NCBI GenBank assembly: GCA_036517255.1
Contig: DATDXE010000004.1
Coordinates: 30,543-94,542, forward strand
Reading direction: 5' to 3'
Source: Minisyncoccota bacterium
GTDB taxonomy: Bacteria; Patescibacteriota; Minisyncoccia; Phycocordibacterales; WO2-35-19
DNA: 64,000 nucleotides
Shown one piece after another: positions 1 to 64,000 of this stretch (positions within the stretch are counted from its first letter, which is position 1; every line of letters starts with the position of its first letter). The position numbers were made by a program, and so were the translations under genes. The notes under the pieces were generated by a model, which ran no database searches, was not told the DNA's origin, and worked only from the letters and a program-made list of their open reading frames with translations.

Positions 1-206
1 TTATAGGGAAGGTCACTCAAGATTGCCGTACCGGTGCCTTTTTCTACACGTAAAAATTGATCAACATCATGTATTTCCTCGCCGATTTCCTCTCCAGCAA
101 GAAGTGACATCAAGACGAGCTGGCTGTTCTTGTCAGTATAAAGAACCTTTCTGAAATTGTTATTCTCGAGTGAGAGCTTTTCGATATTGGTGACGTAGCC
201 CTTCAT
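1..206 (-). CDS. cupin-domain protein, 5' part only (gene continues past window start)
   Basis: minus-strand ATG at 206 (MKGYVTNIEKLSLENNNFRKVLYTDKNSQLVLMSLLAGEEIGEEIHDVDQFLRVEKGTGTAIL...) open to the window edge; G-E-x-H...V.KG.G pattern typical of cupin_2. Confidence 0.5.
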   Translation of the reverse strand, partial: MKGYVTNIEKLSLENNNFRKVLYTDKNSQLVLMSLLAGEEIGEEIHDVDQFLRVEKGTGTAILSDLPY

Positions 207-400
207 GGAGCTATTATATCATACTTTAAAAATGAAATGAGCTTCATTGCTCCCTTGGGCTTTCAATACTCATGGCCTCATTATTCCAACAAATCCCATG
301 AAATGCTCTCTGCTCGACATGGTGCGGGATATCGGAACCTTCTGGAAGACCAATAAGGAGCTTATTTGGCTACCCAATATCAAGCAGGGTTTCTTTGGAA

Positions 401-955
401 TTACGCAGCCAACTGAGGCTGAGATGGCGGAGTATCGCTAGATTTTAGGCCTATCACCCTTAAGCAATCTCTCAAAAGCTTCAAGGTTATACCCATAGCA
501 TCGTGAACGGGATGGTGGTCGTGCTTTGTTATACGCAATCTTTTCCAAGATGAGGTATCTTTAAAGTCTCCAATTAAGCCAGCGTAAAAGTCACCAATTC
601 TTCTAGCAGAATATCCGAATGGATTTCTACCAAGAGTTCGATGGAAGCTGTCATTGATCCACTGCCAATCAAATGCCGGATTGTCACTGACGAATCTGGG
701 TTTTTCTTCACCGCATACCTCCTGGAGCCATGCGTCAAATTTCTCAAATATTTCCTTTTCATCAAAGAGCACGCCTGTCGTCATCTTGAACTCAGGATTT
801 TCTGGGTCAGGCTTTCTTTCAATCAACACTCCATGAAAGGTGGCTTTTGAGGGGTATGTGACTGCGCCAAATTCAGTAAGCTTGCCCATACTTGGACACT
901 TGCCGTTAGCCTCGCAGTCTACAAAAATTAAATTTTTAAGATTATTTGCATCCAT
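401..955 (-). CDS. DEDDh-type 3'-5' exonuclease-like protein
   Basis: ORF 184 aa; FVDCEANG (Exo I-like), FVSDNPAFDWQWIN (Exo II-like), HPVHDAMG (Exo III His-Asp) motifs. Confidence 0.5.
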   Translation of the reverse strand: MDANNLKNLIFVDCEANGKCPSMGKLTEFGAVTYPSKATFHGVLIERKPDPENPEFKMTTGVLFDEKEIFEKFDAWLQEVCGEEKPRFVSDNPAFDWQWINDSFHRTLGRNPFGYSARRIGDFYAGLIGDFKDTSSWKRLRITKHDHHPVHDAMGITLKLLRDCLRVIGLKSSDTPPSQPQLAA

Positions 956-1152
956 CTGACCATTTTACCTTCAAACAGAAAATTAGTGGATTAGTTATAA
1001 AACCCTTAAAAACAGGCTTTTTATAGGGCAAAACCCTACTGTGCCACTAGACTAGCATAGTAGCTAGAGTTGCTTGTTTTTCTCCTTTTTGTCCAGTATA
1101 ATAGGTCTACTATGCAAAAAAGGCAGAAAGTGCATAGTACAACATAAATACT

Positions 1153-2439
1153 ATGCTAAAAAACACCATAATAAAGCAAAAAGGAGACCGAGATAGGCTC
1201 ATGTCTCTTCCATACGTAGAACGTACACAAGAGATAAGAGCTCAAAAGTGGATGTCTTCAGATTTGATAAAAGTTATTCTCGGACCCCGACGAGCAGGAA
1301 AATCGGTCTTTGCTTTGATGTTGCTTAAAGATCAGTCTTTCGCCTATTTTAATTTCGATGATGAATCACTCCCTGGTGAGGAAAAAATAGATCTCGATGA
1401 ACTTCTTTCAGAATTAAAACAGGTCTACGGTGATACAAAATATATTTTCTTTGATGAAATACAAAACCTTCCAAATTGGGAATTGTTTGTAAACCGTCTT
1501 CATCGTTCCGGATACAATCTGGTCCTCACCGGTTCTAATGCCAGCCTTCTTTCAAAAGAACTGGCTACGCATCTTACTGGTAGACATATTCCGATAGAGA
1601 TACTACCTTTTAGTTTCCAGGAGTTTTTAAAAGCTAAGAGTTATGAACTTGATGCGGACAAACTAGCTCTACCTGATGAAAAGGCAAAGCTGTTTAGTTA
1701 TCTAACTCAGTACATGACGAATGGCGGATACCCTGAAGTTGTCACAAAAGATGTGGACCCTCGAGGATACTTGGATGTACTGTTCGATGCTGTGCTATTT
1801 AAGGACGTCATAAAAAGACACCGAGTTAAGTTTTCAAAGCAAATAGATAACCTAGGATCGTATTTGATAAACAATGTTTCAAATCAATACACCGCAAGAA
1901 AGCTTCGTGATGTATTGCAATTTAAAAGCGATGTAACCGTAGCAAAGTATCTCGATTATTTGATAGAGGCATATTTGTTGTTCTCTCTCGATCGTCACTC
2001 AAGTAAAGCAAGTTCCCGAATACAGTCTGCTAAAAAAACGTATGTGATAGACAACGGCCTTGTTACTGCTAAAGCGGTCCAACACTCCCCTAACACAGGA
2101 AAGCTTATGGAGAACTTGGTATTTACCGAACTCGTCAAAAAAGGTAATGAACCGAATCGTGAGGTGTTCTATTACAAAACTAGAAATGATAGAGAGATAG
2201 ACTTTGTTATAAAAAATGGACATGAAGTCGTAGAACTCATACAGGTAACATATGACGTTACCAATCCTGACGTCGAAGAACGTGAAGTCAAAGCCCTCGT
2301 GGAAGCCGGACAGGAATTGAATGTGAATAAACTCACAATCCTTACATGGAATGAAAAAAGGGAGGTAAAAAAAGGTGAAGTCACAATAGTATTTAGACCT
2401 CTGTATGAGTGGCTACTTGAAGTAAACAAAGAAAATTAA
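1153..2439 (+). CDS. AAA+ ATPase with C-terminal DUF4143-like domain
   Basis: ATG at 1153; Walker A GPRRAGKS, Walker B IFFDEIQ; architecture of the widespread AAA_14/DUF4143 ATPase family. Confidence 0.7.
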   Translation: MLKNTIIKQKGDRDRLMSLPYVERTQEIRAQKWMSSDLIKVILGPRRAGKSVFALMLLKDQSFAYFNFDDESLPGEEKIDLDELLSELKQVYGDTKYIFFDEIQNLPNWELFVNRLHRSGYNLVLTGSNASLLSKELATHLTGRHIPIEILPFSFQEFLKAKSYELDADKLALPDEKAKLFSYLTQYMTNGGYPEVVTKDVDPRGYLDVLFDAVLFKDVIKRHRVKFSKQIDNLGSYLINNVSNQYTARKLRDVLQFKSDVTVAKYLDYLIEAYLLFSLDRHSSKASSRIQSAKKTYVIDNGLVTAKAVQHSPNTGKLMENLVFTELVKKGNEPNREVFYYKTRNDREIDFVIKNGHEVVELIQVTYDVTNPDVEEREVKALVEAGQELNVNKLTILTWNEKREVKKGEVTIVFRPLYEWLLEVNKEN

Positions 2440-2443
2440 ATTT

Positions 2444-2593
2444 ATGAATCCCGTTGCAAACCAAAACCAAAACAAAATAGAAACCTACATCAAGTGCAAG
2501 AAGTGCAACATTGAGGTTTTTACTATTACAAACGGTGGTTTAACTCCATGTAAATGTGGGGCTTTTTACGTTGTCTTGTCCAATACCCACTAA
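2444..2593 (+). CDS. possible small zinc-ribbon protein (49 aa)
   Basis: ATG 2444..TAA 2591; MNPVANQNQNKIETYIKCKKCNIEVFTITNGGLTPCKCGAFYVVLSNTH has CxxC...CxC; no clear RBS. Confidence 0.25.
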   Translation: MNPVANQNQNKIETYIKCKKCNIEVFTITNGGLTPCKCGAFYVVLSNTH

Positions 2594-2701
2594 TTTGCAT
2601 TTATTCGGACTTAGACTTTAAGGGTCCAAAAATAATGCACCATATTTTATTTAAATTTCCTTGCTCCGGGAGTAGGGATCGAACCTACGACCAATCGCTT
2701 A

Positions 2702-3261
2702 CATTTTGTCTTCTATTACTAGAAGTATGGACTATATCATCCCCATATATTCAAAATCGAACACTTAGGGGCGAGGCGCTTCGTACCAACAACATTGCTG
2801 GAACTACTCTCTTGCGAGATAGTCTCTACACCTTTCCCTTGATTACTCTCGGGACTTGGCTCGGGATTGCCCCTTAGGGGTTTCCCCGAATTCACCTCGT
2901 TTTTCAACCCAAATTTCTTCGGGAAGCTGCGTGATGCCGTCATGTACTTCCATATGACAATTTGCGCAAATCAAAACACATTTATCTATTTCTTTGCGTA
3001 TTTTTTCCCAAGATCGAGTTAAACCTCTTAAGGACAAGCCAAAATCTTTTTTAGCTGGATCCACATGATGAAAACTCAAAGCTCTTGAGCATTTATTGTA
3101 GCCACATATAATACACTTATTGCCTTTATAAGCTCTCGCCATTTCACGTAAATTTTTTCTTCTACGTTTAACAGCCATTCGCATATATTCAGCACGGTCG
3201 GCATAAGTTCTTTTTTCTTTCCTGGTATACATATTATAAGTATACCGCAGAACTTATCGAC
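2702..3261 (-). other. group I self-splicing intron in tRNA-Asn anticodon loop (between nt 35 and 36)
   Basis: 5' exon ends in U, intron ends in G (AAAAUG|); 3' part carries GUAGAGACUAUC (R-like) and GAUAUAGUCC (S-like) elements that can form P7; ORF in the 5' peripheral region. Confidence 0.75.
2843..3232 (-). CDS. intron-encoded HNH homing endonuclease
   Basis: 129 aa; CIICGYNKC...HHVDPAKK...CANCHMEVH (HNH His-Me finger with two CxxC pairs); starts 29 nt after the 5' splice site. Confidence 0.8.
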   Translation of the reverse strand: MYTRKEKRTYADRAEYMRMAVKRRRKNLREMARAYKGNKCIICGYNKCSRALSFHHVDPAKKDFGLSLRGLTRSWEKIRKEIDKCVLICANCHMEVHDGITQLPEEIWVEKRGEFGETPKGQSRAKSRE

Positions 3262-3454
3262 ACAGGCGATCGCTCTACCGCTGAGCTATCCCGGAGCATG
3301 AAAATCTAAAACATATTGAATTATCAACGAACCAAATCAGTTTATCAGAAAAAGGAGATGAGGCAAGATTTTTAGAGTTATGCACTTAGATACAGAAATG
3401 ATATTGACGCTATTTTATAAAGGAGTAACATTTTCCATCAGGAGGCAGTAAAGT

Positions 3455-3649
3455 ATGTTATTCGGATCGGACTGGGAAGATTGTCCTTGCAGAGGCGCAA
3501 ACGCAAACTGCAGACGTTGTGATGGTAGAGGCTCCTACCAGAAACAGAAAGAAACGGGATCAAAACAAGAGCCAAGAGTTCTTCAGGCCAACCCGACAAA
3601 ATCGGGAGGCCATGTGACGAGAGCGCAAGGGGCGGGAGGCGGCAAGTAG
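3455..3649 (+). CDS. small Cys-rich (zinc-finger-like) protein, 64 aa
   Basis: strong RBS AGGAGG 8 nt upstream of ATG 3455; CPCRGANANCRRCDGRG; G+C-rich relative to flanks. Confidence 0.45.
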   Translation: MLFGSDWEDCPCRGANANCRRCDGRGSYQKQKETGSKQEPRVLQANPTKSGGHVTRAQGAGGGK

Positions 3650-3739
3650 ATTGCCTCCCCGACAAACCCACTGGGAGTCCACCTCTCGGTGGGCTTTCAG
3701 CTATGTAAAACTACTAAAATATTTTTATGACATGACTAA

Positions 3740-3766
3740 GGGGGCCTAGTTAGGCCCCCCTGTTAT
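3740..3766. terminator. hairpin between convergent genes
   Basis: GGGGGCC-tagtta-GGCCCCC at 3740-3759 followed by T-rich tract; overlaps stop of the minus-strand gene. Confidence 0.45.
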
Positions 3767-4313
3767 TTGCCGACCGTTGTGGAAGCGGCCAGCGATCTTT
3801 TACAGTCTCCTTTGCGTTCGGTTTCTTGTTGAGCTTCGCCTCACGCTCGGCATCAGCGTTAGCGAGAAGTTGCTCTATCGTCGTCAGCCTTTGTACTTCA
3901 GCCTTGTGCAAAGGCTGACGAGCAAGTGGCTGGCGTCCTCGCGCCCTATCGAGCTCATCGAAATTTTTGCGAAGCTCTTCTTTTCTTTTCAGCTCCTGTA
4001 TACTCCGAGCTTCTCCCTCGAAATACAATTTGAGGTGGAGAGCCGCCACGTCGTAAGCTTCAGGAAACTTCTCCTTCAGCTCAATAAGGCTGATCGGCAG
4101 ATGGTGAGGATTCGCATCCCCATTCTCCACCGAGCTGATGATGATCGCTCTCGCTAGGCGAAGACCAAAGAGGATAACGAGCTCCCCTCCTCCAACACAA
4201 CCTTCGGCATGTGGGAACAACCTTGTGTACCTAGCTCTGCGTGAACACACAGTGCAAGTGTACTCAAAAAAAGTAGTGAGATCCCGGTAGGCGGGATCGT
4301 AAATCGCTTTCAT
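3750..4313 (-). CDS. hypothetical Cys/His-rich protein (187 aa) in G+C-rich cassette
   Basis: start chosen at internal ATG 4313 (MKAIYDPAYRDL...) preceded by AAAGGTGG; the ORF-track start at 4382 has no RBS; CTVCSRR...H...C possible zinc site. Confidence 0.45.
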   Translation of the reverse strand: MKAIYDPAYRDLTTFFEYTCTVCSRRARYTRLFPHAEGCVGGGELVILFGLRLARAIIISSVENGDANPHHLPISLIELKEKFPEAYDVAALHLKLYFEGEARSIQELKRKEELRKNFDELDRARGRQPLARQPLHKAEVQRLTTIEQLLANADAEREAKLNKKPNAKETVKDRWPLPQRSANNRGA

Positions 4314-4477
4314 ACGTAAACCACCTTTCCAAGAATAATTTGGTACTTCTCTGTCACCTATTCTAATTCCTACTAGCAACAAAAGTCAATGAAAAAAGAG
4401 TGAATATACTTTATTAATAGAGTGTGTTACTCTTATTACATAAGCTTCCCTCTGGGGGATTTTTTATTGAAATTTTT

Positions 4478-6295
4478 ATGGAAATTAGAAACATAGCCAT
4501 CATAGCCCACGTCGACCACGGGAAAACCACTTTGACCGATGCCATTCTTCAGCAATTCGGCGCAGCTGATACAGCGGTCAGTATGGACAGCAACGCTTTA
4601 GAAAAAGAGCGCGGCATTACTATTTACTCCAAAAATGCCTCGGTCATGTATAAAGGAACGAAAATAAATATCGTCGACACCCCGGGCCACGCCGACTTCG
4701 GCTCTGAGGTAGAACGAGTATTGCGTTCCATTGATTCCGTGCTTCTTGTTGTCGATGCTCAAGAAGGCCCGATGCCACAAACTCGTTTTGTACTGAAAAA
4801 ATCTTTGGAATTGGGAATCCGACCAATAGTGGTTATAAACAAAATCGACAAGCCAGCGGCCAACCCTAGTCGCACTCATGATGAAGTGTTTGACCTTTTC
4901 GCTGAACTCGGAGCAAACGATCTACAGCTCGACTTCCCTGTCATATACGCTATCGGGCGCGAAGGAATAACGATGAAAAATTTAGAGGACCAAAAAAGTC
5001 CATCAGCTAACGGAACCGCTCCCCTCCTTGATTTGATCCTCGAGCATGTGCCAAATGCTGCTTCCAATACCGAACCCAAATTCAAAGCTCAACCCTTCAA
5101 CCTGGCATACGACAACTTCCTTGGAAGACTGGCTATCGTCCGAGTCTATAGTGGTTCTATAAAATCAGGCGACAGTGTTTTTGTAAAAAAACAAGGCAGC
5201 TCAGTCGAACCTAAAAAATATAGAGTAACCAAACTTTTTACATTTGATGGCACACGTAGAGTAGACACGGAAAGCGTAAGTGTGGGCGACATCGCCATTA
5301 TGGCTGGCATTCCTGATATTTATATAGGCGACACTATAATCGACGACACTACAACACCAGCACTACCAGCGATACAGATAGATGAACCGACGATCAAACT
5401 TACTTTCCTGGTAAATAATTCCCCTTTTGCTGGTCGCGAAGGCAAATTTGTTACCAGTAGGCAAATCCGCGAGCGGCTAGAAAAAGAACTCGAAGTGAAT
5501 GTTGGCTTGAAAGTCGATTTTGATATCGGTAGTGGTGAACAATTTACCGTTTACGGAAGAGGTGAATTGCACATCGCTATTCTACTTGAAAACATGCGCC
5601 GCGAAGGATATGAAATGCAAGTATCCCAGCCGGAAGTAATAGTGAAAGAAATCGATGGCAAGAAGCACGAACCGTTTGAAGAATTGGTAGTCGACATACC
5701 GAATGAATATCAAGGGGTGGTGATCGAGAAACTTGGCAAGCGAGGTGCCCTGATGACCAAAATGCAAAACAACACTCAAGGCCAGGAGAAAAATATCACT
5801 ATGACTTTCGAAGGTCCAAGTCGTGGACTTTTCGGTTATCGCAGTAAATTTATTATCGATACAAAAGGAGAAGGGATACTCGCTCACCGAGTGCTCGGCT
5901 ACAGGCCATATGCAGGTGAAATAGAACGGCACGAAGCTGGCTCCATGATTTCCCAAGTTATGGGTAAGACTCTTGGCTACTCTCTCGACAACTTGCAAAC
6001 TCGCGGCACCCTTTACATAAAAGAAGCGACCGAAGTATACGAAGGTCAAGTTATCGGTAACACTTCCAAAGGAGAACAAATGACAGTCAACCCGACCAAA
6101 GGTAAACAGCTTACCAACATGCGCGCTTCAGGTTCGGATGAAGCCATCCGCCTCGTGCCTCCACAACTGCTCTCTATCGAATCAGGTCTGGAAATAATGG
6201 CCAAAGATGAGTATCTAGAAATCACTCCCATTAGCGTCCGCCTTCGCAAACAACAATTGACAGAGCTCGACCGCACAAAATCCAAGAGAAAGTAG
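4478..6295 (+). CDS. typA: translational GTPase TypA/BipA
   Basis: [33 protein letters not shown]-motifs and BipA-like C-terminal domain; ORF-track N-terminal extension (from 4424) judged an alternative-start artefact. Confidence 0.9.
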
Positions 6296-6303
6296 ATTCT
6301 AAT

Positions 6304-6858
6304 TTATTTCTGTAAAGCTTGCTGTTGTAAAATAATAGTCCTAGCTTCTTCGGGGTTGCTGGCATATTTGATAGCAATAATACGATGTCTGTCATCGCCC
6401 GCTGTTTCGATATGGATAAAACCAAATTTGAAAAAAGTTTGGATGATGCCACGAGTTTCGACAGTGATGTCTTGAATATTATGATAATTGAAACTAGTGA
6501 TCTCGCGATTGAAAAAACCTTTTTGCTCAATGTCGATCACTCGTTTGTTGGTAATAACTAGAGCATCGAGGTAATAATCGGTCCATTCAATAAAAAAGAA
6601 AGTCCATAGTAAAAGTAGCCATAGAGGATAAGCGAAAGACCCCCATTTCTGCACTCCAAACAAGAGAGTGCTTAAGATACTACTTGAAATACCAAGGCCT
6701 TGAACAAAAAATTCATTAAATAGTTCAAAAAAAATGAAGAAGTAAAGGAAACCAGGCAAGATAGCCAGCACAAACATGGTTATAGCAACGAGAAGCATCA
6801 CAAACCAATGTTTACGAACCACTTTTATTATTTTTTCTCCGTCTTCAAGATTGACCAT
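6304..6858 (-). CDS. membrane protein with bacterial PH (bPH_2/YdbT-like) domain
   Basis: two N-terminal TM helices followed by a ~90 aa domain (NKRVIDIEQKGFFNREITSFNYHNIQDITVE) matching the bPH_2 pattern. Confidence 0.5.
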   Translation of the reverse strand: MVNLEDGEKIIKVVRKHWFVMLLVAITMFVLAILPGFLYFFIFFELFNEFFVQGLGISSSILSTLLFGVQKWGSFAYPLWLLLLWTFFFIEWTDYYLDALVITNKRVIDIEQKGFFNREITSFNYHNIQDITVETRGIIQTFFKFGFIHIETAGDDRHRIIAIKYASNPEEARTIILQQQALQK

Positions 6859-6867
6859 TTTTATATT

Positions 6868-7092
6868 TTATATAGTCGCAAGTTCAAGAGCCGCAGTACT
6901 TACTAGGACAGCGACTCCAAAAAGATACACCGCCTCCATAAAGAAAATCATCGGACTTTTTAGGCCGTACCTCGACCAATGCCAGAGCATGATGACAGCC
7001 ACAATACCGGAAAAAAGTATGACTAAAGTGAATATAAGGGAAGCAATGGTTCCCCCGTTTATAGTTAGGAAATCTAACTCAGATGGAAGCAT
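6868..7092 (-). CDS. small membrane protein (74 aa)
   Basis: two hydrophobic helices; stop 10 nt upstream of the next minus-strand start. Confidence 0.3.
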   Translation of the reverse strand: MLPSELDFLTINGGTIASLIFTLVILFSGIVAVIMLWHWSRYGLKSPMIFFMEAVYLFGVAVLVSTAALELATI

Positions 7093-7239
7093 AAATATAT
7101 TATATCACAACGTGTGGATAATGGGCTCACCCCTTGACTTATAAGTATTATAATGTGGGGAGTCGAATATATTAAAAATTATTAATTCATTCGTCGTGCT
7201 TTAATCGACGTAGCGCACGACATGATTTCGCAAAATCAC

Positions 7240-7644
7240 ATGGCAAAAAAATTAGCTAAAGTGTTCGGAATAATTTTCATCCTCGTCGGGCTCCTCGGTT
7301 TTATCGGGAACCCTGTCATAGGTGAGATGGGGTTTTTCCACTCTGATATGATTCACAACTTGATTCATATCGTAAGCGGCCTGATATTACTTCTGGCTGC
7401 AGCCAAAGGAGCCGCTTCTATGTGGCTCAAGATCCTCGGTATCATCTATCTTCTCGTAGCAGTGCTCGGATTTATGATGATTGATAGCACTGGTATGGCA
7501 TACGTTCTCGGCATCATAAGCGTCAACAGCGCTGACAACTGGCTTCACCTCGTCCTGGGCCTGATATTTGTATGGGCTGGGATGTCAGGTAAGAAAGATC
7601 TTGTCCCTATGAGCATGAACTCAGACATGCCTGGACAGATGTAA
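7240..7644 (+). CDS. DUF4383-like polytopic membrane protein
   Basis: MAKKLAKVFGIIFILVGLLGF... four hydrophobic helices; start taken at second ATG (7240), 7222 also possible. Confidence 0.45.
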   Translation: MAKKLAKVFGIIFILVGLLGFIGNPVIGEMGFFHSDMIHNLIHIVSGLILLLAAAKGAASMWLKILGIIYLLVAVLGFMMIDSTGMAYVLGIISVNSADNWLHLVLGLIFVWAGMSGKKDLVPMSMNSDMPGQM

Positions 7645-7684
7645 GCGCTGGTCAAAAATAGAAAGTAGAAGATTTAAATGGAAC

Positions 7685-7719
7685 CGCCGCCGACTCAGAC
7701 TGAGCCAGCGGCGTTTTCG
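7685..7719 (+). terminator. rho-independent terminator
   Basis: CGCCGCCGACTCAG-ac-TGAGCCAGCGGCG imperfect hairpin followed by TTTT. Confidence 0.5.
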
Positions 7720-7725
7720 TAAGGC

Positions 7726-8184
7726 TCATCCCCAACGTTCTTTGATCCTGAGTGACCTGAGCTTCTCTGCGTAGTCACTCACGCAGATAACGAACATCTT
7801 TTTCTTCTGTTCGATCAAAATTTCCAGCGCCTCAGCCCTATCGGCAAGAAACGAACTCTTTTCCCCGTCAGTGACGAGGTACAGACTTCTGCCATCTTTC
7901 ATGGCCTGTTTGAGACGAACATCGAGGTGCTGCCGGCGAGAACATCGCAAGACCTTAGTCACGTTTGACAACGCGACGCGTCGACGTCGAAGCTCTTTCA
8001 TGAACATGACCTCGACGACTTCGACATCGTTGTAAAGCCGAAGATGGTTCTCAATCGGAGGCGAAACGATTTTGTTTTTGGCCCACCACTGCAAGTTGCG
8101 GAAACTTGCACCAGTAATATCACGAACCACAGGCGAAGGGTAAAAACCCCGAGCTATCGCATTTTTTACTCTAACAGTTCCCAT
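7726..8184 (-). CDS. hypothetical protein, possible MerR-like HTH N-terminus (G+C-rich cassette)
   Basis: 152 aa; ITGASFRNLQWWAKNKIV resembles MerR recognition-helix region; composition clearly richer in G+C than flanks. Confidence 0.35.
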   Translation of the reverse strand: MGTVRVKNAIARGFYPSPVVRDITGASFRNLQWWAKNKIVSPPIENHLRLYNDVEVVEVMFMKELRRRRVALSNVTKVLRCSRRQHLDVRLKQAMKDGRSLYLVTDGEKSSFLADRAEALEILIEQKKKMFVICVSDYAEKLRSLRIKERWG

Positions 8185-8259
8185 TGAGGAACCCTCCCAA
8201 AAATCATAATACTGATTATACGAAAAAAATCAATCAAGCCAAAACACAATAAAATTCCC

Positions 8260-8335
8260 TGGTGGACCCTAGCGGATTCGAACCGCTGACCTCCTCATTG
8301 CAAATGAGGCGCTCTACCAACTAAGCTAAGGGCCC
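8260..8335 (-). tRNA. tRNA-Ala(UGC), CCA encoded
   Basis: GGGCCCT..GCTT-AGTTGGTA-GAGC..CCTCA-TTTGCAA-TGAGG..AGCGG-TTCGAAT-CCGCT-AGGGTCC-A-CCA; G3:U70 identity pair. Confidence 0.9.
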
Positions 8336-8403
8336 ACCATGAAATTCTATCTGATTAACGCTGATTTAACATATTATCAGAAATAAGACTTTCGACAATA
8401 CTA

Positions 8404-9402
8404 CTACTTTCTATCCAACGCCAACGAAATAACATGATGCAGAAATTCGGAAAGGCTAGAGCCAGCAGCACGGAGAGCTTTGGGGATGAGAGAATTTTTG
8501 GTGAGACCGGGGAGAGTATTAGTTTCCAAAATATAAACTCCTCGTTTAGGATGAACTATAAAATCAGAGCGGGAATAATGGCGAAGACCCAGGACACTAT
8601 GAGCCATGATAGCCATCCCCTCGATCATATCCTTTTCCTCCTTGGAAAAATTACCAGGACAAATTTCCTCCGCCCCTCCATCGGCATATTTCGATTCGTA
8701 ATTAAAAAAGTGACTTTTTGGTTTTATTTCGATAGGCAAAAGAGCGTGATGGTGCGAACCTCGAAACTCATCCACCACCCCACAAGTCGCTTCCCTACCC
8801 TTTATATATTCCTCGATGATAACAGCAGGTGAGTATTCGAAAGCGGCGACCACCGCCTCTTCCAGTTCAGGCAGGGAGCTCGCTATCCTCACTCCCAAAG
8901 ATGAGCCGGAAGACGCAGGCTTGACAACATATGGAGGCGGCAAGGTTTTATAAACTTCGCGAATAGCATCGCGAGTCAGATCCTTCAAATTTATATGAGT
9001 ACCTACAGGAGTTTTTATGCCCGCTCTTTTATATTCTTTCTTTGAAGCTACTTTATCGTAACTCACAGCCGAGGCAGAGGAGTTTGACCCAGTGTAAGGT
9101 ACACCGAAGGAGTCGAGAAGTTTTTGGACAGTGCCATCCTCACCATAATTACCATGTAAGGCATTCCAAGCCACATCAATTTTCTTCAAAATCTTTTCTG
9201 GCTGTTTAGAGAAACCCTCCTCATGCCAATCGCCATTTTTAGAAATAAAAATATCAATCGGCTGATAAATATCGGCTGAAAGGCTTTCAAGAACTGCCAT
9301 ACCAGTATTCAGCGACACATCATACTCACCCGAAGGCCCGCCCCGCAATACCCCCACCCGTATTTTGTCAGAAAATAAACCCATGCTTCCATTATATCTC
9401 AT
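8404..9402 (-). CDS. ddl: D-alanine--D-alanine ligase
   Basis: KIRVGVLRGGPSGEYDVSL N-terminus, ATP-grasp motifs (EEYIKGRE, ETNTLPG); alternative ATG at 9384. Confidence 0.85.
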   Translation of the reverse strand: MRYNGSMGLFSDKIRVGVLRGGPSGEYDVSLNTGMAVLESLSADIYQPIDIFISKNGDWHEEGFSKQPEKILKKIDVAWNALHGNYGEDGTVQKLLDSFGVPYTGSNSSASAVSYDKVASKKEYKRAGIKTPVGTHINLKDLTRDAIREVYKTLPPPYVVKPASSGSSLGVRIASSLPELEEAVVAAFEYSPAVIIEEYIKGREATCGVVDEFRGSHHHALLPIEIKPKSHFFNYESKYADGGAEEICPGNFSKEEKDMIEGMAIMAHSVLGLRHYSRSDFIVHPKRGVYILETNTLPGLTKNSLIPKALRAAGSSLSEFLHHVISLALDRK

Positions 9403-9442
9403 TTGATTTTATTCTCTCAAGCAATATACTCATACTGTTGTT

Positions 9443-10480
9443 ATGAAGAAATTTCTCTCTCCTAAAATTTTGATTCTCACTACTGTTATCCTGCTTGGAG
9501 GAGTACTTTTATATTGGAAGCAAAATTCGAACAAGGCAATCGGAAATTTGAATGTATACGAAGGTAAAACTACGATCACTCGGGCTGAAAAATTGGTAGA
9601 AGGTAGAACGGGTATAGAGGTAAAAAGGATGGATGGGGTCAAAATAAACACTGACGCAAGAGCTTCTATCGTATTGAAAAATGGTGGCCTCTTGCGCCTC
9701 GAATCAGGTTCGGAAGTGGAAATATTGGGAGAAGACAATTTCAAATTGAAGAGTGGTCGAATGTGGTCGAGAGTAGAACCATTATCAGAAAATGAGTCTT
9801 ACAGTGTCGAAACTCCGACTGCGGTCGCCACCGTGCGAGGCACTATTTTTAATGTTGATTATTTATTTAATATAAGCCAGCTCTATGTGGATAGCGGTTT
9901 GGTAAATATGGCTCTGCTCATGGGTACTCCTGAAGAAAAGAAAGGTAAAGAAACTTTGTCGGGAGAACTTTTCGTATTAAGAGACAATAATTTAAAAAAT
10001 GATTTTGCAAAGGGGCCAGTACCTGCACCGAAAGAATTCTATGATGATTGGATACAGTGGAATGTGGATGAAGATGCTAAAGCAGGCTTTACAGAATGGG
10101 CCCATCCTGCTGAAGAAGAAATCGTAGAAGCCGTTCCTATAAACATAGTAAATCCTCCCAAACAAGTAGAGAAAAAAATCACTTCCATATTCCTTTATGG
10201 AAATAAATCTAAAATAAAACAAGGCGAGGAGACTAGACTTCTGGTAAGAGCTAGTTATCCTGATGGCTCTGTGCAAGAAGTGCCATTTGCAAATTTGACT
10301 TGGATAAAAAGTGAAAAGTGGGGAAACATAACTTCCCCCGGCTATTTCGGGAGCAATACAGTGGGTACGACTACCATATCGGCCCAAATAGGTAACTTAG
10401 TTTCAAACAGAGTCACTGTCGTAATCGAAGCGAATCCTGTTGTTCCTCCTCCAAACCCAAATACATATTATGAACCGTAA
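9443..10480 (+). CDS. FecR-domain membrane-anchored protein
   Basis: N-terminal TM; TAVATVRGTIFNVDY FecR-like beta-sandwich signature; C-terminal Ig-like segment. Confidence 0.6.
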   Translation: MKKFLSPKILILTTVILLGGVLLYWKQNSNKAIGNLNVYEGKTTITRAEKLVEGRTGIEVKRMDGVKINTDARASIVLKNGGLLRLESGSEVEILGEDNFKLKSGRMWSRVEPLSENESYSVETPTAVATVRGTIFNVDYLFNISQLYVDSGLVNMALLMGTPEEKKGKETLSGELFVLRDNNLKNDFAKGPVPAPKEFYDDWIQWNVDEDAKAGFTEWAHPAEEEIVEAVPINIVNPPKQVEKKITSIFLYGNKSKIKQGEETRLLVRASYPDGSVQEVPFANLTWIKSEKWGNITSPGYFGSNTVGTTTISAQIGNLVSNRVTVVIEANPVVPPPNPNTYYEP

Positions 10481-12179
10481 CAAGTTTTACTTTTCTTTTG
10501 GATTCCTCACAATAGTGGTTCTTACTCTCATAAATTATTCTGGGGTATTTCAAAATTTTGAATATAGAGCTCTCGACATTTTCCGTTCAGCTCACTCAGC
10601 TCATCCCGATATCGTGATCGCCGCGATTGATAATAAGAGCATAGAAGAAATAGGTCGTTGGCCATGGAATCGAAAAGTGCACGCCGATTTTCTAAATGTT
10701 TTAGATTCCTATGGACCTCAAGTATTAGCTTTTGATATAAATTTTTCTGAAAAGCAAGATGACCTAAACGATAGTGCGTTCGCTTTTGCTATAGAAAATG
10801 CTTCTTTCCCAACAGTACTTACTACCCAAGCTATATTTACAAAAAATTCTGAAACTCCCCAATCATTTTTAAAACCAGTCATATTTTCGAAAAACACTGG
10901 CCACGTGAATGTTCCTGAGAGCGATGATGGTATTACCAGAAAATTTCCTGAATCTCTTGGGACAAAAGAAGAAACATTTCTACCATTTAGTTTCAAATTG
11001 GCAGAAATAGTGGGAGCAAATTTACCAAAAGAACAAAACCTCCTTATAGATTTCAGTGGCAAGGCTGGATCTTTCCAAACAATTTCATACAGCGATGTTT
11101 TAAATCGTAAAATAAAAAGTGAAGATTTGAAAGATAAAATAATTTTGGTGGGGGCGACCGCAAGCGACCTGCGCGATTACGTTTATGTCCCAGTAGCAGG
11201 TGAAATTATCTCCGGAGTCGAGTGGCATGCAAATGTTTTGGACAATATTCTCTTAAGTAGAGCTGTTGCTTATGCGCCAACTAAATACTATGTTCTGCTC
11301 GGCCTAATAATTTGGCTGATCATTTTGCTTTTACCCCTTTCAATAAAAACAAGTAATGTTTCAAAAATATTTACTGTACTAGTTATCGGGCTACCAATAG
11401 CAAGCCTAATACTGTGGCAAACCGAAAGTGTCGCCCTCCCCTTCTTCATCAATCTTGTCGGACTGATCCTAATATTCTTGATACGTTCTGGTTATAAATG
11501 GTACCAGGTTGAGATGGAAAAAAGGAAACTGCATAGGACTATCCAAAATAGATTTTCGCCTCAAGTGGTAGAAGCGATCATGCATGATCCGGAACTGCTG
11601 AAGCTCGGCGGAGTACGTAAAGAAGTAACGGTGCTCTTTTCCGATATCCGCAATTTCACCACCATTAGCGAATCAGTTGCTCCGGAAACTCTTTCCAAAT
11701 TACTGCACGAATATTTCACTGAAATGACGGAGGAGGTGCTCGCGACCGACGGCGTACTCGATAAATTCATAGGCGACGCTGTCATGGCTTTCTGGGGCGC
11801 GCCGATAGAGCAAAGTGACCAAGTTGATAGAGCGGTCAAAACAGGGCTTGGTATGCTGCGACGTCTTACCGCTCTACAAAATAAATGGAAAAAACAAGAT
11901 ATGCCTTTTATAGATATCGGCATCGGCATCCACACCGGCATTGCTACCGTCGGTAACATGGGTTCAGAAAAACGTTTCGATTACACTGTGATCGGTGACA
12001 CAGTCAACATAGCCTCTCGCCTTGAAGGTTTGAATAAGGAATACCAGACCCACTTCATTATATCCGAAGCCACTCTCCACAAAATTTCTCCTTCCCTGAA
12101 CATCCAATCAAAACCCCTCGGCGAAGCCCTCGTCAAAGGCAAAACCCAAGGTGTAAATATTTTTGAAGTTAGCGAATAA
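10470..12179 (+). CDS. CHASE2-sensor adenylate/guanylate cyclase
   Basis: ATG 10470 (MNRNKF) overlaps FecR stop; CHASE2 region, 3 TM, class III cyclase motifs VTVLFSDIRNFT..FIGDAVMAFWGAP..GIHTG..GDTVNIASRLE. Confidence 0.8.
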   Translation: MNRNKFYFSFGFLTIVVLTLINYSGVFQNFEYRALDIFRSAHSAHPDIVIAAIDNKSIEEIGRWPWNRKVHADFLNVLDSYGPQVLAFDINFSEKQDDLNDSAFAFAIENASFPTVLTTQAIFTKNSETPQSFLKPVIFSKNTGHVNVPESDDGITRKFPESLGTKEETFLPFSFKLAEIVGANLPKEQNLLIDFSGKAGSFQTISYSDVLNRKIKSEDLKDKIILVGATASDLRDYVYVPVAGEIISGVEWHANVLDNILLSRAVAYAPTKYYVLLGLIIWLIILLLPLSIKTSNVSKIFTVLVIGLPIASLILWQTESVALPFFINLVGLILIFLIRSGYKWYQVEMEKRKLHRTIQNRFSPQVVEAIMHDPELLKLGGVRKEVTVLFSDIRNFTTISESVAPETLSKLLHEYFTEMTEEVLATDGVLDKFIGDAVMAFWGAPIEQSDQVDRAVKTGLGMLRRLTALQNKWKKQDMPFIDIGIGIHTGIATVGNMGSEKRFDYTVIGDTVNIASRLEGLNKEYQTHFIISEATLHKISPSLNIQSKPLGEALVKGKTQGVNIFEVSE

Positions 12180-12194
12180 TTTTAACTACAAATT

Positions 12195-13106
12195 TTAGTA
12201 ATAATTCTTTGATAAATAGGCTCTTCCAGAATCAGCAAAAACCATAACCACCAAATCACCCTCGCTTAATTGTTTTGCATATTCACTTCCAGCGTAAGCG
12301 ACAGCTCCTGCACTACCACCGATTAATAATCCGTGTTCGCGAGCCATAGTTTTAAGCATTTTTATTGCCTGTTCATCAGTTACTGGGAAAAATTCATCGA
12401 TTACTTTTTCATCTACACAAGGAGCGTTAAAATCTATACCGATACCCTCAAGTTTATATGGTTTAGGATTACCTTTAGTCTGATGAAAAGATGTGGCTGT
12501 ATCGACTGCTATAACTTTAATATTAGAATCTTTTTCTTTAAGGAATTTTCCTACTCCGCTAATATGACCACCGGTACCTACAGCCGCAATAAAATGTGTA
12601 ACCTTTCCCTCAGTCTGCTTCCAAATTTCAGGAGCTAATGAATGATAATACGTTTCAGGATTTTTCAAATTAAAATATTGATCCGGCATAAAAGCGTTCG
12701 GAGTTTCAGTTAAGATAGTTTTCGCTCGATTGTGATAACTATCAGGATCATCAATAGAATCAGTTAACGGACATTCTACGATTTCTGCTCCATACGCCTT
12801 GATAGCTTTGATTTTTTCCTGACTTACTTTCTCTCCTGATAAAGTAATGACGACTTTGTATTTTTTGATAGCACCAATCATTGCTAGAGCTATGGCTTGA
12901 TTACCAGAAGACGCCTCAATGATCGTGCCGCCAGGTTTTAATAAACCTTCTTTTTCCGCCTGCTCAATCATGTAAAGAGCAGAACGATCTTTGATACTTC
13001 CACCTGGGTTTAAATATTCTAATTTAGCCAAAAATTTAGCGGGTCCAGAAAAACCGACTTGGATTAAAGGGGTATTACCTATTAAGCTCAAAACATCTTT
13101 AAACAT
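12195..13106 (-). CDS. cysK: cysteine synthase family PLP enzyme
   Basis: LIGNTPL..NPGGSIKDR (PLP lysine), GTGGHISG glycine loop; fold-type II PLP enzyme. Confidence 0.8.
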   Translation of the reverse strand: MFKDVLSLIGNTPLIQVGFSGPAKFLAKLEYLNPGGSIKDRSALYMIEQAEKEGLLKPGGTIIEASSGNQAIALAMIGAIKKYKVVITLSGEKVSQEKIKAIKAYGAEIVECPLTDSIDDPDSYHNRAKTILTETPNAFMPDQYFNLKNPETYYHSLAPEIWKQTEGKVTHFIAAVGTGGHISGVGKFLKEKDSNIKVIAVDTATSFHQTKGNPKPYKLEGIGIDFNAPCVDEKVIDEFFPVTDEQAIKMLKTMAREHGLLIGGSAGAVAYAGSEYAKQLSEGDLVVMVFADSGRAYLSKNYY

Positions 13107-13112
13107 AATGGA

Positions 13113-14045
13113 TTAAGGTGTCGACTTGAAAATACTACACACATGACCTGCTTGCTTTCCTTCTTTTTCGAATGCTTCTAGGGCTTGCGTGGCTGTAATT
13201 CTAAATGGTTTCAAAACTTCTTTTAACTTGGGAGTGCTCCATTTTTGATTTTCAAGCTTGTCCTGCCAAAAGGCCCATGTTTTTTCGTGATCATAAAAAT
13301 CAAATTCGACACCATTTTTCTCGTCCCTAGAATAACCCGCTAGAGTATCTTCCGGTTCACTTTGAATTTTATAGATACTGACCAATTCTTTTACTTCATA
13401 TTTATTGGCAAAATAGAGTTGCTCCAAAACTTCATACGGGACTCTAGCACCTACGGCATTTACAATAACCCCTCCTGGATTTAGAACCTGTTTAGCTTGT
13501 TTTAAAAATAAATACTGTAGAGTCAGAGACCATTTCTGTAAAATCTCTGGACAATCTTCTACGTCACGAGCTAGGAATTGAGATGCAGCAACCTTCTTAT
13601 CAAACACGAGTCCATCAGAAGGAACATTGGGAATATTAGCGTACACCAAATCGACTTTTATACCTCTATCAATCAATGGCTGACATAAATCACCCAAGTA
13701 AGTTTCTACTTCCGTGCTATCGCCAATCAAAGATTTAGCATTTTTTTGAGCAAGTTCTGGAATGTTTGGATGAATGTCTACCTGGTAGATTTTCTTCGGA
13801 TGGAAAAGTTCGTAGACTCCGATTGAATCAATCCCAGAACCTGTACCAATAGTAGCAAAAGTTTCTGCTTTAAAACCTTCTTTCTTTAGTTCCTGAAAAC
13901 CCAAAAATACAGGATACAGCCAACTATCCTTCGGTTTTTTAGGATCGAAGTCATAGGTATTACTATTCATTTCTACTAGACCCATCTTGTCTATACCCAC
14001 TGTACTAAAAAGATCTCCTACTTCTAATGTCCAGGTTTTATCCAT
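13113..14045 (-). CDS. class I SAM-dependent methyltransferase (HemK/PrmC-like NxPN motif)
   Basis: TIGTGSGIDSIG (motif I) and DLVYANIPNVP (motif IV variant); ORF-track start at 14087 is TTG, ATG at 14045 preferred. Confidence 0.6.
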   Translation of the reverse strand: MDKTWTLEVGDLFSTVGIDKMGLVEMNSNTYDFDPKKPKDSWLYPVFLGFQELKKEGFKAETFATIGTGSGIDSIGVYELFHPKKIYQVDIHPNIPELAQKNAKSLIGDSTEVETYLGDLCQPLIDRGIKVDLVYANIPNVPSDGLVFDKKVAASQFLARDVEDCPEILQKWSLTLQYLFLKQAKQVLNPGGVIVNAVGARVPYEVLEQLYFANKYEVKELVSIYKIQSEPEDTLAGYSRDEKNGVEFDFYDHEKTWAFWQDKLENQKWSTPKLKEVLKPFRITATQALEAFEKEGKQAGHVCSIFKSTP

Positions 14046-14160
14046 ACTAAAAATGTACAACAAATCTATATTAAATACAAAACCCAAGCAGTAAATATTT
14101 TTGAGGTTTCAGAGTATATTTAGTTTTTATTATTAAAGTATTAGTATTTTCTGATAATAT

Positions 14161-14670
14161 ATGTTGGTGGATAAGAAAGAAAATAATCTTGCTTTTATAG
14201 ATGGACAAAATCTTCATCTCGGTACCATACAAAATGGTTGGAAGATTAATTTCAACAAATTTCGCATTTATTTGAAAGATAAATATAAAACTAAAGAAGC
14301 ATATTATTTTCTAGGGTATGTATCTGAAGAACAACAAGATTTATACAACAATCTACAAAAAGCGGGATTCATTGTTTTATTTAAAGAACATAATTCGGCA
14401 TTAATTGCCAAAAAGAAAGGAAACGTAGATACCGACATAGTTTTTGAAATAATGAAAAACCTTATTGATAATAAAGATTTTTACAAAATTATTCTGATTT
14501 CAAGTGATGGTGATTATAAAAAAGTCGTTGACTACATGATCAAAAAAGATGTTTTTAAGAAAATACTCTTTCCAAACAAAGAGTTCGCATCATCTTTATA
14601 TAAAAGTTTGGGTTCAGAATTCTTCGATTATTTAGAAAATCCTGATATCAAAGCAAAAATAAGACTCTAG
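14161..14670 (+). CDS. NYN/LabA-like PIN-fold domain protein
   Basis: AFIDGQNL, VDTDIV, LISSDGDY acidic motifs of NYN domain. Confidence 0.6.
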   Translation: MLVDKKENNLAFIDGQNLHLGTIQNGWKINFNKFRIYLKDKYKTKEAYYFLGYVSEEQQDLYNNLQKAGFIVLFKEHNSALIAKKKGNVDTDIVFEIMKNLIDNKDFYKIILISSDGDYKKVVDYMIKKDVFKKILFPNKEFASSLYKSLGSEFFDYLENPDIKAKIRL

Positions 14671-14804
14671 ATAAAAGAAAAGGGCTCCTTAGGTATAAAC
14701 CGTTCGGATCCCTCCTCGTCTTAATACAAACACATTATACACTTACCTGTGATGAAATACAAGTAAATATAGAAAATAGTAAATATAGGCAAAAGTAAGC
14801 AAAA

Positions 14805-15341
14805 TTAAACTGAATAGAACACTTTTTTATAGCTTTTACTTTCGATAAATCTGGTTACCGCTCTCACACATATAAATACAATCAGGGCCGTCATTTGGCC
14901 CAAAATATTTTCGGCGATAATAAAGTAGAGCCCGAGAGCAACAATCATTTCGACAAAATCATACAAGAACCAAGTATTCAAAAACATTAGGTCGGAGTGA
15001 GGCACTCTGTGTTCGCTTTTGATCCGCCATATCCACAAAATATCAGCTAAACGATAGAAAGCAAAAGACATTAAGAAATAGCTAACCGTTTTTTGGGTTC
15101 CAAATATAAGTAGGAACATGCTGAAAATGATGAGGGTGTGCAATATGACATCTATCTCCAACTTCAAAGCATATTTTTTGGCAAGGGGATTGTAATCGAT
15201 CCAATAATCAATAATATTCAAGTAAGCAAAAATAAAAGCGATATATTGCCATGGCTCGCGCAGTTCGGTCCAAAACTGAAAACCAATACCAAGCACCACT
15301 CCGATCATGACATCAATAAACTTCAATTGAAACTTCGGCAT
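14805..15341 (-). CDS. hypothetical polytopic membrane protein
   Basis: 178 aa, five predicted hydrophobic helices. Confidence 0.4.
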   Translation of the reverse strand: MPKFQLKFIDVMIGVVLGIGFQFWTELREPWQYIAFIFAYLNIIDYWIDYNPLAKKYALKLEIDVILHTLIIFSMFLLIFGTQKTVSYFLMSFAFYRLADILWIWRIKSEHRVPHSDLMFLNTWFLYDFVEMIVALGLYFIIAENILGQMTALIVFICVRAVTRFIESKSYKKVFYSV

Positions 15342-15360
15342 ACTAAAATTCTAACACGAA

Positions 15361-15909
15361 TTACACTACTTCATATTCCCAACCTGGTTTCCAGGATTTG
15401 GTTTTACGCCAATCTTCGGCGAGAGCTTGTTTCCAAGTTTTACCATTAAGTAAAACTTCTAGAGAAATTTGTGGGGCTTTGTGGCCTACGATAGCAACAC
15501 TTTTCCCATCATAATTATTTTTGAGGAATTCAAGAAAGTCAGTAATACGAGCCTTCACATCTTCATAACTCTCTCCTTCAGGAAAAGGTTTTTCAAGACA
15601 TTCTTCCTCCTGCATCGGCTCCACAATTTCTGAAAGAGCGCCATTCAGCTTTCCATAATTACATTCTCTGAGCCTTGCGTCAGGAATAATCGGATACATT
15701 CCACTCCAAGATAGCTCAGCTGACTTTACAGCACGCTTTAAATCAGAGCAGAATACAACATCAAATTTTTTATCTTTCGTTTGCTCTTTTAAATCAATCG
15801 ACTGTTTTATCCCGATATCAGAAAGTTCAACATCTTTCCAGCCAGAGGAAACATGTCGTTCGTTATCGGTAGTAGTGCCATGTACAAAATAAGTTATTTT
15901 AATTGACAT
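15361..15909 (-). CDS. histidine phosphatase family (phosphoglycerate-mutase-like) protein
   Basis: start at MSIKITYFVHGTT (RHG-like catalytic motif); ORF-track N-terminal extension would overlap tRNA-Ser and is rejected. Confidence 0.65.
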   Translation of the reverse strand: MSIKITYFVHGTTTDNERHVSSGWKDVELSDIGIKQSIDLKEQTKDKKFDVVFCSDLKRAVKSAELSWSGMYPIIPDARLRECNYGKLNGALSEIVEPMQEEECLEKPFPEGESYEDVKARITDFLEFLKNNYDGKSVAIVGHKAPQISLEVLLNGKTWKQALAEDWRKTKSWKPGWEYEVV

Positions 15910-15985
15910 AAATTTATTTTTCGAAAACTTACTTGTAAAAAAATCTTCAGTAAATCCCGCCGCCGCTAAAGCTATAGCGGGCGAA

Positions 15986-16072
15986 GGCGGAACCGGAGAG
16001 ATTTGAACTCTCGAGACCTTTCGGCCTACTCGCTTTCCAAGCGAGCGCACTAGACCACTATGCGACGGTTCC
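15986..16072 (-). tRNA. tRNA-Ser(GGA)
   Basis: GGAACCG..GCA-TAGTGGTCTAG-TGC..CTCGC-TTGGAAA-GCGAG, long variable arm TAGGCCGAAAGGTCTC, GAGAG-TTCAAAT-CTCTC-CGGTTCC-G. Confidence 0.85.
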
Positions 16073-16125
16073 AAAATTATGACAGCTTCAAAATAATCCT
16101 ATAATCTTACAGAGCTATATTACCT

Positions 16126-16527
16126 TTACGCAACGAATTTTGCTACCAGGAAAGAAGAGAAGCCAAAAATCACAGCGCCCCAGAGAGTGTCAATGAGAGC
16201 GACTGACCAATCCCATTTTTCGATTAGAGCCAAATTAGTAAAATTGTAAAATCCATAAACAAGTAAACCAAACAAAGCTCCTCGCAAAAGAACTGAAAGG
16301 GAACTTTGAGCCGGAACATTTAATACAAAGAAAGTAACAAGAGCCGCCATCGAGATGTAGATGAGGATGACAGGCAGAATGCGAGGCGAAACAGCTCCTT
16401 CAGGATTCAGACGGAGAATGGTACTCAAATGATTGTAGTAAAAAGAGTTGGCGATGAAGCCGACCCACAAAAGATCGAGAGCAGCGATAGCAATAATAGA
16501 AGCAAAAAATATTTTTATGGTGTTCAT
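16126..16527 (-). CDS. hypothetical membrane protein (4 TM)
   Basis: 133 aa hydrophobic ORF. Confidence 0.45.
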   Translation of the reverse strand: MNTIKIFFASIIAIAALDLLWVGFIANSFYYNHLSTILRLNPEGAVSPRILPVILIYISMAALVTFFVLNVPAQSSLSVLLRGALFGLLVYGFYNFTNLALIEKWDWSVALIDTLWGAVIFGFSSFLVAKFVA

Positions 16528-16642
16528 ATATTAAAAATAATATCACAAAAAAGAGCCTGAAATATAGCCTTTTGCACAATCCCCTTTTACCCCTTGCTTT
16601 TTATATCGGAGTATGATACACTGTACCCAGATGGAGGTGAGT

Positions 16643-16762
16643 ATGTACTTAGTTTTATTGAGTATAGTTCTAACTTTAGCCATACATGAGCTGTTCGATT
16701 ACCTTGAGCGCTACTACGCGCAAAAGGATCGAGAAGCTCGAGTCTGGTTGAAGTCCGAATAA
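16643..16762 (+). CDS. possible small hydrophobic peptide (39 aa)
   Basis: GGAGGTGA RBS 6 nt before ATG 16643; MYLVLLSIVLTLAIHELFDYLERYYAQKDREARVWLKSE; followed by a strong terminator. Confidence 0.3.
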   Translation: MYLVLLSIVLTLAIHELFDYLERYYAQKDREARVWLKSE

Positions 16763-16801
16763 CTAACCTCCTCTCCCTATACGGTTTCATTCCGCTCCTT
16801 G

Positions 16802-16831
16802 GGGCCAGCACGTGTGCTGGCCCTCTTTTTA
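16802..16831 (+). terminator. rho-independent terminator
   Basis: GGGCCAGCAC-gt-GTGCTGGCCC then CTCTTTTT. Confidence 0.55.
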
Positions 16832-16856
16832 TTTCTATTTTATTTACCCAATTTAA

Positions 16857-17741
16857 TTATCCAATGAGAGCTTTTATTCTTTCTTCCACTGGAGGATGAG
16901 TCGCAAATAACTTTGAAATGCTTTTAGCTCCCCTACCAAATGGATTCGAAATAAAAAGATGTGCAGTGGCATTACTCGCCGCACGCATGGGGCGATCGTA
17001 GGTAGATATTTTTTGAAGAGCACTAGCTAAACCTTCAGGATATCGAGTGAGAAGAGCCCCAGAGGCATCGGCAAGAAATTCACGTCTTCGTGAAATAGCT
17101 AGTTTGATAAGAGTAGCCACAATGGGCGAAAGGATAGCAAGAGCGATACCTACTATCATTAAAACATTTCCCTTATTATCATCTCGGCCACTGGACCCAC
17201 CAGACATATGTGAGCGGAGAAATATATCGGAAAGAATAGCAATGAAACCGACAAGCACTACGACCACTGTCATCACCAGCGTATCTTTATTACCTATATG
17301 TGAAAGCTCATGAGCTATTACTCCTTCGAGTTCACTCCTATCAAGCCTCTCTAGCAAACCCGTAGTCACAACAACAGCGGCATGTTCTTTATTTCTGCCA
17401 GTAGCGAAAGCATTGGGAGCTGAATCACCGATAACATAAAGTTTCGGCATCGGCAGGCCCGCGGCGATGGAGAGGTTTTCGGTAACCGTATATAAATCAA
17501 AAAATTGTTCTCGGGTAGCAGGCTTGGCTTTAGTCAGAGCGAGAGAAATTTTATCCGAGTACCAATAACTCAAAAAGTTCATAAAGAAACTAAATATCAC
17601 AGCCACATACAAAATAGTCGGGTTCTCGTAATAAACAGAAAAAAAGTAACCGACAGCGATTATGACCACCAAAAACAAGCCCATCAAAAACCAGGTCTTC
17701 GCCACATTTGCACTTTGATGACTATAAAGATTTGGGGTCAT
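16857..17741 (-). CDS. htpX: M48 zinc metalloprotease HtpX
   Basis: HELSHIGNKD (HExxH), two N-terminal TM, C-terminal HtpX-like region. Confidence 0.9.
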   Translation of the reverse strand: MTPNLYSHQSANVAKTWFLMGLFLVVIIAVGYFFSVYYENPTILYVAVIFSFFMNFLSYWYSDKISLALTKAKPATREQFFDLYTVTENLSIAAGLPMPKLYVIGDSAPNAFATGRNKEHAAVVVTTGLLERLDRSELEGVIAHELSHIGNKDTLVMTVVVVLVGFIAILSDIFLRSHMSGGSSGRDDNKGNVLMIVGIALAILSPIVATLIKLAISRRREFLADASGALLTRYPEGLASALQKISTYDRPMRAASNATAHLFISNPFGRGAKSISKLFATHPPVEERIKALIG

Positions 17742-17745
17742 ATTA

Positions 17746-18225
17746 TTATTTTCTGTCTGAAAGAATTTTATGGACCTCTTGGATTTCGCCTAATACGCCG
17801 TCGATCAGGTCATATTCGGCTGCTTCATCCACCGTCACCCATTTGAAATCGGTAGCATCATCGTCAAGCTTCACTTCACCAGAAATATAGGGAGCAAAAT
17901 AACTAAAACAAATTACGGGCACACCATCGGGTCGAATGAAGGTAAGGTCGACCAAAAATTCAGGTTTACCAATTTCTAAATTTACTTCTTCTTTTATTTC
18001 CCTTCTCAAAGATTTTTCGAGTGCTCCATACCACTGCTTTCCGTCTCCAGTACTCGAGGGAGTATCTATGTAATCATCGACAGAAAGGCCACCTCCAGGA
18101 ATGGTCCATTTTCCCGGCATCACTTTCTTATGCATAGCTCTCTTGGTAATGAGGTAGGTAAAATCCGGTTTGTAAACTAAAGCCGTGGAGGTAATCCTAT
18201 GCAATTCTTTATCTTTTATCTCCAT
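17746..18225 (-). CDS. NUDIX hydrolase
   Basis: GGGLSVDDYIDTPSSTGDGKQWYGALEKSLRREIKEEVNL contains Nudix box GX5EX7REUXEEXGU-like pattern. Confidence 0.7.
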   Translation of the reverse strand: MEIKDKELHRITSTALVYKPDFTYLITKRAMHKKVMPGKWTIPGGGLSVDDYIDTPSSTGDGKQWYGALEKSLRREIKEEVNLEIGKPEFLVDLTFIRPDGVPVICFSYFAPYISGEVKLDDDATDFKWVTVDEAAEYDLIDGVLGEIQEVHKILSDRK

Positions 18226-18231
18226 AGAAAG

Positions 18232-18789
18232 TTAGAACTGGACTTTTACGGCTTCGCGTTCTGATTCGCTTCCGTCGAGATCGAAGAATTCCATTTTTGA
18301 AAAACTAAAGATGCCGGCAATTATATTTGATGGAAATGAATCGGTCGCGATATTCAAGTCACGCACATTGGTATTGTAGAAACGGCGAGCGGCTTGGATT
18401 TTGTTTTCAGTGTCAGATAGTTCGCGCTGAAGCTCTTTGAAATTCTCACTCGCTTTCAGATCGGGATAAGCTTCAGCAATAGCAAAAATAGATTTCAAAG
18501 CTCCAGTGAGCATATTTTCAGCCTTACCTTTTTCCTCTAGGCTCCCCGCTCCCATGGCTAAGCTCCTGGCTTTAGTAACATTTTCGAAAGCACTGGCTTC
18601 ATGAGTAGCATATCCTTTGACTGTATTTACTAAATTTGGAATGAGGTCGTACCTTCTCTTAAGCTGCACATCGATATCAGCCCAGGCTTCTTTGGCTCGA
18701 GTGACAAGGCGGACAAATCGATTGTAGTAAGCGACAAAAGAGAGAGCCAGCACCGCAAGTATGATTAAGATAATGTATGTTGGAGTCAT
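18232..18789 (-). CDS. lemA: LemA family protein
   Basis: N-terminal TM (MTPTYIILIILAVLALSFVAYYNRF) then LemA-type coiled helices; lies upstream of htpX as is common. Confidence 0.8.
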   Translation of the reverse strand: MTPTYIILIILAVLALSFVAYYNRFVRLVTRAKEAWADIDVQLKRRYDLIPNLVNTVKGYATHEASAFENVTKARSLAMGAGSLEEKGKAENMLTGALKSIFAIAEAYPDLKASENFKELQRELSDTENKIQAARRFYNTNVRDLNIATDSFPSNIIAGIFSFSKMEFFDLDGSESEREAVKVQF

Positions 18790-19011
18790 AGTATAAAAGG
18801 TTAGTTGATTGAGCCAATTATAGCATAAATGAGAAAGGCCGGCAGCTAGGAGCTGCACGGCCCTTCGTCCCCGCGGAGGAGACTTGGCCCAGGGTGGGCC
18901 TTAGATCGTGTTCGACTAAAAGTGTCCGAGCTTTGGTTGTGTCCTAAAGTTTGGGCAGGTGATAGGAAAACACGACCTGAACTACCGTTATTATCATAGC
19001 ACAAACACATC

Positions 19012-20664
<1,653 letters not shown>

Positions 20665-20715
20665 TTAATTTTTCCCTGCCCGACTTTGTCATTCAGGCGG
20701 GCTTCTTTTCTTCTT

Positions 20716-21006
20716 TTAATTCTTTATGACCGCAAATATATTTTCTTCTTTCAGAATATAATATTCTTCCCCCTCATATTTCACCTCATCATAGCCATAT
20801 TTTGAAAATATTATTTTGTCTCCTACTTTTAGGCTCATAGGAATCTTTTTACCGTCTTGATTGACTCTTCCTTCACCGAGAGCGATCACTAGCCCTTGTT
20901 CTGGTTTTTCCTTACTTACAGTGTCGGGAATGATGATACCTGAAGCTGTTTTGCTCATTTCATCTGTATCTAAAGGCTTCACCAACACTCTATCCCCAAG
21001 AGGCAT
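20716..21006 (-). CDS. groS: co-chaperonin GroES
   Basis: MPLGDRVLVKP... mobile loop and IIIP motif; AGAGAGG RBS before ATG 21006; upstream Lys-rich ORF-track extension rejected. Confidence 0.9.
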   Translation of the reverse strand: MPLGDRVLVKPLDTDEMSKTASGIIIPDTVSKEKPEQGLVIALGEGRVNQDGKKIPMSLKVGDKIIFSKYGYDEVKYEGEEYYILKEENIFAVIKN

Positions 21007-21231
21007 GATGCCTCTCTTATTACCTTTGACTATAGACAAAGAAGCCTTCTTCCCAGCTTTTGATCTGACTGTTTTCGATTTGATTTTCTTCTTCATATTT
21101 AGAAAAAGTTAATTAATAATTCACCGATAATGCCGCGAATTTCGCTCGGATAATATCTTGTTTTTTACATAGAGTCAACAGAGTAGCATTTGCCCTAAAG
21201 CTCTATTTAAGTTATAGTCAAAGTCATACAT

Positions 21232-21453
21232 ATGTCAGTTATTATTTCCTACATACAGATAGCGTTGTCAGTTATCATGGTAGCTTTGATACTGATCCAA
21301 CATTCGGATGAATCACTCGGGAGTGCTTTTGGTGCTTCTGGAAGTGAAGGTCAATACCGTACTCGCCGCGGTGCAGAACTGTATATTTTCCGAGCCACTA
21401 TCGCAGTAGCTATACTTTTTGTACTCTCTGCCCTTGCAAACATTCTTTACTAA
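21232..21453 (+). CDS. secG: preprotein translocase subunit SecG
   Basis: 73 aa, two TM, LILIQHSDESLGSAFGASGSE..RTRRGAE pattern. Confidence 0.8.
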   Translation: MSVIISYIQIALSVIMVALILIQHSDESLGSAFGASGSEGQYRTRRGAELYIFRATIAVAILFVLSALANILY

Positions 21454-21519
21454 GATATACTTAATCCCATCGATTCCTTGTTTTAATTTCTGCGCTCAAA
21501 TTACTTGAAAGCGCAATTT

Positions 21520-23217
21520 ATGGAAAATTCACACGCTAACGGATTTTTTAATTCTGTCATAAGTTCGTTCGGACCGACCGAGCGTATACTCTTTTACTTA
21601 TTCGCAGCTGTACTTTTCTTCTCTGGCCTTTCTGCCGCTTGGCAAGCCAACAACTTTTTCCTAGTAGAAGTACCCGGGCACGGTGGCAAACTTACCGAAG
21701 GCATGGTCGGCAGTCCACGATTTGTAAATCCTTTACTCGCCATTTCAGAGACTGATAAGAGCCTGTCCACCCTAGTATATTCCGGCCTCCTTAAATATAG
21801 CGGTGACACATATGTTGCCGACTTAGCTGAATACTATTCAATATCACAGGATGGCCTTAATTATGATATAAAAATAAGGGATGATGCTTTTTTCCACGAT
21901 GGTAAACCAGTCACGGCCACAGATATCGCCTTTACTATAGAGAAAGCACTCGATCCATTACTCAAAAGCCCAAGGCGCAGTAACTGGGAAGGGGTAACAG
22001 TAGAAGTGGTGGATGAGAAGAATCTAAGATTTATTTTAAGGAAGCCGTATTATTCGTTCCTCGAAAATTTGACTCAAGGAGTGTTACCTAAGCACGTGTG
22101 GGAAGATGCTACTTCAGAAGAATTGCCTTTCAGTCAATTGAACATCGAACCTGTCGGCTCTGGCCCATACGAAGCATCAGATATAAAATATAATTCGAGT
22201 GGAGTGCCGACAGTGGTCACCCTTTCCTCATTCAAAAAATATACAGGTGAAGAACCATTTATAAAAACAGTCGAAATAAGGTTCTTCCAAAGTGAGGAAG
22301 CTTTAGTAAAAGCCTACGAAAGTGGTAGTATCGACTCTGTAGCCGGACTATCGCCAGAGGTAGCTATAATCCTGAAAGAAAAAGGTTTCAATATTGCCTC
22401 ATATGTTATGCCTAGAGTGTTTGGAGTATTTTTCAATCAAAATCAAGCCGGAGTATTCCTAAATCCAGAAGTACGGAAAGCTCTTGATATCAGTATCGAC
22501 AAAGAAAAATTGGTAAAAGAGGTTTTGAAAGGTTATGGTTTGCCACTGAAAGGGCCGATACCAGCTAAAGAAAGTAGATGGATAGTCGATTCCGATAATG
22601 ACTTCGAAGAAGCAAAGGCTGTGTTAGAAAAAGCAGGCTGGAAAGCGAATGAAGATGGTATATTAGAAAAGAAAGTAAAATCAGTAAATCAGAGGCTCTC
22701 TTTCTCTATCTCTACTTCCGACGCGCCGGAACTGAAAGCCACCGCTGATATATTAGCAAGCAGTTGGGAGCAGTTGGGAGCCGATGTCGAAATAAAAGTA
22801 TTCGAGTCAGGAGATTTGAATCAAAATGTTATCAAACCTCGAAAATATGATGCCCTTCTGTTTGGAGAAAGTTTCGGTCGAGATTTAGATTTCTATCCGT
22901 TTTGGCATTCATCAGCTCGTAATGACCCAGGCCTCAATATCGCTCTTTACGCAAATATCACCACTGACAAACTGCTTGAGGAGATGCGTACAGCTACCGA
23001 TATAGGGACGATAAATAAGAAGCGAGCTGAATTCGAGTCGGAAATAATAAATGATATACCAGCTATATTTACCTACGCACCTGATTTCATATATGCCATA
23101 CACCCAAGGATAAAAAATGTGGATTTGGATAATATATCGAGCGGAAGTAGCAGATTTATGGGCATTGAAAAGTGGTACATAGAGACAGAGAAGGTATGGA
23201 GTGTTTTTTCAAATTAA
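21520..23217 (+). CDS. ABC transporter substrate-binding protein, family 5 (peptide/nickel type)
   Basis: N-terminal anchor helix; FHDGKPVTATDIAFTIEKALDP and overall SBP_bac_5 layout. Confidence 0.7.
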   Translation: MENSHANGFFNSVISSFGPTERILFYLFAAVLFFSGLSAAWQANNFFLVEVPGHGGKLTEGMVGSPRFVNPLLAISETDKSLSTLVYSGLLKYSGDTYVADLAEYYSISQDGLNYDIKIRDDAFFHDGKPVTATDIAFTIEKALDPLLKSPRRSNWEGVTVEVVDEKNLRFILRKPYYSFLENLTQGVLPKHVWEDATSEELPFSQLNIEPVGSGPYEASDIKYNSSGVPTVVTLSSFKKYTGEEPFIKTVEIRFFQSEEALVKAYESGSIDSVAGLSPEVAIILKEKGFNIASYVMPRVFGVFFNQNQAGVFLNPEVRKALDISIDKEKLVKEVLKGYGLPLKGPIPAKESRWIVDSDNDFEEAKAVLEKAGWKANEDGILEKKVKSVNQRLSFSISTSDAPELKATADILASSWEQLGADVEIKVFESGDLNQNVIKPRKYDALLFGESFGRDLDFYPFWHSSARNDPGLNIALYANITTDKLLEEMRTATDIGTINKKRAEFESEIINDIPAIFTYAPDFIYAIHPRIKNVDLDNISSGSSRFMGIEKWYIETEKVWSVFSN

Positions 23218-23259
23218 ATCCTATTTATTAAAATAATAAGTAATTAAAAAATAAAAGTA

Positions 23260-25257
23260 ATGCAACAAAGAAACGACTCAGGAAGATTCCGCATAAGAAG
23301 TTTTCATTCTGAAAGTGGGACAGAAAACACAGAGAGAACGGCGACAGGAGCTCCGACGAGAGAAAGGAGTCGGCCTTTTATCGCTGGTAGGCCAGCAAGT
23401 AATAGTGTGATCGCTCCCAGCAGAAGACCTATGACTCACCCAGGGGACAGGCCTCGAGTAGGAACGAGAGGACCATCGAGAGATCGTAGGCCATTTGTCA
23501 GGCGAGGTGATCGCCCGATACCACGCGATTACAAATTACCAGAGGCTAGCGCTCCCATAACTTTAAATATCCCTCCAGTCGGCGACAATATACGCATTAT
23601 TCCACTCGGTGGCACCGAGGAAATAGGCAAGAATATGACCGCCATCGAAATCGGTGATGATATTTTCGTCATGGATGCTGGTTTCCAATTCCGAGATGAG
23701 GATACCCCAGGAGTAGACTACATTTTACCGAACACAAAGTATCTTGAAGAGAGAAAAGAAAAAATACGAGGCGTACTCATAACCCACGGCCACCTGGATC
23801 ACATCGGCGGCATCCCCTACATCATGGATCGTATAGGTAACCCACCCCTTTACTCACGCCTACTCACGACTGTCATGATCAAAAAGAGACAGGAGGAATT
23901 CCCCCACTTACCACCTCTCGATATGCGAGTGGTAGAAAAAGAGGACACTATTATGCTCGGAAAAACGAAAGTGAGCTTCTTTTCCGTCACCCACACTATT
24001 CCTGATTCAATGGGTATCGTGATAGAGACTCCATATGGCCTCGTGGTAAACCCGGGTGACATAAAGCTTGAGCATGTGGACGGTGTACCGACAGAAAGAG
24101 AAGAAAAAGAATACGCAAGATTCAGTAAAGAAAAAGTACTCTTATTGATGATGGACTCGACCAATGTTGATAATCCTGGATTTTCTACCCCTGAAAAATT
24201 GGTGCATCAAAATTTGGAAGAAATAATAAAAAGCACCAAACGTCGACTCATAATCGGCACCTTTGCTTCCCAGCTTGAGCGCATGATCGCCATTATCGAG
24301 GCGGCAGAGCGTAATGGAAAAAAAGTGGTAGTGGAAGGCAGAAGTATGAAGCAAAATATAGAAATCGTGCGCGAGCTCGGTATGTTGAAAGTAGGCAAGG
24401 GTACCATCATCACTACAGAGGAAATGGATACTTTACCGCCCGACAGAGTTATCATATTGGCGACAGGCGCTCAGGGCGATGAGTTTGCCGCTCTAATGCG
24501 TATGTCATCCAAAACCCACAAATATATAAAAATCTCCAATCGCGACACCATACTACTTTCTTCCTCTATTATTCCTGGAAATGAAAGGTCAGTCCAAAAG
24601 TTGAAAGATAACTTGGCGCGACAAGGAGCAAAAATTATCCATTATCGTACCAGCGATGTTTATATCCACTCGACTGGCCACGGCAACCGAGGCGAATTGG
24701 AATGGATCCATAAAAAAGTAAATCCAAAATTCTTCATTCCGATTCACGGCAACCACTATATGCTCCGGGTACATGAGGAGTTGGCTCAAAATTTAGGCAT
24801 GCCTCCAGAGAATATCGTGGTACCTGACAACGGTATGATCATAGAAGTACAAGAAGGTGGCGAGAAAATAAAAGCTCTGAAAGAAACTGCTCCCTCATCC
24901 CCTGTTATGGTCGATGGATTTGCCATCGCTGATGTGCAAGAAGTAGTAATGCGCGATCGTAAAATGCTCGCGGAGGATGGAATGTTCGTCATCGTCGCGA
25001 CCATAAACTTGAAAACTGGTCGGCTTCGCAAATCGCCTGATATTATTTCTAGAGGTTTCGTCTATTTGCGCGAATCGCAAGAATTGATGCAACACGCTCG
25101 CCTTCTCATTAAGAAAACAGTGGAAGAAAGTGCTATGGGAATGAACCCAATCAATTTCGACTTTATCAAAGGTAATGTGACCGACGCCGTGGCTCGCTTT
25201 CTCTTCCAAAAAACCGCCAAAAGACCGATTGTGATTCCGGTGATATTGGGGGTTTAA
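23260..25257 (+). CDS. rnj: ribonuclease J with ~100 aa Arg/Gly/Pro-rich N-terminal extension
   Basis: IRIIPLGGTEEIGKNM, ITHGHLDHIGGIPY metallo-beta-lactamase motifs, beta-CASP and C-terminal domain. Confidence 0.9.
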   Translation: MQQRNDSGRFRIRSFHSESGTENTERTATGAPTRERSRPFIAGRPASNSVIAPSRRPMTHPGDRPRVGTRGPSRDRRPFVRRGDRPIPRDYKLPEASAPITLNIPPVGDNIRIIPLGGTEEIGKNMTAIEIGDDIFVMDAGFQFRDEDTPGVDYILPNTKYLEERKEKIRGVLITHGHLDHIGGIPYIMDRIGNPPLYSRLLTTVMIKKRQEEFPHLPPLDMRVVEKEDTIMLGKTKVSFFSVTHTIPDSMGIVIETPYGLVVNPGDIKLEHVDGVPTEREEKEYARFSKEKVLLLMMDSTNVDNPGFSTPEKLVHQNLEEIIKSTKRRLIIGTFASQLERMIAIIEAAERNGKKVVVEGRSMKQNIEIVRELGMLKVGKGTIITTEEMDTLPPDRVIILATGAQGDEFAALMRMSSKTHKYIKISNRDTILLSSSIIPGNERSVQKLKDNLARQGAKIIHYRTSDVYIHSTGHGNRGELEWIHKKVNPKFFIPIHGNHYMLRVHEELAQNLGMPPENIVVPDNGMIIEVQEGGEKIKALKETAPSSPVMVDGFAIADVQEVVMRDRKMLAEDGMFVIVATINLKTGRLRKSPDIISRGFVYLRESQELMQHARLLIKKTVEESAMGMNPINFDFIKGNVTDAVARFLFQKTAKRPIVIPVILGV

Positions 25258-25368
25258 CCCCACCCTTCCCTCCCCTTAGCAGGGGAGGGAAAACAAAATC
25301 CTCGAATCCGTAGCGTATTACCTCCCCTGCTAAGGGGAGGTCGAAGCGAAGCCCGGGTGGGGTTTATT
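25255..25368. repeat. GC-rich hairpin repeat element (MITE-like), copy A
   Basis: TIR TTAACCCCACCC...GGGTGGGGTTTA; internal hairpins CCCTCCCC-ttagca-GGGGAGGG and CCTCCCC-tgctaa-GGGGAGG; same modules recur at 54572-54630 / 55021-55072 and 34377-34431. Confidence 0.6.
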
Positions 25369-25425
25369 AACAACAAGGCCCGCCAGAGCGAAACCTGTTG
25401 GTTGTTGCTCTGGCGGGCCTCCGGA

Positions 25426-25743
25426 TCAGGGAGCCGCGGGATCGTACTCGATGACACTGCCGTCTGGCTGGACGAACTTCGTTACGCCAGTGGTATGCCG
25501 GCAGAAGTCGTCGAAGTGAAAGTCGTAATTCTTCATGTTCCTCCGAGTCTCCGGACCACAACCTCCATCAACTTGAAGCCCTTCATCTCCTTGGTATTCC
25601 CGCAACATCTTGGTCAAATTCTGGCCAAAATGCTGATTAGGAATAAAGTCGCAAGGGACAGTTTGCTGCTTGACGAGAAATGCGGCCAGAATCTGGACGC
25701 AAGGCCCTGATGACCCTTGCTGCATATACTTGGGAACTTCCAT
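25426..25743 (-). CDS. small peptidoglycan-binding-domain (PG_binding_1-like) protein, G+C-rich
   Basis: GGAGGTG RBS before ATG 25743; MQQGSSGPCVQILAAFL...DGGCGPETRR matches PG_binding_1 helix pattern; 4 Cys. Confidence 0.45.
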   Translation of the reverse strand: MEVPKYMQQGSSGPCVQILAAFLVKQQTVPCDFIPNQHFGQNLTKMLREYQGDEGLQVDGGCGPETRRNMKNYDFHFDDFCRHTTGVTKFVQPDGSVIEYDPAAP

Positions 25744-25825
25744 AGTGCTTTTACACCTCCTGTTTCCTATCCAACCATATTTAAACCCAATATACAAGCA
25801 GTTTTTATCTACCTTATAAATACTG

Positions 25826-25854
25826 TTGTCTACTATCTTGAGCTATGTTAGAAT
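25826..25854 (+). promoter_or_regulatory. sigma70-like promoter for rpsU (TTGTCT-17-TgtTAGAAT)
   Basis: -10 ends 8 nt before the rpsU ATG, implying a leaderless or near-leaderless transcript. Confidence 0.3.
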
Positions 25855-25862
25855 AGCCCGAC

Positions 25863-26099
25863 ATGGCAACGAATGTCGAAATAGTAAAAAGCGGATTGGA
25901 GAACAACCTTTCCATCATAAGGAAATTCACTAAAAAGGTGCAAGGATCGGGAGTACTTTCACGTCTACGTTCTATCCGCTACTCCCAGAGAACTCTCTCT
26001 GATTATGTGAAAAAGAAGAAGGCGCTGAAGCGCATCAAGCGTCGTGAGGTAGTGCGCGAAGCAATCAAAATGGGCAAAATGCCCGATAAAATGAACTAA
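25863..26099 (+). CDS. rpsU: 30S ribosomal protein S21
   Basis: 78 aa basic protein; VLSRLRSIRYSQR...KKKALKRIKRREVVR typical S21. Confidence 0.8.
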   Translation: MATNVEIVKSGLENNLSIIRKFTKKVQGSGVLSRLRSIRYSQRTLSDYVKKKKALKRIKRREVVREAIKMGKMPDKMN

Positions 26100-26106
26100 G
26101 AGTTTA

Positions 26107-26155
26107 CCAAGGGTCACCCTTGGCCCGAACCCCTTTGGCCAAAGGTGACCCTTGG
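26107..26155 (+). terminator. compound palindromic hairpin (CCAAGGGTCACCCTTGG ... CCAAAGGTGACCCTTGG)
   Basis: two inverted copies of the CCAAGGG-N3-CCCTTGG motif forming a long stem after rpsU. Confidence 0.5.
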
Positions 26156-26166
26156 TAATCAAAAAA

Positions 26167-26703
26167 ATGATACTCATCGCTGAAGGCAAGAATTACTCTA
26201 TCACCTCAGAATGTCACGAGCCCCGCATACCAGGGGGCTTTTTGGACTTAGCTTTCAATAAAATCATTCCCGAAATATTGGGCAAGAAATACTTTGCTTC
26301 GATCGCTTTCGTCCGAGAGAAGAAGATGAGGAAAATAAATAAAGAGTATAGGAATAAGGACGAATCGACCGACGTGCTCGCCTTTAATTTGAAGGAGGAA
26401 GGAGAAATTTTATTTTCTCTCCCAAACATGAGGAAAAAGTCTAGGGAGTTTGGAATGGAAGCCTCTGAGTACCTATCCTATCTCCTTATCCACGCAGTTG
26501 TTCATTTGAAAGGGCTCGATCATGGTAGTAAAATGGATAGACTGGAAAAAAAGTTTTGTAATATTTTTAATATACGACACCCCCACAATAAAATCGAGAA
26601 AGATCATCAGAATGAGCCAAAAAATAACAGCAGGAATAGACATAGGAACATACCAAGTAAGGGTAGTGGTATCGTCGCACGAAAAAGCGCGAGAATTTCC
26701 TAA
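26167..26703 (+). CDS. ybeY: rRNA maturation RNase YbeY
   Basis: HAVVHLKGLDH (HxxxHxxGxxH zinc motif); ATG 26167; 3' end overlaps ftsA start by ~90 nt. Confidence 0.75.
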   Translation: MILIAEGKNYSITSECHEPRIPGGFLDLAFNKIIPEILGKKYFASIAFVREKKMRKINKEYRNKDESTDVLAFNLKEEGEILFSLPNMRKKSREFGMEASEYLSYLLIHAVVHLKGLDHGSKMDRLEKKFCNIFNIRHPHNKIEKDHQNEPKNNSRNRHRNIPSKGSGIVARKSARIS

Positions 26704-27784
26704 AATACTAGGGGGCGGTAGTGCTGAATCGAAAGGATTACGCCATGGCTATATTATAAATTCTGGAGATGTAGTAAAAAGTGTGCAAGCGGCTATTGCC
26801 CAAGCTGAAAAAACTTCGGGCCAGAGAATACGTAGAGCCTATATTTCAGTCGGTGGTATAGGCCTATCAAGCACTGTAGCCGTAGGACATAGCATCGTAT
26901 CGCGTGGCGACCAAATAGTAACAGAGCTCGATATCGATGCCGCAACTACAAGCGCTGAAGAAGCCATACCTCAAGCTGTAATCCAAAACAGGAAAATAAT
27001 TTATACCATACCAGTACAATGGAAAATCGATGGTAAACCAGTATTAGGAAGAGTGCTTGGCATGAAAGGAGTAAAAATAGAAGTGAAAGTGCTTTTCATC
27101 ACCTGCCTTGAGCCCCACTTGAATGACCTTCTAGAAGCAGTGGAAGAAGCTGGTATAGATGTGATCGATGTCGTTGCTTCCCCTATCGCCGCAAGTTTCG
27201 TCACTCTTTCTAAACCACAAAAAATGGCCGGTTGTGTCCTCGCCAATATAGGAGCTGAGACTCTTTCGATCGTAGTATTTGAAAACAACATACCCATCTC
27301 GCTTGAAGTTTTCCCTATCGGCGGTTCAGATATAACCAACGATATTGCTCTTGGATTAAAAGTAGCCTTGGAAGAAGCTGAGGTCATAAAAATCGGAGGA
27401 CTTACTCATTCTTCATATCCCCAAAAAAGGCTGGAAGAAATAGTGGGAGCTAGGCTCTCCGATATGTTTGAGCTAGTAGAAACTCATTTGAAAAAAATCG
27501 GCAAGAATGGCCTTTTGCCGGCCGGAATAATTATTACTGGTGGAGGCTCTTATATTAATTCTGTCGAAGATGTCGCGAGGGCCACCCTACACTTACCATC
27601 CCGCGTAGCTTCGCTCAAAGTGGGCGAAGGCAAAATTCAACTGAAAGATTCATCTTGGTCAGTGGCTTACGGCCTATGTATCATGGGCACAATCCCTGAA
27701 GAAGAGGAGCGCCTCGGCCTTAGCCGCCACGGCGGCGAATTCTTCTCCAAAATCTTCGACTGGTTCAAACAATTTTTACCTTAA
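26612..27784 (+). CDS. ftsA: cell division protein FtsA
   Basis: MSQKITAGIDIGTYQVRVVV actin-fold N-terminus; immediately upstream of ftsZ. Confidence 0.85.
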   Translation: MSQKITAGIDIGTYQVRVVVSSHEKAREFPKILGGGSAESKGLRHGYIINSGDVVKSVQAAIAQAEKTSGQRIRRAYISVGGIGLSSTVAVGHSIVSRGDQIVTELDIDAATTSAEEAIPQAVIQNRKIIYTIPVQWKIDGKPVLGRVLGMKGVKIEVKVLFITCLEPHLNDLLEAVEEAGIDVIDVVASPIAASFVTLSKPQKMAGCVLANIGAETLSIVVFENNIPISLEVFPIGGSDITNDIALGLKVALEEAEVIKIGGLTHSSYPQKRLEEIVGARLSDMFELVETHLKKIGKNGLLPAGIIITGGGSYINSVEDVARATLHLPSRVASLKVGEGKIQLKDSSWSVAYGLCIMGTIPEEEERLGLSRHGGEFFSKIFDWFKQFLP

Positions 27785-27861
27785 TATTTTCTAAACCAGG
27801 ACATTTTTGGGGAGTTTTTCAACTTTGCATTCAGGAAGGGCTCTGTTAGAATCCAGGCAAT

Positions 27862-29034
27862 ATGCCACAAATCAAGCCAGAGGTAGAAACATTTGCACGA
27901 ATAAAAGTCATCGGTGTCGGTGGTTCTGGAAAGAACGCTGTAAATCACATGATCAATTCCAAAGTAAAAGGAATTGAATTCGTAGCTATAAATAGTGACG
28001 CGCAGGACCTTCATCATTCTCTCGCCAAAAAGAAAATTCATATTGGCAAAAATCTCACTCGAGGCCTCGGAGCTGGAGGTAACCCCGATCTTGGCAAAAG
28101 AGCGGTGGAAGAAACTAAAGAAGAAATACAGGAAGCGATCAAAGGTTCCGACATGGTATTCATCACTTGTGGACTGGGAGGCGGCACCGGCACAGGAGCC
28201 GCTCCCATCGTCGCTCGTACAGCGAAGGAACTCGACGCCCTGACCGTAGCAGTAGTGACCAAACCATTTTCGTTCGAAGGAAAACAGAGGATGCAACTCG
28301 CTGAGCAAGGCCTCGATGAATTGCGTGGAGCAGTCGATGCCATCATCGTCATCCCAAACGACAGGTTGCTCGCGACCGTCGACAAGGACACTACGGCCAA
28401 AAATGCATTCTCAATCTGTGATGATATTTTGAAACAAGCAGTGGAAGGAATTTCCGATATTATCACCACTCCCGGCATCATCAATATAGACTTTGCTGAT
28501 ATCCGTAGTGTTATGGAAGGAGCGGGAGCAGCACTCATGGGCATAGGCAAAGCTTCAGGTGAACGCAGAGCGGAAGAGGCTGCCAAAATGGCCATCAACT
28601 CCCCTCTTCTAGAAGTTTCGATTACTGGGGCCAAAGGAGTACTTTTTTCCATCGCTGGGCAGGACGACCTTACTATGTTTGAAATACAAGAAGCGGCAAA
28701 GATTATCACCGAATCAGTTGATCCAAATGCTAAAATTATTTTCGGTACTGCTCACGACGACAAGCTACGTAAAGGTGAAATAAAAATTACTGTTATCGCT
28801 TCAGGTTTTCCTGAAAACTACATGAAAAAAGCTCTCTTCAGTGATAAAGAAGAGATGACTAAGGATAAAATATTCAATGCTATTCCAATTTTGAATAGAA
28901 ATAAAAAAGAGGAAGAAGAAATGATTTCCCCTGCAGTAGAACCAAAAAAAGAGGAGAAGAAGACGATACAAGCAGATGATGAAGATGATTGGAGTGCGGT
29001 TCCAGCTTTTTTGCGACGCTCGAAGTTGAAATAA
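27862..29034 (+). CDS. ftsZ: cell division GTPase FtsZ
   Basis: IKVIGVGGSGKNAVNHM, GGGTGTGAAPIVA tubulin signature, NTD/CTD, Lys/Glu-rich linker. Confidence 0.95.
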   Translation: MPQIKPEVETFARIKVIGVGGSGKNAVNHMINSKVKGIEFVAINSDAQDLHHSLAKKKIHIGKNLTRGLGAGGNPDLGKRAVEETKEEIQEAIKGSDMVFITCGLGGGTGTGAAPIVARTAKELDALTVAVVTKPFSFEGKQRMQLAEQGLDELRGAVDAIIVIPNDRLLATVDKDTTAKNAFSICDDILKQAVEGISDIITTPGIINIDFADIRSVMEGAGAALMGIGKASGERRAEEAAKMAINSPLLEVSITGAKGVLFSIAGQDDLTMFEIQEAAKIITESVDPNAKIIFGTAHDDKLRKGEIKITVIASGFPENYMKKALFSDKEEMTKDKIFNAIPILNRNKKEEEEMISPAVEPKKEEKKTIQADDEDDWSAVPAFLRRSKLK

Positions 29035-29039
29035 AAAAA

Positions 29040-29088
29040 CCAAGGGGGACCCTTGGTACAGTAGTCCAAAGGTCCCCCTTGGTTTTTT
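29040..29088 (+). terminator. rho-independent terminator
   Basis: CCAAGGGGGACCCTTGG-tacagtagt-CCAAAGGTCCCCCTTGG then TTTTTT. Confidence 0.7.
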
Positions 29089-29107
29089 GTGATACAATAT
29101 TTTTCTC

Positions 29108-30046
29108 ATGAATTACGACCTCATCATCATAGGCGGTGGACCAGCAGGAGCAGCTGCGGGAGTATATGCCGCGAGAAAGAAAATAAAAACTCTCCTCATT
29201 ACTGAAAGCTGGGGAGGCCAATCGACCGATTCAGTAGGTATCGAAAACTGGATAGGTACTGTAAAAATCCCTGGAGTGGAATTTGGGCAAATCTTGAAAA
29301 ATCATGTTGCGGCTTATGCTTCTAATTCAGTTTTAATGAAGGAAGGTGAGAAAGTGGAGAATATAGAAAGATGGAAAGAAGAAAATAAGGAAAGATTTAA
29401 GATTAAAACTGACAGAGATACATACGATACAAAGACAGTACTTATCGCAACCGGAAGCACTCGTAGGAAACTAGAGATACCGGGGGCTAAAGAATATGAG
29501 GGCAAAGGTATCGTATATTGTGCCAGTTGCGACGGGCCTCTTTTCAGCGATCAAGATGTGGTAGTGATAGGAGGGGGCAACGCCGCTTTTGAATCAGCCG
29601 CCCAGCTACTCGCCTACTGCAAATCAGTAACTCTGCTTAATCGTGGAGATAAGCTAAAAGCTGATCCTGTCACTATAGATACACTCTCTAAAAACGTTAA
29701 ATTTAAAATTATTAAAAATGCTATCCCAGTAGAAATAAAAGGCGATGGTTTTGTGACTGGCATTATGTACGAGGATTCAGTAACTAGAGAAAAAATACTG
29801 GTACCAGCTACAGGTATATTTGTAGAAATCGGGCTCTTGCCTACTACTTGGTTTGCAGAAGGATCGGGAGCAGAAATGAATGAAATAAAACAAATAAAAG
29901 TGGATCCTAGGAATCAACGCACCTCGGTCCATGGCTTGTGGGCGGCGGGCGACTGTACGGATGGCCTATTCCATCAAAACAACATCGCCGCTGGCGACGC
30001 CGTCAAAGCTCTTGAGGATATTTACTTAGAGCTTCAAAAAATGTAA
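29108..30046 (+). CDS. trxB: thioredoxin-disulfide reductase
   Basis: IIGGGPAGAAAGVYAAR FAD motif, redox CASC, VIGGGNAAFESA NADPH motif. Confidence 0.85.
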   Translation: MNYDLIIIGGGPAGAAAGVYAARKKIKTLLITESWGGQSTDSVGIENWIGTVKIPGVEFGQILKNHVAAYASNSVLMKEGEKVENIERWKEENKERFKIKTDRDTYDTKTVLIATGSTRRKLEIPGAKEYEGKGIVYCASCDGPLFSDQDVVVIGGGNAAFESAAQLLAYCKSVTLLNRGDKLKADPVTIDTLSKNVKFKIIKNAIPVEIKGDGFVTGIMYEDSVTREKILVPATGIFVEIGLLPTTWFAEGSGAEMNEIKQIKVDPRNQRTSVHGLWAAGDCTDGLFHQNNIAAGDAVKALEDIYLELQKM

Positions 30047-30049
30047 ATG

Positions 30050-30123
30050 TGGGCGGTAGAGGGCTCGAACCCCTGAACCTTCCGAACGTCAATCGGACGC
30101 TCTACCAACTGAGCTAACCGCCC
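30050..30123 (-). tRNA. tRNA-Val(GAC), T-arm slightly non-canonical (one extra nt)
   Basis: GGGCGGT-TA-GCTC-AGTTGGTA-GAGC-G-TCCGA-TTGACGT-TCGGA...GTTCGAGC..ACCGCCC-A. Confidence 0.75.
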
Positions 30124-30803
30124 TTTTTTATATATAACTCACAAAACTTCCTACTAAGATATATCAATTTTCTCTGAATAGCAATATTAGCACAATCTAT
30201 TAAACACACCCCTTTATAATGAGGGTATGTTTTTTGACCTTTGGTTCTTTTATCAAAGGAAACATAACTAAATCTTGCAATTGGTACCTTGAGTTGCTGG
30301 GACCAATATTTTTTCATCTGCATAGAATTTTGGTCATACCTCAAATGTAATTCAAATCTAATTTTATTGATGTCTAAATTATAAACCTCAATCATATTCT
30401 TAAGAAAAAACTTGAGAATAAGCGGGTCTGAATTTCCCATACCTGTTTTTGAAGTTTTGAAACCCTCACCAAGGTATAACATCGAAAGAGCAATATCGAT
30501 TAATTTTCTATCTTTGATGTCTACTCCAGCTAGAGTGACCAACGCCTGATCTTTAGCATTCTTAACTCTCAGTCTTTTTTGTTCATGATGCCAAATTAAA
30601 GCTTTTTTCCTTGCTTTTATGAGAGACTCGTCCTGACGAATTTTTAGAGCTCGTCTATGTTTAATGCTTATGGAAACATTTTTCAACCATCCGCTTAAAG
30701 TAGAACGCGCGACTCCAAGCTTATTTTCTATGTCTCTTATAGAAAGCCCTTTGTAACGCAAACTGACAACTTTCTGCTTTAATCCGAACCACTTTGACCT
30801 CAT
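30114..30803 (-). CDS. HTH + degenerate LAGLIDADG-like putative homing-endonuclease-type protein
   Basis: N-terminal HTH (LSIRDIENKLGVARSTLSGWLKN); DIALSMLYLGEGFKTSK resembles a LAGLIDADG motif; abuts tRNA-Val. Confidence 0.35.
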   Translation of the reverse strand: MRSKWFGLKQKVVSLRYKGLSIRDIENKLGVARSTLSGWLKNVSISIKHRRALKIRQDESLIKARKKALIWHHEQKRLRVKNAKDQALVTLAGVDIKDRKLIDIALSMLYLGEGFKTSKTGMGNSDPLILKFFLKNMIEVYNLDINKIRFELHLRYDQNSMQMKKYWSQQLKVPIARFSYVSFDKRTKGQKTYPHYKGVCLIDCANIAIQRKLIYLSRKFCELYIKKGG

Positions 30804-30844
30804 GTATAAATGATATCATCAGTAGTTCAGATTAATTTTAGTTA

Positions 30845-31294
30845 TCAACATCGTTCAAAAGATGAGTCTTTTATACAACTTTTCCTAAAAGCTTCGTTCA
30901 TAAAACCCCAATCAAATGTAGCATTGTAAGCGATAAATATAGCTTCCTCCGATTTTTCCGCATACATTTCCATAGCCTCTTTGAGAGAAATGGCATCCTT
31001 CCAATTTTCCTCCATATACCCATTCCTTTCAATCGCTGCAGGAATCGCATTCGCGATATGCTCCGGTTTTACTTTCACATTTAAAGTATCCAAAATTTGT
31101 AGGCTTTTTTGGTCCACCATAACCAGCCCAATCTCAATTATTTCATGTTCCCCAAACACATCCCCACTCGTCTCCAAATCGGTAAAAGCAAGCGGTCTTT
31201 CATTTAATTTACCTAAATTATTGTGTGTCATGGTGTGTAGAGAGGCACCCTCTTTACATAAAATTATGTGGTGTAATTTTAATTTGTGACCCAA
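30845..31294 (-). CDS. DEDDh-type 3'-5' exonuclease-like protein (paralog of 401-955)
   Basis: FTDLETSGD (Exo I), IAYNATFDWGFMN (Exo II); exact start uncertain. Confidence 0.5.
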   Translation of the reverse strand: MGHKLKLHHIILCKEGASLHTMTHNNLGKLNERPLAFTDLETSGDVFGEHEIIEIGLVMVDQKSLQILDTLNVKVKPEHIANAIPAAIERNGYMEENWKDAISLKEAMEMYAEKSEEAIFIAYNATFDWGFMNEAFRKSCIKDSSFERC

Positions 31295-31479
31295 ATGTCT
31301 GGCTTTCAGAACTTTTTTCGTATAGAGATTTAGTAAAATTGAGTATTGAAAGTTTGGAAATAATTATGAAATAGAAAAGGCACCGCAGGTTTGAAGACCA
31401 AACGGCGCCTTAATTTGTCATTTTTACGTGTGAACTTCACGCCTCGTTTTGTTACAAAAAACGGTTGGCAAAAAAGAGC

Positions 31480-31815
31480 TCATTTGAGCTGAGATGAATT
31501 CCATCCCACCTGAACTGAGAACCACTGGATAGTGGCTCCAGCCGGGAGCACTCGTGCTCCCTCAGGCAACCTTGGACCCCTGTACTGTCCGACAATGACC
31601 TCGTCTCCGATCCTGACTGCAACCGTTGTGCGGTTGCAAGTCACCGGAACTCCCAAAGTCGAAGAGAACACGTTAGCGGTATCGGTATGACCGACGATGC
31701 TCGTTGCATCTTCCGCGTAGGATGCTGCCTGGTCCACATCAATCTCATCAATGTGGATGTCGACCGGAAAGGTTCCGATCATATTCACCGAGAAAGCATT
31801 GGCGATGTAGCGCAT
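31480..31815 (-). CDS. DUF1874 family protein (AcrIII-1 / Crn2 ring-nuclease-like)
   Basis: 111 aa; N-terminal NAFSVNM motif, IVGHTDT and downstream GDEVIV..RLPEG resemble STIV B116 / AcrIII-1 fold signatures (His43, Glu85 spacing ~42); strongly G+C-rich; own hairpin terminator overlapping stop. Confidence 0.45.
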   Translation of the reverse strand: MRYIANAFSVNMIGTFPVDIHIDEIDVDQAASYAEDATSIVGHTDTANVFSSTLGVPVTCNRTTVAVRIGDEVIVGQYRGPRLPEGARVLPAGATIQWFSVQVGWNSSQLK

Positions 31816-31963
31816 GGTCTCCTCCTGGGAGTCTTATGTAAAGTTAAGCCTGTTCTAATTTTTGGAGTCAGGATTTACAGAAGGCTTTTTACGCGGTAGC
31901 TTCGCGTGCCTTTTTTATAGCGGGCAAGACAGACCGCTTTTTCAAAAGTTAATTAACCTTTGA

Positions 31964-32915
31964 ATTTAGACACTCCATAATTGGAGAATGAAAAAATTTA
32001 AACATTTAAGCTATGAGGAAAGAGTAGCAATCTCTTTTCTTCAAGCGGAAGGTTGGAGCACAAGAGATATTGGTGAAAAACTTGGTCGTCATCATTCCTG
32101 CATTGCGTACGAATTGAAAAAGAAAGTTAAAGGCTTGTATGTAGCCAAAAAAGCTCACTACAAGTCATATTGGAGAAGATATTTGAGCAAGAAACAGTGT
32201 ATGAAAGTGGCTCTGGACAGAGAGCTGTCCAAATTCATTCCGGAAAAGCTCAAGGAAGGTTGGTCACCCGAAAGAATATCGGGGTACCTCAAGCTTCAAG
32301 GGAAAACCGTATCAACCAAAGCTGTATACAAGTTTGTGTACAGTCGTTGTTTAGAAAGATTTCTGTTCTGGAGAAAACATCACAAGAAAAGTGGTTGGAA
32401 GAAAAAGAGATATGGCAAAGCCAGTGATGGCAGAAAATATATTGAAGAAAGACCAGCGACACTCTGTTCTGGTCACTGGGAGGGAGACTTCATTGTCTCT
32501 TCTCACAATACTTGTTCTCTTTTGGTCTTGGTTGATCGATATTCCAGAAATACCATCATCAAGAAAATACCAAACAGAAAACACGCAGTTGTAATGCGTG
32601 CTTTCCAAGATTCCTTGCGTCATATGCCGATCAAGACACTGACATTAGACAATGATATATCATTTAACTGTTGGAAGAAACTGGAACAAATACTTAAGTG
32701 TTCTGTGTATTTTTGCCACCCGTATCACTCTTGGGAAAAGGGATTGGTTGAAAACACCAACAGGTGGATTAGATGTTTTGTGCCCAAAAGGAAAGATTTG
32801 AGAGAAGTCACAGACTTGGAGCTTCATTCAACCGAAGAGTTTTTAAACGAAATTCCACGCCAATGTCTTGGATTCAAAACAGCAAAAGAGGTATTATTAA
32901 TTAATCAAAGTGTCT
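31964..32915 (+). mobile_element. IS30-like insertion sequence (boundaries approximate)
   Basis: short inverted match TAGACACT (31964) / AGTGTCTA (32905) flanking the transposase; longer TIRs not resolved by eye. Confidence 0.35.
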
Positions 32916-32917
32916 AG
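31988..32917 (+). CDS. IS30 family transposase
   Basis: N-terminal HTH (LSYEERVAISFLQAEGWSTRDIGEKLG), DDE region HWEGDFIVSS..LDNDISF..E. Confidence 0.85.
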   Translation: MKKFKHLSYEERVAISFLQAEGWSTRDIGEKLGRHHSCIAYELKKKVKGLYVAKKAHYKSYWRRYLSKKQCMKVALDRELSKFIPEKLKEGWSPERISGYLKLQGKTVSTKAVYKFVYSRCLERFLFWRKHHKKSGWKKKRYGKASDGRKYIEERPATLCSGHWEGDFIVSSHNTCSLLVLVDRYSRNTIIKKIPNRKHAVVMRAFQDSLRHMPIKTLTLDNDISFNCWKKLEQILKCSVYFCHPYHSWEKGLVENTNRWIRCFVPKRKDLREVTDLELHSTEEFLNEIPRQCLGFKTAKEVLLINQSV

Positions 32918-33157
32918 ATTGAGGGGTGGGGAAACGAAAGATCTTACGCAGATAGTGTAGCATATTATATATTATTTGTCAACAAGTTTTTCAGAACTAT
33001 GAATAAACCCTACTTATTTAAGGTTATTTAGTGGTTTTCGTTTATTTTAGATAAATTTTAGGAATATGGTTTCAGAACTTTTATATTTCTAAAATACGTT
33101 TAAAAACAAAGATAAAATTAATCTTTGTTCTGAAAAAAGTAGTATCATCCCTTTATG

Positions 33158-33229
33158 TGACCCCACGGAGAGTCGGACTCCGCTTCCCGCCTTGAAAAGG
33201 CGGTGTCCTAACCGATAGACGATGGGGCC
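33158..33229 (-). tRNA. tRNA-Glu(UUC) with unusual T-loop (C at position 55)
   Basis: GGCCCCA-TC-GTCT-ATCGGTTA-GGAC-A-CCGCC-TTTTCAA-GGCGG-GAAG-CGGAG-TCCGACT-CTCCG-TGGGGTC-A; closely resembles bacterial tRNA-Glu. Confidence 0.7.
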
Positions 33230-33361
33230 AAATGATTGCTTTGCAATCACAATTTTCAATTTATAATTTCTAATTTTCAAATAAAAACTAGAAACAAATT
33301 GAACTGACATAGTAACATTTTTTGAAAAAATGGCAAAAAATGTTAGGCTGGTCTATATGGT

Positions 33362-33396
33362 CGCCTTTGCCTCGCGGTAGCTCGGCTTCGGCGGAC
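33362..33396 (+). repeat. direct repeat copy 1 flanking tRNA-Ser(CGA)
   Basis: CGCCTTTGCCTCGCGGTAGCTCGGCTTCGGCGGAC; near-identical copy at 33487-33522. Confidence 0.5.
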
Positions 33397-33400
33397 CGAT

Positions 33401-33487
33401 GGATGGGTGGCTGAGTGGTTGAAGGCACCGGTTTCGAAAACCGGCATACTCGAAAGGGTATCGTGAGTTCAAATCTCACCCCATCCG
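33401..33487 (+). tRNA. tRNA-Ser(CGA)
   Basis: GGATGGG..CCGGT-TTCGAAA-ACCGG, long variable arm CATACTCGAAAGGGTATC, GTGAG-TTCAAAT-CTCAC-CCCATCC-G. Confidence 0.85.
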
Positions 33488-33522
33488 CCTTCGCCTCGCA
33501 GTAGCTCGGCTTCGGCGGGACA
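33487..33522 (+). repeat. direct repeat copy 2 flanking tRNA-Ser(CGA)
   Basis: CGCCTTCGCCTCGCAGTAGCTCGGCTTCGGCGGGAC. Confidence 0.5.
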
Positions 33523-33573
33523 CAGTCCGCAGAAGATGAGCGAAGGCGGGAAGATAAATTTTATGTACTAATA

Positions 33574-34737
33574 ATGATAATCCTTGGAATCGAAACAAGT
33601 TGTGATGAGACGGCTATAAGTGTGGTGGAAGCTGAAGGAAATGAAAAAAATCCTAGTTTTAAAGTGCTTGGGTCAGCTATTCACAGTCAAGCAGATATGC
33701 ATTCTTTGTATGGTGGCGTGTATCCAAACTTGGCAAAGAGAGAACACACGAAAAACCTGCCAGCCGTACTTGAAACAGCATTGGAAAAAGCAAAGATGCC
33801 CGCCCGCCTCGCAAGCGAGAGCGTTGCGGGCGGGGAAATAAGCAAAATTGATGCGATAGCAGTAACGGTAGGTCCTGGGTTGGAACCAGCGCTTTGGACG
33901 GGAATTACTTTTGCAAAAGAATTGGCAGAGAAATGGAAAAAACCTCTTATCCCAACTAACCACATGGAAGGTCACTTGGCATCAGTCTTAATGAATTCAA
34001 AGAATTTTATTAAGCTGATGCCAAGTGATACAGTTTCAAAAGCACACCCTTTTGAAACTGTGCACATAAAATTTCCCGCCCTCGGCCTACTCATATCTGG
34101 AGGCCACACAGAACTAGTCTTACTTAAGAGTTGGACTGAGAAAGAAATAATTGGGGAAACCAAAGATGATGCTGTGGGCGAGGCTTTCGATAAGGTGGCA
34201 AGAATGCTCGGCCTCCCCTATCCTGGTGGACCAGAAATATCTAAACTTGCCTCAGAAGCCAGGGAACAGAACTTCCACTTGGAAACTAAGTTTCCAAGAC
34301 CGATGATAAAATCGGGAGATTTAAATTTTTCTTTTTCAGGATTGAAGACTGCTGTTTTATATTATTTGAGAAAACCCCATCCGGCACCTCGCAAAGCCTC
34401 TGACCACCTTCCCCTTGATCAGGGGAAGGAATACCAAAAGATCGCACGGGAATTTGAGGATGCAGTAGTCGAAGTTCTAATAGAAAAAACAAAGACGGCT
34501 ATTGCTCTTCATAATCCACATACTCTTATAATTGGCGGCGGGGTAATATCGAATAATTTAATACGAGAAAAATTTGAAGCATTAGTAAAAGAATATCCGA
34601 ATATGGAACTAAAAATTCCTGAAAAATCACTGACGACCGACAATGCTACTATGATCGCCATGGCCGGCTACCTCTCCTTCATAACCAAAAGCGCGCAACC
34701 AGAATTGCGCGCTCAAGGAAACTTAAAATATTTGTAA
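33574..34737 (+). CDS. tsaD: tRNA N6-adenosine threonylcarbamoyltransferase TsaD (Kae1/YgjD family)
   Basis: MIILGIETSCDETAISVV, HMEGHL, ASKH-fold layout; contains an in-frame repeat-derived insertion at 34377-34431. Confidence 0.9.
   Translation: MIILGIETSCDETAISVVEAEGNEKNPSFKVLGSAIHSQADMHSLYGGVYPNLAKREHTKNLPAVLETALEKAKMPARLASESVAGGEISKIDAIAVTVGPGLEPALWTGITFAKELAEKWKKPLIPTNHMEGHLASVLMNSKNFIKLMPSDTVSKAHPFETVHIKFPALGLLISGGHTELVLLKSWTEKEIIGETKDDAVGEAFDKVARMLGLPYPGGPEISKLASEAREQNFHLETKFPRPMIKSGDLNFSFSGLKTAVLYYLRKPHPAPRKASDHLPLDQGKEYQKIAREFEDAVVEVLIEKTKTAIALHNPHTLIIGGGVISNNLIREKFEALVKEYPNMELKIPEKSLTTDNATMIAMAGYLSFITKSAQPELRAQGNLKYL
34377..34431. repeat. GC-rich hairpin repeat copy embedded in-frame in tsaD
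   Basis: CCATCCGGCACCTCGCAAAGCCTCTGACCACCTTCCCCTTGATCAGGGGAAGGAA, about 90% identical to 54575-54630; translated as HPAPRKASDHLPLDQGKE. Confidence 0.55.
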
Positions 34738-34741
34738 GTTT

Positions 34742-37360
34742 TTACTCCCCTATAATACCTTTGAATCCTTTCTTTTCACCTTCTTCGGTTACTTTGTCTG
34801 TAAGAGAGCTCGGCTCTTCCACGACTAGAGTAGATATTTTTTCAAGCGAGGCATCATACGAATTATTTTTGATGGCTTCTTTATGAGCAGTGCCGTTACC
34901 GAAGAGGATCACGCCCATCACAATGAGAAAGACGATGACGAATGGCAGGATAGTACAGTAGTGAGCGAAGATAGCCGACAATGCTATAGCTACAATAAGA
35001 AAGATTGCGCTCCAGATAAGTTTCTTCCTGCGGATTTTCATTCTTTCCATTTCATCCCTAGCAGGACCGCCAGAGAATAGCGAAGCAAGGATATAGATGA
35101 CAGCAAGTACGATGAGGAAAACGATGGCACACTCTAACGTGTCAGAAAGACTTTCAGGAATAGAGAAAAGTGAGATAGCAGCATTCCTTAAAACATTAGT
35201 TCCTGCTATTTCACTTCCGTTTATAAAATCAGAATCTGTAGGGTTTTCTGATTCAGTAGAAGTACCGACTCCTATAGAGCCCGAAACATCAGGTATCACG
35301 CCTCCGTTCTCTTCTATATCTTGAATGAAGCTTCTGAAAGAATCGATTTCACTCTGATCTGAAGCAGAAAGGGGGTAGATAGTTTTACAGAATATTTCAT
35401 TTATTTTTTTCTTGGTAAGGATATACACATATCCAGTCGGAGCTGTGTGGCCCCACGGAGCAAGGATATCGTCAGAGTATTTATTCTGGAATCTCGACAC
35501 AGCATCGAAAGTAGCATCGTCAAAGTTAGCTGTGAAGGAAAGATTTTCTCCTTCAAAAGCATTGAGGAAAGATTGGAGTTTTAATACTTCAAGAGGATCA
35601 TTTTGCAAATCCTTTCTCAAATAATCACGCAAGTATGAACAGGTAGTAGCTCCTAGAACAGCACCGCCGCCTATGGTAGTAATGTCACGCCTATGACCAC
35701 CAAGGCCGCCGCCCCCACCTCCTCCGCCACCGCCATTACCCCCAGAATTATCAGTAGGAGGATTCGTAGGAGGAGTAGAAACAGGAGACACGATGACAGA
35801 CCTAGTTACAGAAGTAGAAAGGTTTCCAGAGTCAGTAACGGAATAGGTTACTTCATACGTACCGGCAACAGCTGTATTTACAGTAGTCGTAGTAGCAATT
35901 TCATCGGTCAAATTACCATCCTCAGTATCATTTGCAGTAGCACCTGGATCAGTGAAGGTATCACCTATTGTCAAATTCAAAGGATTGGCACCAATCAAAG
36001 TGATAATTGGTGGAGTGTTGACTGGAGGATTAACACTATTAGCAACATTCAAGGCAATACAATAATATGTATTACCATTCTGTGGATTCAAAACGTAATC
36101 ATAGTTGTCAAAATACAAAACATCCTGATTACAAAACAGTTCAGCACTTACAACATTAGTCTGTGCGTCATTATTTGCATATGGACCATAGAAAGGAATA
36201 TAGCCATTCTTTAATACTTCACGAATCCATACCTTGTCAGAACCTAGAGCCGCAGGAATATCGACTTGAGTTTTACCCTGACTATCAGTCAATCCAAAAG
36301 TAGTCCAGCCGCTACCCGCTGGTCCGACAAAAGATGAACCAGGATCAGTCACTGACTGGTAGCCCCACTCGAATTCCCATCCAGGCTGCAAGTGGCAAGA
36401 AGGATGAGAAGCGAGGAAATCGGAAGCAGTAGAAGCAGTTACATCAGGGCCTCCCACTCCCCAGTTCGGTAAATCGATTTCATTATTACAAACTATTTTT
36501 GTAGCGATAACGCGGAATGTCGTGGCAGGTTCCACAACTACAGTTCTATTAGCAGAGGCTGACGCCCCATCAGAATCAGTGACAGAATAACTAAGAACGT
36601 AATTTCCAGGAAGAGAAGTGTTGACCGAACCAGAAACAGTGATGGAAGAGGTCAAATTACCATCCTCAGTATCATTTGCAGTAGCACCTGGATCAGTGAA
36701 GGTATTACCAGCAATCACAGTAAAAGGATTGGCTCCCAAAAGAGTGAGCACCGGAGGATTGTTCACAGGTACTTCAGGACCACCGCCAGGATTCGTATTA
36801 CAGGTCACAGCCTCGGACTGTACGTTCAATTTAAAGAGTAGCCCGGCTGGATTTGATTGTGGAGTAGCCCCGTCCCAACCAAAATTTTTAACCTTAAAAG
36901 AAATGTTGTTTGAGCCTGTAGTCAAAACTGAACTGAGGTCATAACTATCTTTCTCCTCATCAAAATAATTTAACTCAGAATTATCTTGAGCAAATGGGTT
37001 TCCATTGACAGATATTTCGTAGCCATTGTCAGCGGCCACGATAAGGGAAGCTACAGTCGGAGTGCCGACTATATTAAAGGTGCGAGAAAAAGATGTTTCT
37101 TCATCGATAGTAGGGTTTTCAACAAGAACAGTCTTCCAAATCCAAGTAGCCCCAGGGATGCTTGCTGTCCAACGAGGGTTTGCAGAATATGTTGCTACAG
37201 CATTAGAATTATCAGAAAGAAGAGTGCTAGTATCACTCACTATTTCTAGATTACAAATAGCAAGTGCTTCGGAAGCACCTTCTTCAGCGAAGATAGAAAT
37301 AGGGCTCCCGATAAGTGTCACTACTACAAAAGCGGCTACAATGTTTTTGAATATATTCAT
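34742..37360 (-). CDS. large secreted/anchored surface protein with repeated Ig-like (DUF5011-type) domains, poly-Gly linker, PG-binding-like module and C-terminal TM helices
   Basis: signal peptide MNIFKNIVAAFVVVTLIGSPISIFA; two near-identical NPPVLTLLGANP..TFTDPGATANDTEDGNLT..YSVTDS repeats (56-nt identical DNA at 35906-35961 and 36650-36705); GGNGGGGGGGGGG. Confidence 0.7.
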   Translation of the reverse strand: MNIFKNIVAAFVVVTLIGSPISIFAEEGASEALAICNLEIVSDTSTLLSDNSNAVATYSANPRWTASIPGATWIWKTVLVENPTIDEETSFSRTFNIVGTPTVASLIVAADNGYEISVNGNPFAQDNSELNYFDEEKDSYDLSSVLTTGSNNISFKVKNFGWDGATPQSNPAGLLFKLNVQSEAVTCNTNPGGGPEVPVNNPPVLTLLGANPFTVIAGNTFTDPGATANDTEDGNLTSSITVSGSVNTSLPGNYVLSYSVTDSDGASASANRTVVVEPATTFRVIATKIVCNNEIDLPNWGVGGPDVTASTASDFLASHPSCHLQPGWEFEWGYQSVTDPGSSFVGPAGSGWTTFGLTDSQGKTQVDIPAALGSDKVWIREVLKNGYIPFYGPYANNDAQTNVVSAELFCNQDVLYFDNYDYVLNPQNGNTYYCIALNVANSVNPPVNTPPIITLIGANPLNLTIGDTFTDPGATANDTEDGNLTDEIATTTTVNTAVAGTYEVTYSVTDSGNLSTSVTRSVIVSPVSTPPTNPPTDNSGGNGGGGGGGGGGLGGHRRDITTIGGGAVLGATTCSYLRDYLRKDLQNDPLEVLKLQSFLNAFEGENLSFTANFDDATFDAVSRFQNKYSDDILAPWGHTAPTGYVYILTKKKINEIFCKTIYPLSASDQSEIDSFRSFIQDIEENGGVIPDVSGSIGVGTSTESENPTDSDFINGSEIAGTNVLRNAAISLFSIPESLSDTLECAIVFLIVLAVIYILASLFSGGPARDEMERMKIRRKKLIWSAIFLIVAIALSAIFAHYCTILPFVIVFLIVMGVILFGNGTAHKEAIKNNSYDASLEKISTLVVEEPSSLTDKVTEEGEKKGFKGIIGE

Positions 37361-37702
37361 GTTATTAATATCTCTAAATAATTTAATACCCCACAATTTA
37401 ATCTATTAACTTATCTCATGTATTAACATAATTGATAGAATATGTCAATAAACATACTAGGAAGTGTCAAGCGACCAAATGCTATTAAAGCCTTATTTAT
37501 CAACGTTTTTTAAAAAGGAGAAAAAATATTAAAATTTTGTCTTTTATAAATCCATATAATCCTAAAAAAGACTTACTTACTAGGTCCTATCAGATATAAA
37601 GGACAACTTACCTAAAAGACAAACTATGTCTTTTAGGTACAAAAGAGTCTATTTTTGCGTTTTTAGTCTTAAAGCTTATTATTAACAAGTAAATATATTG
37701 CT

Positions 37703-39796
37703 ATGAATAAAGAAGTTACAGAAAAACTTAGTAGGCCATATAACCCGAAGGAAATAGAAAATAAGATATACAAAATCTGGGAGAATTCTGGTTTTTTTAA
37801 TCCTGACAATCTTCCCAATAGCGGGAAGCCGTTCACTATCATAATGCCTCCCCCAAACGCCAATGGCAGACTTCATGCTGGTCATGCTCTTTTCATTACT
37901 TTGGAAGATATCATGATCCGCTACAAAAGAATGTGCGGCTTTAAAACTCTTTGGGCTCCAGGAGCTGACCATGCCGGTTTCGAAACTCAGATTGTTTATG
38001 AAAAAGAGTTAGAAAAAGAAGGAAGGTCTAGGTTTAATATGGACCCAAAAGATCTATATACAGAGATCCTTGATTTTACTCTCAAAAATAAATCGGTGAT
38101 GGAAAATGATGTACGGAGCTTGGGGGCTTCCTGCGACTGGTCAAGAGAAAAGTTTACCCTCGACGAAGATGTGGTGCTAGAAACTCAAAAAACATTCAAA
38201 AAGATGTTTGGTGATGGATTGGTATATAGAGGTTCAAGAATTATTAATTGGTGCACCAAACATCAGACTTCCCTATCAGAAGTTGAAACTGAATTTATAG
38301 AGAAGCTAGATGCTCTCTACTATATTAAATACGGACCTTTTACTATTGCTACCGCTAGACCAGAAACTAAGTTTGGCGATAAGTATGTAGTGATGCACCC
38401 GGAAGATCCCCGCTACAAGGAGTATGCAAATGGCGACAAACTAGAAGTGGATTGGATAAATGGCAAAATAGAAGCTACTGTCATCAAAGATGAGGCTATA
38501 GATATGGAATTCGGTACCGGAGTAATGACTATTACCCCTTGGCACGATGAGGTTGATTACAAACTTGCCGAAAAATACAACCTGGAAAAAGAGCAGATCA
38601 TAGACTGGCAAGGCAAACTATTACCGATAGCCGGAGAATTTGCTGGCATGAAAATAAAAGAGGCCAGGCCAAAGATAGTAGAAAAACTGAAAGAACTAGG
38701 CTTACTAATAAAAGTGGAGGAGAACTATAAGCACAATGTAAAAGTTTGCTACAAATGCGAAACCCCCATTGAGCCACAAATAAAAGACCAATGGTTTGTG
38801 AAGATGGAGCCCTTAGCCAAAGAAGCGGTAAAAGCAGTCGAAGCTGGCAAAATAACTTTTATCCCAGATAATTCTCGCAAGATTTTCCTTTACTGGATGA
38901 ATAACCCGATCGACTGGAACATCTCTCGTCAGATTGTTTGGGGTATACCGATACCAGCCAAAGTTTGTGACGCGTGCCACACAGGAGTGCCTGACTTGGA
39001 AAATAAAACAGACAAATGCGAAAAATGCGGCCAAGAGATGAGGCAAGACACTGACACCTTCGATACCTGGTTTTCTTCAGGCCAATGGCCTTATCTCGTA
39101 CTTGGTTATCCTGATTCTTCTGATTTTAAAAATTTCTATTCTACTGATGTGATGGAAACTGGGCGAGATTTAATATTTAAATGGGTTCCAAGGATGGTCT
39201 TCTTCGGCCTTTATCGCACAGGCCAAGTTCCCTTCCACACTGTTTATATGCATGGCTTAGTAAACGACGCCAAAGGCCAGAAGATGAGCAAGAGCAAAGG
39301 CAATGTTATCAGCCCTCTCACTCTAACCGAAAAATATGGCACCGATGCATTAAGAATGTCGCTCATTGTGGGCAATACTCCTGGCACCGACCTCTCTTTA
39401 TCAGAAGAAAAAGTCAACGCTTACAAAAAATTCGCCAACAAAATATGGAACGCTTCTCGTTTTGTCATCGAAAATACAGAACCAAGGGTGACCCTTGGTG
39501 ATGAAAACCAAAAAATAATGGAAGAATTCAACGCCCTGAAAAAAGACATCACTTTAGATATGGAAAACTACCGTTTCTATATGGCGTCCGAAAAAATTTA
39601 CCACTACTTCTGGCACACTTTCGCTGACGTTATTATTGAAAAATCAAAAAAAGATGCTTCTTTAAAACCCCTCCTCCGCCCTCTTCTCGAACAACAGCTC
39701 AAACTCCTCCACCCCTTCATGCCTTTCATCACCGAAGAAGTTTGGTCCCTCCTCGGTCACGATTCCCTTCTCATGATAGAAAAGTGGCCTGAGTAA
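37703..39796 (+). CDS. valS: valine--tRNA ligase (short form lacking C-terminal coiled coil)
   Basis: PPPNANGRLHAGHA (HIGH), KMSKSKGNVISP (KMSKS), CP1 editing region, Zn-knuckle CxxC pairs. Confidence 0.85.
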   Translation: MNKEVTEKLSRPYNPKEIENKIYKIWENSGFFNPDNLPNSGKPFTIIMPPPNANGRLHAGHALFITLEDIMIRYKRMCGFKTLWAPGADHAGFETQIVYEKELEKEGRSRFNMDPKDLYTEILDFTLKNKSVMENDVRSLGASCDWSREKFTLDEDVVLETQKTFKKMFGDGLVYRGSRIINWCTKHQTSLSEVETEFIEKLDALYYIKYGPFTIATARPETKFGDKYVVMHPEDPRYKEYANGDKLEVDWINGKIEATVIKDEAIDMEFGTGVMTITPWHDEVDYKLAEKYNLEKEQIIDWQGKLLPIAGEFAGMKIKEARPKIVEKLKELGLLIKVEENYKHNVKVCYKCETPIEPQIKDQWFVKMEPLAKEAVKAVEAGKITFIPDNSRKIFLYWMNNPIDWNISRQIVWGIPIPAKVCDACHTGVPDLENKTDKCEKCGQEMRQDTDTFDTWFSSGQWPYLVLGYPDSSDFKNFYSTDVMETGRDLIFKWVPRMVFFGLYRTGQVPFHTVYMHGLVNDAKGQKMSKSKGNVISPLTLTEKYGTDALRMSLIVGNTPGTDLSLSEEKVNAYKKFANKIWNASRFVIENTEPRVTLGDENQKIMEEFNALKKDITLDMENYRFYMASEKIYHYFWHTFADVIIEKSKKDASLKPLLRPLLEQQLKLLHPFMPFITEEVWSLLGHDSLLMIEKWPE

Positions 39797-39812
39797 AAAT
39801 CAAGGACAATAT

Positions 39813-40526
39813 TTGTTGTATAATTTGGGGGTGATTATAGGATCGAATTTTTTATGGGCGTTTGTGGGAGGTTTGTTACCGGCAATTTTTTGGCTGTGGT
39901 TTTGGCTGCATGAGGACAAAAAACATCCCGAACCAAAACTACGCATTATCCTTTCTTTTGGATTCGGCATGCTCGCCGTCCTCCTCGTGTTACCGGTAGA
40001 ACGCTTCTTTTATAATATATTCGGAAACGAAATCCACATATGGACTCTGCTCGCATGGGCCGCAGCCGAAGAAGTGATGAAAATAGTAGCGGCTTACTTC
40101 GCTGCTTTCCGTAGCAGAGTAGCCGACGAGCCAGTCGACTTTCTTATATATATGGTGTCGACTGCCTTAGGCTTCTCAGCTCTGGAAAATTCCCTCTTTC
40201 TTTTCAATATGATAGGCGAAGGTTTCGTTACTCAAGGAATCATAAGTGGCAATATGCGCTTCCTAGGAGCAACATTGCTTCACACCGTCACTTCAGCGAC
40301 CATAGGTACTTTTATAGCACTGGCTTTCTATAAAAATAAAGAGGTTAAAAAAATGTCGCTCGCCATAGGCATCATGCTCGCTATCGCATTGCACACCTTG
40401 TTCAATTTTTTTATAATTGAGATGGGAGAAAGAGTGTTCTTCGTTTTTACTGGTGTATGGGTAGCCATCATACTTATGATTTTAATGTTTGAGAAGGTAA
40501 AAAGTGTAAAACCAGGATCGGTCTAA
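39813..40526 (+). CDS. PrsW-family intramembrane metalloprotease
   Basis: AAAEEVMK (EExxK), FSALENSLF (FxxxE), LLHTVTSA (H) motifs on 6-7 TM scaffold; TTG start at 39813. Confidence 0.6.
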   Translation: MLYNLGVIIGSNFLWAFVGGLLPAIFWLWFWLHEDKKHPEPKLRIILSFGFGMLAVLLVLPVERFFYNIFGNEIHIWTLLAWAAAEEVMKIVAAYFAAFRSRVADEPVDFLIYMVSTALGFSALENSLFLFNMIGEGFVTQGIISGNMRFLGATLLHTVTSATIGTFIALAFYKNKEVKKMSLAIGIMLAIALHTLFNFFIIEMGERVFFVFTGVWVAIILMILMFEKVKSVKPGSV

Positions 40527-40577
40527 AATACATGTGCTATAATGTTTGTATAAATTTATTATTAACTTTCTAATCGG

Positions 40578-41033
40578 ATGGCAAAAGATAATCGTTCATT
40601 CTTCGAAAAAATAACTGGAGCAGTGAGGATAGAGGAAGAACAAGAAGAAGCTCTGGAAGCACCTGTAAAATCGGCTGGTATATGGAGTGAGGAAAGCCCA
40701 GATGAAGGTGAGCTTTCGGTTGACGTATATCAAACTCCAAACGAGATAATAGTGAAGACAATGGTAGCAGGAGTAAAACCTGAAGATTTGGATGTATCAA
40801 TAACTCGCGAAATGGTGACAGTAAAAGGCAGGAGAGAAGAGGAGCGTACCATAAGTGAGGGTGATTATTTTCATAAAGAATTGTATTGGGGCTCTTTCTC
40901 TCGCTCAGTAGTACTACCTCAAGAAATCGACGTCGACTCAGCGGAAGCGGTGGAGAAACATGGTTTGCTTATACTTAAATTACCCAAGCTCAATAAAAAT
41001 AGGCAAACTAAAGTAAGAGTAAAAGGAAGTTAA
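40578..41033 (+). CDS. Hsp20/alpha-crystallin family small heat-shock protein
   Basis: alpha-crystallin domain (VDVYQTPNEIIVKTMVAGVKPEDLDVSI..GSFSRSVVLP), C-terminal I-x-I-like LKL. Confidence 0.85.
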   Translation: MAKDNRSFFEKITGAVRIEEEQEEALEAPVKSAGIWSEESPDEGELSVDVYQTPNEIIVKTMVAGVKPEDLDVSITREMVTVKGRREEERTISEGDYFHKELYWGSFSRSVVLPQEIDVDSAEAVEKHGLLILKLPKLNKNRQTKVRVKGS

Positions 41034-41048
41034 CCAAGTAACCAATAA

Positions 41049-41065
41049 CCAAGGGGGACCCTTGG
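41049..41065. terminator. CCAAGGGGGACCCTTGG hairpin between convergent genes
   Basis: same palindrome family as 26107 and 29040. Confidence 0.5.
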
Positions 41066-41305
41066 TTATGCGGGAATACCCAGTAAGCTAGCTACCTTTT
41101 CTTTCTGAAAACCGATAATTATATCGTTATCGATTTGAATGACAGGTACGCCAAGCTGACCACTTTTTTGGACCATATCTTTACGAGCCTCAATATCACT
41201 CGCTACATCTATATTTTCAAACGGGATATTGCTCGCAGTAAGGAACTCCTTGGCCATAGCGCAAAAATGGCAGGTCGGAGTGGAATATATTTTTACGGTT
41301 TTCAT
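41066..41305 (-). CDS. glutaredoxin-like protein
   Basis: 79 aa; CHFC active site, GVPVIQI cis-Pro region. Confidence 0.7.
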   Translation of the reverse strand: MKTVKIYSTPTCHFCAMAKEFLTASNIPFENIDVASDIEARKDMVQKSGQLGVPVIQIDNDIIIGFQKEKVASLLGIPA

Positions 41306-41372
41306 CGCTTTTATTTAAAATTTGTAAGAAAAGCTATTATACCATTTTTTCATATTATGCTATATTGTTCTT

Positions 41373-41609
41373 ATGGAACCAGAAGACAGAGATCTTTTAA
41401 GAAGGACATTTGAATTGAGCCAGAAAAATAGTAAGATTCTGGAGTCGATAAAAAAAAGCATGTTCTGGGGCAGAGTGATGCGTTATGTCTACTGGGCCAT
41501 ATTGCTCGGCGCCGCTGTGGGAGCATATTATTTTATCGAACCATATGTTGATCAAATGCTCGAGGTATATGGAGGAGTCAAGGGGAGTATAAATAATTTA
41601 TTTCAGTAA
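41373..41609 (+). CDS. hypothetical small membrane protein
   Basis: 78 aa, one TM (VYWAILLGAAVGAYYFI). Confidence 0.4.
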   Translation: MEPEDRDLLRRTFELSQKNSKILESIKKSMFWGRVMRYVYWAILLGAAVGAYYFIEPYVDQMLEVYGGVKGSINNLFQ

Positions 41610-41613
41610 AATT

Positions 41614-41686
41614 GCTGGGATAGCTCAGTTGGTAGAGCATTCCCCTGAAGAGGGAAGGGTCGCCGGTTCGACCCCGGCTCCCAGCA
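41614..41686 (+). tRNA. tRNA-Phe(GAA)
   Basis: GCTGGGA-TA-GCTC-AGTTGGTA-GAGC-A-TTCCC-CTGAAGA-GGGAA-GGGTC-GCCGG-TTCGACC-CCGGC-TCCCAGC-A. Confidence 0.9.
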
Positions 41687-41706
41687 CACAATTAAATATT
41701 GGAAAT

Positions 41707-41779
41707 CCGCTCATAGCTCAGCTGGTAGAGCAGCTCCCTCTTAAGGAGACGGTCCCAGGTTCGATTCCTGGTGAGCGGA
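41707..41779 (+). tRNA. tRNA-Lys(CUU)
   Basis: CCGCTCA-TA-GCTC-AGCTGGTA-GAGC-A-GCTCC-CTCTTAA-GGAGA-CGGTC-CCAGG-TTCGATT-CCTGG-TGAGCGG-A; C1:G72, one mismatch in anticodon stem. Confidence 0.8.
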
Positions 41780-41790
41780 CTGCGGATATT

Positions 41791-41871
41791 GGGCAGGTGG
41801 TGAAATGGTATACACGCCAGTTTTAGGAACTGGTGCCGCAAGGCATGGAGGTTCAAGTCCTCTCCTGCCCA
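41791..41871 (+). tRNA. tRNA-Leu(UAG)
   Basis: GGGCAGG..CCAGT-TTTAGGA-ACTGG, long variable arm TGCCGCAAGGCAT, GGAGG-TTCAAGT-CCTCT-CCTGCCC-A. Confidence 0.85.
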
Positions 41872-41911
41872 CAAAAGTTTGAAAAATAATCCGCATTTGG
41901 TATAATGTCAC

Positions 41912-42275
41912 AGGTTTTCATTCCAAACGATAGCTCTGCATTTTATATGCGGAGAGGAAAGTCCGAACACTCACTCTTTTACTAGAGAAGAGTAGCGGGT
42001 AACGCCCGTCGTCCGCGAGGATAGAGATGCGAACAGAGACGAGTCTCCAAAGTAGCTTGCATCGCAAGGTACAAAAAAAGGAGAGTGAAACGGCAAAATT
42101 CTTACTTGAGTGCAAGGCCGTACACGAAATTTTATAGTCCCCGCCTCACGGCGGATCGTTAAAATTTCGTGAGTGCCGCTTGAGTCCTTGAGTAATCAAG
42201 GGCCTAGATAAATTATCGTTACGCTTACCAACGAGGTAGGTGGAACAGAATTCGGCTTATAAGAATGAAAATGAG
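41912..42275 (+). ncRNA. rnpB: RNase P RNA (bacterial type A, reduced)
   Basis: GGAAAGTCCGAACAC (CR-I/P4 5' strand) and ACAGAATTCGGCTTA (CR-V/P4 3' strand) with compensatory CGAAC/UUCGG change relative to E. coli CGGGC/CCCGG; GAGTGAAACGGC (CR-II-like); P1 GGUUUUCAUUC/GAAUGAAAAU; TGgTATAAT promoter at 41899-41906. Confidence 0.8.
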
Positions 42276-42284
42276 TACCTTAGT

Positions 42285-42320
42285 GCGAAAGCCGCCCTCA
42301 CGGGCGGCTTTCGCTTGACT
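42285..42320 (+). terminator. rho-independent terminator after rnpB
   Basis: GCGAAAGCCGCCC-tcac-GGGCGGCTTTCGC (13-bp stem) then TTGACTTTTAT. Confidence 0.7.
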
Positions 42321-42344
42321 TTTATATATAAAATGTGATATAAT
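42315..42344 (+). promoter_or_regulatory. sigma70-like promoter TTGACT-18-TATAAT upstream of G+C-rich gene 42419
   Basis: consensus hexamers; AAGGAG RBS at 42403-42408. Confidence 0.45.
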
Positions 42345-42418
42345 ACACCCAGAGACTTCTGTCTCGACAGATCGAAACAGAGAAAGTTCACCACAACAGA
42401 ATAAGGAGAATTAAGACA

Positions 42419-43594
42419 ATGCCTGCTGCTACTACTGCCCAAAGTAACGATCAACGGACGGCCTCCTCACAGACGCCGCCCCAAACAACCGTAGTCGACA
42501 GTCCGAAACCAAGACCACGCTATACTCTACTCTCGACTTGCCCCACCGGCTGGCTCGCGCTAGTCGTACGTGGAGAAGACCTGATCAGGGTGCTCCACTC
42601 GGTTCCCAAACACATCGTCAATGACGATTTCGAATTCATCCCTGATGATACCACCGCCGAAGAAGGAGACGATGTATTGAGCTTGCGGAACCTCACAGGA
42701 CGCGAGTTCATTGGATTTCCGTTCCTACGCCTAACCGGCCTCCACCGGTTCAATCATCAGTGGAGCCGGTTCTGGCCGAAATTGGACGCGGATGGGGCAC
42801 CGGTATACGAGGTGCAAGCCCACGAACGGCAGACTCTGACGTTCGCGCCATTCATCTCACAGTACCCCCTGGTATTTCCTGGGGTCGAAGTGATCGGTAG
42901 CGCGGTTGCCCCAGCGGCCGACAAAGCGGCAGGAGCCGAAACGGACCCAACATCGCAGAGGCCGCTCATACCAGTCACCTTCACGTTGACAATTCGGCTG
43001 AAGATGATACGCCCTCGGATGGCGCTCATGGAAAACACAGACGCCTTGGGCAACGTGCTGATTCCAAAAATCCGCGCCTTCCTCAAAGCCTACGCGGCCC
43101 AGAGAAGTTACGATGAATTGTTCCGCAGTTCGGGACAGTTTTCAGTAGTCACGGTCACCCAGGAATTTCGGAATTACTTCTTGGCGACAGGCAACGCGCC
43201 TGGAACAATCAGGGGTGAGATACTCGATCACACTGGGTACCAGCTCGACGACATCCAAGTTGTCGACATCAAACCCCTCGGAGAATACGAGCAAACGTTG
43301 CTCAATCTGGCCAAGGCCCACGTCGACGCCCAAAAGGCATATGTCGACGCCACGGGAAAACGCCGCGCGCGAGTTGAGGAAAGCCAAGGCGAAGCTACAG
43401 CAATAACCAACGTAGCTGCTGCCGATGCTCTTCGTATTCAGCAAACAATCATCGCGGCTGCAGGCGGTGCTGGACCAAATGCAATCGCGGCTCTGATCTG
43501 GGACATGATCAGGCAGTCGAATCTCACAACCTTGGGAGGTCAAGGACTCGGCATCATTGTCGATCCGAACAGCGGACGGCCAATGAATCCGTAA
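42419..43594 (+). CDS. SPFH/band-7-like domain protein lacking an N-terminal TM (G+C-rich cassette)
   Basis: 391 aa; C-terminal region GYQLDDIQVVDIKPLGEYEQTLLNLAKAHVDAQKAYVDATGKRRARVEESQGEATAI...NAIAALIWDMIRQ resembles SPFH domain end plus Ala/Glu-rich coiled coil of HflK/C-flotillin proteins. Confidence 0.45.
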   Translation: MPAATTAQSNDQRTASSQTPPQTTVVDSPKPRPRYTLLSTCPTGWLALVVRGEDLIRVLHSVPKHIVNDDFEFIPDDTTAEEGDDVLSLRNLTGREFIGFPFLRLTGLHRFNHQWSRFWPKLDADGAPVYEVQAHERQTLTFAPFISQYPLVFPGVEVIGSAVAPAADKAAGAETDPTSQRPLIPVTFTLTIRLKMIRPRMALMENTDALGNVLIPKIRAFLKAYAAQRSYDELFRSSGQFSVVTVTQEFRNYFLATGNAPGTIRGEILDHTGYQLDDIQVVDIKPLGEYEQTLLNLAKAHVDAQKAYVDATGKRRARVEESQGEATAITNVAAADALRIQQTIIAAAGGAGPNAIAALIWDMIRQSNLTTLGGQGLGIIVDPNSGRPMNP

Positions 43595-43626
43595 AGGTTA
43601 CAAAAGTCTGGAATCTCCTTATTCTT

Positions 43627-43676
43627 CAACCCCCTTTTGGAAAGCCGCAAGGCCGACCAGAGGGGGTTGCTTTTTT
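43627..43676 (+). terminator. rho-independent terminator
   Basis: CAACCCCC...GGGGGTTG stem then CTTTTTT. Confidence 0.6.
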
Positions 43677-43750
43677 ATATTAAGTATGCTATAATTGAAG
43701 ACAGAAGTGCGGCACAGGAGTGCCATTGAAAATCTTATACGGAGACGAAA

Positions 43751-45145
43751 ATGACGCCTATTGGAAACAGCAGCAATAGCAACCATGCCCCACAACGCGG
43801 AGAGGGGTTCACATACGGTCGAGGGACACCAAACCCCGCCCAAACCAATAACGAAGAGTGGTGGAAGAGATTCCGAGATATGTTTCGAAGGGCAACCTTC
43901 TGGGGCAAGATCGGACTGCTCTTCCAGCTTTTCCGAGCCTTTCGGGCTTGGGTAAAGAAGGAATGGTGGGGCATCGCCCTCGACACGGCGGTGGTAACAA
44001 CCATCCTGATTCTTGCTATGGGTTTAGCGACCCTCGGCATAAAGGACGGGAGTTCGGCGTTCACAACGGTAGCCATAAAGGGAGTCCTCATCGCGCTTGG
44101 CGCAGGAGCAGTGCTCTTCGGGGTATTACTCTTCCGCCGGCACCTCAAGTGGTGGCACCTTGGAATCGTGGCGACAATCATCGTCATGATTTTCTTCCTG
44201 CCATTCCACAGGATCGCACTCTGGATCCTCCATCCGATCCCCATGATATGGATCGTCGCAAGCCTCATGGCAATCGGCATTCACTTCTTCGGACCGGAAA
44301 AAGGTCTGCAGTGGAAGTGGAGAAAAAAATTGAAGCATCTTCCTAAGTGGAGGCTGAGGTTGCTGCCATTCGCGGCAGCAATCATTGCGACCATCGTGTA
44401 CCTCGCATTTAGCAACTTCGCCTTATCGGATTTGGGGTTGTTAGTACTGGTCGTGGTGGGGTTGGTAGTTCTCATCGTTATCGCAAGGACAATCGTAAAG
44501 AAAGATGAGAAAAACAAGGTCTGGCCCATCGCGGGCAAGATCGTGCTGATGCTCGTCGGGCTCGTGGTGTTCAACTACATCGCGCTCGCGACCTGGTCAT
44601 GGTGGAGGGTCCTCCGTCAGTACGAGGAGGTCTTCTGGGGAGTAAACGCCGCTCTGTTTGTGGCAATGCTCCTCACCCTGGTTACCACCGGGAAGGACGA
44701 CAACAAGAAAACCCATCCGCTTGCGATCACGGGCATCAAGGTGTTCATGTTCCTTGCGATAGTGGGGTTTGCGTCGGCTCTATACAACTTCGCCGTGGCG
44801 CACAGCCTCGACGAAGAAAAGAAAGTCGCCATGAACTCAACCAAGCTCGTGACGGCCCCTCCTAAGGGAGAAAACGATGATTGGAGCGATCCAATCAAAG
44901 TTCCAAAAGGAGTGAGCCTACGATTCCAAGCCAAAGACGGGGAGAACTATTACTCCGTCAAAAATGAGAAAGGGGAAGAGAAGCAGTACAACCCGCAAGG
45001 GCAAAGCTGTTTCGACACCGCAGGCACCGCAATGCTAGACGCGGAGCAGTGCCTCGGCGACTCAGAGATCATCTGGTTCCAGTCAGGGACCGACGAATCG
45101 AAGGAGATGATCGTAGAGTTCCTACCTTACGTCTCCAGAGAGTAG
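43751..45145 (+). CDS. polytopic membrane protein (about 10 TM) with ~100 aa C-terminal soluble domain (G+C-rich cassette)
   Basis: TGcTATAAT extended -10 at 43687-43695, GGAGA RBS; Trp/Arg-rich N-terminus then repeated hydrophobic helices; C-terminal domain with two Cys. Confidence 0.5.
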   Translation: MTPIGNSSNSNHAPQRGEGFTYGRGTPNPAQTNNEEWWKRFRDMFRRATFWGKIGLLFQLFRAFRAWVKKEWWGIALDTAVVTTILILAMGLATLGIKDGSSAFTTVAIKGVLIALGAGAVLFGVLLFRRHLKWWHLGIVATIIVMIFFLPFHRIALWILHPIPMIWIVASLMAIGIHFFGPEKGLQWKWRKKLKHLPKWRLRLLPFAAAIIATIVYLAFSNFALSDLGLLVLVVVGLVVLIVIARTIVKKDEKNKVWPIAGKIVLMLVGLVVFNYIALATWSWWRVLRQYEEVFWGVNAALFVAMLLTLVTTGKDDNKKTHPLAITGIKVFMFLAIVGFASALYNFAVAHSLDEEKKVAMNSTKLVTAPPKGENDDWSDPIKVPKGVSLRFQAKDGENYYSVKNEKGEEKQYNPQGQSCFDTAGTAMLDAEQCLGDSEIIWFQSGTDESKEMIVEFLPYVSRE

Positions 45146-45172
45146 TATTTCCCTCCGTATAAGAAAAAAAAC

Positions 45173-45208
45173 CTGCCCCCTCAAAGTTTAGAGGGGGCAG
45201 ATTTGTTT
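45173..45208 (+). terminator. rho-independent terminator
   Basis: CTGCCCCCTC-aaagttta-GAGGGGGCAG then ATTTGTTTAT. Confidence 0.65.
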
Positions 45209-45244
45209 ATCTATTATTCAGAATGTTCAGTCAGGATGAATACA

Positions 45245-45517
45245 CTATCTCGGAATGATACCCCCAGTTTGGTTTGGAATACCGAAAGTATTGAGAACGA
45301 AGTTTACGATGCCGTAGACGCTGAACATGATGAACATGCCGACTATACCATAAACGATACTCTTCTTGCCCTCTTCCCTTTTAGTATCATCGTCAGATGA
45401 AGCGATGAATTTGGCCACTCCGAAGAAGAATACGGCGGTCGCCACCACAAACCCGAGTATAATAACAGGGTTCAGGATAAACTCATTTATCTTGGCGAGG
45501 AACTGGCCGACTGTCAT
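45245..45517 (-). CDS. small two-TM protein, paralog 1 of tandem family (VirB2/TrbC-pilin-like topology)
   Basis: TM1-short K/E loop-TM2; shares layout with six upstream paralogs. Confidence 0.5.
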   Translation of the reverse strand: MTVGQFLAKINEFILNPVIILGFVVATAVFFFGVAKFIASSDDDTKREEGKKSIVYGIVGMFIMFSVYGIVNFVLNTFGIPNQTGGIIPR

Positions 45518-45523
45518 CTAACT

Positions 45524-45880
45524 TTATCTAGGGATAAGTGGACCGACCTGAGGACCAGCATCTTGAGTTATACCTATAGCTCTACCGAGAAATCCGACAA
45601 GGCCCCAAACTGCTGCCATAACGAAGAGAGCGACAATTCCCCATATCATTTTATTTCTTCCTTCTTCTAATTTAGCAGCGTCACCTGAAGCTAAGATGTA
45701 TTGTGCAAGACCCCAGAAGAAATAGAGCAAAGCAAGAGCGAAGACTATTGGGATGAGTAAGTTTATAATCCTACCGATCGGAGTGACTATGTTAGTTTCT
45801 ATATTTTGAAGCTGAGCGCTTGCCATAATTGGCAAGAGAAACGATACTCCTACGATTAAAGCTTTTTTCATAATTTTCAT
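45524..45880 (-). CDS. small two-TM protein, paralog 2 (signal peptide + LLIPIVFALALLYFFWGLAQYI...MIWGIVALFVMAAVWG)
   Basis: signal peptide ending ASAQ; core motif shared almost verbatim with 46002-46349. Confidence 0.55.
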   Translation of the reverse strand: MKIMKKALIVGVSFLLPIMASAQLQNIETNIVTPIGRIINLLIPIVFALALLYFFWGLAQYILASGDAAKLEEGRNKMIWGIVALFVMAAVWGLVGFLGRAIGITQDAGPQVGPLIPR

Positions 45881-46001
45881 TTAATTTTACTGAAACCTAA
45901 TAATTTATAATGACCAAATTTACGCTCTCAATTTTAGCACATATTAACTCTTTTGTAACTTAATATGTGAATAGTTGAGAGAATTGTAACTAAAGATTAA
46001 T

Positions 46002-46349
46002 CTATTGACCACCACTGCCAAATCCAGGTACAGGTATTGCGCTATTATCTGTTATCTTAAATTCCGTTTGTATAAACCTCACCAATCCCCAAACCGATGC
46101 CATCACAAATAAAGCTACTACTCCCCACACCATCTTATTCCTTCCCTCTTCCAATTTACTAGCATCACCTGATGCTAGAATATACTGGGCAAGACCCCAG
46201 AAGAAGAAAAGGAGGGCTAACGCAAAAACTATAGGAATAAGGAGGTTCACGAGAGTCGAACCTTGTCGTACGATACCAGTGGTCTGAGTAAGTTGAGCAC
46301 TTGCAAAAAGAGGTAATAAAAGAGAGAGGCTAATAAATATTTTTTTCAT
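46002..46349 (-). CDS. small two-TM protein, paralog 3
   Basis: MKKIFISLSLLLPLFASA signal; LLIPIVFALALLFFFWGLAQYILASGDASKLEEGRNKMVWGVVALFVMASVWG. Confidence 0.55.
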   Translation of the reverse strand: MKKIFISLSLLLPLFASAQLTQTTGIVRQGSTLVNLLIPIVFALALLFFFWGLAQYILASGDASKLEEGRNKMVWGVVALFVMASVWGLVRFIQTEFKITDNSAIPVPGFGSGGQ

Positions 46350-46372
46350 AATTTTGTAAGTACTTATAATAA

Positions 46373-46648
46373 TTACCTTACTTGGGGCCTTACCATACTT
46401 GTCGGCGATAGATCTATCTCGCTTCTTATAAATTTAATTATACCCCACACTGAAGTAACGACAAACAAAGCTACTACTCCCCACACCATTACTCTCTTAC
46501 CCTCTTCAACCGCTTTTTCGCTACCAGAATTTTGGATATATTTGGCCATACCCCAGAAAAAATATAGTAGGCACAAGGCAAAAGCGAGAGGAATGAGAAG
46601 ATTAGTGATGATTCCGTATGAAGCTTGGATCAATTCTTTTAAGTCCAT
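46373..46648 (-). CDS. small two-TM protein, paralog 4 (no signal peptide)
   Basis: LLIPLAFALCLLYFFWGMAKYIQNSGSEKAVEEGKRVMVWGVVALFVVTSVWG. Confidence 0.5.
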   Translation of the reverse strand: MDLKELIQASYGIITNLLIPLAFALCLLYFFWGMAKYIQNSGSEKAVEEGKRVMVWGVVALFVVTSVWGIIKFIRSEIDLSPTSMVRPQVR

Positions 46649-46658
46649 TTAATTAAAA

Positions 46659-46940
46659 TTACTGGCGTTCAGGTAACTGAGGAATGATGACTCCGCCTCC
46701 AAATTCAAATTCAGTTCGCAAGAAAGAAATTATGCCCCAGATAGTAAAGATGACGAAAAGACCGACCACTCCCCAAATCAAAATGCCTTTCTTCTTCTGC
46801 ATATCGGTATCGCTTCCGGTAGAACGGATAAAACCTGCGACACCCCAAACAAATAACAGAAATGCGATCGCCACGATAAGAGGGATGGCGGCTCCGCCTA
46901 AATCTATAAATTTATTTACTAGTTGAGTGAAATTTGTCAT
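46659..46940 (-). CDS. small two-TM protein, paralog 5
   Basis: AIPLIVAIAFLLFVWGVAGFIRSTGSD..KKKGILIWGVVGLFVIFTIWG. Confidence 0.5.
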   Translation of the reverse strand: MTNFTQLVNKFIDLGGAAIPLIVAIAFLLFVWGVAGFIRSTGSDTDMQKKKGILIWGVVGLFVIFTIWGIISFLRTEFEFGGGVIIPQLPERQ

Positions 46941-46964
46941 ATACTAGAACTGCGTTAACTTGCG

Positions 46965-47420
46965 TTAACCCCCAAGTTGGGTCACGGTACCTCTGATAAC
47001 GGTAGCCAAGACCCGAGCTCCGAGAAGTACCGCCGCTCCTATCACCGCATAAAGAATGGCTTGATGAGCAGTTTTTATTTTATCAGGCTTACCTTGAGCG
47101 GTGACGTAAAGGAAACCTGAGTAGATGATCATGACAACGACCACCGTAGCCCCTATAGGTACCACAACATCTTTTATGATGAGTTCTATCAGGGCTGGGA
47201 TATCATTGGTATTGTTTTTTAGAGGGTTTGGTATCTGTATCCTATAATTCACCTGCTGAGGTGGGTTGCCTGTACCACCCACTCCACCAGGATTGCCTGT
47301 GCCGCCAGCACCAGATTGAGCAGAAACAAATAATACAGGAAATAAAAATACTGTCGGCAAGAAGGAGTATATTAGAAATTTTTTAAAAGATGAAGAGTTC
47401 ATGCCCTGATTATACATCAT
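46965..47420 (-). CDS. small two-TM protein, paralog 6 (signal peptide + Gly/Pro-rich ectodomain)
   Basis: GAGGTGNPGGVGGTGNP then two C-terminal TM with K-containing loop. Confidence 0.45.
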   Translation of the reverse strand: MMYNQGMNSSSFKKFLIYSFLPTVFLFPVLFVSAQSGAGGTGNPGGVGGTGNPPQQVNYRIQIPNPLKNNTNDIPALIELIIKDVVVPIGATVVVVMIIYSGFLYVTAQGKPDKIKTAHQAILYAVIGAAVLLGARVLATVIRGTVTQLGG

Positions 47421-47435
47421 AGTTACTTGCTACAA

Positions 47436-47882
47436 CTACCTGTTGTTTAGTTCTATAAATTGGTCGCCATATCCATCCTCTAGGAATACATTGACGATGG
47501 TCCTCACTATGAGCCACGCAGAGAGAATGATAATAAAGCCGAGCAAAACTTTGCCCAACATTTTTTTTGCTTCCGACTTTTTATCCACTACAGCCGTAGT
47601 CATCAGGATGAAGCCGGCCCAGGAGAAGGTAATGACGGAAATTGGAAAGGAAATAATAACAAGCCAATTGAGTAAATTTTGAACTAAATAGAGCAGGTCG
47701 TCGAAATTACACTCCTCATCTTTCCCAGAAACTATGCCGTCACCATCATTATCAAAACCGCACGGTATGAATCGGCCCGTATCCCCTTCTTCCCCTTGAG
47801 CCAGAACACCAAGAGGAATACAAAAAGTACCAACGAGCATAATCAGTAATATAATTTTTGTAAAATTTCTAATTTTTCGCAT
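47436..47882 (-). CDS. small two-TM protein, paralog 7 (signal peptide + Cys/Asp-rich ectodomain)
   Basis: CGFDNDGDGIVSGKDEEC (DxDxDG-like) then TM1-KKSEAKK loop-TM2. Confidence 0.45.
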   Translation of the reverse strand: MRKIRNFTKIILLIMLVGTFCIPLGVLAQGEEGDTGRFIPCGFDNDGDGIVSGKDEECNFDDLLYLVQNLLNWLVIISFPISVITFSWAGFILMTTAVVDKKSEAKKMLGKVLLGFIIILSAWLIVRTIVNVFLEDGYGDQFIELNNR

Positions 47883-47897
47883 GATTTTCGTATCAGA

Positions 47898-49187
47898 TTA
47901 TTTGAAGAGCTCTGTTATTTCCCTACTAGCCTTCACTACTGCCGCCGAAGTGCGCTCGCGACCGCTTGTAATACTCTCTATCATGTTAGCAAATATTTTT
48001 GCTGTAGCAGTAGGCTCAGGATCAAGCCAAGCCTTGGACCGGAGTGCACTTTCGTAGAAAACTGCCTGGTATGCGTCAAGAGCTTTAGTTCCGAGTAAGT
48101 CGCGCCGAGCAGGGGGGACACCGAGAGCTTCGCTTATAGCCAGTGCTCCTTCACGACTTGAAAGGATAGAAGCGACGCCAAAGGCGGCATTTGCATTCTT
48201 AGAGCCACGGGAAATAGCAAAACCATAAAACTTGCCGTAGGAAACGTTGTTACCAGAATCTTTAGAGGTGGGCACTGAAGAAACATCGAAATTTAAATTA
48301 GGATTTTTCAGCTGGATCAGAGCTATCTCACTTGCAAAACCGAAATAGAGAGCCATATCCCCAGAAAGAAAATAAGTTTGGGAAAGAGGCATCGATCTAT
48401 TCCAAGAATAATAAGGTTTAACCGGATTTGAAAATTCAGTGTAGAAATTGACAGCGGCTTCTCCAGGGATGACTGGTTTTTCAAATGAATCTGCCATAAC
48501 AGAACGAGTATCATCACCAAATCTCTGGACGATAGGTGTACCAGCCTGCATCATCAAATTCGAAATGATAGCTTTGGCGTTTGATACATTATTATACTCA
48601 CCAAAAGAAACTAAGGACTTTTGAATATTCAGTGCTCCATCTTTTTTGGATATAAGCCCAGCGAGAGAATAGAATTCATCCCAATATTTAGGAGGGCTAG
48701 TCAGCTTAGCATCGGTGAAAACTTTTCTACTCCAATACATAACAAGTGGATCGACAATCACGGGAAGAGCTACTATCCCCGTCGGGTCAAGATAAATTTC
48801 GGATCCTTCTATAAAAGAGTCCTTGAACATCCTCTCAGAGAAAGCGTCGTATGGAATTAGAGTAATCTTATTTTTCTGCTTCACTATTTTATCGTGAGGC
48901 AGAAGAAATAGATCAGGGCCATTTCCTGAAGCAAGAGCCTCCACGTACTCATCGTCAAAAAGAGCTTCTTCTTTATAAGAATAACTTATTTTATATGCTT
49001 CGTTATTATAGAGAGAAGTTTTTGAAATAATACTTTGAAAAACTTCTGGATTCACATTGCCCCAGATACTCACTTCTGCCTGCTCTACTCCACCACCTTG
49101 ATATTTAGAAAATATTATGACGCTTACTATAATAAGGATACCAAAAACTCCTAGAATAATAACCTGAAACTTAGACATATTTCCCAT
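47898..49187 (-). CDS. extracellular solute-binding protein (ABC-type, family 1-like), membrane anchored
   Basis: N-terminal anchor helix; overall alpha/beta SBP-like pattern; assignment by general resemblance only. Confidence 0.5.
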   Translation of the reverse strand: MGNMSKFQVIILGVFGILIIVSVIIFSKYQGGGVEQAEVSIWGNVNPEVFQSIISKTSLYNNEAYKISYSYKEEALFDDEYVEALASGNGPDLFLLPHDKIVKQKNKITLIPYDAFSERMFKDSFIEGSEIYLDPTGIVALPVIVDPLVMYWSRKVFTDAKLTSPPKYWDEFYSLAGLISKKDGALNIQKSLVSFGEYNNVSNAKAIISNLMMQAGTPIVQRFGDDTRSVMADSFEKPVIPGEAAVNFYTEFSNPVKPYYSWNRSMPLSQTYFLSGDMALYFGFASEIALIQLKNPNLNFDVSSVPTSKDSGNNVSYGKFYGFAISRGSKNANAAFGVASILSSREGALAISEALGVPPARRDLLGTKALDAYQAVFYESALRSKAWLDPEPTATAKIFANMIESITSGRERTSAAVVKASREITELFK

Positions 49188-49199
49188 AACTTTATTTTA

Positions 49200-49727
49200 T
49201 CACGCTTTTAGCGCTACGAAACCATAGTGATGATCGCCAGCGTCGATTGATTTCTCGATCGAAAAGCCCGCTCCACAAAAAAGGGACTTGGCTCTCTCTT
49301 CCGTCACCACTTCATCCTTATGTGGGCCAAGGCCAGCAAAAGAATCAAGCCAATCGACCACCAGCACTCTGCCGCCAGACTTTAATATCCTTTCTATCTC
49401 TTTTGCAAAACTTTCTTTGTTCTCGACCTGAAAAAGAATGTTCGAAGCTATAACCACATCGATGATTCCCTCTTTTATTTTTGTACCTCCATCCTTTTCT
49501 ATATCGCCCCAAATCACTTCCACATTTGAAAGTTCATTTTTTTCAGCTAACTTCTTGACTGTCTCTACCAATTCTTTCTGCACATCTACTCCAAAAACCC
49601 TACCTTCTTCACCTACAATTTTAGCTGCTTCCAAAGCATAAAAACCGCTGCCGACTCCAAGATCAGCCACACGCATCCCTTTAGAAAGCCCGAGTTGTTC
49701 TAAATTAGATTTAGGATTACTAAACAT
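49200..49727 (-). CDS. class I SAM-dependent methyltransferase
   Basis: VADLGVGSGFYALEAA (motif I), VFGVDV (motif II), VIASNIL. Confidence 0.7.
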   Translation of the reverse strand: MFSNPKSNLEQLGLSKGMRVADLGVGSGFYALEAAKIVGEEGRVFGVDVQKELVETVKKLAEKNELSNVEVIWGDIEKDGGTKIKEGIIDVVIASNILFQVENKESFAKEIERILKSGGRVLVVDWLDSFAGLGPHKDEVVTEERAKSLFCGAGFSIEKSIDAGDHHYGFVALKA

Positions 49728-49785
49728 GACTTAATTATTCTAAATGAAAATGAGGGAAGAAGCACACCAAACAGTGGAGACTGTT

Positions 49786-52251
49786 TTACAAACAAATGAA
49801 AGAGGCAATGGAGTCGCCGTCGCGGAGCTTCATGATACGAACGCCTTGAGTGGAGCGACCGAGAGTAGGTATCTCTTTCAGTTCGAGGCGGATGACCTGA
49901 CTTTTCTTCGACATGGCCACGGCCTCCTCTTCCTCACCTGTTACCACTTGAGAAGCAATGATGTCGCCAGTTTTACTTGTGACGTTACTTGTTTTTATTC
50001 CCGAGCCACCGCGACCTTGTATTTTGTATTCATCAATCGGAGTTTTCTTGCCATAACCTTTTTCGCCCATGACTACAAGTTCAGCAGTTTTTTCAAACGC
50101 CTTGGGTACATTGTGCGCGCCTATGATTTTATCGCCTTTGCCGAGCTTCATCACTCTTACACCAGCGGCTTGGCGACCCATCTCTCGTACTTGGGATTCG
50201 GCAAACCTGATCGATTGACCTTTAGCAGTTACCACTGCGCAAGAATCACCTTTATCAACCTGGGAAACAGAAATCAACTTATCACCCGCTCCCAACTTGA
50301 TAGCGATGATGCCGCTTGTACGCACATCGTGGAAACTCGAAGCTGAAACTTTTTTACCAGTACCTTGTTCAGTTATCATTATAAGAGATAGATTTTTGTT
50401 GTCCTTCAAGTTTTTCGGCATCGGCAAAATTGAAGTGACCTTCTCCCCTTCGGTAAGAGAAAGGAAATTCATAATTGATTTACCTCGAGTGGCTCGCCTA
50501 CCTTCCGGCAACTCATACATCTTTATTTGATAAGCCTTACCTTTGTCAGTAAAGAACAGGAGATCGGAATGAGTACTAGCGGTCAAGAAATGGGAGACAA
50601 AATCCTCTTCCTTAGTATCAAGGTCGACGACACCTACTCCTCCCCGCTTTTGCTGCTTAAATTCGCTTGGATGAGTGCGCTTCACATAACCTCCTTGAGT
50701 GAGCATAAGAGTGTTTTCCTCATCAGCGATGAGATCCTCCATTGAAAGAGCCTTCACTCCCCCTTTTACCACTTTAGTACGCCTCTCATCACCATATTTT
50801 TCTGCTATTTCTGAAAGTTCTTTTTTGATAATAGTCAAAATCTTCTTTGGGTTTTCCAAAATACTCTTCAAATCTTTTATCAGAGCTTGTACTGAGCTTA
50901 ATTCATCTTCTATTTTTTGTCTCTCGAGCCCAGCCAATTTTTGCAAACGCATTTCGAGAATAGCATTCGCCTGACGTTCTGAGAATTTGAACTCTTTCAT
51001 CAAATTAGCCCTAGCAGTATCAACATCCTTCGACTTCTTGATCAATTTTATGATTTCATCGATATGGTCGAGAGCTTTCTTCAAACCAAGTAGAATATGC
51101 TCTCTGTCTTCCGCTTCGCGTAGTTCAAACTCCGTCCGCCTTTTTATGACGATTTTCCTGTGACCAATAAATTCTTCGATTACACTTTTGAGTGAAAGAG
51201 TCTGCGGCACACCGTCGACTAGAGCCACCAGGTTCATGTGGAAAGTTTCTTCCAGCTGAGTGTGTTTGTAGAGGAAATTTAAAACTTTTTGCGGATAGCT
51301 ACCATTCTTCAAGTCGATCACCACTCTTATGTCTTTAGTCGACTCATCGCGCAAGCCTTTGATACCCTCCAATTTCTTCTCTCGCACCAATTCCGCGATT
51401 TTTTCTACCAGAGTTTGTTTGTTTACTCTGAATGGAATAGAGGTAATAATAATTTGACTCATACCCTTTTCCTCGACGATATCAGCTACTCCGCGACAAA
51501 CCATACCTCCACGACCAGTAGAATATGCGTGATGAATATCCTTTTCGTTAAAAATTACTCCACCGATTGGGAAATCAGGACCTTTGACAAATTGCAATAA
51601 ATCTTCAGTAGTGGCATCAGGATTTTCAATAAAATAGGCACAAGCGTCAGCCACTTCTCGCAAATTGTGAGGAGGAATGTTTGTGGCCATACCGACTGCG
51701 ATACCGAGAGTACCGTTTAATAGTAATTGTGGTACTGCCGCTGGAAGGACTGCTGGCTCTTTTTTTGTCGCATCATAATTTGGCCTCCAATCGACAGTAT
51801 CTTTATTTATATCGCGCAGAAGTTCACCGGAAAGACGTGACATTTTAGCTTCGGTGTAACGCATCGCAGCAGCGCTATCCCCATCGATAGAGCCGAAGTT
51901 ACCCTGGCCGATAATAAGCGGGTAACGCATCGTAAAATCTTGGGCCATCTTCACCATAGAATCGTAGACAGCTACATCGCCGTGCGGATGATAATTACCA
52001 AGCACTTCTCCCACCACAGTTGCTGATTTACGAGTTTTAGCGGTCGCAGTCAAATTCAAAGTATTCATGGCGTAAAGTATGCGACGATGAACAGGTTTCA
52101 AACCATCACGCACATCAGGTAAGGCCCTGTCAGTAATAACTGACATGGCATAATCGATGAAAGACTCTTTCATTTCCGTCACAATCGAACGCGAAATTAC
52201 GCCTTTATTAGGAACAGCATTCTCCACATTTTCTTCTACATTTTTAGCCAT
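49786..52251 (-). CDS. gyrA: DNA gyrase subunit A
   Basis: [25 protein letters not shown] (active-site Tyr region), six C-terminal beta-pinwheel blades, GyrA box. Confidence 0.95.
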
Positions 52252-52288
52252 TTGTGCCCTGTATTATAGCAGATTTTTAAGCTAAAAG

Positions 52289-52609
52289 CTACTTACTTTC
52301 GTAGACTTCAATACCAGACATAAAAGGGACAAGGACATTAGCAATAGATTCCTTGAAAGAGTCGAACTGTTCTATGAATTTTTCAAACGCAGCGCCAAAA
52401 GCATTTCTAGAATTTTGGATGGGAGAAGGAACTACCTCTATTTCGAGAGTCTCTTCATAGGCAACAGTACCACTTGGCATATTTATAAAACCCCTATATC
52501 CAGCCCAACCAACCAAAACAGCGAGAGTCAGGGCCGAAGCAGTAAAAAAAGCCACTTTATGTCTGTAAGATTCTGATTTCTGTTTTAATTTGTGAATAGT
52601 GTTTCGCAT
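52289..52609 (-). CDS. hypothetical membrane-anchored protein
   Basis: 106 aa with one N-terminal TM. Confidence 0.4.
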   Translation of the reverse strand: MRNTIHKLKQKSESYRHKVAFFTASALTLAVLVGWAGYRGFINMPSGTVAYEETLEIEVVPSPIQNSRNAFGAAFEKFIEQFDSFKESIANVLVPFMSGIEVYESK

Positions 52610-52622
52610 TTCTTAGAACAAT

Positions 52623-53282
52623 TTATTGTGCTTCCAACACTACAATCTCCCCTTCTTTGCCCTCCAAATCTTTTTTCTTTATTGTAAGCTTATCAACAGG
52701 CTTCACCTCTTCAGAACCACTTTCTTTCAAGAATTTTTTTAAAGCATCTTTTTCACCTACACTACCATAATGAATAGGGATAATTATTCCTGGCTCTAAA
52801 GAAACAGCGACTTTGTTTGCAGAAGCGGCATCGAGAACTCCCTCCCCACCGACAGGAACAAAAAGTATATCTACCCCGTCGATTGCTGAAATAGCTTCAG
52901 AACTAAGATTCTCACTAAGAGCGCCCAAAAAACACAGATTCATATTTTCTAGGTTGACACTATATACAGTATTGATCCTCTCCTCGCCAGCATACTGCGA
53001 TTTACTTGCAATACCTTTTATAAAAACTCCGTCGATTTCATACTCACCTGGGCCAGTAACAGAAAAAGATTGTTTGTCGTTCCGCCCGGATGAGCCGTTC
53101 GGACGTGCCCTACTAGCCTGCTCTACCCCATTCATATCAGGATGGCTCAAAGAAACCAATACTATGTCAGAACCAAAACTGCCTGCTTTGTGTTTAGAAT
53201 CTTTGGAAACAGGATTAAAAGCAATAGTAGTATCGCCAAATTGTACTCGCACCTGCTCCACTCCGCCATAGGTAATAATCAT
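52623..53282 (-). CDS. MBL-fold metal-dependent hydrolase (UPF0173-like)
   Basis: 219 aa; beta-lactamase-fold pattern (VSLSHPDMNG, DILFVPVGG, IPIHYGS). Confidence 0.55.
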   Translation of the reverse strand: MIITYGGVEQVRVQFGDTTIAFNPVSKDSKHKAGSFGSDIVLVSLSHPDMNGVEQASRARPNGSSGRNDKQSFSVTGPGEYEIDGVFIKGIASKSQYAGEERINTVYSVNLENMNLCFLGALSENLSSEAISAIDGVDILFVPVGGEGVLDAASANKVAVSLEPGIIIPIHYGSVGEKDALKKFLKESGSEEVKPVDKLTIKKKDLEGKEGEIVVLEAQ

Positions 53283-53434
53283 GAATAGAATGTAGCATAT
53301 TTTACAGCTTTATGGTAGTATCTTTTCATTAAAAGAAACCGACCGAATAGCTAACCTCACAGCGCGACTTTGCCAACTGGCTTTGCCAATCGGCAAATCT
53401 GTACATGAGACTGTGAAAGCTATCGGTATTTTAT

Positions 53435-54559
53435 ATGAAAGAAAAGGAAGATATAGAAAAGATAGAGGAAGAAACAGAGGATGCGGTAAAATCAAAAAAG
53501 GAATCAGCAATGGGCAAGATTATGTCCAATTCATCCCTCCTGCCTGAAGTGGGCGAACTGGTGGAAGGCCCAGTCATCGGGATTGAAAAAAACGCAGTGT
53601 ATGTCGACCTCGCTCCTTGGGGCACAGGCATCATTTTCGGGCGTGAGTATATAAATGCTAGAGATTTGATCAAGAAAATAAACATTGGCGACAATGTAGC
53701 CGGTAAAATCGTCGGGCAAGACAACAAAGAAGGTTATGTCGAAATTTCACTGAAAGAAGCTCGCCAAGCTCTTATCTGGAACCAAGCTGAAGAAGCAATC
53801 AGGGATAAAACAGTATTTGAATTACCAATCCTAGAAGCAAACAAAGGTGGTCTCATGATTTCGTGGCAAGGGATCACTGGTTTCTTGCCTGCTTCCCAAC
53901 TAAAAACGGAACACTATCCACGAGTAGCCGATGGCGATAAAGACAGAATCTTAGACGAACTGCGTAAACTAGTGGGCCAGAAAATCGCGGTATCTATCAT
54001 TACCGCTGTTCCAAAAGAAGGAAAACTTATATTTTCTGAGAAAAATATCGAGAGTAAAGAGAAGACAGCCATCATCGACAAATATGTGTTGGGTGATGAA
54101 ACTCTTGGAGAAGTCACTGGTATAGTTGACTTCGGAATATTCGTAAAACTGGAAGAAGGCCTGGAAGGCTTGGTGCATATTTCTGAAATCGATTGGGGCC
54201 TAGTCGATGATCCTAGAAAATTTGCTAAAGTGGGCGACACTGTAAGAGTAAAGATAATAGAAATCAAAGATGGGAAAGTATCGCTCTCGATCAAAGCCTT
54301 GAAAGATAATCCTTGGACAGAAGCAGCCAAGAAATATAAAAAGGATGACACGGTAACAGGAGTAGTCATCAAATTCAACAAACACGGAGCCTTAGCTTCG
54401 ATTGAAGAAGGTATCGCTGGTCTTGTACATATCTCCGAATTTGGTTCCGAAGAAAAGTTGCGCGAAAAACTCGAGCTCGGCAAGACTTACAACTTCAAGA
54501 TCACAGTCTTCGATCCAAAAGAACAAAAGATGGCTCTTGCATTCTTGGAGAATAAATAG
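53435..54559 (+). CDS. rpsA: 30S ribosomal protein S1 (four S1 domains) with acidic N-terminal tail
   Basis: repeated S1 OB-fold units (GxV..I..FGxFV.L..G..GLxHISE). Confidence 0.85.
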   Translation: MKEKEDIEKIEEETEDAVKSKKESAMGKIMSNSSLLPEVGELVEGPVIGIEKNAVYVDLAPWGTGIIFGREYINARDLIKKINIGDNVAGKIVGQDNKEGYVEISLKEARQALIWNQAEEAIRDKTVFELPILEANKGGLMISWQGITGFLPASQLKTEHYPRVADGDKDRILDELRKLVGQKIAVSIITAVPKEGKLIFSEKNIESKEKTAIIDKYVLGDETLGEVTGIVDFGIFVKLEEGLEGLVHISEIDWGLVDDPRKFAKVGDTVRVKIIEIKDGKVSLSIKALKDNPWTEAAKKYKKDDTVTGVVIKFNKHGALASIEEGIAGLVHISEFGSEEKLREKLELGKTYNFKITVFDPKEQKMALAFLENK

Positions 54560-54571
54560 GTGAGGTTAATA

Positions 54572-54630
54572 AACCTCATCCGGCACCTCGCAAAGCCTCG
54601 GGCCACCTTCCCCTTAGCAGGGGAAGGAAA
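54572..54630. repeat. GC-rich hairpin repeat, left arm flanking DUF559 gene
   Basis: AACCTCATCCGGCACCTCGCAAAGCCTCGGGCCACCTTCCCCTTAGCAGGGGAAGGAAA. Confidence 0.55.
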
Positions 54631-54639
54631 TCCAAAGAC

Positions 54640-54999
54640 CTAGATACTATTTAGGCTCTTCTTGATTCTTGTTAGAACTTTGTAAACATCAGTATCAACC
54701 TCTGCGTTTGAAAATCTCAAGACTTTATAGTCGAGATCAGTAAAGAATTTATTCCTGACATGATCATATTCTCGAGCCTCTTGTGTGTGGTGAACTTCCC
54801 CGTCTATTTCTAAAACCAATTTCTTCTCAGCACAATAAAAATCTAGAATGTAGCCTCCGACACTATGCTGTCTTTTGAATTTAAAATCTAAATTTCTATC
54901 TTTTAGATGCCACCACAAAACTCTTTCTTGCGCGGTTTCCCTTTTTCTCAAATCTCTGCGCCAATCTCTCAATTTTGGTAAATTGTTCAGCCTTTGCAT
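54640..54999 (-). CDS. DUF559 (Vsr-like) endonuclease-domain protein
   Basis: RETAQERVLWWHLKDR..FKFKRQHSVGGYILDFYC..KLVLEIDGEVH..D..R...L...G..VLRF.N.EV classic DUF559 pattern. Confidence 0.75.
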   Translation of the reverse strand: MQRLNNLPKLRDWRRDLRKRETAQERVLWWHLKDRNLDFKFKRQHSVGGYILDFYCAEKKLVLEIDGEVHHTQEAREYDHVRNKFFTDLDYKVLRFSNAEVDTDVYKVLTRIKKSLNSI

Positions 55000-55020
55000 A
55001 CTATGATGATATTTTGTTCC

Positions 55021-55072
55021 CGATTTACCTCTCCTGCTAAGGAGAGGTCGAGACGATAGTCCGGGTGAGGTT
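55021..55072. repeat. GC-rich hairpin repeat, right arm flanking DUF559 gene
   Basis: TTACCTCTCCTGCTAAGGAGAGGTCGAGACGATAGTCCGGGTGAGGTT; end is inverted match of left end (AACCTCATCCGG / CCGGGTGAGGTT). Confidence 0.55.
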
Positions 55073-55610
55073 AATTGAATCTGTTCATCGCTATTTCCCT
55101 GCCTTCTTCTACAATAGTTTCTATCGCCTCTGAAACCAACTTAAAAGTTTTCTTCAGTGTTTCGTTCTGCTTCGGAGTAAAGTTACTCAAAATAAAATCA
55201 ATAACTTCTTTTTCACCCTGAGGTTTTTTAATTTTACCTGAGGGAGTAGCAGGAGAAACTCCAATTCTAACTCGAGTAAACTCTTTAGTCTTAATAGATT
55301 TGATGATCGATTCTAAACCTTTGTGGCCACCGCTACTTTTATCATAAGAAATTTTTATAGTACCGAGAGGTAAATCCATATCGTCATAAACCACGATCAA
55401 ATCTTTGGCGGTTTTTTTTGACTTAATATATTTAACTACCGCTTTACCAGAGTGGTTCATGAATTCGCCACTCTCAATAATTTTGATTTTATTTCGGAAT
55501 TCAGACTTTGAGCTTTTAGCTTCAAAACATTCTACTGCCATTTTGCCAGTATTATGCCTACTTTTTGTATATTCTTCTCCCGGGTTCCCTAGTCCGACAA
55601 CATATATCAT
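55071..55610 (-). CDS. pth: peptidyl-tRNA hydrolase
   Basis: MIYVVGLGNPGEEYTKSRHNTG (catalytic His), D91-like region; earlier ATG 55637 also possible. Confidence 0.85.
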   Translation of the reverse strand: MIYVVGLGNPGEEYTKSRHNTGKMAVECFEAKSSKSEFRNKIKIIESGEFMNHSGKAVVKYIKSKKTAKDLIVVYDDMDLPLGTIKISYDKSSGGHKGLESIIKSIKTKEFTRVRIGVSPATPSGKIKKPQGEKEVIDFILSNFTPKQNETLKKTFKLVSEAIETIVEEGREIAMNRFN

Positions 55611-55655
55611 AGAAAATAGATTATAGGCCAAAATCATGTATAATGGAACCCAATT

Positions 55656-56240
55656 ATGCAGGAAAATTCAGATAGAAAAGAGAAAGAGCTAGAAAAGGCC
55701 ACAGGAGAAGGCAAAAAGGAAGGAGTTGGAGAAATACTGAAATTCGTTCTGATCGTGGCCATAATAGTAATCCCATTTCGTCTTTTTATAGCCCAACCCT
55801 ATATTGTAGAAGGAGCATCAATGGATCCAACATTCAAAGACGGCGATTACCTCATCGTGGATCAGATATCGACTCATTTCCAAGAATTAAAAAGAGGTGA
55901 TGTCGTCATCATGAGGTATCCGAACGATCCTTCAAAATTTTTTATAAAAAGAGTGATCGGCCTACCGGAGGAAACCGTTTCTATTTCCAAAGGAAAAGTT
56001 TATATAAAAAACAGTGAGGGTACAGAAAGGGTAGCTCTGGATGAAAAATATATAGTCTTTGAAAGAGAAGAAGATTTTGAAGCTACTTTAAAAAAAAGTG
56101 AATATTTTGTCATGGGCGACAACAGAGCGGGTTCTTCCGATTCTAGAGTATGGGGACCACTGCCTTCTGAAAACATTGTAGGCAGGCCAATATTAAGATT
56201 GCTACCGTTACAACATATTAAATTCCTGCCCGGACAATAA
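55656..56240 (+). CDS. lepB: signal peptidase I
   Basis: GASMDPTF (Ser box), RGDVVIM, KRVIGLPEE (Lys box), GDNRAGSSDSR. Confidence 0.85.
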   Translation: MQENSDRKEKELEKATGEGKKEGVGEILKFVLIVAIIVIPFRLFIAQPYIVEGASMDPTFKDGDYLIVDQISTHFQELKRGDVVIMRYPNDPSKFFIKRVIGLPEETVSISKGKVYIKNSEGTERVALDEKYIVFEREEDFEATLKKSEYFVMGDNRAGSSDSRVWGPLPSENIVGRPILRLLPLQHIKFLPGQ

Positions 56241-56241
56241 A

Positions 56242-57432
56242 ATGACCAAAAATAATCACAACAAAGGTAGCACTCTTAAAGAACTTCTAAAAGTGGATGA
56301 GTCGGGAAGAATAGCGACATTCTACGGCTTCCTACCTATAGAGAGCCCTCAGATAACTAAAGAAGATAGTAGCGCGGGAAAAGATTTGGACAGTAATTGG
56401 CGATGTGTTGAGAAAGCTTCGATAATGCGTGAATTTTCTGAAGTAAAGACAAACGCATCTGGAAAGTTTTTACCACAACCACTTTGTCTTTTTATGGAAC
56501 ACCCTTTTCCGGGGAGCAGCGAAAGAAGGAAGGCTGGAAGGCTGGAATATGAGATATCAATCCTGGGCTCAAACAGAAGTGTATGTGAAAGCCTAATCAT
56601 CCAGACAGCCAAGGCTCTACTTGAAGCAAATGGTTGGAAAAATCTAGCCCTTCGCATCAATTCAGTAGGTGGCCGCGAGAGTGTATCTGATTTCGAAAGA
56701 AAGATGGCAAATTTTATAAGAAAAAGGATGGACGACTTCCCTAGTGAACTGCGACAAAATTTAAAAAAGGATCTCTTTTACTTAGCTCGATCAAAGGATG
56801 AAAAGTATAAAGAGTGGAGAGAGTGTGCTCCTCAGTCAGTCGACTGCCTCTCCGAACAAAGCCGTTTGCACCTGAAAGAAATACTGGAGTTTTTGGAAAC
56901 AATGGAAATACCATATGTTTTTGATTCGACTCTTTTGGGAGAAATAAAGATATCGACAGAAGTAGTGTTCGAGATAGTATCGGAAGGAGGCGAGGGAGAA
57001 GTTTTAGCTCGAGGTTGCCGTATGAACAGATTATCGAAACGTTTGCAGTTGAAAAAAGAAGTTCCAGCAGTAAGCGTAAGTGTAAGCGCGAAAGCTGTAA
57101 AAAATCTTAAAACATCCACGATAAAAAATACCAAACATAACTTTTTCTTGGTACAATTTGGTCCTGAAGCGAAACAAAAAAGTTTTATCGCTTTGGAAGA
57201 ACTGCGCAAGTCCGGAGTACCTATTTTACACTCTTTAGCCAAAGATAAGCTAACAAATCAAATGTATTCGGTAGAACAATCGAGCACAGAATACATCATC
57301 CTTATCGGTCAAAAAGAGGCTTTGGAAAATGTGGCGGTGATAAGGCATACATCGACTCGGGCTCAATATACAGTACCAATAAAAGAGCTAGGTGAATTTA
57401 TAAAAAAAACTGCTGAATTTAAAATCAAATAA
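56242..57432 (+). CDS. hisS: histidine--tRNA ligase, divergent (class II core with altered motifs + anticodon-binding domain)
   Basis: alignable to HisRS over LALRINSVGG..LVRGLDYY-like region (here LLGEI) and motif 3 GGRYD -> GCRMN; C-terminal class IIa anticodon-binding domain (FFLVQFG..YIILIGQKE). Confidence 0.5.
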   Translation: MTKNNHNKGSTLKELLKVDESGRIATFYGFLPIESPQITKEDSSAGKDLDSNWRCVEKASIMREFSEVKTNASGKFLPQPLCLFMEHPFPGSSERRKAGRLEYEISILGSNRSVCESLIIQTAKALLEANGWKNLALRINSVGGRESVSDFERKMANFIRKRMDDFPSELRQNLKKDLFYLARSKDEKYKEWRECAPQSVDCLSEQSRLHLKEILEFLETMEIPYVFDSTLLGEIKISTEVVFEIVSEGGEGEVLARGCRMNRLSKRLQLKKEVPAVSVSVSAKAVKNLKTSTIKNTKHNFFLVQFGPEAKQKSFIALEELRKSGVPILHSLAKDKLTNQMYSVEQSSTEYIILIGQKEALENVAVIRHTSTRAQYTVPIKELGEFIKKTAEFKIK

Positions 57433-57434
57433 GC

Positions 57435-58577
57435 ATGCGACTGAAGTTAATATATGTGTGCGGGTTCCTACTTTCGATCCACTACGCTTCGATAGTGTAC
57501 CTAAACTCTTCTCTTTTAAGTAAATTCGTAAGTGGTAGTAGTCTAAACATCATATATGCTATAGGCTCGGCTGGTAGCATCCTGATGCTCTTCCTTACTC
57601 CATTCCTTTTTAGAAAACTGGGTAATGTTTACAGTTTCCTTTTTTTTATCATCGCTGAAGCTTTCATCGTATTCGGTATAGGTAGTACAGAGCTCGGTAT
57701 TTTGATCCTCGGCCTCTTCCTTATTTATCAAAGCCTTGAATCAGTACTTTATTTTTGCCTTGATATCGCCCTGGAAGAAGAAACAAAAAAAGAAGGCTCA
57801 ACCGGTGGCCGACGCGGATTATTCCTCACCGCTCAAAATATAGCCTGGGTTTGCGCGCCTCTCGCTTTAGCTTTACTAGTCGACGATAGTAATTTCAAGA
57901 ATGTCTACTACCTTTCAAGCTTAGCGCTCATCCCTGTTTTTCTTATCATTCTACCCTTCTTTAAAAATACAAAATTTAGAGACGGACATACTAGTCATGC
58001 TCTACTAGTTTTTCATTCTCTTTTGAAAGGGGGGGATAAAACTCGCACTATTATCTGTCAATTTTTACTAAACGCATTTTATGCCTGGATGGTTATCTAC
58101 CTACCTTTGGTTTTAAGTAATGAAATGGGTTTTAGTTGGCACACCATAGGTATTATTCTTTCTATCATGCTCCTACCTTTCCTCTTATTCGAACTGCCAG
58201 CTGGGCTTTTGGCCGATAAAAAATTTGGAGAAAAAGAGATGCTCACCATAGGCTTCAGTGTCATGGCTCTTTCCACTTTCGTCATTCCTTTTATCCACTC
58301 CAGTAATTGGGTTGTATGGGCTATCGTGCTTTTTATAACTCGTATGGGGGCAAGCCTAGTCGAAATTTCAAACGAAAGTTATTTCTTCAAACATGTGAAA
58401 GCCCATGATACTGGCATCATCAGTATTTTCCGGATGCTTCGACCTTTCGCATATATGATAGTGCCTCTCATCACCATTCCTATCGTTTCCTCCTTTTCCT
58501 ACAGCGCTTCCTTCGCCTTCCTCGCCATCCTCCCCGCTCTCGGCCTCGCCTTCCTACCCAAAATTGACACTAAATAG
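57435..58577 (+). CDS. MFS-type transporter (12 TM)
   Basis: two 6-TM halves with central loop; GRR-like motif between TM2-3. Confidence 0.55.
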   Translation: MRLKLIYVCGFLLSIHYASIVYLNSSLLSKFVSGSSLNIIYAIGSAGSILMLFLTPFLFRKLGNVYSFLFFIIAEAFIVFGIGSTELGILILGLFLIYQSLESVLYFCLDIALEEETKKEGSTGGRRGLFLTAQNIAWVCAPLALALLVDDSNFKNVYYLSSLALIPVFLIILPFFKNTKFRDGHTSHALLVFHSLLKGGDKTRTIICQFLLNAFYAWMVIYLPLVLSNEMGFSWHTIGIILSIMLLPFLLFELPAGLLADKKFGEKEMLTIGFSVMALSTFVIPFIHSSNWVVWAIVLFITRMGASLVEISNESYFFKHVKAHDTGIISIFRMLRPFAYMIVPLITIPIVSSFSYSASFAFLAILPALGLAFLPKIDTK

Positions 58578-58844
58578 GCTCTGTGCTATAATTGCAAAAG
58601 GATGACACCTGAACAGATCGTAGCTTCCCAGCTCTCAAGCTGGGGAGATAAAAAAGAAGTATACCTAGTGACAGAGGATGAATTTAAGATCCTGCGGACT
58701 CACGCAGAATCAAGCGTTGAAAAAGACCTGGAATCGAATGGTGATGGAACGTATCTTAGTTCACTCCTGTTCAGAAACTATAGGTTCTCATGCGTTACGA
58801 AGTAACCGGCAGTTCAAAAGGGCTGCCGGTTTTCCATTTATATT

Positions 58845-59216
58845 CTATTCCCTTTTGAATGCTTCTCCTTCTTTCAGTTTATACCCTCTAGCATATTCAA
58901 AGGCAAATTGAGCTATGTGTTCGGCAGTACTTATTTCCATTCCTGATCTTTGCCTACCTAAAAGCATCAAGGCAAGTTCGTTATGAAGTTGTCTCTGACT
59001 AGTATCTGATCTTTTAAAATCTAAAGTCTTGGCATGGTGCCTGACTCCAGAATCAAGAGCGTTCGCATATCTTTCACAAACACTCTTCAATCGTTGTTCA
59101 GCGACACTTCCCTGGAGGGGGGGGTTACCAGGAATTTCGTATTCATCCCATAACAGAGTCAAAAATGGTTCGCTAATTCTTTCTGGAACATGATTATTTG
59201 ATGTAACTCCTTCCAT
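58845..59216 (-). CDS. hypothetical protein
   Basis: 123 aa soluble, no recognisable motif. Confidence 0.35.
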   Translation of the reverse strand: MEGVTSNNHVPERISEPFLTLLWDEYEIPGNPPLQGSVAEQRLKSVCERYANALDSGVRHHAKTLDFKRSDTSQRQLHNELALMLLGRQRSGMEISTAEHIAQFAFEYARGYKLKEGEAFKRE

Positions 59217-59231
59217 ATAATTATGTTTATT

Positions 59232-59660
59232 CTACTTAAAACGTACTGGGACTCTTACTGAATCTTCATTTTCAGGAAGGCCTGATGGGTTATCTTTATG
59301 GAAAATTATAATGCCGGTTTCACCTTTAGGTTTATCGAAGGAAATTTCGGCCGAGAAAGGTACGTATTCTTCCGTCATCCATTCCCCTTCAGCCTGTATC
59401 GGAGTTATGCCGAGGCTAGTACCATCTTCATCTAACACTTCAGCTGGGAAAGAGGCTTCAAAATACCACATCCCTCTTGCCTGACCTGATACTCTGACTG
59501 GTGAAGTGACCTCTTGATTTGCTAAAGGAGAATCTATCTGTAACAAATCTTTGTAGACTAGACTGCCTACTTTCTCTTCCTCTTCAGAGGGACTGAAGTA
59601 ATAAACAGCTCCACCAACAGCCAAAGCAACGAGTAAAATCAGGATTACAGTCTTTTTCAT
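59232..59660 (-). CDS. secreted Ig-like (Gmad2-type) domain protein
   Basis: signal peptide; VTSPVRVSGQARGMWYFEASFPAEVLDEDG pattern. Confidence 0.45.
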   Translation of the reverse strand: MKKTVILILLVALAVGGAVYYFSPSEEEEKVGSLVYKDLLQIDSPLANQEVTSPVRVSGQARGMWYFEASFPAEVLDEDGTSLGITPIQAEGEWMTEEYVPFSAEISFDKPKGETGIIIFHKDNPSGLPENEDSVRVPVRFK

Positions 59661-60299
59661 CTATTTTAAAGCTTTGTCGATCAATAGTTTGAAAGCCTGG
59701 ATACTCTGAGGGCTGTCCAATTTTTCTCCATTCAAGACAAAGGTAGGAGTAGCATTGAAACCATTTTTGACTGCGCTTTCCCTTTGAGATTTGACGATAT
59801 CCTTCACCTCACCAGAATCAAGGTCGGCAAGGAACTGTTCTTTGTCGATACCGATAAGGACAGCATAGTCGCCAAAAACTTTTTTCAAATCTGAAGCACT
59901 TGACCATTCATTTTGTTTTTCAAAAAGTAGGTTATGCATTTCCCAAAACTTGCCTTGTTTACTTGCCGCTTCCGAAGCCCAAGCTGCAGGTTCAGCATTG
60001 AAATGGATTTGTTTTAGTGGAAAATGACGATAAACAAAAGTTACTTTATCGCTATAAGTTTGAGATAGTTCTAGAAGTATCGGATAGTAAGAACGACAAG
60101 CAGGACACTGAAAATCGGCATATTCTATGAGAACTACAGTCGAAGAAGCGCCTGTATCTACAGTTCGGCCTTTTACATGGTCGGAGGGGCTTACTTCGGT
60201 GAGAGAAAACTGCGAGGAAGAGCTAGAACTTCCATTAAAAATAACGAGAGCGCCCACTATTACTATAAAAACTACTACAACCCAAATTAATGATTTCAT
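59661..60299 (-). CDS. DsbA-family thiol:disulfide oxidoreductase, membrane anchored
   Basis: N-terminal TM; FQCPACRSY (CxxC) in thioredoxin fold; cis-Pro TPTFV. Confidence 0.7.
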   Translation of the reverse strand: MKSLIWVVVVFIVIVGALVIFNGSSSSSSQFSLTEVSPSDHVKGRTVDTGASSTVVLIEYADFQCPACRSYYPILLELSQTYSDKVTFVYRHFPLKQIHFNAEPAAWASEAASKQGKFWEMHNLLFEKQNEWSSASDLKKVFGDYAVLIGIDKEQFLADLDSGEVKDIVKSQRESAVKNGFNATPTFVLNGEKLDSPQSIQAFKLLIDKALK

Positions 60300-60332
60300 T
60301 CTTTATCTTTTATCTTTAATAGCTCGATTCTA

Positions 60333-61055
60333 TCACATTTTCCCCAGAAAAACTTTTTCAAGAATGTTGCTGTTTATGATAGTAGAGGGAGTGTCAGAGA
60401 CGACCACCTTCCCCTTATCAAGCACATAAGCCCGACTGGCGATTTCGAGTAGTGATTTTATATTGTGTTCGACTACGACGATTGCCGTTCGACGTTTTTC
60501 ATTTATTTCTTTTATTTTTTGGAAAACTTCTTTCACAATTTTGGGAGCGAGGCCGAGTGATGGTTCGTCGAGGAGAAGCACTTTAGGGTCAACGATAAGC
60601 CCGCGAGCGATAGCGAGCATTTGCTGTTGACCACCAGAAAGCGAACTCGACTTTTCTTTCAGCTTTGATCGGAGCATCGGAAAAAGCTCCAATACATCTT
60701 CTATTCTTTTTTTAATCTCTTTCTGATCCTTTATTACATATCCACCCACTTCCAAGTTTTCTCTAACAGTCAGATGTTTAAAAACTCTTCGGCCTTGAGG
60801 GACGAAAGAGATGCCTCTTTCCACCATTTCATGCGATACCGGTTTTACTTCATGTTCATGCCACAACACTTTGCCACTTTCAATAGGCGCGAGTCCAAAT
60901 ATAGCCTTCAGTACCGTCGATTTCCCTGCCCCATTTGGGCCCATCAGGGCTACTACCTCCCCCTCATCCACCTCCACACTCGCCCCCGCGAGCGCCCGGA
61001 CGCCCCCGTAGTGAACATGAACATTTTCAATTTTTAAGAGTACCTCTTTTTGCAT
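60333..61055 (-). CDS. livF: branched-chain amino acid ABC transporter ATP-binding protein (LivF-type)
   Basis: GPNGAGKST Walker A, LSGGQQQMLAIARGL signature, LLLDEPSLGLAP. Confidence 0.85.
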   Translation of the reverse strand: MQKEVLLKIENVHVHYGGVRALAGASVEVDEGEVVALMGPNGAGKSTVLKAIFGLAPIESGKVLWHEHEVKPVSHEMVERGISFVPQGRRVFKHLTVRENLEVGGYVIKDQKEIKKRIEDVLELFPMLRSKLKEKSSSLSGGQQQMLAIARGLIVDPKVLLLDEPSLGLAPKIVKEVFQKIKEINEKRRTAIVVVEHNIKSLLEIASRAYVLDKGKVVVSDTPSTIINSNILEKVFLGKM

Positions 61056-61058
61056 CCA

Positions 61059-62159
61059 CTATTCTGCCTTTATATACTGACCATTTTTTAGAGTCCAGAG
61101 CTCAAGAGCAAAAGTTACTGATCTATCATCCTGATAACCAAATCCTTTTATAGCTGGATTTTCATAGTTGAATTTTTTAGCCTGTGATACAAAATCCTTC
61201 GAATCAAATCCTGATTTTTGAATCATAGAGACAACTGCTTTTGTTATATCATATCCAAGAGCTACTACGTAATCTTCAGGGTTTTTTCCATACTTAACGC
61301 TATATTTTGAAGTAAACTCTGTACTGAATTGATTAGGAGCAATACCAGGCGCAAAAGTGCCTTCTATTGAGGAACCAAAATCTTTTACTGCTTGCATATT
61401 TAGGTCAACAAAAGTAATCCTCATACCTTTATACCCTCTTTCTTTCAAAATCTTCATGAGAGTGAAGGCCTGCGAAGTATCGCCACTCGCCATAAATACA
61501 GCATCAGCTTTCGAGGCAATTACCTTATCTGCTTGAGTTTTTAAATCTCTGCTTTCAAAAGGTACGAGTTCATTTATTACAACAGAATAACCTCCATCTT
61601 TAGATAGAGCGACCATCCCATCTCGAGAATTTATACCAAAGTCATCATTGGTATTTATCAAAGCGACAGTCTTCACATTCTGCTTTTTGATTTCAGGCAA
61701 AACAGTTTTAAGTTGATCAACGGCACCAGGATAGCCACAGAAAACATTCTCTAAATCTTTAAACGCATCCGAACAATATGAAGCAGAGAAAATTGTTACG
61801 CCCTTTTCTTTTGCCATTGGAGAAACAGCTACGACTTCATCGGGCACATAGAGTCCTAAAAGCACATCTACTTTATCTACATCTAGAAGTTTTTTTGCAG
61901 CGGTGACTCCATCTAATGTTTCAGTATGATCATCCTCGACGATAAAAGTAACTTTTGCAGGATCAAATTCAGCCTTGGCGAGTTCCACACCCTGTAAAAG
62001 TTTTTCTCCAGAAACAGCAACACTTCCAGTAAGAGGAAGAATTACTCCAACCTTTATCGGTTGTGTATTTTCTGTAGAATCAGGCTGTTTTTTAGAAAAA
62101 TAAACCAACCCTATAACAACAATCACCACAACCAAAATCCAAGCTAATTTTTTATTCAT
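61059..62159 (-). CDS. branched-chain amino acid ABC transporter substrate-binding protein (Peripla_BP_6)
   Basis: lipoprotein-like N-terminus; IKVGVILPLTGSVAVSGEKLLQGVELA typical LivK/LivJ start. Confidence 0.75.
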   Translation of the reverse strand: MNKKLAWILVVVIVVIGLVYFSKKQPDSTENTQPIKVGVILPLTGSVAVSGEKLLQGVELAKAEFDPAKVTFIVEDDHTETLDGVTAAKKLLDVDKVDVLLGLYVPDEVVAVSPMAKEKGVTIFSASYCSDAFKDLENVFCGYPGAVDQLKTVLPEIKKQNVKTVALINTNDDFGINSRDGMVALSKDGGYSVVINELVPFESRDLKTQADKVIASKADAVFMASGDTSQAFTLMKILKERGYKGMRITFVDLNMQAVKDFGSSIEGTFAPGIAPNQFSTEFTSKYSVKYGKNPEDYVVALGYDITKAVVSMIQKSGFDSKDFVSQAKKFNYENPAIKGFGYQDDRSVTFALELWTLKNGQYIKAE

Positions 62160-62227
62160 ATTTATTTTTACGATCTTGATTAATTAGTTCCATACTATCA
62201 AAAAAGTAAAATATGTAAACAGTAGGC

Positions 62228-62500
62228 TTAAAAAAGTCTTTTAAACTTTCTGTATACTTCATCGTCATTTCTTTTACCAATTAACTCAACTCTAACTTCT
62301 GGTTCTAAAATTGTGTAGATAATTCTATATTCTCCTATATCAGTAGCAAAGTAACCTGAGTATCCTTTTAGAGGTTTACTATCTGGAGGCAATGGATCAT
62401 CTTTGAGACTTAGAGCCTTTACAGATACCTACCTTTTTTGTTTTGGCGGTAACTTTTTAAAAAACTTTGATGCTAATTTTGAAAATTTAACGCTTAACAT
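62228..62500 (-). pseudogene. RelE/ParE-family toxin gene interrupted by a single in-frame TAG (codon 24, 62429-62431)
   Basis: ATG overlaps antitoxin stop (aATGttaagcgtTAA); MLSVKFSKLASKFFKKLPPKQKR-TAG-VSVKALSLKDDPLPPDSKPLKGYSGYFATDIGEYRIIYTILEPEVRVELIGKRNDDEVYRKFKRLF; RelE-like KxLKKL..QKRI and GxxRIIY..IG.R.D.Y. Confidence 0.6.
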
Positions 62501-62756
62501 TAAGAGCCGATCTTAATAATTTTTCAGTTTGAGCTACCGTCAAATAACCACCTTTTGCTGCCTTTTTTGCTTTTTCTCCCCAATAAGCATCAATGATCGC
62601 TTCAAAATCCTCATAATCAGCATAGTTTTCATTTGATAGAACATAAGCAACTTTACGGCCATTTTTTTGTATAGCAACTGGAGAACGACGAGCTTCGTCA
62701 AGAAGTCGTCCAAAGTTATTTTTTGCTTCTTTAGCTGTAAAAACTATTTGACTCAT
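62487..62756 (-). CDS. Phd/YefM-family type II antitoxin
   Basis: MSQIVFTAKEAKNNFGRLLDEARRSPVAIQKNGRKVAYVLSNENY typical Phd/YefM N-terminal fold. Confidence 0.7.
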   Translation of the reverse strand: MSQIVFTAKEAKNNFGRLLDEARRSPVAIQKNGRKVAYVLSNENYADYEDFEAIIDAYWGEKAKKAAKGGYLTVAQTEKLLRSALNVKR

Positions 62757-62835
62757 AATAGTAGCTATTGTAGCTAAAGTAGCTTCTTTGTCAAGGAAAA
62801 GCGGTTGATAACCTTAAGAAGTTTATGGATGTGAT

Positions 62836-63639
62836 CTACTCCCCCAAATATGCCTCAATTACATCTTTTCTGGCCAAGACTTCTTCTGGTTTACCTTCAG
62901 CTAACAACTTGCCTGCATCCAAGACAAAAATATGGTCGGACAATTCGCGGATAAGGTCCATATTGTGTTCGACTAGGATCACGGTTTTACCTTTTTCCTT
63001 TAGCTCTTTTATAACAGAACTGACGATTTTTACCATCTCGGGGAAAAGGCCGGCAAAAGGCTCGTCGAAGAAAAATATTTTCGCCTCCCCTGTTGGCGAA
63101 TGAGTCATAGCTAGAATACGGGCGATTTCGAGCAGTTTGCGCTGACCATATGAAAGGTTCGCTGCAAGCTCATTCTGTTTTACTTGCCCGCCCGAAGCTT
63201 TATGCGAAGGAGGGTTCCACAACCCTACACGATTTAACACCTCCTCTGCCTTTTCTAAGTGAAATGTTTTGTGTTTTTCGAACAAAGCTTCTGTAGTATT
63301 TCTTTCCGTGAGCACTACTAAAATATTGTCGAGTACTGTCATCTGCTCGAAAAGCCTCACATCTTGAAAGGTGCGCGTGATTTCGTAGGTCGGGACATCG
63401 TACCGCCTGATTTTGGAAAGGACTGTATCTCTGCCCACGAGTACCATTCCTCCATCGATTTGATGTATGCCAGTAATCGTATTGATGAGAGTCGATTTAC
63501 CACTACCATTCGGCCCTATCAAACTCGTCACCTTCCCTGGCTCAAAGGACAACGAAAGCCCATCCACGGCATACACTCCATCAAAGTGTTTAGTAATTTT
63601 ATTTGTTGAAAGTGTTGACATTTGATTTGGCGAAATCAT
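62836..63639 (-). CDS. livG: branched-chain amino acid ABC transporter ATP-binding protein (LivG-type)
   Basis: GPNGSGKST, LSYGQRKLLEIARIL, FFDEPFAGLFP. Confidence 0.85.
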   Translation of the reverse strand: MISPNQMSTLSTNKITKHFDGVYAVDGLSLSFEPGKVTSLIGPNGSGKSTLINTITGIHQIDGGMVLVGRDTVLSKIRRYDVPTYEITRTFQDVRLFEQMTVLDNILVVLTERNTTEALFEKHKTFHLEKAEEVLNRVGLWNPPSHKASGGQVKQNELAANLSYGQRKLLEIARILAMTHSPTGEAKIFFFDEPFAGLFPEMVKIVSSVIKELKEKGKTVILVEHNMDLIRELSDHIFVLDAGKLLAEGKPEEVLARKDVIEAYLGE

Positions 63640-63680
63640 GCCGACCCGACGTCCATTAGGGGTCGGCTTTTCTTAATTCT

Positions 63681-64000
63681 TTATTTCTTCAAAGGAACAA
63701 ACTTACCATCTTGGATTGTTTGGATTGCAGTCGGGGTATTGAGAGAAGCGTGTTCAGCACTGAATTGGAATGTACCATTTGGAGTTTTGAATTTTGTGTT
63801 TTCAAGAAGAGAAGGTACTTCTGATTTATCTTTAGCTTTTGATACAGCTTCGGCTAAGATATAAAGAGCATCATAAGCCCTGTTTACCGAATTGGCTGGT
63901 TCGATTTTATATATTTCCCTAAATTTCTTATCGAAGCTCTCTGGAGTAACATTCCAATTCAAAACTACGACACCATCAAACAAACTTTTATCAGTCCCTT
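63681..64000 (-). CDS. ABC substrate-binding protein, C-terminal part (gene continues beyond window end)
   Basis: ORF open to the window edge; Peripla_BP_6-like C-terminal lobe. Confidence 0.5.
   Translation of the reverse strand, partial: GTDKSLFDGVVVLNWNVTPESFDKKFREIYKIEPANSVNRAYDALYILAEAVSKAKDKSEVPSLLENTKFKTPNGTFQFSAEHASLNTPTAIQTIQDGKFVPLKK

Follow-up and report, generated by a model that had tools for sequence, protein, structure and literature searches.

The tRNA-Asn(GUU) gene of the 64,000-nucleotide stretch of DNA that was analysed (the window) is interrupted between nucleotides 35 and 36, and the locus is very probably a functional, mobile-type group I intron, IA-like, inserted into tRNA-Asn(GUU) in a Candidatus Paceibacterota genome. 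An earlier note on this DNA had proposed a tRNA-Asn(GUU) split at 35/36 by a group I intron that bears an HNH gene, and this overall reading is upheld by a covariance-model match, the splice register, 32 shared junctions in other genomes and the covariation of the ribozyme helices. The proteins encoded in the window match those of a Candidatus Paceibacterota MAG exactly (HEY4515665/6/8), which places the host in the Patescibacteria. Furthermore, all relatives belong to the Patescibacteria, with the exception of two distant matches.

Identification of the interrupted tRNA-Asn gene

The 5' exon (3295-3262) has the sequence UCCGGGAUAGCUCAGCGGUAGAGCGAUCGCCUGU and the 3' exon (2701-2664) the sequence UAAGCGAUUGGUCGUAGGUUCGAUCCCUACUCCCGGAG; no CCA is encoded after the 3' exon, and CAA comes next. 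ARAGORN recognises the ligated exons as tRNA-Asn(GUU), with a U1-A72 pair and G73, and in intron-aware mode, a kind of search that the earlier note had proposed, it returns tRNA-Asn i(35,560) from the genomic sequence. The exon coordinates, the 560-nt spacing, the U1:A72 pair, G73 and the CUGU-UAA loop given in that note all match the sequence and the ARAGORN result. Default ARAGORN and the Rfam tRNA model both missed the split tRNA-Asn. No second tRNA-Asn was found within the 64-kb window by ARAGORN, in either default or intron-aware mode, in agreement with the single copy previously claimed for the window.

The anticodon loop allows eight splice registers, and 35/36 is the only one that shows both a U at position -1 and a G at the intron's 3' terminus, as had been stated before. 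In this register the first bases of the intron are GUCGAU and the last are AAAAUG. The registers that would give His(GUG) and Thr(UGU) were ruled out by the -1/omega rule. The 5' exon ends identically across 33 introns, those of the window and 32 relatives, and the exon/intron junction is common to 32 other species-level Patescibacteria genomes. In addition, one relative (L029) has an intronless tRNA-Asn, and the anticodon arm of this gene is identical to that predicted for the window after splicing.

For loci of this sort, ARAGORN and tFind frequently call a different gene, a tRNA-Thr(UGU) with its intron at 33/34, the junction being shifted by 2 nt. Many relatives are labelled Thr(tgt) i(33,...) by ARAGORN, and their introns end in ...AAGUG, so that the shifted register is G-final as well; in the window too, U33 satisfies the -1 rule. 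However, the window intron ends in A in the shifted register, and the 5' G of GCAG in the guide sequence pairs with U35 and its A with U33, which sets the splice-site wobble at 35. The body with U1-A72 and G73 also matches the intact tRNA-Asn of L029, and the spliced product of a homologue, which has been sequenced, shows the junction at 35/36 (PMC13011429). A tRNA-Thr is thus extremely improbable. The same work, a study of 95 complete genomes (Nakagawa et al., mSystems 2026, PMC13011429; preprint 10.1101/2025.07.03.662931), found that the tRNA-Asn intron of GCA_016700035.1 self-splices in vitro precisely at 35/36, with an omega-G-to-C control. From its anatomy and by analogy with this intron of tRNA-Asn(GUU), we infer that the window copy would also splice, and the dependence of the window's tRNA-Asn on self-splicing of its intron is supported by the same analogy.

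Covariation and integrity of the group I intron

The Rfam model RF00028 (Intron_gpI) matches positions 2997-2709(-) along its full length (model positions 1-253) with 76.6 bits and E=1.1e-17. This is above the gathering score of 50 bits and agrees with the group I assignment made earlier from the exon-final U and the intron-final G, both of which were confirmed at 35/36. An alignment of 33 cores, the window and 32 introns of other Patescibacteria genomes, was used to study covariation. In P2-P9, 94.8% of the cells are paired, compared with 35-48% when the partners are slid. Compensatory changes were found in 34 of the 53 pairs and in 362 cells, against 33-78 cells in the slid controls, and none of 500 shuffles reached the observed covariation values. 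The core helices P3-P8, including the P3/P7 pseudoknot, are backed by covariation, with P6 and P7 invariant in the 33 introns. All invariant core nucleotides are present in the window intron.

This conservation bears on a second reading, that of a decaying pseudogene, in which a dead intron would sit in a disused tRNA-Asn and an intact tRNA-Asn would lie elsewhere in the genome. In its favour is the extent of genome examined, 64 kb, beyond which a second, intact tRNA-Asn may lie. We regard it as very unlikely, as the invariant and nearly invariant core positions, the helices, the cloverleaf and the full HNH ORF are all intact, and identical copies of the window locus are found in several independent metagenome assemblies, the contig being present in samples from the Rifle aquifer. 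Furthermore, an interrupted and an uninterrupted gene for one anticodon rarely coexist in a genome (PMC13011429).

Anatomy of the ribozyme

The coordinates of the exons, ribozyme helices and coding features of the functional, mobile-type intron favoured here are given in Table 1. The R-like element GUAGAGACUAUC (2829-2818) and the S-like element GAUAUAGUCC (2738-2729) contain the two strands of P7, GACUA and UAGUC, whose pairing had been anticipated in the earlier note. P4 is formed by 2889-2884 with 2866-2861, and P5 by 2880-2877 with 2873-2870. P7.1 and P7.2, two extra hairpins that follow the P7 5' strand and precede the P3 3' strand, are the mark of subgroup IA and are present in the window intron. 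The ribozyme core had been placed at 2702-2842. This holds for the 3' part of the ribozyme, from the 3' strand of P6a to P9, but the internal guide sequence (IGS) and P2-P6 are found inside the ORF, at 2932-2843.

Table 1. Features of the tRNA-Asn(GUU) locus, with positions in the window.
Feature	Position	Strand	Description
tRNA-Asn(GUU) 5' exon	3262..3295	(-)	nt 1-35, position 17 absent; 34 nt; 3' end CUGU
tRNA-Asn(GUU) 3' exon	2664..2701	(-)	nt 36-73; 38 nt; begins UAA
Group I intron, IA-like, at tRNA position 35/36	2702..3261	(-)	560 nt; RF00028, ARAGORN, covariation
P1 5' strand CUGU-GU	3260..3265	(-)	Exon C32 U33 G34 U35 + intron G1 U2; mini-construct folds in this way
P1 3' strand / IGS ACGCAG	2927..2932	(-)	U35.G wobble at G2930; codons Thr-Gln of ORF
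P2 hairpin CCCGAA-GAAA-UUUGGG	2908..2923	(-)	In ORF; 5/6 pairs compensatory
P3 5' strand CGAGGUG	2893..2899	(-)	In ORF; partner 2778-2772; 97.8% paired, 3 pairs compensatory
P3 3' strand CGCCUCG	2772..2778	(-)	Covariation, helix 2
P4-P5 domain	2861..2889	(-)	In ORF; 8/10 pairs compensatory
P6 (GCC/GGU) + P6a (UCCC/GGGA)	2830..2860	(-)	P6 invariant; P6a 4/4 compensatory
P7 5' strand GACUA	2820..2824	(-)	Partner 2734-2730; invariant 33/33; inside R-like element
P7 3' strand UAGUC	2730..2734	(-)	Invariant; inside S-like element
P7.1 (2819-2808, GCAA loop) + P7.2 (2804-2783)	2783..2819	(-)	Compensatory changes in 6/8 pairs
P8 hairpin (CCCC ... GGGG)	2741..2771	(-)	Covariation, helix 10
P9 hairpin CUUCUA-GUAA-UAGAAG	2710..2725	(-)	5/6 pairs compensatory
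Terminal guanosine (omega-G)	2702	(-)	G in 33/33 introns
HNH homing-endonuclease ORF, 129 aa	2843..3232	(-)	ATG at 3232, TAA 2845-2843
-10-like box + start-codon hairpin	3224..3247	(-)	cGGUAUACU; putative function

The IGS and the P1 loop were identified because in the ORF-less relatives (253-317 nt) the motif GCAGC and the 5' splice site are 6-14 nt apart. P1 of the window pairs 3265-3260 with 2932-2927. GCAGC is invariant in 33/33 introns, and intron nucleotide 1 covaries with the base 5' to GCAG, the pair being GC in 31 introns, AU in one and CG in one. Other placements were discarded. Rfam locates P1/P2 at 2997-2960, which is HNH coding sequence that cannot pair with the splice site, and the ORF-less relatives give 2932-2927 instead; the guide candidates CUGCGG and CCAGG, near the 5' end of the intron, give no U.G wobble at U35 according to manual inspection. 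A convincing P10, formed by the guide strand with UAAGCG of the 3' exon, was not found in the window or its relatives; in some group I introns this pairing is weak or not required.

According to this model, the pre-tRNA would fold into the P1-P9 ribozyme, in which C32-U35 and intron G1-U2 would pair with ACGCAG, with U35 forming a U.G wobble. Attack by an external guanosine would follow after U35, G2702 would then occupy the guanosine-binding site in P7, and ligation of the exons would give an anticodon loop with the sequence CUGUUAA.

The HNH endonuclease gene

The intron contains an ORF that starts 29 nt past the 5' splice site, within the P1 loop, and runs through the IGS, P2, P3, P4 and P5 to the P6a loop, which contains its stop codon. 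This architecture is other than that of an ORF followed by a core, since the ORF overlaps the 5' half of the ribozyme. In the window, 90 nt separate the beginning of the IGS from the stop codon; in relatives, the stop codon follows the IGS by 24 to 120 nt. Because the frame continues across the guide sequence and P2-P5 as far as the P6a loop, its final ~27 residues are ribozyme sequence that is translated incidentally. In the AF2 model of the protein, which has a pLDDT of 79, the pLDDT of the C-terminal tail is 68 dropping to 44, and the predicted fold contains a strand-strand-helix arrangement (E52-56, E85-89, H90-97) that may correspond to a beta-beta-alpha-metal fold.

The 129-aa HNH ORF reported in the earlier note, at this distance from the splice site, was confirmed, and the Pfam HNH domain (PF01844) is detected with 22.8 bits, above the cut-off of 21.4. 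A match to phrog_2255 was also found (E=5.6e-29). The protein is annotated as 'hypothetical protein', and NCBIfam contains no model for it. The top Foldseek matches in PDB are HNH nucleases (Cap5, Cas9 HNH and Gme HNH), with a best E=0.49 that is not significant. The sequence search against PDB gave nothing relevant, the best match being cytochrome c nitrite reductase (E=0.49), via its CxxCH motifs, while McrA showed E=0.93. The homologues of the HNH protein number more than 700, with identities of 66-88%, and the window protein keeps 30/30 of the family-invariant residues. Residues C40, C43, H55, H56, C89, N91, C92, H93 and H97 are invariant across 45 homologues, in line with the pattern CxxC...HH...CxxCH...H of residues for metal binding and catalysis. 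The presence of the ORF varies among homologous introns, those of L026, L031, L038 and L046 being ORF-less.

A -10-like sequence, TATACT, is found at 3244-3239 and corresponds to TGGTATA(C/A)T in relatives. Furthermore, a 7-bp hairpin, GGUAUAC (3246-3240) with GUAUACC (3230-3224), encloses the AUG, with a folding energy of -10.9 kcal/mol and z=-4.1. At the start of the ORF this element is conserved in 37 of 43 loci, which include both intron-borne and free-standing HNH genes. The extended -10 reads 'CG' in the window, compared with 'TG' in most relatives, so that the ORF may be less strongly expressed on its own in the window. The HNH cassette in the P1 loop has a -10-like box of its own, and a hairpin covers its start codon.

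Most likely, the HNH protein would cut intronless tRNA-Asn genes and drive homing of the intron. A reading in which splicing persists but the homing activity of the HNH protein has been lost, either because the protein is decaying or because it has another role such as RNA folding, would leave the intron to vertical inheritance only, and we consider it unlikely. The number and identity of the homologues and their 30 invariant residues, which include all metal-binding/catalytic ones, point to continuing purifying selection; the window copy shows neither frameshift nor premature stop, and HNH proteins of this type are not known to act as maturases. What speaks for an inactive protein is the loss of the extended -10 TG in the window, the read-through nature of the ORF tail and the existence of ORF-less relatives, and cycles of gain, decay and loss are expected of homing-endonuclease genes.

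Free-standing HNH copies

In L017, L018, L020, L031, L038 and L026, a free-standing HNH cassette directly adjoins a tRNA-Asn gene with an ORF-less 35/36 intron, and in L029 such a cassette adjoins the intronless tRNA-Asn. Decayed tRNA 5' halves were sought before the free-standing HNH gene and none was found in L020, L022, L030 and L031; upstream of the free-standing HNH gene of L017, there is a 19-nt D-arm-like match and no more. The introns of L024 and L031 share an insert of ~80-110 nt, for which no Rfam family was found and the metagenome scan gave two unrelated matches only.

It is possible, and we put it forward tentatively, that the HNH gene is a self-contained cassette, with an extended -10 promoter, a near-leaderless mRNA and a hairpin that would hide the start codon on the pre-tRNA, and that it has moved repeatedly between tRNA-Asn-flanking sites and the P1 loop. 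If this is true, many of the 'ORF-less' tRNA-Asn introns of Patescibacteria would be mobilised in trans by a neighbouring HNH protein (collaborative homing), and the published inference that a lack of endonuclease genes leaves these introns largely immobile would need revision. In the window, the promoter and the hairpin would keep splicing apart from translation through the guide sequence and half of the ribozyme.

Implications for the genome and its annotation

Because the tRNA-Asn escapes the standard tRNA finders and the HNH protein carries the label hypothetical, the MAG would seem to be missing an essential tRNA, and its completeness score would be lower. The locus is one more instance, unannotated, of a pattern described only recently, in which Patescibacteria with their tiny genomes retain self-splicing introns in essential tRNA genes that are single-copy. 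The P1-loop ORF, the element at its start and the free-standing cassettes make the spread of tRNA-Asn introns directly testable.

Comparison with known introns

The class to which the window intron belongs has been published. Williams (2020, bioRxiv 10.1101/2020.01.27.920355) listed it as "Asn.4Ug", and HNH genes have been described in four Patescibacteria tRNA-Asn introns (PMC13011429). The novelty of the 35/36 site implied in the earlier note is therefore not sustained, as the class, HNH-bearing Patescibacteria tRNA-Asn introns included, appeared in print between 2020 and 2026. The Patescibacteria Asn.4Ug introns share with the window the tRNA, the anticodon, the 35/36 position, U(-1), the omega-G, the phylum and an IA-type core. 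Nothing essential differs, although the window comes from a draft Paceibacterota MAG outside the 95 genomes. The window core shares 70% identity with the GCA_016700035.1 intron and 74% with an ORF-less one of Paceibacteria (Table S3 sequences), and the junction motifs are all shared. In the published intron of GCA_016699425.1, this HNH (PF01844) cassette occupies the position that it has in the window. The P1-loop position of the ORF and its overlap with the guide sequence are not described in PMC13011429, and the window ORF extends deeper into the ribozyme, to the P6a loop, than that of most relatives. The P1-loop ORF through the guide sequence, the promoter-like box with its hairpin and the free-standing cassettes are modest extensions of this class and not a new kind of element.

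The classical bacterial tRNA introns are found in tRNA-Leu(UAA) at 34/35 (cyanobacteria and plastids), in tRNA-fMet at 33/34, and in tRNA-Arg(CCU) and the Azoarcus tRNA-Ile at 36/37. Like the window intron, they are group I ribozymes of the anticodon loop with U(-1) and omega-G, in which loop nucleotides form the exon strand of P1. They differ in their position, which is other than 35/36, in being mostly without ORF, and in subgroup, the window intron having IA features, with P7.1 and P7.2. In this regard, 25 of the 28 introns at 35/36 were assigned to IA, whereas 81% of bacterial tRNA introns are IC (PMC13011429).

The introns of phage T4 td, nrdB and nrdD (sunY), and those with I-TevI, I-TevIII and I-HmuI, resemble the window intron in being IA-type ribozymes with an endonuclease gene of free-standing type in a peripheral loop. 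However, they interrupt protein-coding genes and their ORF is located in P6 or P9, whereas the window intron has a tRNA host and a P1-loop ORF over the guide sequence. The window HNH protein is small, its functional core being ~100 aa, and no solved structure matches it significantly. The ORFs of T4 introns were reportedly found, by Gott and colleagues in 1988, to be provided with a promoter of their own, located in a hairpin that masks the start of translation on precursor transcripts. The -10-like box and the 7-bp hairpin over the AUG resemble that arrangement, their promoter and hairpin roles being putative. The joint action of free-standing homing endonucleases and ORF-less introns ('collaborative homing') is reported to have been described by Bonocora and Shub and by Zeng and colleagues, both in 2009. 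The relatives with a free-standing HNH gene beside an ORF-less intron are similar to these systems, whereas in the window the HNH gene lies inside the intron.

The tRNA-Asn(GUU) gene and its splice site

Joining the two exons gives a 72-nt cloverleaf, which ARAGORN calls as tRNA-Asn(GUU); it has U1-A72 and G73, and its anticodon loop reads CUGUUAA. With introns allowed, the genomic locus is called as tRNA-Asn i(35,560), whether the input is the isolated region or the entire window; default ARAGORN and the Rfam tRNA model miss the split gene in the window. All eight divisions of the 7-nt anticodon loop between the exons were enumerated, and only the 35/36 register (insertion between tRNA nucleotides 35 and 36) gives U(-1) together with an intron-final G. 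ARAGORN with introns allowed found no second tRNA-Asn in the 64-kb window. These results bear out the earlier note, which had proposed a split in the anticodon loop, a single splice position obeying the U/G rule and a sole tRNA-Asn copy in the window.

Among related loci from other genomes (L001-L046), ARAGORN often names the gene Thr(UGU) with the intron at 33/34 or His(GUG), labels already described as a 2-nt register artefact (Nakagawa et al., PMC13011429). For the window, a tRNA-Thr(UGU) with an intron at 33/34 was rejected, since in the shifted register the last intron base would be A, which breaks the omega-G rule, and since that register conflicts with the P1 geometry; the window call is therefore correct. 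The 3' CCA is not part of the gene, the discriminator G73 being followed by CAA (2655-2663, minus strand), so CCA must be added post-transcriptionally. Among entries of Table S3 of Nakagawa et al. (PMC13011429), CCA is encoded in Saccharimonadia tRNA-Asn genes and not in Paceibacteria ones.

Coordinates of the features of the window and of related loci
Feature	Coordinates	Strand	Remarks
tRNA-Asn(GUU) 5' exon	3295-3262	minus	UCCGGGAUAGCUCAGCGGUAGAGCGAUCGCCUGU
tRNA-Asn(GUU) 3' exon	2701-2664	minus	UAAGCGAUUGGUCGUAGGUUCGAUCCCUACUCCCGGAG
Intron	3261-2702	minus	560 nt
P1	3265-3260 with 2932-2927	minus	CUGU-GU with ACGCAG; U35 in U.G wobble
Guide-sequence motif	2932-2921	minus	ACGCAGCUUCCC; intron nt 330-341
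HNH ORF	3232-2843	minus	129 aa; begins 29 nt into the intron
Box at ORF start	3247-3239	minus	CGGTATACT (cGGTATACT)
Hairpin around AUG	3246-3240 with 3230-3224	minus	GGUAUAC with GUAUACC; 7 bp
Neighbouring ORF	3750-4382	minus	210 aa
Neighbouring ORF	401-955	minus	184 aa
tRNA-Phe/Lys/Leu cluster	41614-41872	plus
RNase P RNA	41915-42275	plus	bacterial class A
Free-standing HNH, L017	1459-2145
Free-standing HNH, L018
Free-standing HNH, L020	1450-2165
Free-standing HNH, L031	~1480-2276
Free-standing HNH, L038	1040-1744
Free-standing HNH, L026	577-1357
Free-standing HNH, L029	1336-1824
Free-standing HNH, L030	1426-1821
Distant HNH homologue, L043	1246-1917
Distant HNH homologue, L044	1291-1794
Shared insert, L024	~1960-2070		intron P7.2 loop
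Shared insert, L031	~2000-2110		intron P6 loop

Ribozyme architecture and covariation

The Rfam group I intron model matches 2997-2709 on the minus strand with 76.6 bits (E=1.1e-17; gathering score 50), as expected from the group I intron that had been proposed. Four relatives (L026, L031, L038 and L046) carry ORF-less introns of 253-317 nt, in which the conserved GCAGCUUCC is found 6-14 nt past the 5' splice site; its window counterpart lies immediately past the last HNH motif. Because the motif lies close to the 5' splice site of the ORF-less relatives, the guide sequence of the window is ACGCAG, and the P1 loop, of about 330 nt, houses the endonuclease gene. All 33 introns keep the pair between intron nucleotide 1 and the base lying 5' to GCAG, and this pair shows compensatory changes (31 G-C, one A-U and one C-G). 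An ORF-deleted mini-construct folds to exactly this P1 plus P2. The stretch 2702-2842, which the earlier note took as the core, covers only the ribozyme's 3' part: within the ORF fall the guide sequence, P2, the P3 5' strand, P4, P5 and the P6 5' strand.

Scanning a single genome from each species yielded 46 loci, and in 32 of them a tRNA-Asn(GUU) could be delimited that is split at the identical site (exon end CUGU, intron-final G, 3' exon start UAA). Thirty-three cores, each beginning with the guide sequence and ending with the terminal G, were aligned (alignment A1), and pairs were counted on an explicit structure comprising P2, P3, P4, P5, P6, P6a, P7 (pseudoknot), P7.1, P7.2, P8 and P9. 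Standard pairs occupy 94.8% of cells, a figure inflated by the structure being drawn from the window's own sequence, versus 35-48% with the 3' partners slid by 1-3 columns. Independent of that are the compensatory changes, which number 362 cells against 33-78 in the slid controls; in 34 of the 53 pairs both partners change, and none of 500 shuffles attains the observed values. P7 (GACUA/UAGUC) and P6 are invariant, and between P7 and P3' there are two covarying hairpins, P7.1 and P7.2, which are a hallmark of subgroup IA. Every invariant position of the alignment is kept in the window, and the intron is, judged from its sequence, not a decayed copy; tRNA, ribozyme and ORF are all intact, which speaks against a decayed pseudogene.

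An insert of roughly 80-110 nt occurs in the introns of both L024 and L031, at 81% identity but in different peripheral loops, with the pattern …GGGGRAACGAACGGCGGATTGC…AATGAG-[hairpin with compensatory changes]-GARTGA…CCGGCAAGT. Such an insert may represent a structured RNA module that is portable. It matches no Rfam family, is absent from the window, and an exact-pattern scan of metagenome contigs returned no further true copies.

The HNH endonuclease gene

The ORF protein matches Pfam HNH above the cut-off and PHROG HNH families (best E=5.6e-29), in agreement with the 129-aa HNH endonuclease that had been read 29 nt past the 5' splice site. More than 700 homologues show 66-88% identity and nearly all belong to Patescibacteria. 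A PDB sequence search gave nothing useful, and a fold search gave only non-significant matches, all of them HNH nucleases. It is less likely that the protein is no longer an active homing enzyme; against such a loss counts its degree of conservation, as all 30 residues invariant across 45 homologues are present, including C40/C43, H55-H56, C89/N91/C92/H93 and H97.

The last ~27 codons of the ORF (2843-2932, minus strand) are the guide sequence, P2, P3, P4, P5 and P6. The AlphaFold model (mean pLDDT 79) is confident at the HNH core and at the N-terminal helix, which is basic, and pLDDT drops to 68, 58 and 44 along residues 101-129, encoded by P2-P6, so that this tail is modelled as disordered. 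In relatives the guide sequence is always part of the reading frame (ACG CAG CUU CC, Thr-Gln-Leu-Pro), with the stop codon 24-120 nt past it, often a UAG formed by the 3' strand of P2; in the window it lies 90 nt past, in the P6a loop. From sequence and model we conclude that the functional protein would end at about residue 104, the tail being incidental read-through. Since ribozyme elements encode this tail, translation and ribozyme folding should be mutually exclusive on a single RNA molecule.

The sequence TGGTATA(C/A)T is found just upstream of the HNH start in 37 of 43 loci, as a rule 6 nt ahead of the ATG or GTG, and accompanies the gene whether intron-borne or free-standing. The sequence is compatible with an extended -10 box; the resulting transcript would start at or beside the start codon. 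In the window the box bases form the 5' arm of the hairpin around the AUG, whose stability (-10.9 kcal/mol, z=-4.1; 3224-3247) far exceeds that of shuffled controls. Phage T4 intron ORFs are the model for a hairpin-hidden start codon combined with an internal promoter. By analogy, the element may act both as promoter for a near-leaderless mRNA and as translational block on the pre-tRNA: in pre-tRNA transcripts the hairpin would conceal the start codon and keep ribosomes off the ribozyme, and transcripts from the internal promoter, devoid of the hairpin 5' arm, would be translated.

Free-standing cassettes and neighbouring genes

In several of the related genomes the HNH cassette, a close homologue of the window gene, also stands outside the intron, beside tRNA-Asn genes with an ORF-less 35/36 intron: directly upstream in L017, L018, L020 and L031 (L022, grouped with these, is truncated at a contig end), directly downstream in L038 and divergent in L026. 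In L029 it lies beside an intronless tRNA-Asn, and L030 has no tRNA-Asn within 1.5 kb. Upstream copies lie ~14-60 nt from the tRNA-Asn gene, and free-standing copies lack the 'TQLP' C-terminus encoded by the guide sequence. Their dispersal through the protein tree (neighbor-joining, 96 aa, no support values) hints at repeated moves of the cassette into or out of the intron, and the overall pattern suggests homing in trans, recalling 'collaborative homing'. Free-standing cassettes by tRNA-Asn are not described in the published survey (Nakagawa et al., PMC13011429), whose text likewise leaves the P1-loop location, the ORF/ribozyme overlap and extra-intronic endonuclease genes unmentioned.

Two distant homologues with longer N-terminal extensions occur outside Patescibacteria, in Pyrinomonadaceae (L043, 55% identity) and Solirubrobacterales (L044, 44%); the L043 copy adjoins a cluster of 10 tRNA genes, the second of them an intact tRNA-Asn(GUU). 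In the window, both ORFs neighboring the split gene are called as genes in independent assemblies: the 210-aa one has no Pfam match, and the 184-aa one matches an Rv2179c-like 3'-5' exoribonuclease domain weakly, below threshold. The RNase P RNA (141.8 bits), which follows the tRNA-Phe/Lys/Leu cluster within ~40 nt, shows several deletions versus consensus when aligned to the Rfam model, in the P12 and P13/14 regions, a feature to be expected of reduced CPR RNAs.

Relation to published introns

Three window proteins are identical to HEY4515665, HEY4515666 and HEY4515668 of a Candidatus Paceibacterota MAG, where the HNH protein is labelled 'hypothetical protein', and the same locus is found on contigs from the Rifle aquifer and other metagenomes. 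What the earlier note observed is correct in every particular, and its interpretation as a split tRNA-Asn with a group I intron stands with one correction of the architecture. What the locus offers is a correct annotation of this genome, together with the side findings about the endonuclease cassette.

The class itself was published earlier. Williams (2020, bioRxiv 10.1101/2020.01.27.920355) raised the number of known intron-interrupted bacterial tRNA classes to 21, one of them cited as 'Asn.4Ug' by Nakagawa et al. (mSystems 2026, PMC13011429; preprint July 2025). In 95 complete Patescibacteria genomes, the latter authors found 35/36 group I introns, assigned to subgroup IA, in 15 tRNA-Asn(GUU) and three tRNA-Asp(GUC) genes, four of the tRNA-Asn introns encoding HNH (PF01844) endonucleases. 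One tRNA-Asn and one tRNA-Asp intron self-splice precisely in vitro, with an omega-G-to-C control, which proves splicing experimentally for a homologue of the window intron. The window core is 70% identical to the in-vitro-spliced GCA_016700035.1 intron and 74% to a Paceibacteria ORF-less intron of their Table S3, sharing all junction motifs with both, and the intron that they list from GCA_016699425.1, also HNH-bearing, holds the same cassette within its P1 loop, with the ORF likewise running through the guide sequence. By this homology of core, junctions and cassette, the window element is a further member of the published class.

What the first reader, a model, noticed from the sequence alone, without database searches (positions are those of the whole stretch)
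31440..31900. Stand-alone DUF1874 (AcrIII-1 / Crn2 ring-nuclease-like) gene in a G+C-rich cassette
The 111-aa ORF begins MRYIANAFSVNM and contains IVGHTDT...GDEVIVGQYRGPRLPEG. From memory this fits the STIV B116 / SIRV1 gp29 (AcrIII-1) fold family that cleaves cyclic tetra-adenylate, with a candidate catalytic His43 and Glu85 at the expected spacing. It has its own hairpin terminator. It sits between a DEDDh exonuclease gene and an IS30 transposase. No cas genes or CRISPR array occur in the 64 kb. Either it is a mobile anti-defence (anti-type III CRISPR or anti-cA4 signalling) gene, or it regulates an unrecognised cA4-dependent system in this organism.
Basis: partly seen in the sequence, partly recalled or inferred. 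Interest (0 to 1): 0.7.

Follow-up and report, generated by a model that had tools for sequence, protein, structure and literature searches.

The report
Lone cA4 ring-nuclease gene in CPR bacterium
This is a real, intact gene of the known AcrIII-1/Crn2 family, enzymes that destroy the cyclic tetra-adenylate alarm signal of type III CRISPR immunity; it was picked up horizontally and sits alone in a small-genome (CPR) bacterium with no CRISPR genes nearby, which makes it a solid but fairly ordinary new member of a known family.

Summary
Window 31480..31815 (minus strand) encodes a 111-aa protein. It passes Pfam PF08960 (39.5 bits, cut-off 26) and hits STIV B116 and SIRV1 gp29/AcrIII-1 directly by sequence. 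Its model (pLDDT 93.9) matches only DUF1874 structures. The catalytic His (H43 = gp29 H47) and 8 of 9 published cA4-contact side chains are kept. It is 44.6% identical to the experimentally validated phage THSA-485A AcrIII-1.

The gene is monocistronic, with a Shine-Dalgarno sequence and two terminator hairpins. It has foreign codon usage (GC3 z = 4.6). It lies in a 3-kb lineage-specific insert between tRNA-Val and tRNA-Glu. That insert also holds an IS30, a DnaQ-exonuclease fragment and an HTH-LAGLIDADG-fold gene.

No cas, CARF, SAVED or CRISPR array occurs in about 84 kb. Relatives occur in real phages, in one true type III-D locus (a Crn2 position) and in many CPR chromosomes. In the CPR loci a TrmB-family regulator often lies upstream.

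Best reading: a horizontally acquired, AcrIII-1-type cA4 ring nuclease, acting as mobile-element anti-defence cargo or its relic. A role regulating a distant cA4 system cannot be excluded. It is a new member of a known kind, of modest interest.

The parts
31480..31815 (-). DUF1874 (AcrIII-1/Crn2-family) coding sequence, 111 aa; His43 is the predicted general acid and Arg82 the predicted lid-lock residue
31820..31826 (-). Shine-Dalgarno sequence AGGAGGA, 4 nt upstream of the ATG
   Evidence: read directly from the sequence
31477..31490 (-). weak terminator-like hairpin (5 bp) overlapping the stop codon, followed by U6
31366..31411 (-). stronger terminator-like hairpin (31377-31411) with a U-rich tail; it separates the gene from the exonuclease fragment downstream
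   Evidence: MFE -37.5 kcal/mol, z = -3.9 for 31360-31495
30845..31294 (-). DnaQ/RNase T-type DEDD exonuclease fragment (N-terminal half only; ExoIII motif missing); gene callers start it at 31231
30114..30803 (-). 229-aa protein with an N-terminal HTH and a C-terminal LAGLIDADG/WhiA-type fold; member of a CPR-wide family of more than 836 proteins; not a CARF or SAVED sensor
30049..30123 (-). tRNA-Val(gac), left boundary of the lineage-specific 3-kb insert
31956..32927 (+). IS30-family insertion sequence (transposase 31988-32917); imperfect 19-nt inverted repeats at 31956-31974 and 32909-32927; single copy in the window; divergent from the DUF1874 gene and about 140 nt upstream of it; no target-site duplication identified
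33157..33229 (-). tRNA-Glu(ttc), right boundary of the insert

Best explanation
The gene encodes a metal-independent, cyclic tetra-adenylate (cA4)-specific ring nuclease of the DUF1874 (AcrIII-1/Crn2) family. By analogy with SIRV1 gp29, two subunits form a dimer that buries one cA4 at the interface. A lid loop (about residues 79-91, RGPRLPEGARVLP) closes over the ligand, with Arg82 locking the closed dimer. His43 of each subunit protonates the leaving group while a ribose 2'-OH attacks in line. The ring is cut twice to give two A2>P products, which switches off cA4-activated CARF effectors such as Csx1. In this organism the gene is a horizontally acquired, stand-alone, monocistronic unit. It lies in a lineage-specific insert at a tRNA-cluster hot spot, next to an IS30, a decayed exonuclease gene and a selfish-type LAGLIDADG-fold gene. 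It is not linked to any cas gene. Its most likely biological role is therefore the AcrIII-1 role: cargo of a mobile element, or the relic of one, that quenches cA4 signalling by type III CRISPR systems, which do occur in some CPR lineages. Shown here: family membership, fold, conservation of the active-site and ligand-contact residues, foreign codon usage, insertion relative to sister genomes, and absence of cas genes within about 84 kb. Inferred: dimerisation, cA4 cleavage, expression, and the anti-defence role.
For: Family and fold: PF08960 at 39.5 bits against a cut-off of 26. PDB sequence hits to B116, gp29/AcrIII-1 and AFV3-109. AlphaFold2 model pLDDT 93.9; Foldseek's significant hits are all DUF1874 structures: 6SCF, 2X4I, 2J85, 2J6B and Csx1-Crn2 8Y7F (8Y7G just above E = 1e-3). 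The only low-confidence block (residues 81-90, pLDDT 79) coincides with the mobile lid loop 82-94 of gp29.

Active site: gp29 N8, S11, N13, H47, T50, R66, Q81 and R85 align with query N6, S9, N11, H43, T46, R62, Q77 and R82; only S49 differs, aligning with D45. H43, T46, R62, Q77, R82 and E85 are invariant in 35 homologues.

Experimental anchor: the query is 44.6% identical over 91% of its length to the DUF1874 protein of phage THSA-485A, which abolished cA4-based but not cA6-based type III immunity.

Link of this subfamily to cA4: a 42%-identical member lies between PrimPol/Cas1 and Cas6/Csx1 in a type III-D locus with a CRISPR array (L032).

Mobile and viral association: 66 IMG/VR loci carry relatives; portal, terminase, DnaB, DNA polymerase and tail sheath genes were confirmed in L050, L051, L062 and L064; phrog_5063 at 5e-18; plasmid copies exist.

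Horizontal acquisition: GC3 is 0.591 against 0.383 expected from host codon usage, z = 4.6, with 0 of 10,000 simulations reaching it. Sister genomes have TrxB-[tRNA Val/Glu/Ser]-TsaD with 0.1 to 0.7 kb between the tRNAs, or unrelated cargo, where the window has the 3-kb insert.

No local partner: no cas, CARF or SAVED genes, no CRISPR array, and the neighbouring protein has a LAGLIDADG fold.

Type III systems exist in CPR bacteria (PMC6509639, PMC10746230).
Against: No phage, plasmid or conjugative-element genes accompany the gene in the window, so a mobile-element origin is inferred only from composition, the IS30 and the variable locus. The nearest relatives form a clade dominated by CPR chromosomes and not by viruses, and there the gene sits among housekeeping genes, which also fits domestication. 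Only about 84 kb of the genome was inspected, so a type III or other cA4 system elsewhere would favour a Crn2-type role. CPR bacteria rarely have CRISPR-Cas (PMC6509639). In native SIRV2 infection the homologue gp37 did not act as an anti-CRISPR (bioRxiv 10.1101/2023.01.10.523387). Activity, dimerisation and expression were not tested.
Confidence: 0.6

Rival explanations
1. It is a host-domesticated Crn2-type ring nuclease acting in trans. It resets cA4 levels for a type III CRISPR system, or another cA4-producing system, encoded elsewhere in this genome.
For: A member of the same subfamily occupies a Crn2 position in a type III-D locus (L032). The window protein falls in a clade dominated by CPR chromosomes, where genes sit among housekeeping genes and a TrmB-family regulator lies upstream in 11 loci. 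That is the kind of tight transcriptional control the AcrIII-1 authors proposed for domesticated copies. Hoikkala et al. found 31 loci with ring nucleases but no effector and suggested action in trans (PMC12409355). Type III systems exist in some CPR bacteria.
Against: No cas, CARF, SAVED or CRISPR array in about 84 kb. The window copy has no TrmB neighbour. Foreign codon usage and the adjacent IS30 point to recent arrival. CPR bacteria rarely encode CRISPR-Cas. Crn2 is rare, found in 7 of 38,742 genomes.
Confidence: 0.2
2. The fold is retained but the protein has a different main role: binding and inhibiting another protein, as reported for SIRV2 gp37 and a lysine methyltransferase, or degrading or sequestering a different cyclic nucleotide.
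For: In native infection SIRV2 gp37 did not act as an anti-CRISPR, and it bound the host protein SiL_1451. Many viral ring-nuclease genes lie outside anti-defence islands. The gene is widespread in CPR genomes, which mostly lack CRISPR. The gp29 cA4 contact S49 is replaced by Asp45.
Against: The catalytic His and 8 of 9 cA4-contact side chains are kept and are invariant across the subfamily, which argues that cA4 chemistry is under selection. The methyltransferase partner is restricted to Crenarchaeota, and its binding residues are not conserved.
Confidence: 0.1
3. It is an unexpressed or functionless relic left behind by a decayed mobile element, and it is intact only by chance.
For: It sits beside a truncated exonuclease gene and an IS30. 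No promoter was identified. No partner system is nearby.
Against: The reading frame is full length, with every invariant residue of the family, a strong Shine-Dalgarno sequence and terminators. The cassette is 100% identical in nine of the ten assemblies compared, from several samples; the tenth has five mismatches.
Confidence: 0.1

Closest known systems
AcrIII-1 of Thermoanaerobacterium phage THSA-485A and of SIRV1 (gp29, PDB 6SCF/2X4I)
   Same: Same Pfam family, same fold (TM 0.74 to 6SCF), same catalytic His and cA4-contact residues. It is 44.6% identical to the THSA-485A protein, which was shown to abolish cA4-dependent type III immunity. Both are small stand-alone proteins of about 110 aa.
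   Different: The window gene is not on a recognisable virus. It is chromosomal in a CPR bacterium, next to an IS30. gp29 S49 corresponds to Asp45. The extra C-terminal tail (residues about 104-111) is not shared with most homologues.
Crn2 (CRISPR-associated DUF1874; for example Crenothrix polyspora, the Marinitoga Csx1-Crn2 fusion PDB 8Y7G, and locus L032 found here)
   Same: Same domain and same predicted chemistry. The L032 protein, which lies in a type III-D locus, is 42% identical to the query.
   Different: Crn2 is defined by association with type III CRISPR loci. The window gene has none within about 84 kb.
YddF of the Bacillus subtilis conjugative element ICEBs1 (a DUF1874 protein listed in the AcrIII-1 paper)
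   Same: A stand-alone DUF1874 gene carried in a bacterial chromosome on an integrated mobile element, not in a CRISPR locus.
   Different: YddF lies inside a defined conjugative element. No conjugation or integration genes accompany the window gene apart from the IS30. I did not compare the sequences directly.
Csx16 (CRISPR-associated cA4 ring nuclease, confirmed in PMC12409355)
   Different: The score is better, and the coverage fuller, for PF08960, which includes the N-terminal NAFSxNM motif. NCBIfam's Csx16 model gave no hit even at E = 0.01. The window gene is not CRISPR-associated.

Membership tests
DUF1874 / STIV_B116-like (PF08960), the AcrIII-1/Crn2 superfamily | Profile match above the curated gathering score | tested here: met
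   39.5 bits against 26; residues 3-86 match profile positions 2-86 of 101
DUF1874 / STIV_B116-like (PF08960), the AcrIII-1/Crn2 superfamily | The family's distinctive alpha/beta fold | tested here: met
   pLDDT 93.9. The hits at Foldseek probability 1.00 are all DUF1874 structures: 6SCF, 2X4I, 2J85, 2J6B, 8Y7F and 8Y7G (TMq 0.65-0.77)
DUF1874 / STIV_B116-like (PF08960), the AcrIII-1/Crn2 superfamily | Absolutely conserved catalytic histidine (gp29 His47) | tested here: met
   His43 aligns with His47 and is invariant in 35 homologues. The role of His47 comes from 10.1101/778746
DUF1874 / STIV_B116-like (PF08960), the AcrIII-1/Crn2 superfamily | cA4-contacting side chains (gp29 N8, S11, N13, S49, T50, R66, Q81, R85) | tested here: met
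   7 of these 8 are kept (N6, S9, N11, T46, R62, Q77, R82); S49 aligns with D45. Counting His47, 8 of 9 are kept
DUF1874 / STIV_B116-like (PF08960), the AcrIII-1/Crn2 superfamily | Homodimer that buries cA4 at the interface | not testable with these tools
   Only single-chain prediction was available. Tandem two-domain family members (P0215, P0216) are consistent with a dimeric unit
DUF1874 / STIV_B116-like (PF08960), the AcrIII-1/Crn2 superfamily | Metal-independent cleavage of cA4 to A2>P | not testable with these tools
   Needs a biochemical assay
AcrIII-1 in the strict sense (anti-CRISPR) | Encoded by a virus, plasmid or other mobile element | tested here: inconclusive
   Foreign codon usage, a lineage-specific insert at a tRNA hot spot and an adjacent IS30, but no phage, plasmid or conjugative-element genes in the window. 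Close relatives do occur in confirmed phages
AcrIII-1 in the strict sense (anti-CRISPR) | Inhibits cA4-dependent type III CRISPR immunity in vivo | not testable with these tools
   Needs a plasmid or phage challenge assay
Crn2 (CRISPR ring nuclease 2) | Located in or next to a type III CRISPR-cas locus, or fused to a cA4 effector | tested here: not met
   No cas, CARF or SAVED genes in 76 window ORFs or in 10 kb beyond each end, and no CRISPR array. The rest of the genome was not seen
Csx16 | Match to curated Csx16 models, and CRISPR association | tested here: not met
   PADLOC Csx16 gives a partial match (E = 1.3e-8, residues 25-92), but NCBIfam gives no hit and there is no CRISPR context

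The most novel reading that the evidence does not exclude
CPR (Patescibacteria) bacteria maintain a chromosomal clade of AcrIII-1-type ring nucleases as a cas-independent function for quenching cyclic oligoadenylates. This clade is typically downstream of a TrmB-family regulator. In one genome it is followed directly by an AAA-Csx3 (Crn3-type) fusion and a CRISPR-linked Mvol_0529-family gene, with no cas genes nearby. On this reading the window gene is a working member of that clade and not a passive phage relic. That would imply cA4 signalling, or defence against it, in a lineage thought to be nearly devoid of CRISPR.
Probability: 0.15. Interest if true: 0.6.

Novelty: new member of a known kind. 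Interest (0 to 1): 0.3.

Why it matters
The finding adds a confidently assigned cA4 ring nuclease to a groundwater CPR bacterium and shows how such genes travel: as single, compositionally foreign genes dropped into variable tRNA-flanked spots. Its main value is as an entry point. At least 12 of the 35 species genomes found to carry this subfamily are CPR, a group that rarely has CRISPR-Cas, and no paper in the searched library links ring nucleases with Patescibacteria. If these copies are active and regulated, they would indicate either that cA4-based immunity puts more pressure on mobile elements of CPR bacteria than CRISPR surveys suggest, or that cA4 signalling exists there without recognisable cas genes. 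For the window gene itself the result is confirmatory and not surprising.

Tried and rejected
1. Imperfect 30-nt direct repeats with hairpins flank the gene (31421-31450 and 31886-31915). I considered them as att-like or cassette ends. In a fair test across 96 loci against shuffled flanks the window scored z = 1.3, which is not significant. The pattern search was circular.

2. A PADLOC 'Cas10' hit next to a homologue (L014, 511 aa) is only the HD domain of RNase Y.

3. CRISPR-like repeats: in L048 the tblastn 'homologue' lies inside a real CRISPR array and is probably a spurious translation. The L088 repeats are iteron- or promoter-like and are not a CRISPR array.

4. The PycC (Pycsar cyclase) hit in the window most likely belongs to the CHASE2 plus class III cyclase gene at 10440-12179, which is paired with a FecR gene. 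That is an ordinary signalling cyclase and not a cOA system.

6. I tested whether TrmB and DUF1874 travel together as a module. The TrmB genes have host-like GC, so co-transfer is not supported by composition.

7. I tested whether the 510-540-aa proteins with a C-terminal DUF1874 domain (P0336, P0266) are Csx1-Crn2 fusions. There is no PDB sequence hit, and BLASTP against the L032 Csx1 is not significant. Only an R-x4-H motif is visible, so this is inconclusive.

8. The Rfam hit to GP20-b upstream of the gene is below threshold (24.4 bits against 36.2).

9. No target-site duplication could be found for the IS30.

10. The AAA-Csx3 and Mvol_0529 neighbours recur only in one genome.

Full report
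**Observation.** It is 111 aa long and contains all the quoted peptides, with His43 and Glu85 as numbered. An AGGAGGA Shine-Dalgarno sequence lies 4 nt upstream of the ATG. Downstream on the coding strand there are two hairpins followed by U-tracts: a weak one overlapping the stop codon (31477-31490) and a stronger one at 31377-31411. The 136-nt stretch folds with z = -3.9 against shuffles. The gene therefore looks monocistronic.

**Family membership.**
- Pfam PF08960 (STIV_B116-like, formerly DUF1874) matches at 39.5 bits against a gathering score of 26.
- phmmer against PDB sequences hits STIV B116 (2J85), SIRV1 gp29 (2X4I, 6SCF) and AFV3-109 (2J6B) at 3e-8 to 2e-6.
- An AlphaFold2 model built on 35 homologues has pLDDT 93.9.
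- Foldseek's significant PDB hits (E at or below 1e-3) are all DUF1874 structures, led by the AcrIII-1-cA4 complex 6SCF (E = 1.3e-8, TM 0.74); the Crn2 domain of Marinitoga Csx1-Crn2 follows (8Y7F within that limit, 8Y7G just above it).
- The only lower-confidence block in the model (residues 81-90) coincides with the mobile lid loop, residues 82-94 of gp29.
- The AcrIII-1 preprint (10.1101/778746) gives His47 as the general acid, R85 as the residue that locks the closed dimer, and N8, S11, N13, S49, T50, R66 and Q81 as cA4 contacts. In the alignment these correspond to query H43, R82, N6, S9, N11, D45, T46, R62 and Q77. Eight of nine are kept and only S49 differs.
- H43, T46, R62, Q77, R82 and E85 are invariant across 35 homologues of 42-59% identity.
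- Glu85 aligns with gp29 E88, but that preprint never mentions E88, so I treat its catalytic role as unverified.
- The PADLOC hit to Csx16 (E = 1.3e-8, partial) reflects the known partial similarity of Csx16 to DUF1874 (PMC8284326; PMC12409355). NCBIfam gives no Csx16 hit.

**Experimental anchor.** Among cultured phages the best match is the DUF1874 protein of Thermoanaerobacterium phage THSA-485A, at 44.6% identity over 91% of the query. That gene abolished cA4-dependent but not cA6-dependent type III immunity in the original study.

**Genomic setting.** The window is a CPR/Patescibacteria chromosome, with FtsA, FtsZ, TrxB, TsaD, ValRS, GroEL, GyrA and RNase P RNA.
- The exact protein occurs on about 20 contigs from several samples, always in the same context. 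The 3.6-kb region is 100% identical in nine of the ten assemblies compared; the tenth (L006) has five mismatches.
- The gene lies in a 3.03-kb interval between tRNA-Val (30049-30123) and tRNA-Glu (33157-33229).
- Sister CPR contigs (50-68% TrxB identity) keep the order FtsA-FtsZ-TrxB-[tRNA Val/Glu/Ser]-TsaD-ValRS. In L123 the three tRNAs fill a 560-nt gap. In L126 about 0.66 kb separates them. L118 and L119 carry unrelated cargo at the same spot.
- The interval is therefore a variable hot spot, and its content in the window is lineage-specific.
- That content is an IS30 (NF033563, 198.8 bits; single copy), the DUF1874 gene, a DnaQ-type exonuclease ORF, and a 229-aa protein.
- The exonuclease ORF matches only the N-terminal half of every model, lacks ExoIII and falls below all cut-offs, so it is a fragment.

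**Composition.**
- The gene has GC 0.54 against 0.417 for the window, and the excess is confined to the coding sequence.
- Given its amino-acid sequence and host codon usage, the expected GC is 0.472. The remainder is codon choice: GC3 is 0.591 against 0.383 expected (z = 4.6; 0 of 10,000 simulations reach it). This makes it the third most codon-atypical gene in the window.
- This supports horizontal acquisition.
- The same bias is family-wide. Across 104 loci the DUF1874 gene exceeds its flanks by 6.5 GC points on average, and by 10 points or more in 28 loci.

**Search for a partner system.**
- PADLOC on all 76 window ORFs shows no Cas10, Csm/Cmr, CARF, SAVED or CD-NTase among the listed families.
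- The hits it lists look generic (two members each for ATPase-type families, which I take to be the window's two ABC-transporter ATPases; a class III cyclase, most likely the CHASE2-cyclase gene paired with FecR) or unrelated to cOA signalling (one 'PDC-S01' candidate); the batch output does not name the matching ORFs.
- No CRISPR array is present.
- Ten kb beyond each window end holds only housekeeping genes.
- The rest of the genome could not be inspected.

**Relatives and their contexts.** The family is large: 3,595 cluster representatives at E of 1e-3 or better. The subfamily with the QYRGPRLPEG motif occurs in four settings.
- **Phages.** 66 IMG/VR contigs carry it, at up to 58% identity. 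Portal, terminase, DnaB, DNA polymerase and tail-sheath genes were confirmed in four of them. The query matches phrog_5063.
- **Plasmids.** Copies occur in Nitrosomonas, Thermus and Thermoanaerobacterium.
- **One genuine type III-D CRISPR locus.** In L032 the gene order is array, Cas1, PrimPol, DUF1874, Cas6, Csx1, with Cas7-IIID further along. That is a Crn2 position.
- **Species genomes.** 35 genomes carry it, at least 12 of them CPR.
- Clustering about 1,500 neighbouring proteins found no conserved partner and no cas cluster.
- In CPR-type loci the neighbours are housekeeping genes, except for a TrmB-family regulator. It is always on the 5' side, 130-2,630 nt away, in 11 loci, and is directly adjacent and divergent in three. 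Its GC is host-like.
- In one Patescibacteria genome the DUF1874 gene is followed by an AAA-Csx3 fusion (PADLOC 3.6e-40; residues 287-362 match the Crn3 structure AF_1864) and a CRISPR-linked Mvol_0529-family gene, with no cas genes within 8 kb.
- A neighbour-joining tree places the window protein in a 14-member clade dominated by CPR sequences, nested in a larger clade that is mostly viral.

**Interpretation.** The biochemical assignment as a cA4 ring nuclease of the AcrIII-1/Crn2 type is strongly supported by homology, though untested.
- The AcrIII-1 reading (mobile-element cargo or its relic) fits best. It accounts for the foreign codons, the variable insert, the IS30 and selfish-gene company, the absence of a local cas or effector gene, the abundance of close relatives in phages, and the documented type III-A and III-B systems in some CPR lineages (PMC6509639, PMC10746230).
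- A Crn2-type role in trans cannot be excluded without the full genome. The CPR-chromosomal clade and the TrmB linkage keep it alive.
- A preprint showing that SIRV2 gp37 is not an anti-CRISPR in native infection (10.1101/2023.01.10.523387) warns against equating ring-nuclease activity with Acr function.

**Novelty.** Stand-alone DUF1874 genes in bacteria, prophages and conjugative elements were already described, and NCBI already labels CPR homologues 'DUF1874 domain-containing protein'. The window gene is therefore a new member of a known kind. The CPR enrichment, the TrmB linkage and the cas-less DUF1874/AAA-Csx3 pair are not mentioned in any paper of the searched library. They are the more interesting leads, but they concern related loci and not the window gene itself.

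Noticed in passing
L011:8001-13923 (identical to L016; Patescibacteria MAG JBAZJR010000001): The DUF1874 homologue (57% identical to the query) is followed directly by a 573-aa AAA-Csx3 (Crn3-type ring nuclease) fusion, then a CRISPR-linked 'Mvol_0529-family' gene, then MoxR and VWA genes. A TrmB regulator lies 2 kb upstream, and there are no cas genes within 8 kb. This is a cas-less cluster of two ring-nuclease-type genes in a CPR genome.
   Followed up: partly
L011, L014, L016-L020, L024, L026, L028, L042 (regions 130-2,630 nt upstream of the DUF1874 gene): In 11 CPR-type loci a TrmB-family (PF01978) regulator lies on the 5' side of the DUF1874 gene. It is usually divergent, and it is immediately adjacent in L024, L026 and L042. 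Its GC is host-like while the DUF1874 gene is GC-rich. It could be an Aca-like or domesticating regulator.
   Followed up: partly
104 related loci (L011-L114): DUF1874 genes are systematically GC-richer than their flanks: mean +6.5 points, 10 points or more in 28 loci, and up to +26 points. GC3 is often 0.6-0.9 even in hosts with about 30% GC. The cause is unresolved; repeated recent transfer and selection on composition are both possible.
   Followed up: partly
L032:33-11481 (Acidobacteriota MAG): A type III-D CRISPR locus with an array, Cas1, a PrimPol, a DUF1874 (Crn2-like) gene, Cas6, Csx1, an OLD/Gabija-like ATPase and Cas7-IIID. This is a bona fide Crn2 context within the query's own subfamily.
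   Followed up: yes
window 42419-45145: Two adjacent genes (391 and 464 aa) are by far the most codon-atypical in the window (GC3 z = 9.5 and 13). They have no significant Pfam, PHROG or PADLOC family. They sit directly after a tRNA-Phe/Lys/Leu cluster and RNase P RNA, so this is a second foreign island.
   Followed up: partly
window about 2665-3297 (minus strand): A tRNA gene appears to be split by the group I intron (Rfam RF00028, 2709-2997), which carries an HNH endonuclease ORF (2846-3232). tRNA-like halves are visible at about 3261-3297 and 2665-2697. ARAGORN did not call it.
   Followed up: no
window 33362-33518: 33-nt direct repeats (94% identical) flank tRNA-Ser(cga). One assembly of the same organism (L005) lacks exactly the 124-nt unit between them, which suggests recombination, or an assembly variant, that removes the tRNA.
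   Followed up: partly
window 30114-30803: The 229-aa HTH plus LAGLIDADG/WhiA-fold protein belongs to a Pfam-less family of more than 836 proteins, 52-62% identical across distant CPR phyla and mostly on very short contigs. This is the behaviour expected of a selfish or mobile gene.
   Followed up: yes
P0215, P0216: Tandem two-domain DUF1874 proteins (single-chain 'dimers') in which only one of the two domains keeps the catalytic His; the other has Leu or Phe. They might cut cA4 only once.
   Followed up: no
L044 and L018, flanks of the DUF1874 gene: In L044 the gene is flanked by direct repeats containing hammerhead-ribozyme-like cores (CTGATGAG...CGAAAC). In L018 it is flanked by a 34-nt near-perfect direct repeat.
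   Followed up: no
window 1153-2439 (attribution inferred) and 9443-12179: One window protein hits the PADLOC candidate defence family PDC-S01 at 1e-104; it is probably the AAA_14/DUF4143 ATPase at 1153-2439. A FecR plus CHASE2-class III cyclase pair at 9443-12179 probably accounts for the PycC-like hits.
   Followed up: no
L011: 7479-7550, 8430-8651, 10913-10981, 15976-16047: A short sequence of about 70 nt recurs upstream of several genes of the DUF1874/AAA-Csx3/MoxR cluster. It may be a shared regulatory element.
   Followed up: no

Follow-up and report, generated by a model that had tools for sequence, protein, structure and literature searches.

An in-frame palindromic repeat, probably a tolerated passenger, in a variable loop of TsaD from a Minisyncoccota bacterium

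Proteins of the CPR bacteria (Patescibacteria) are noted for unexplained lineage-specific insertions. In the stretch of DNA analysed here (the window: 64,000 nt of contig DATDXE010000004.1 from a Minisyncoccota bacterium), the essential gene tsaD contains a segment that closely resembles an intergenic sequence at 54.57 kb, and an initial annotation took this segment to be a mobile hairpin repeat that had become coding sequence in a universally conserved protein. This raises the question whether the segment belongs to a repeat family of the same genome, by which route it could have entered the reading frame, and whether it serves any function there. The gene and the parts of the segment are as follows.

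33574..34737, plus strand: tsaD, encoding the tRNA t6A37 threonylcarbamoyltransferase subunit; the 387-aa open reading frame that hosts the repeat
34372..34434, plus strand: intragenic copy of the repeat (family B, see below), codons K267-Y287 of tsaD
34372-34384: its 5' terminal motif, AAACCCCATCCGG
34385-34406: its spacer, CACCTCGCAAAGCCTCTGACCA
34407-34429: its hairpin, CCTTCCCCT-TGATC-AGGGGAAGG, with the tail AATAC

The encoded protein aligns over residues 2-370 with solved TsaD structures in the PDB (E 1e-57 to 1e-67) and, with HMEGH for the metal-binding HxxxH motif, SGGHTE for the conserved GGH and TTDNATM for the conserved TDN all present, belongs to the TsaD/Kae1/Qri7 family; PF00814 was found on its homologs. 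The nearest full-length relatives in the databases share only 62-64% protein identity with it, and those with a named source are MAGs of Patescibacteria or of a Candidatus taxon. The host is a small-genome groundwater bacterium, and the G+C content of the window is about 42%. The exact protein is encoded by 13 contigs, and the six of these that were fetched, which come from different samples and assemblers, contain an identical element, with no variation in tsaD among them, including strain-level presence or absence. The element is thus fixed in the sampled population, and the frame, described in the annotation as staying open through the repeat, is an intact 387-aa ORF in all six assemblies. 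The segment is translated as KPHPAPRKASDHLPLDQGKEY (also given as KPHPAPRKASDHLPLDQGKEYQK), which reads ...YYLRKPHPAPRKASDHLPLDQGKEYQKIAREFEDAV... in context.

The annotation had described a 55-nt segment about 90% identical to 54575-54630. The similarity is real, and the homologous length amounts to 60-70 nt rather than 55: blastn-short aligned 34372-34431 with 54571-54629 at 55 of 60 identical positions (91.7%) with one gap (E=1.7e-14), as the only significant match of tsaD in the remaining window, and weaker similarity extends to about 34441/54640 (63 of 73 aligned columns). The 20-mer CCGGCACCTCGCAAAGCCTC is common to both copies and occurs at no other site of the window even when up to three mismatches are permitted, and none of 100 shuffles contained it. 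A 1-nt indel separates the hairpin loops, TGATC in tsaD and TAGC at 54.57 kb. The borders of the element coincide with the end of the similarity, and flanking tsaD sequence was not co-copied.

The match at 54.57 kb is one of four intergenic copies in the window that, together with the one in tsaD, form a family (family B) with a common layout of terminal motif (T)AAACCYCAYCCGG, variable spacer, hairpin CCYTCYCCT-TAGC-AGGRGARGG (in its general form CCYTCYCCT-loop-AGGRGARGG) and tail RAAWWC. The intergenic copies, and the gene that two of them enclose, are these.

25253..25297, plus strand: intergenic copy, left half of a doublet, hairpin TTCCCTCCCCT-TAGC-AGGGGAGGGAA
25312..25372, minus strand: intergenic copy, right half of the doublet
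54566..54636, plus strand: closest intergenic copy, of the same subfamily as the tsaD copy, with the extra CACCTCGCAAAG
54640..54999, minus strand: gene for a DUF559 / Vsr-like endonuclease-fold protein of 119 aa (Pfam DUF559, 112 bits; NCBIfam DUF559)
55020..55075, minus strand: inverted intergenic copy, hairpin ACCTCTCCT-TAGC-AGGAGAGGT

These four copies constitute two inverted doublets, and the pair at 54.6 and 55.05 kb exactly encloses the DUF559 gene. Every one of them lies 0-55 nt past a stop codon in the orientation of the preceding gene, and in two of the four the motif supplies the stop codon with its TAA: that in TTTAACCCCACCC (copy 25253..25297) ends the RNase J gene 23260..25257, and that in TTAACCTCACCCGG, the 5' motif of copy 55020..55075, ends the peptidyl-tRNA hydrolase gene 55071..55637. 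The copy at 54566..54636 begins 7 nt past the TAG stop of an S1-domain gene (53435..54559) and occupies the 80-nt spacer as far as the stop codon of 54640..54999, the convergent gene. At 25.3 kb the doublet possesses perfect 10-bp terminal inverted repeats (AACCCCACCC/GGGTGGGGTT), and the 125-nt unit at 25253-25372 folds into one long hairpin (z=-7.6 as RNA, z=-6.4 as DNA). Between copies, three stem positions are changed on both sides of the stem with pairing kept (CCTTCCCC/GGGGAAGG, CCTCCCC/GGGGAGG, CCTCTCC/GGAGAGG); these compensatory changes were read straight from the sequences, the MAFFT hairpin alignment being out of structural register and therefore excluded.

Within this family, the copies in tsaD and at 54.57 kb form a subfamily sharing the extra CACCTCGCAAAG, and the tsaD copy is 86-92% identical to the 54.57-kb copy of its own genome versus 58-60% to the tsaD copies of other genomes. 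It possesses the left terminus only, without the right terminal repeat, and represents a half-unit whose overall fold is of weak significance (z -1.3 for RNA, -2.2 for DNA). No further family-B copies were found in about 20 kb of extra flanks, so that five are present in about 84 kb. When the species genomes of GTDB and the metagenome contigs of JGI were scanned for the exact 20-mer, six matches came up, which their unrelated taxa and flanks identify as chance. Rfam contained no known RNA family at any copy, and neither a transposase for family B nor a RAYT (by tblastn) was found in the window and its flanks of about 20 kb. Some candidate identities of the element were rejected. A canonical Rho-independent terminator was discarded for the tsaD copy, whose hairpin has no T tract beside it on either strand (tails AATACCAAAAG and GTGGTCAGAGG) and received no terminator flag. 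An IS30-family element at 31956-32927 was discarded as parent IS because its inverted repeats differ. The 5' motif and the 3' end of a neighbouring tRNA-Ser have ACCCCATCCG in common, but the local alignment scored no better than 200 shuffles, and an origin of the motif in this tRNA was rejected.

The annotation had placed the repeat in a variable loop between GLKT and IAREFEDAV, and this position is borne out by comparison with other TsaD proteins. Solved TsaDs (8iey; T. maritima 6nak) show a gap of 13-14 residues exactly at the repeat site, and the loop from GLKT to AREFED measures 31 residues in the window protein versus a modal 17 in orthologs (17 in 36 and 20 in 19 of the 120 best orthologs examined). 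Conserved short loops without the repeat, such as LRDKKEINKLAV and AVLYYLRDKKEINKLAV, occur in 55 of 119 orthologs. In the AlphaFold model of the protein (mean pLDDT 81.5), residues 270-281 have a pLDDT below 50 and are flanked by helices 255-266 and 282-313; mapped onto this structure, the repeat falls into a loop between two helices that is predicted to be disordered. Two other internal segments with pLDDT below 50, 80-86 and 143-157, are the sites of two further inserts. The repeat-homologous stretch covers 21-23 codons whereas the net gain is 11-14 residues, and about 8-10 ancestral loop codons were therefore overwritten. The tsaD copy is a truncated half-unit in place of some 8-10 codons of a 17-residue ancestral loop, not a clean insertion. 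At the level of the whole gene, tsaD contains six of the window's 30 perfect hairpins with a stem of at least 9 bp (P=1.5e-5).

Alignment with orthologs, proposed in the annotation as a check on lineage-specificity, showed that a filled loop is not confined to this lineage: most orthologs have the short loop, and many related genomes fill the same loop with members of the family. About 20-22 of the 120 best orthologs have peptides of the family type at the codon where the window protein has its insert (e.g. SPLPLSRGGG, IPSPDQGEG, FPPLTKGRV, PPLLDKERGLGG), the assignment to family B being based on peptides only in about 19 of the approximately 22 filled orthologs. Confirmation at the DNA level was obtained for three relatives, L021, L022 and L023, whose loci are syntenic with the window. 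Their inserts start at the codon of the window insert, after TTG AGR xxx, share its terminal motif (ACCTCACCC) and constitute complete units with 12-bp terminal inverted repeats (GACCTCACCCCC/GGGGGTGAGGTC in L021) and two internal hairpins, and a Y-shaped fold is kept in all three (z=-7.5 in L021). The 5' motif is read in different frames, as KPHP in the window protein and LTSP in L021-L023. L021 and L022 also have intergenic family members with genome-specific features of their own tsaD copy; for example, the tsaD copy of L021 and its intergenic copy at 17.9 kb have CCCCAGCCC...GGGGGAGAA.AGAA..AGTTCT in common.

These two genomes also bear on the case that, according to the annotation, would make the nucleotide similarity coincidental, namely orthologs that share the peptide in genomes lacking the repeat. 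Orthologs with SPLPLSRGG or IPSPDQGEG do exist, but L021 and L022, the two whose flanking DNA was inspected, do carry intergenic copies of the family, and the repeat origin is not refuted on this point. tsaD is the only gene in which family B was seen as coding sequence, with codon and orientation unchanged every time; the survey comprised about 84 kb of the window's own genome and nine related loci totalling about 130 kb. The tsaD inserts of L017-L020 are palindromic but of other sequence types, and they gave no significant match to their own loci of 15-21 kb. A HMMER search with the 30-residue insert peptide of L021, a short and compositionally biased query, returned 0 matches at E<=0.001. 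Peptides from all six frames, concatenated into one query, likewise had 0 matches among 5.8 billion proteins, with the TsaD of the window itself also going undetected.

Filled and empty tsaD alleles are interleaved among the relatives. The filled P0029, for example, has a core identity of 85% to the empty-loop P0098 and P0108 versus 75-80% to other filled alleles, and similar patterns exist for P0086 with P0064 and for P0093 with P0021; the interleaving was judged by such pairwise core identities, the NJ tree being poorly resolved. In one empty/filled pair, L024 and L021 (80.6% nucleotide identity), 24 nt of the empty allele are replaced by 87 nt in the filled one, with no recognisable target-site duplication. 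Between L021 and L022, the gene core is 72.1% identical, and 46.6% at third positions, as opposed to 79 of 87 positions (90.8%) and 25 of 29 third positions (86%) in the insert (P about 1e-5 versus the core). The host gene is far less conserved than the insert, which is therefore either younger than the divergence of the host or constrained at the nucleotide level; the conservation of the insert fits recent acquisition and equally nucleotide-level purifying selection. Dating of the insertion in the window lineage is limited by the distance of the closest database relative (62-64% protein identity).

A second hairpin family (family A) behaves like family B, with coding copies in ValRS and in another TsaD loop. 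Its hairpin ACCAAGGGNGACCCTTGGT occurs at five intergenic sites of the window, partly as doublets (26104-26158, 29034-29088), in addition to a copy within a gene.

39481-39499: sixth family-A copy, in frame in ValRS, encoding EPRVTLGD

The same ValRS loop contains genome-specific variants or doublets in L017, L018 and L021, of which the L018 variant matches the intergenic ACCAAGGACTCTCCTTGGT of that genome, and loop 4 of the L017 TsaD contains a family-A doublet. In L021, a RAYT-like Y1 transposase is flanked by hairpins of the family-A type, not by family B. Its match to Pfam Y1_Tnp exceeds the gathering score at 34.8 bits, and its match to NCBIfam REP_Tyr_transpos, at 57.6 bits, falls short of the cutoff of 80.

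The best reading of these observations is that the tsaD segment derives from a small, non-autonomous palindromic repeat, similar to REPINs or MITEs, of which it is a truncated copy carried in coding sequence; that it is a tolerated passenger, supplied or renewed by the repeats of its own genome, we hold with a probability of roughly 0.6. A family-B unit combines the terminal motif AACCYCAYCC with a spacer and a G+C-rich hairpin; where units are complete, the motif forms terminal inverted repeats or the units occur as inverted doublets, and in this genome the family resides in the short spacers directly past stop codons. A copy of the 54.57-kb-type subfamily would then have been written into tsaD by copying within the genome, for which either transposition in trans or gene conversion/template switching would suffice, and this event would have swapped out the 8-10 or so codons of the ancestral loop. 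The insert may have survived because it is free of stops, a multiple of three long and situated in a loop that joins two helices and is exposed to solvent; the ribosome would read through it and produce a disordered loop of 21 residues with Pro, Gly and charged residues. Across the clade, this permissive loop would have been filled or refreshed repeatedly by each genome's own family variant. Most likely the repeat in TsaD is such a passenger and not an adaptation. The family with its four intergenic copies, and the orthologs that are devoid of the repeat, support the notion of a hairpin repeat turned into coding sequence, whereas the mobility that the annotation ascribed to it is suggested by the copy pattern and architecture of family B; the direction from spacer to tsaD, the mechanism of copying and the neutrality of the insert are likewise probable rather than observed.

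Points against this passenger model are that neither a family-B transposase nor a RAYT was found in the window and its flanks of about 20 kb, that no target-site duplication is recognisable, and that only five copies were seen in about 84 kb. Furthermore, random insertion followed by a filter does not by itself predict coding copies in tsaD only, at one codon and in one orientation. Many lineages occupy this loop with identical codon and orientation, which lends some weight to a less probable but possible explanation, in which the repeat is kept in tsaD for a function at the nucleic-acid level, as a binding site of the protein that would recognise the family at its other sites, or as a hairpin at which antisense transcripts are terminated or processed. 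These would enter tsaD from the convergent surface-protein gene, whose stop is 4 nt from that of tsaD; a hairpin of the sense strand would be melted by ribosomes, and the element could consequently act only on untranslated antisense RNA or as DNA. The excess conservation of the L021/L022 insert (third positions 86% versus 47%) and the maintenance of the Y-shaped fold in L021, L022 and L023 are consistent with such a role, as is the arrangement of the genes: all loci examined have tsaD directly adjoining its convergent neighbour or overlapping it, with overlapping stops in relatives, a canonical terminator-like hairpin of the minus-strand gene lies at 34714-34689 within the 3' coding region of tsaD, and L019 has an A-tract/GC-hairpin/T-tract in the same TsaD loop. 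Yet the hairpin of the element itself has neither a T tract nor a terminator flag, 55 of 119 orthologs with the same convergent layout possess a short empty loop, and the window copy is a truncated half-unit with a weak fold.

An extended form of this idea, which we regard as equally tentative, would be that REP-like genome-specific families keep loops of essential genes occupied (family B in TsaD loop 3, family A in TsaD loop 4 and the ValRS loop) as functional nucleic-acid sites, e.g. for protein binding or antisense termination, that co-evolve with a trans-acting protein; in that event they would seed a large share of the lineage-specific insertions of CPR bacteria.

It is rather unlikely that the copying went in the opposite direction, from an old, vertically inherited tsaD copy to a recent one at 54.57 kb by ectopic conversion onto a pre-existing family-B hairpin. 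Two features point that way, the subfamily-specific 22-nt spacer that is common only to the tsaD and 54.57-kb copies, and the loop TGATCA of the tsaD copy, which equals that of the L023 tsaD copy and differs from the TAGC of the window's intergenic copies. Against them, the other three intergenic copies indicate that spacers are the usual home of the family, the similarity stops at the borders of the element with no flanking tsaD sequence carried along, and more members of the subfamily may sit elsewhere in the genome beyond the stretch examined.

Selection at the protein level appears improbable; on this view the segment would serve TsaD in this clade as a flexible linker rich in Pro and Gly, or as a loop that contacts a partner, and its repeat origin would be mere history. 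Although like peptides (PLPLSRGG, IPSPDQGEG, LPLDQGKE) recur in many orthologs, the same DNA is read in different peptide frames here and in L021-L023, third codon positions are conserved as strongly as the others, the loop is predicted to be disordered, and many close relatives have no insert in it. Chance similarity or a chimeric assembly, finally, is refuted by the E-value of 1.7e-14, the 0 of 100 shuffles and the six matching contigs from different samples and assemblers.

For one insertion in a CPR protein, the DNA source can be named: a palindromic repeat family of the same genome. Several related genomes show the process, in three loops that belong to two essential genes, and repeat capture offers a concrete route to new protein loops. 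Two features are unusual, the interleaving of filled and empty alleles and a third-position conservation of the insert that exceeds that of the host gene, and they render the choice between a passenger and a functional DNA or RNA site directly testable. Repeat inserts of this kind can cause errors when alignments of CPR proteins are trimmed, when these proteins serve as phylogenetic markers and when their structures are predicted. Should the intragenic sites prove functional, hairpin families would be more than intergenic junk in this clade of Patescibacteria.

Among known systems, the Rickettsia palindromic elements (RPEs; Ogata et al. 2000 Science 290:347 and 2002 Genome Res 12:808) are the functional analogue, a sequence relationship to family B not being expected across phyla. 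A review describes RPEs as units of about 100-150 nt with 44 insertions in unrelated genes (PMC10969869). In both cases a palindromic family is found in intergenic regions as well as in frame within conserved genes, with the frame kept open at a site compatible with the protein fold and in a bacterial host with a small genome. By contrast, the half-unit of family B is about 60 nt and the complete unit 80-125 nt long, its coding copies occur only in tsaD and at one codon instead of in many unrelated genes, its filled and empty alleles are interleaved in close relatives, and the intragenic copy follows the variant of its own genome.

REPs and REPINs are extragenic by definition and number hundreds of copies (Bertels & Rainey 2011, PMC3116915; PMC3337134; PMC5581495). 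Family B resembles them in its short imperfect extragenic palindromes, often arranged as inverted doublets that fold as one hairpin, in its genome-specific 'master' sequences, and in the RAYT-like Y1 transposase flanked by hairpins in L021; doublets of the REPIN type are present at 25253-25372, in the 54.6/55.05-kb pair and in family A. It differs in that one of the five family-B copies seen in the approximately 84 kb examined is coding, and in the flanks of the L021 gene, where a cognate RAYT would be bordered by the same REPs and family A is found instead.

Bacterial MITEs also occur in or fused to ORFs, among them intragenic ERIC, BOX and Correia elements and Anabaena MITEs, and the terminator-like SPRITE has been described as well (PMC10969869). 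With MITEs family B shares the small non-autonomous unit with terminal inverted repeats (10 bp and perfect at 25.3 kb, 12 bp in the L021 insert), the preference for gene ends and the occasional in-frame fusion, while neither a target-site duplication nor a parent IS with matching ends was found; unlike SPRITE, the hairpins of family B have no T tract of a Rho-independent terminator.

Finally, yeast mitochondrial genomes contain G+C-rich palindromic GC clusters. Together with the repetitive hairpin elements (RHEs) of sponge mitochondria (PMC2800124), they belong to another type of host and are unrelated in sequence, and can serve as an analogy only; like family B, they are G+C-rich hairpins in an A+T-richer genome that reside in intergenic regions and occasionally in coding or rRNA sequence.

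The tsaD gene (33574-34737, plus strand, 387 aa) is a hot spot of palindromes. Perfect hairpins with a stem of at least 9 bp number 30 in the 64-kb window, while block shuffles of the whole window yield 5-9, and six of the 30 lie inside the 1.16 kb of this single gene (P = 1.5e-5). By comparison, its orthologs in four related genomes (loci L017-L020) contain at most one such hairpin each.

Perfect hairpins (stem at least 9 bp) inside tsaD
33799-33834, 12-codon insert
33972-34028, in TsaD insert 2
34030-34061, in TsaD insert 2
34278-34298
34407-34429, within the in-frame half-unit of the palindromic repeat family B (34372-34434)
34690-34713, C-terminal coding region

The first of these (CCCGCCCGC-N18-GCGGGCGGG) has arms consisting of G and C only and measures 36 nt, i.e. 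exactly 12 codons, encoding the peptide PARLASESVAGG. It coincides precisely with a TsaD insert that neither the closest orthologs nor the solved TsaDs have. The hairpin occurs once within the window and has an RNA fold z-score of -4.1. In insert 2, two near-perfect palindromes stand side by side (33972-34061), the first with 27-bp arms (z = -8.3) and the second with arms of 13 bp. On its left side the first palindrome uses the codons of the conserved GHLASVL, while on its right side it codes for the inserted IKLMPSD; it looks like an inverted duplication of neighbouring coding DNA. Degenerate forms of both hairpins are kept in the 62%-identical ortholog of L020 (around 4330-4480; MFE -37 versus -60 kcal/mol), and the structure is therefore old and maintained.

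A little to the left of the family-B copy in tsaD are conserved Leu-Arg codons, TTGAGR, which resemble the right terminal repeat of the family, (G)GTGAGGT (compared at 34366-34384 and 54559-54583 of the window and at 10706-10730 of L021, a related locus whose tsaD carries a complete family-B insert). At the equivalent position the copy at 54.57 kb has GGTGAGGTT, which pairs with the left terminus. TTGAGR may represent a pseudo-end that steers family-B insertion to this tsaD codon, although with a match of only about 5 nt the likeness may be due to chance. At 54566-55075 two inverted family-B units hold exactly between them a 119-aa gene with a DUF559 / Vsr-like endonuclease fold. The 125-nt doublet at 25253-25372 shares this geometry but contains no gene. 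The unit with the gene may be a cargo-carrying form of the element, or else a gene inserted into a doublet.

Just upstream of tsaD, and adjoining tRNA-Glu and tRNA-Ser, lies an element (31956-32927) with imperfect 19-nt inverted repeats and an IS30-family transposase gene (31988-32917; NCBIfam transpos_IS30, 199 bits). The gene for tRNA-Ser(CGA) (33401-33489) has a 33-nt direct repeat, CGCCTTYGCCTCGCRGTAGCTCGGCTTCGGCGG, on both sides (region 33362-33518). A contig from another sample (L005) lacks this tRNA gene together with one repeat copy, 33394 being joined to 33486; the tRNA gene is thus polymorphic through a deletion or insertion mediated by the repeat. Downstream, a convergent gene for an 884-aa Ig-like surface protein (34742-37396, minus strand) ends 4 nt from tsaD; in relatives the two overlap by 4-8 nt. 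The C-terminal coding region of tsaD contains a hairpin that resembles a terminator for this minus-strand gene and has a T-rich tail (34714-34689).

Elsewhere in the window, a match to the group I catalytic intron (2709-2997, minus strand; Rfam, 76.6 bits, E = 1e-17) overlaps a 129-aa ORF (2843-3232). Just past the right end of the window (L015, 4167-4511), a gene of the 23S_rRNA_IVP family (four-helix bundle) has a branched-chain amino-acid permease gene on either side and lies within a series of five paralogous genes for periplasmic binding proteins.

A second hairpin family, A (ACCAAGGGNGACCCTTGGT), forms REPIN-like doublets in intergenic spacers.

Sites of family A
Window: 26104-26158, 29034-29088, 41045-41069, 39481-39499
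L017: 11025-11080, 15445-15463
L018: 7873, 9617, ValRS loop
L021: 4380-4400, 5039-5059, ValRS loop

In several genomes the same ValRS loop holds an in-frame family-A hairpin, and so does loop 4 of the L017 TsaD. All these copies match the variant of their own genome. In L021, hairpins similar to family A flank a gene for a RAYT-like Y1 transposase, the type associated with REP palindromes (4420-5076).
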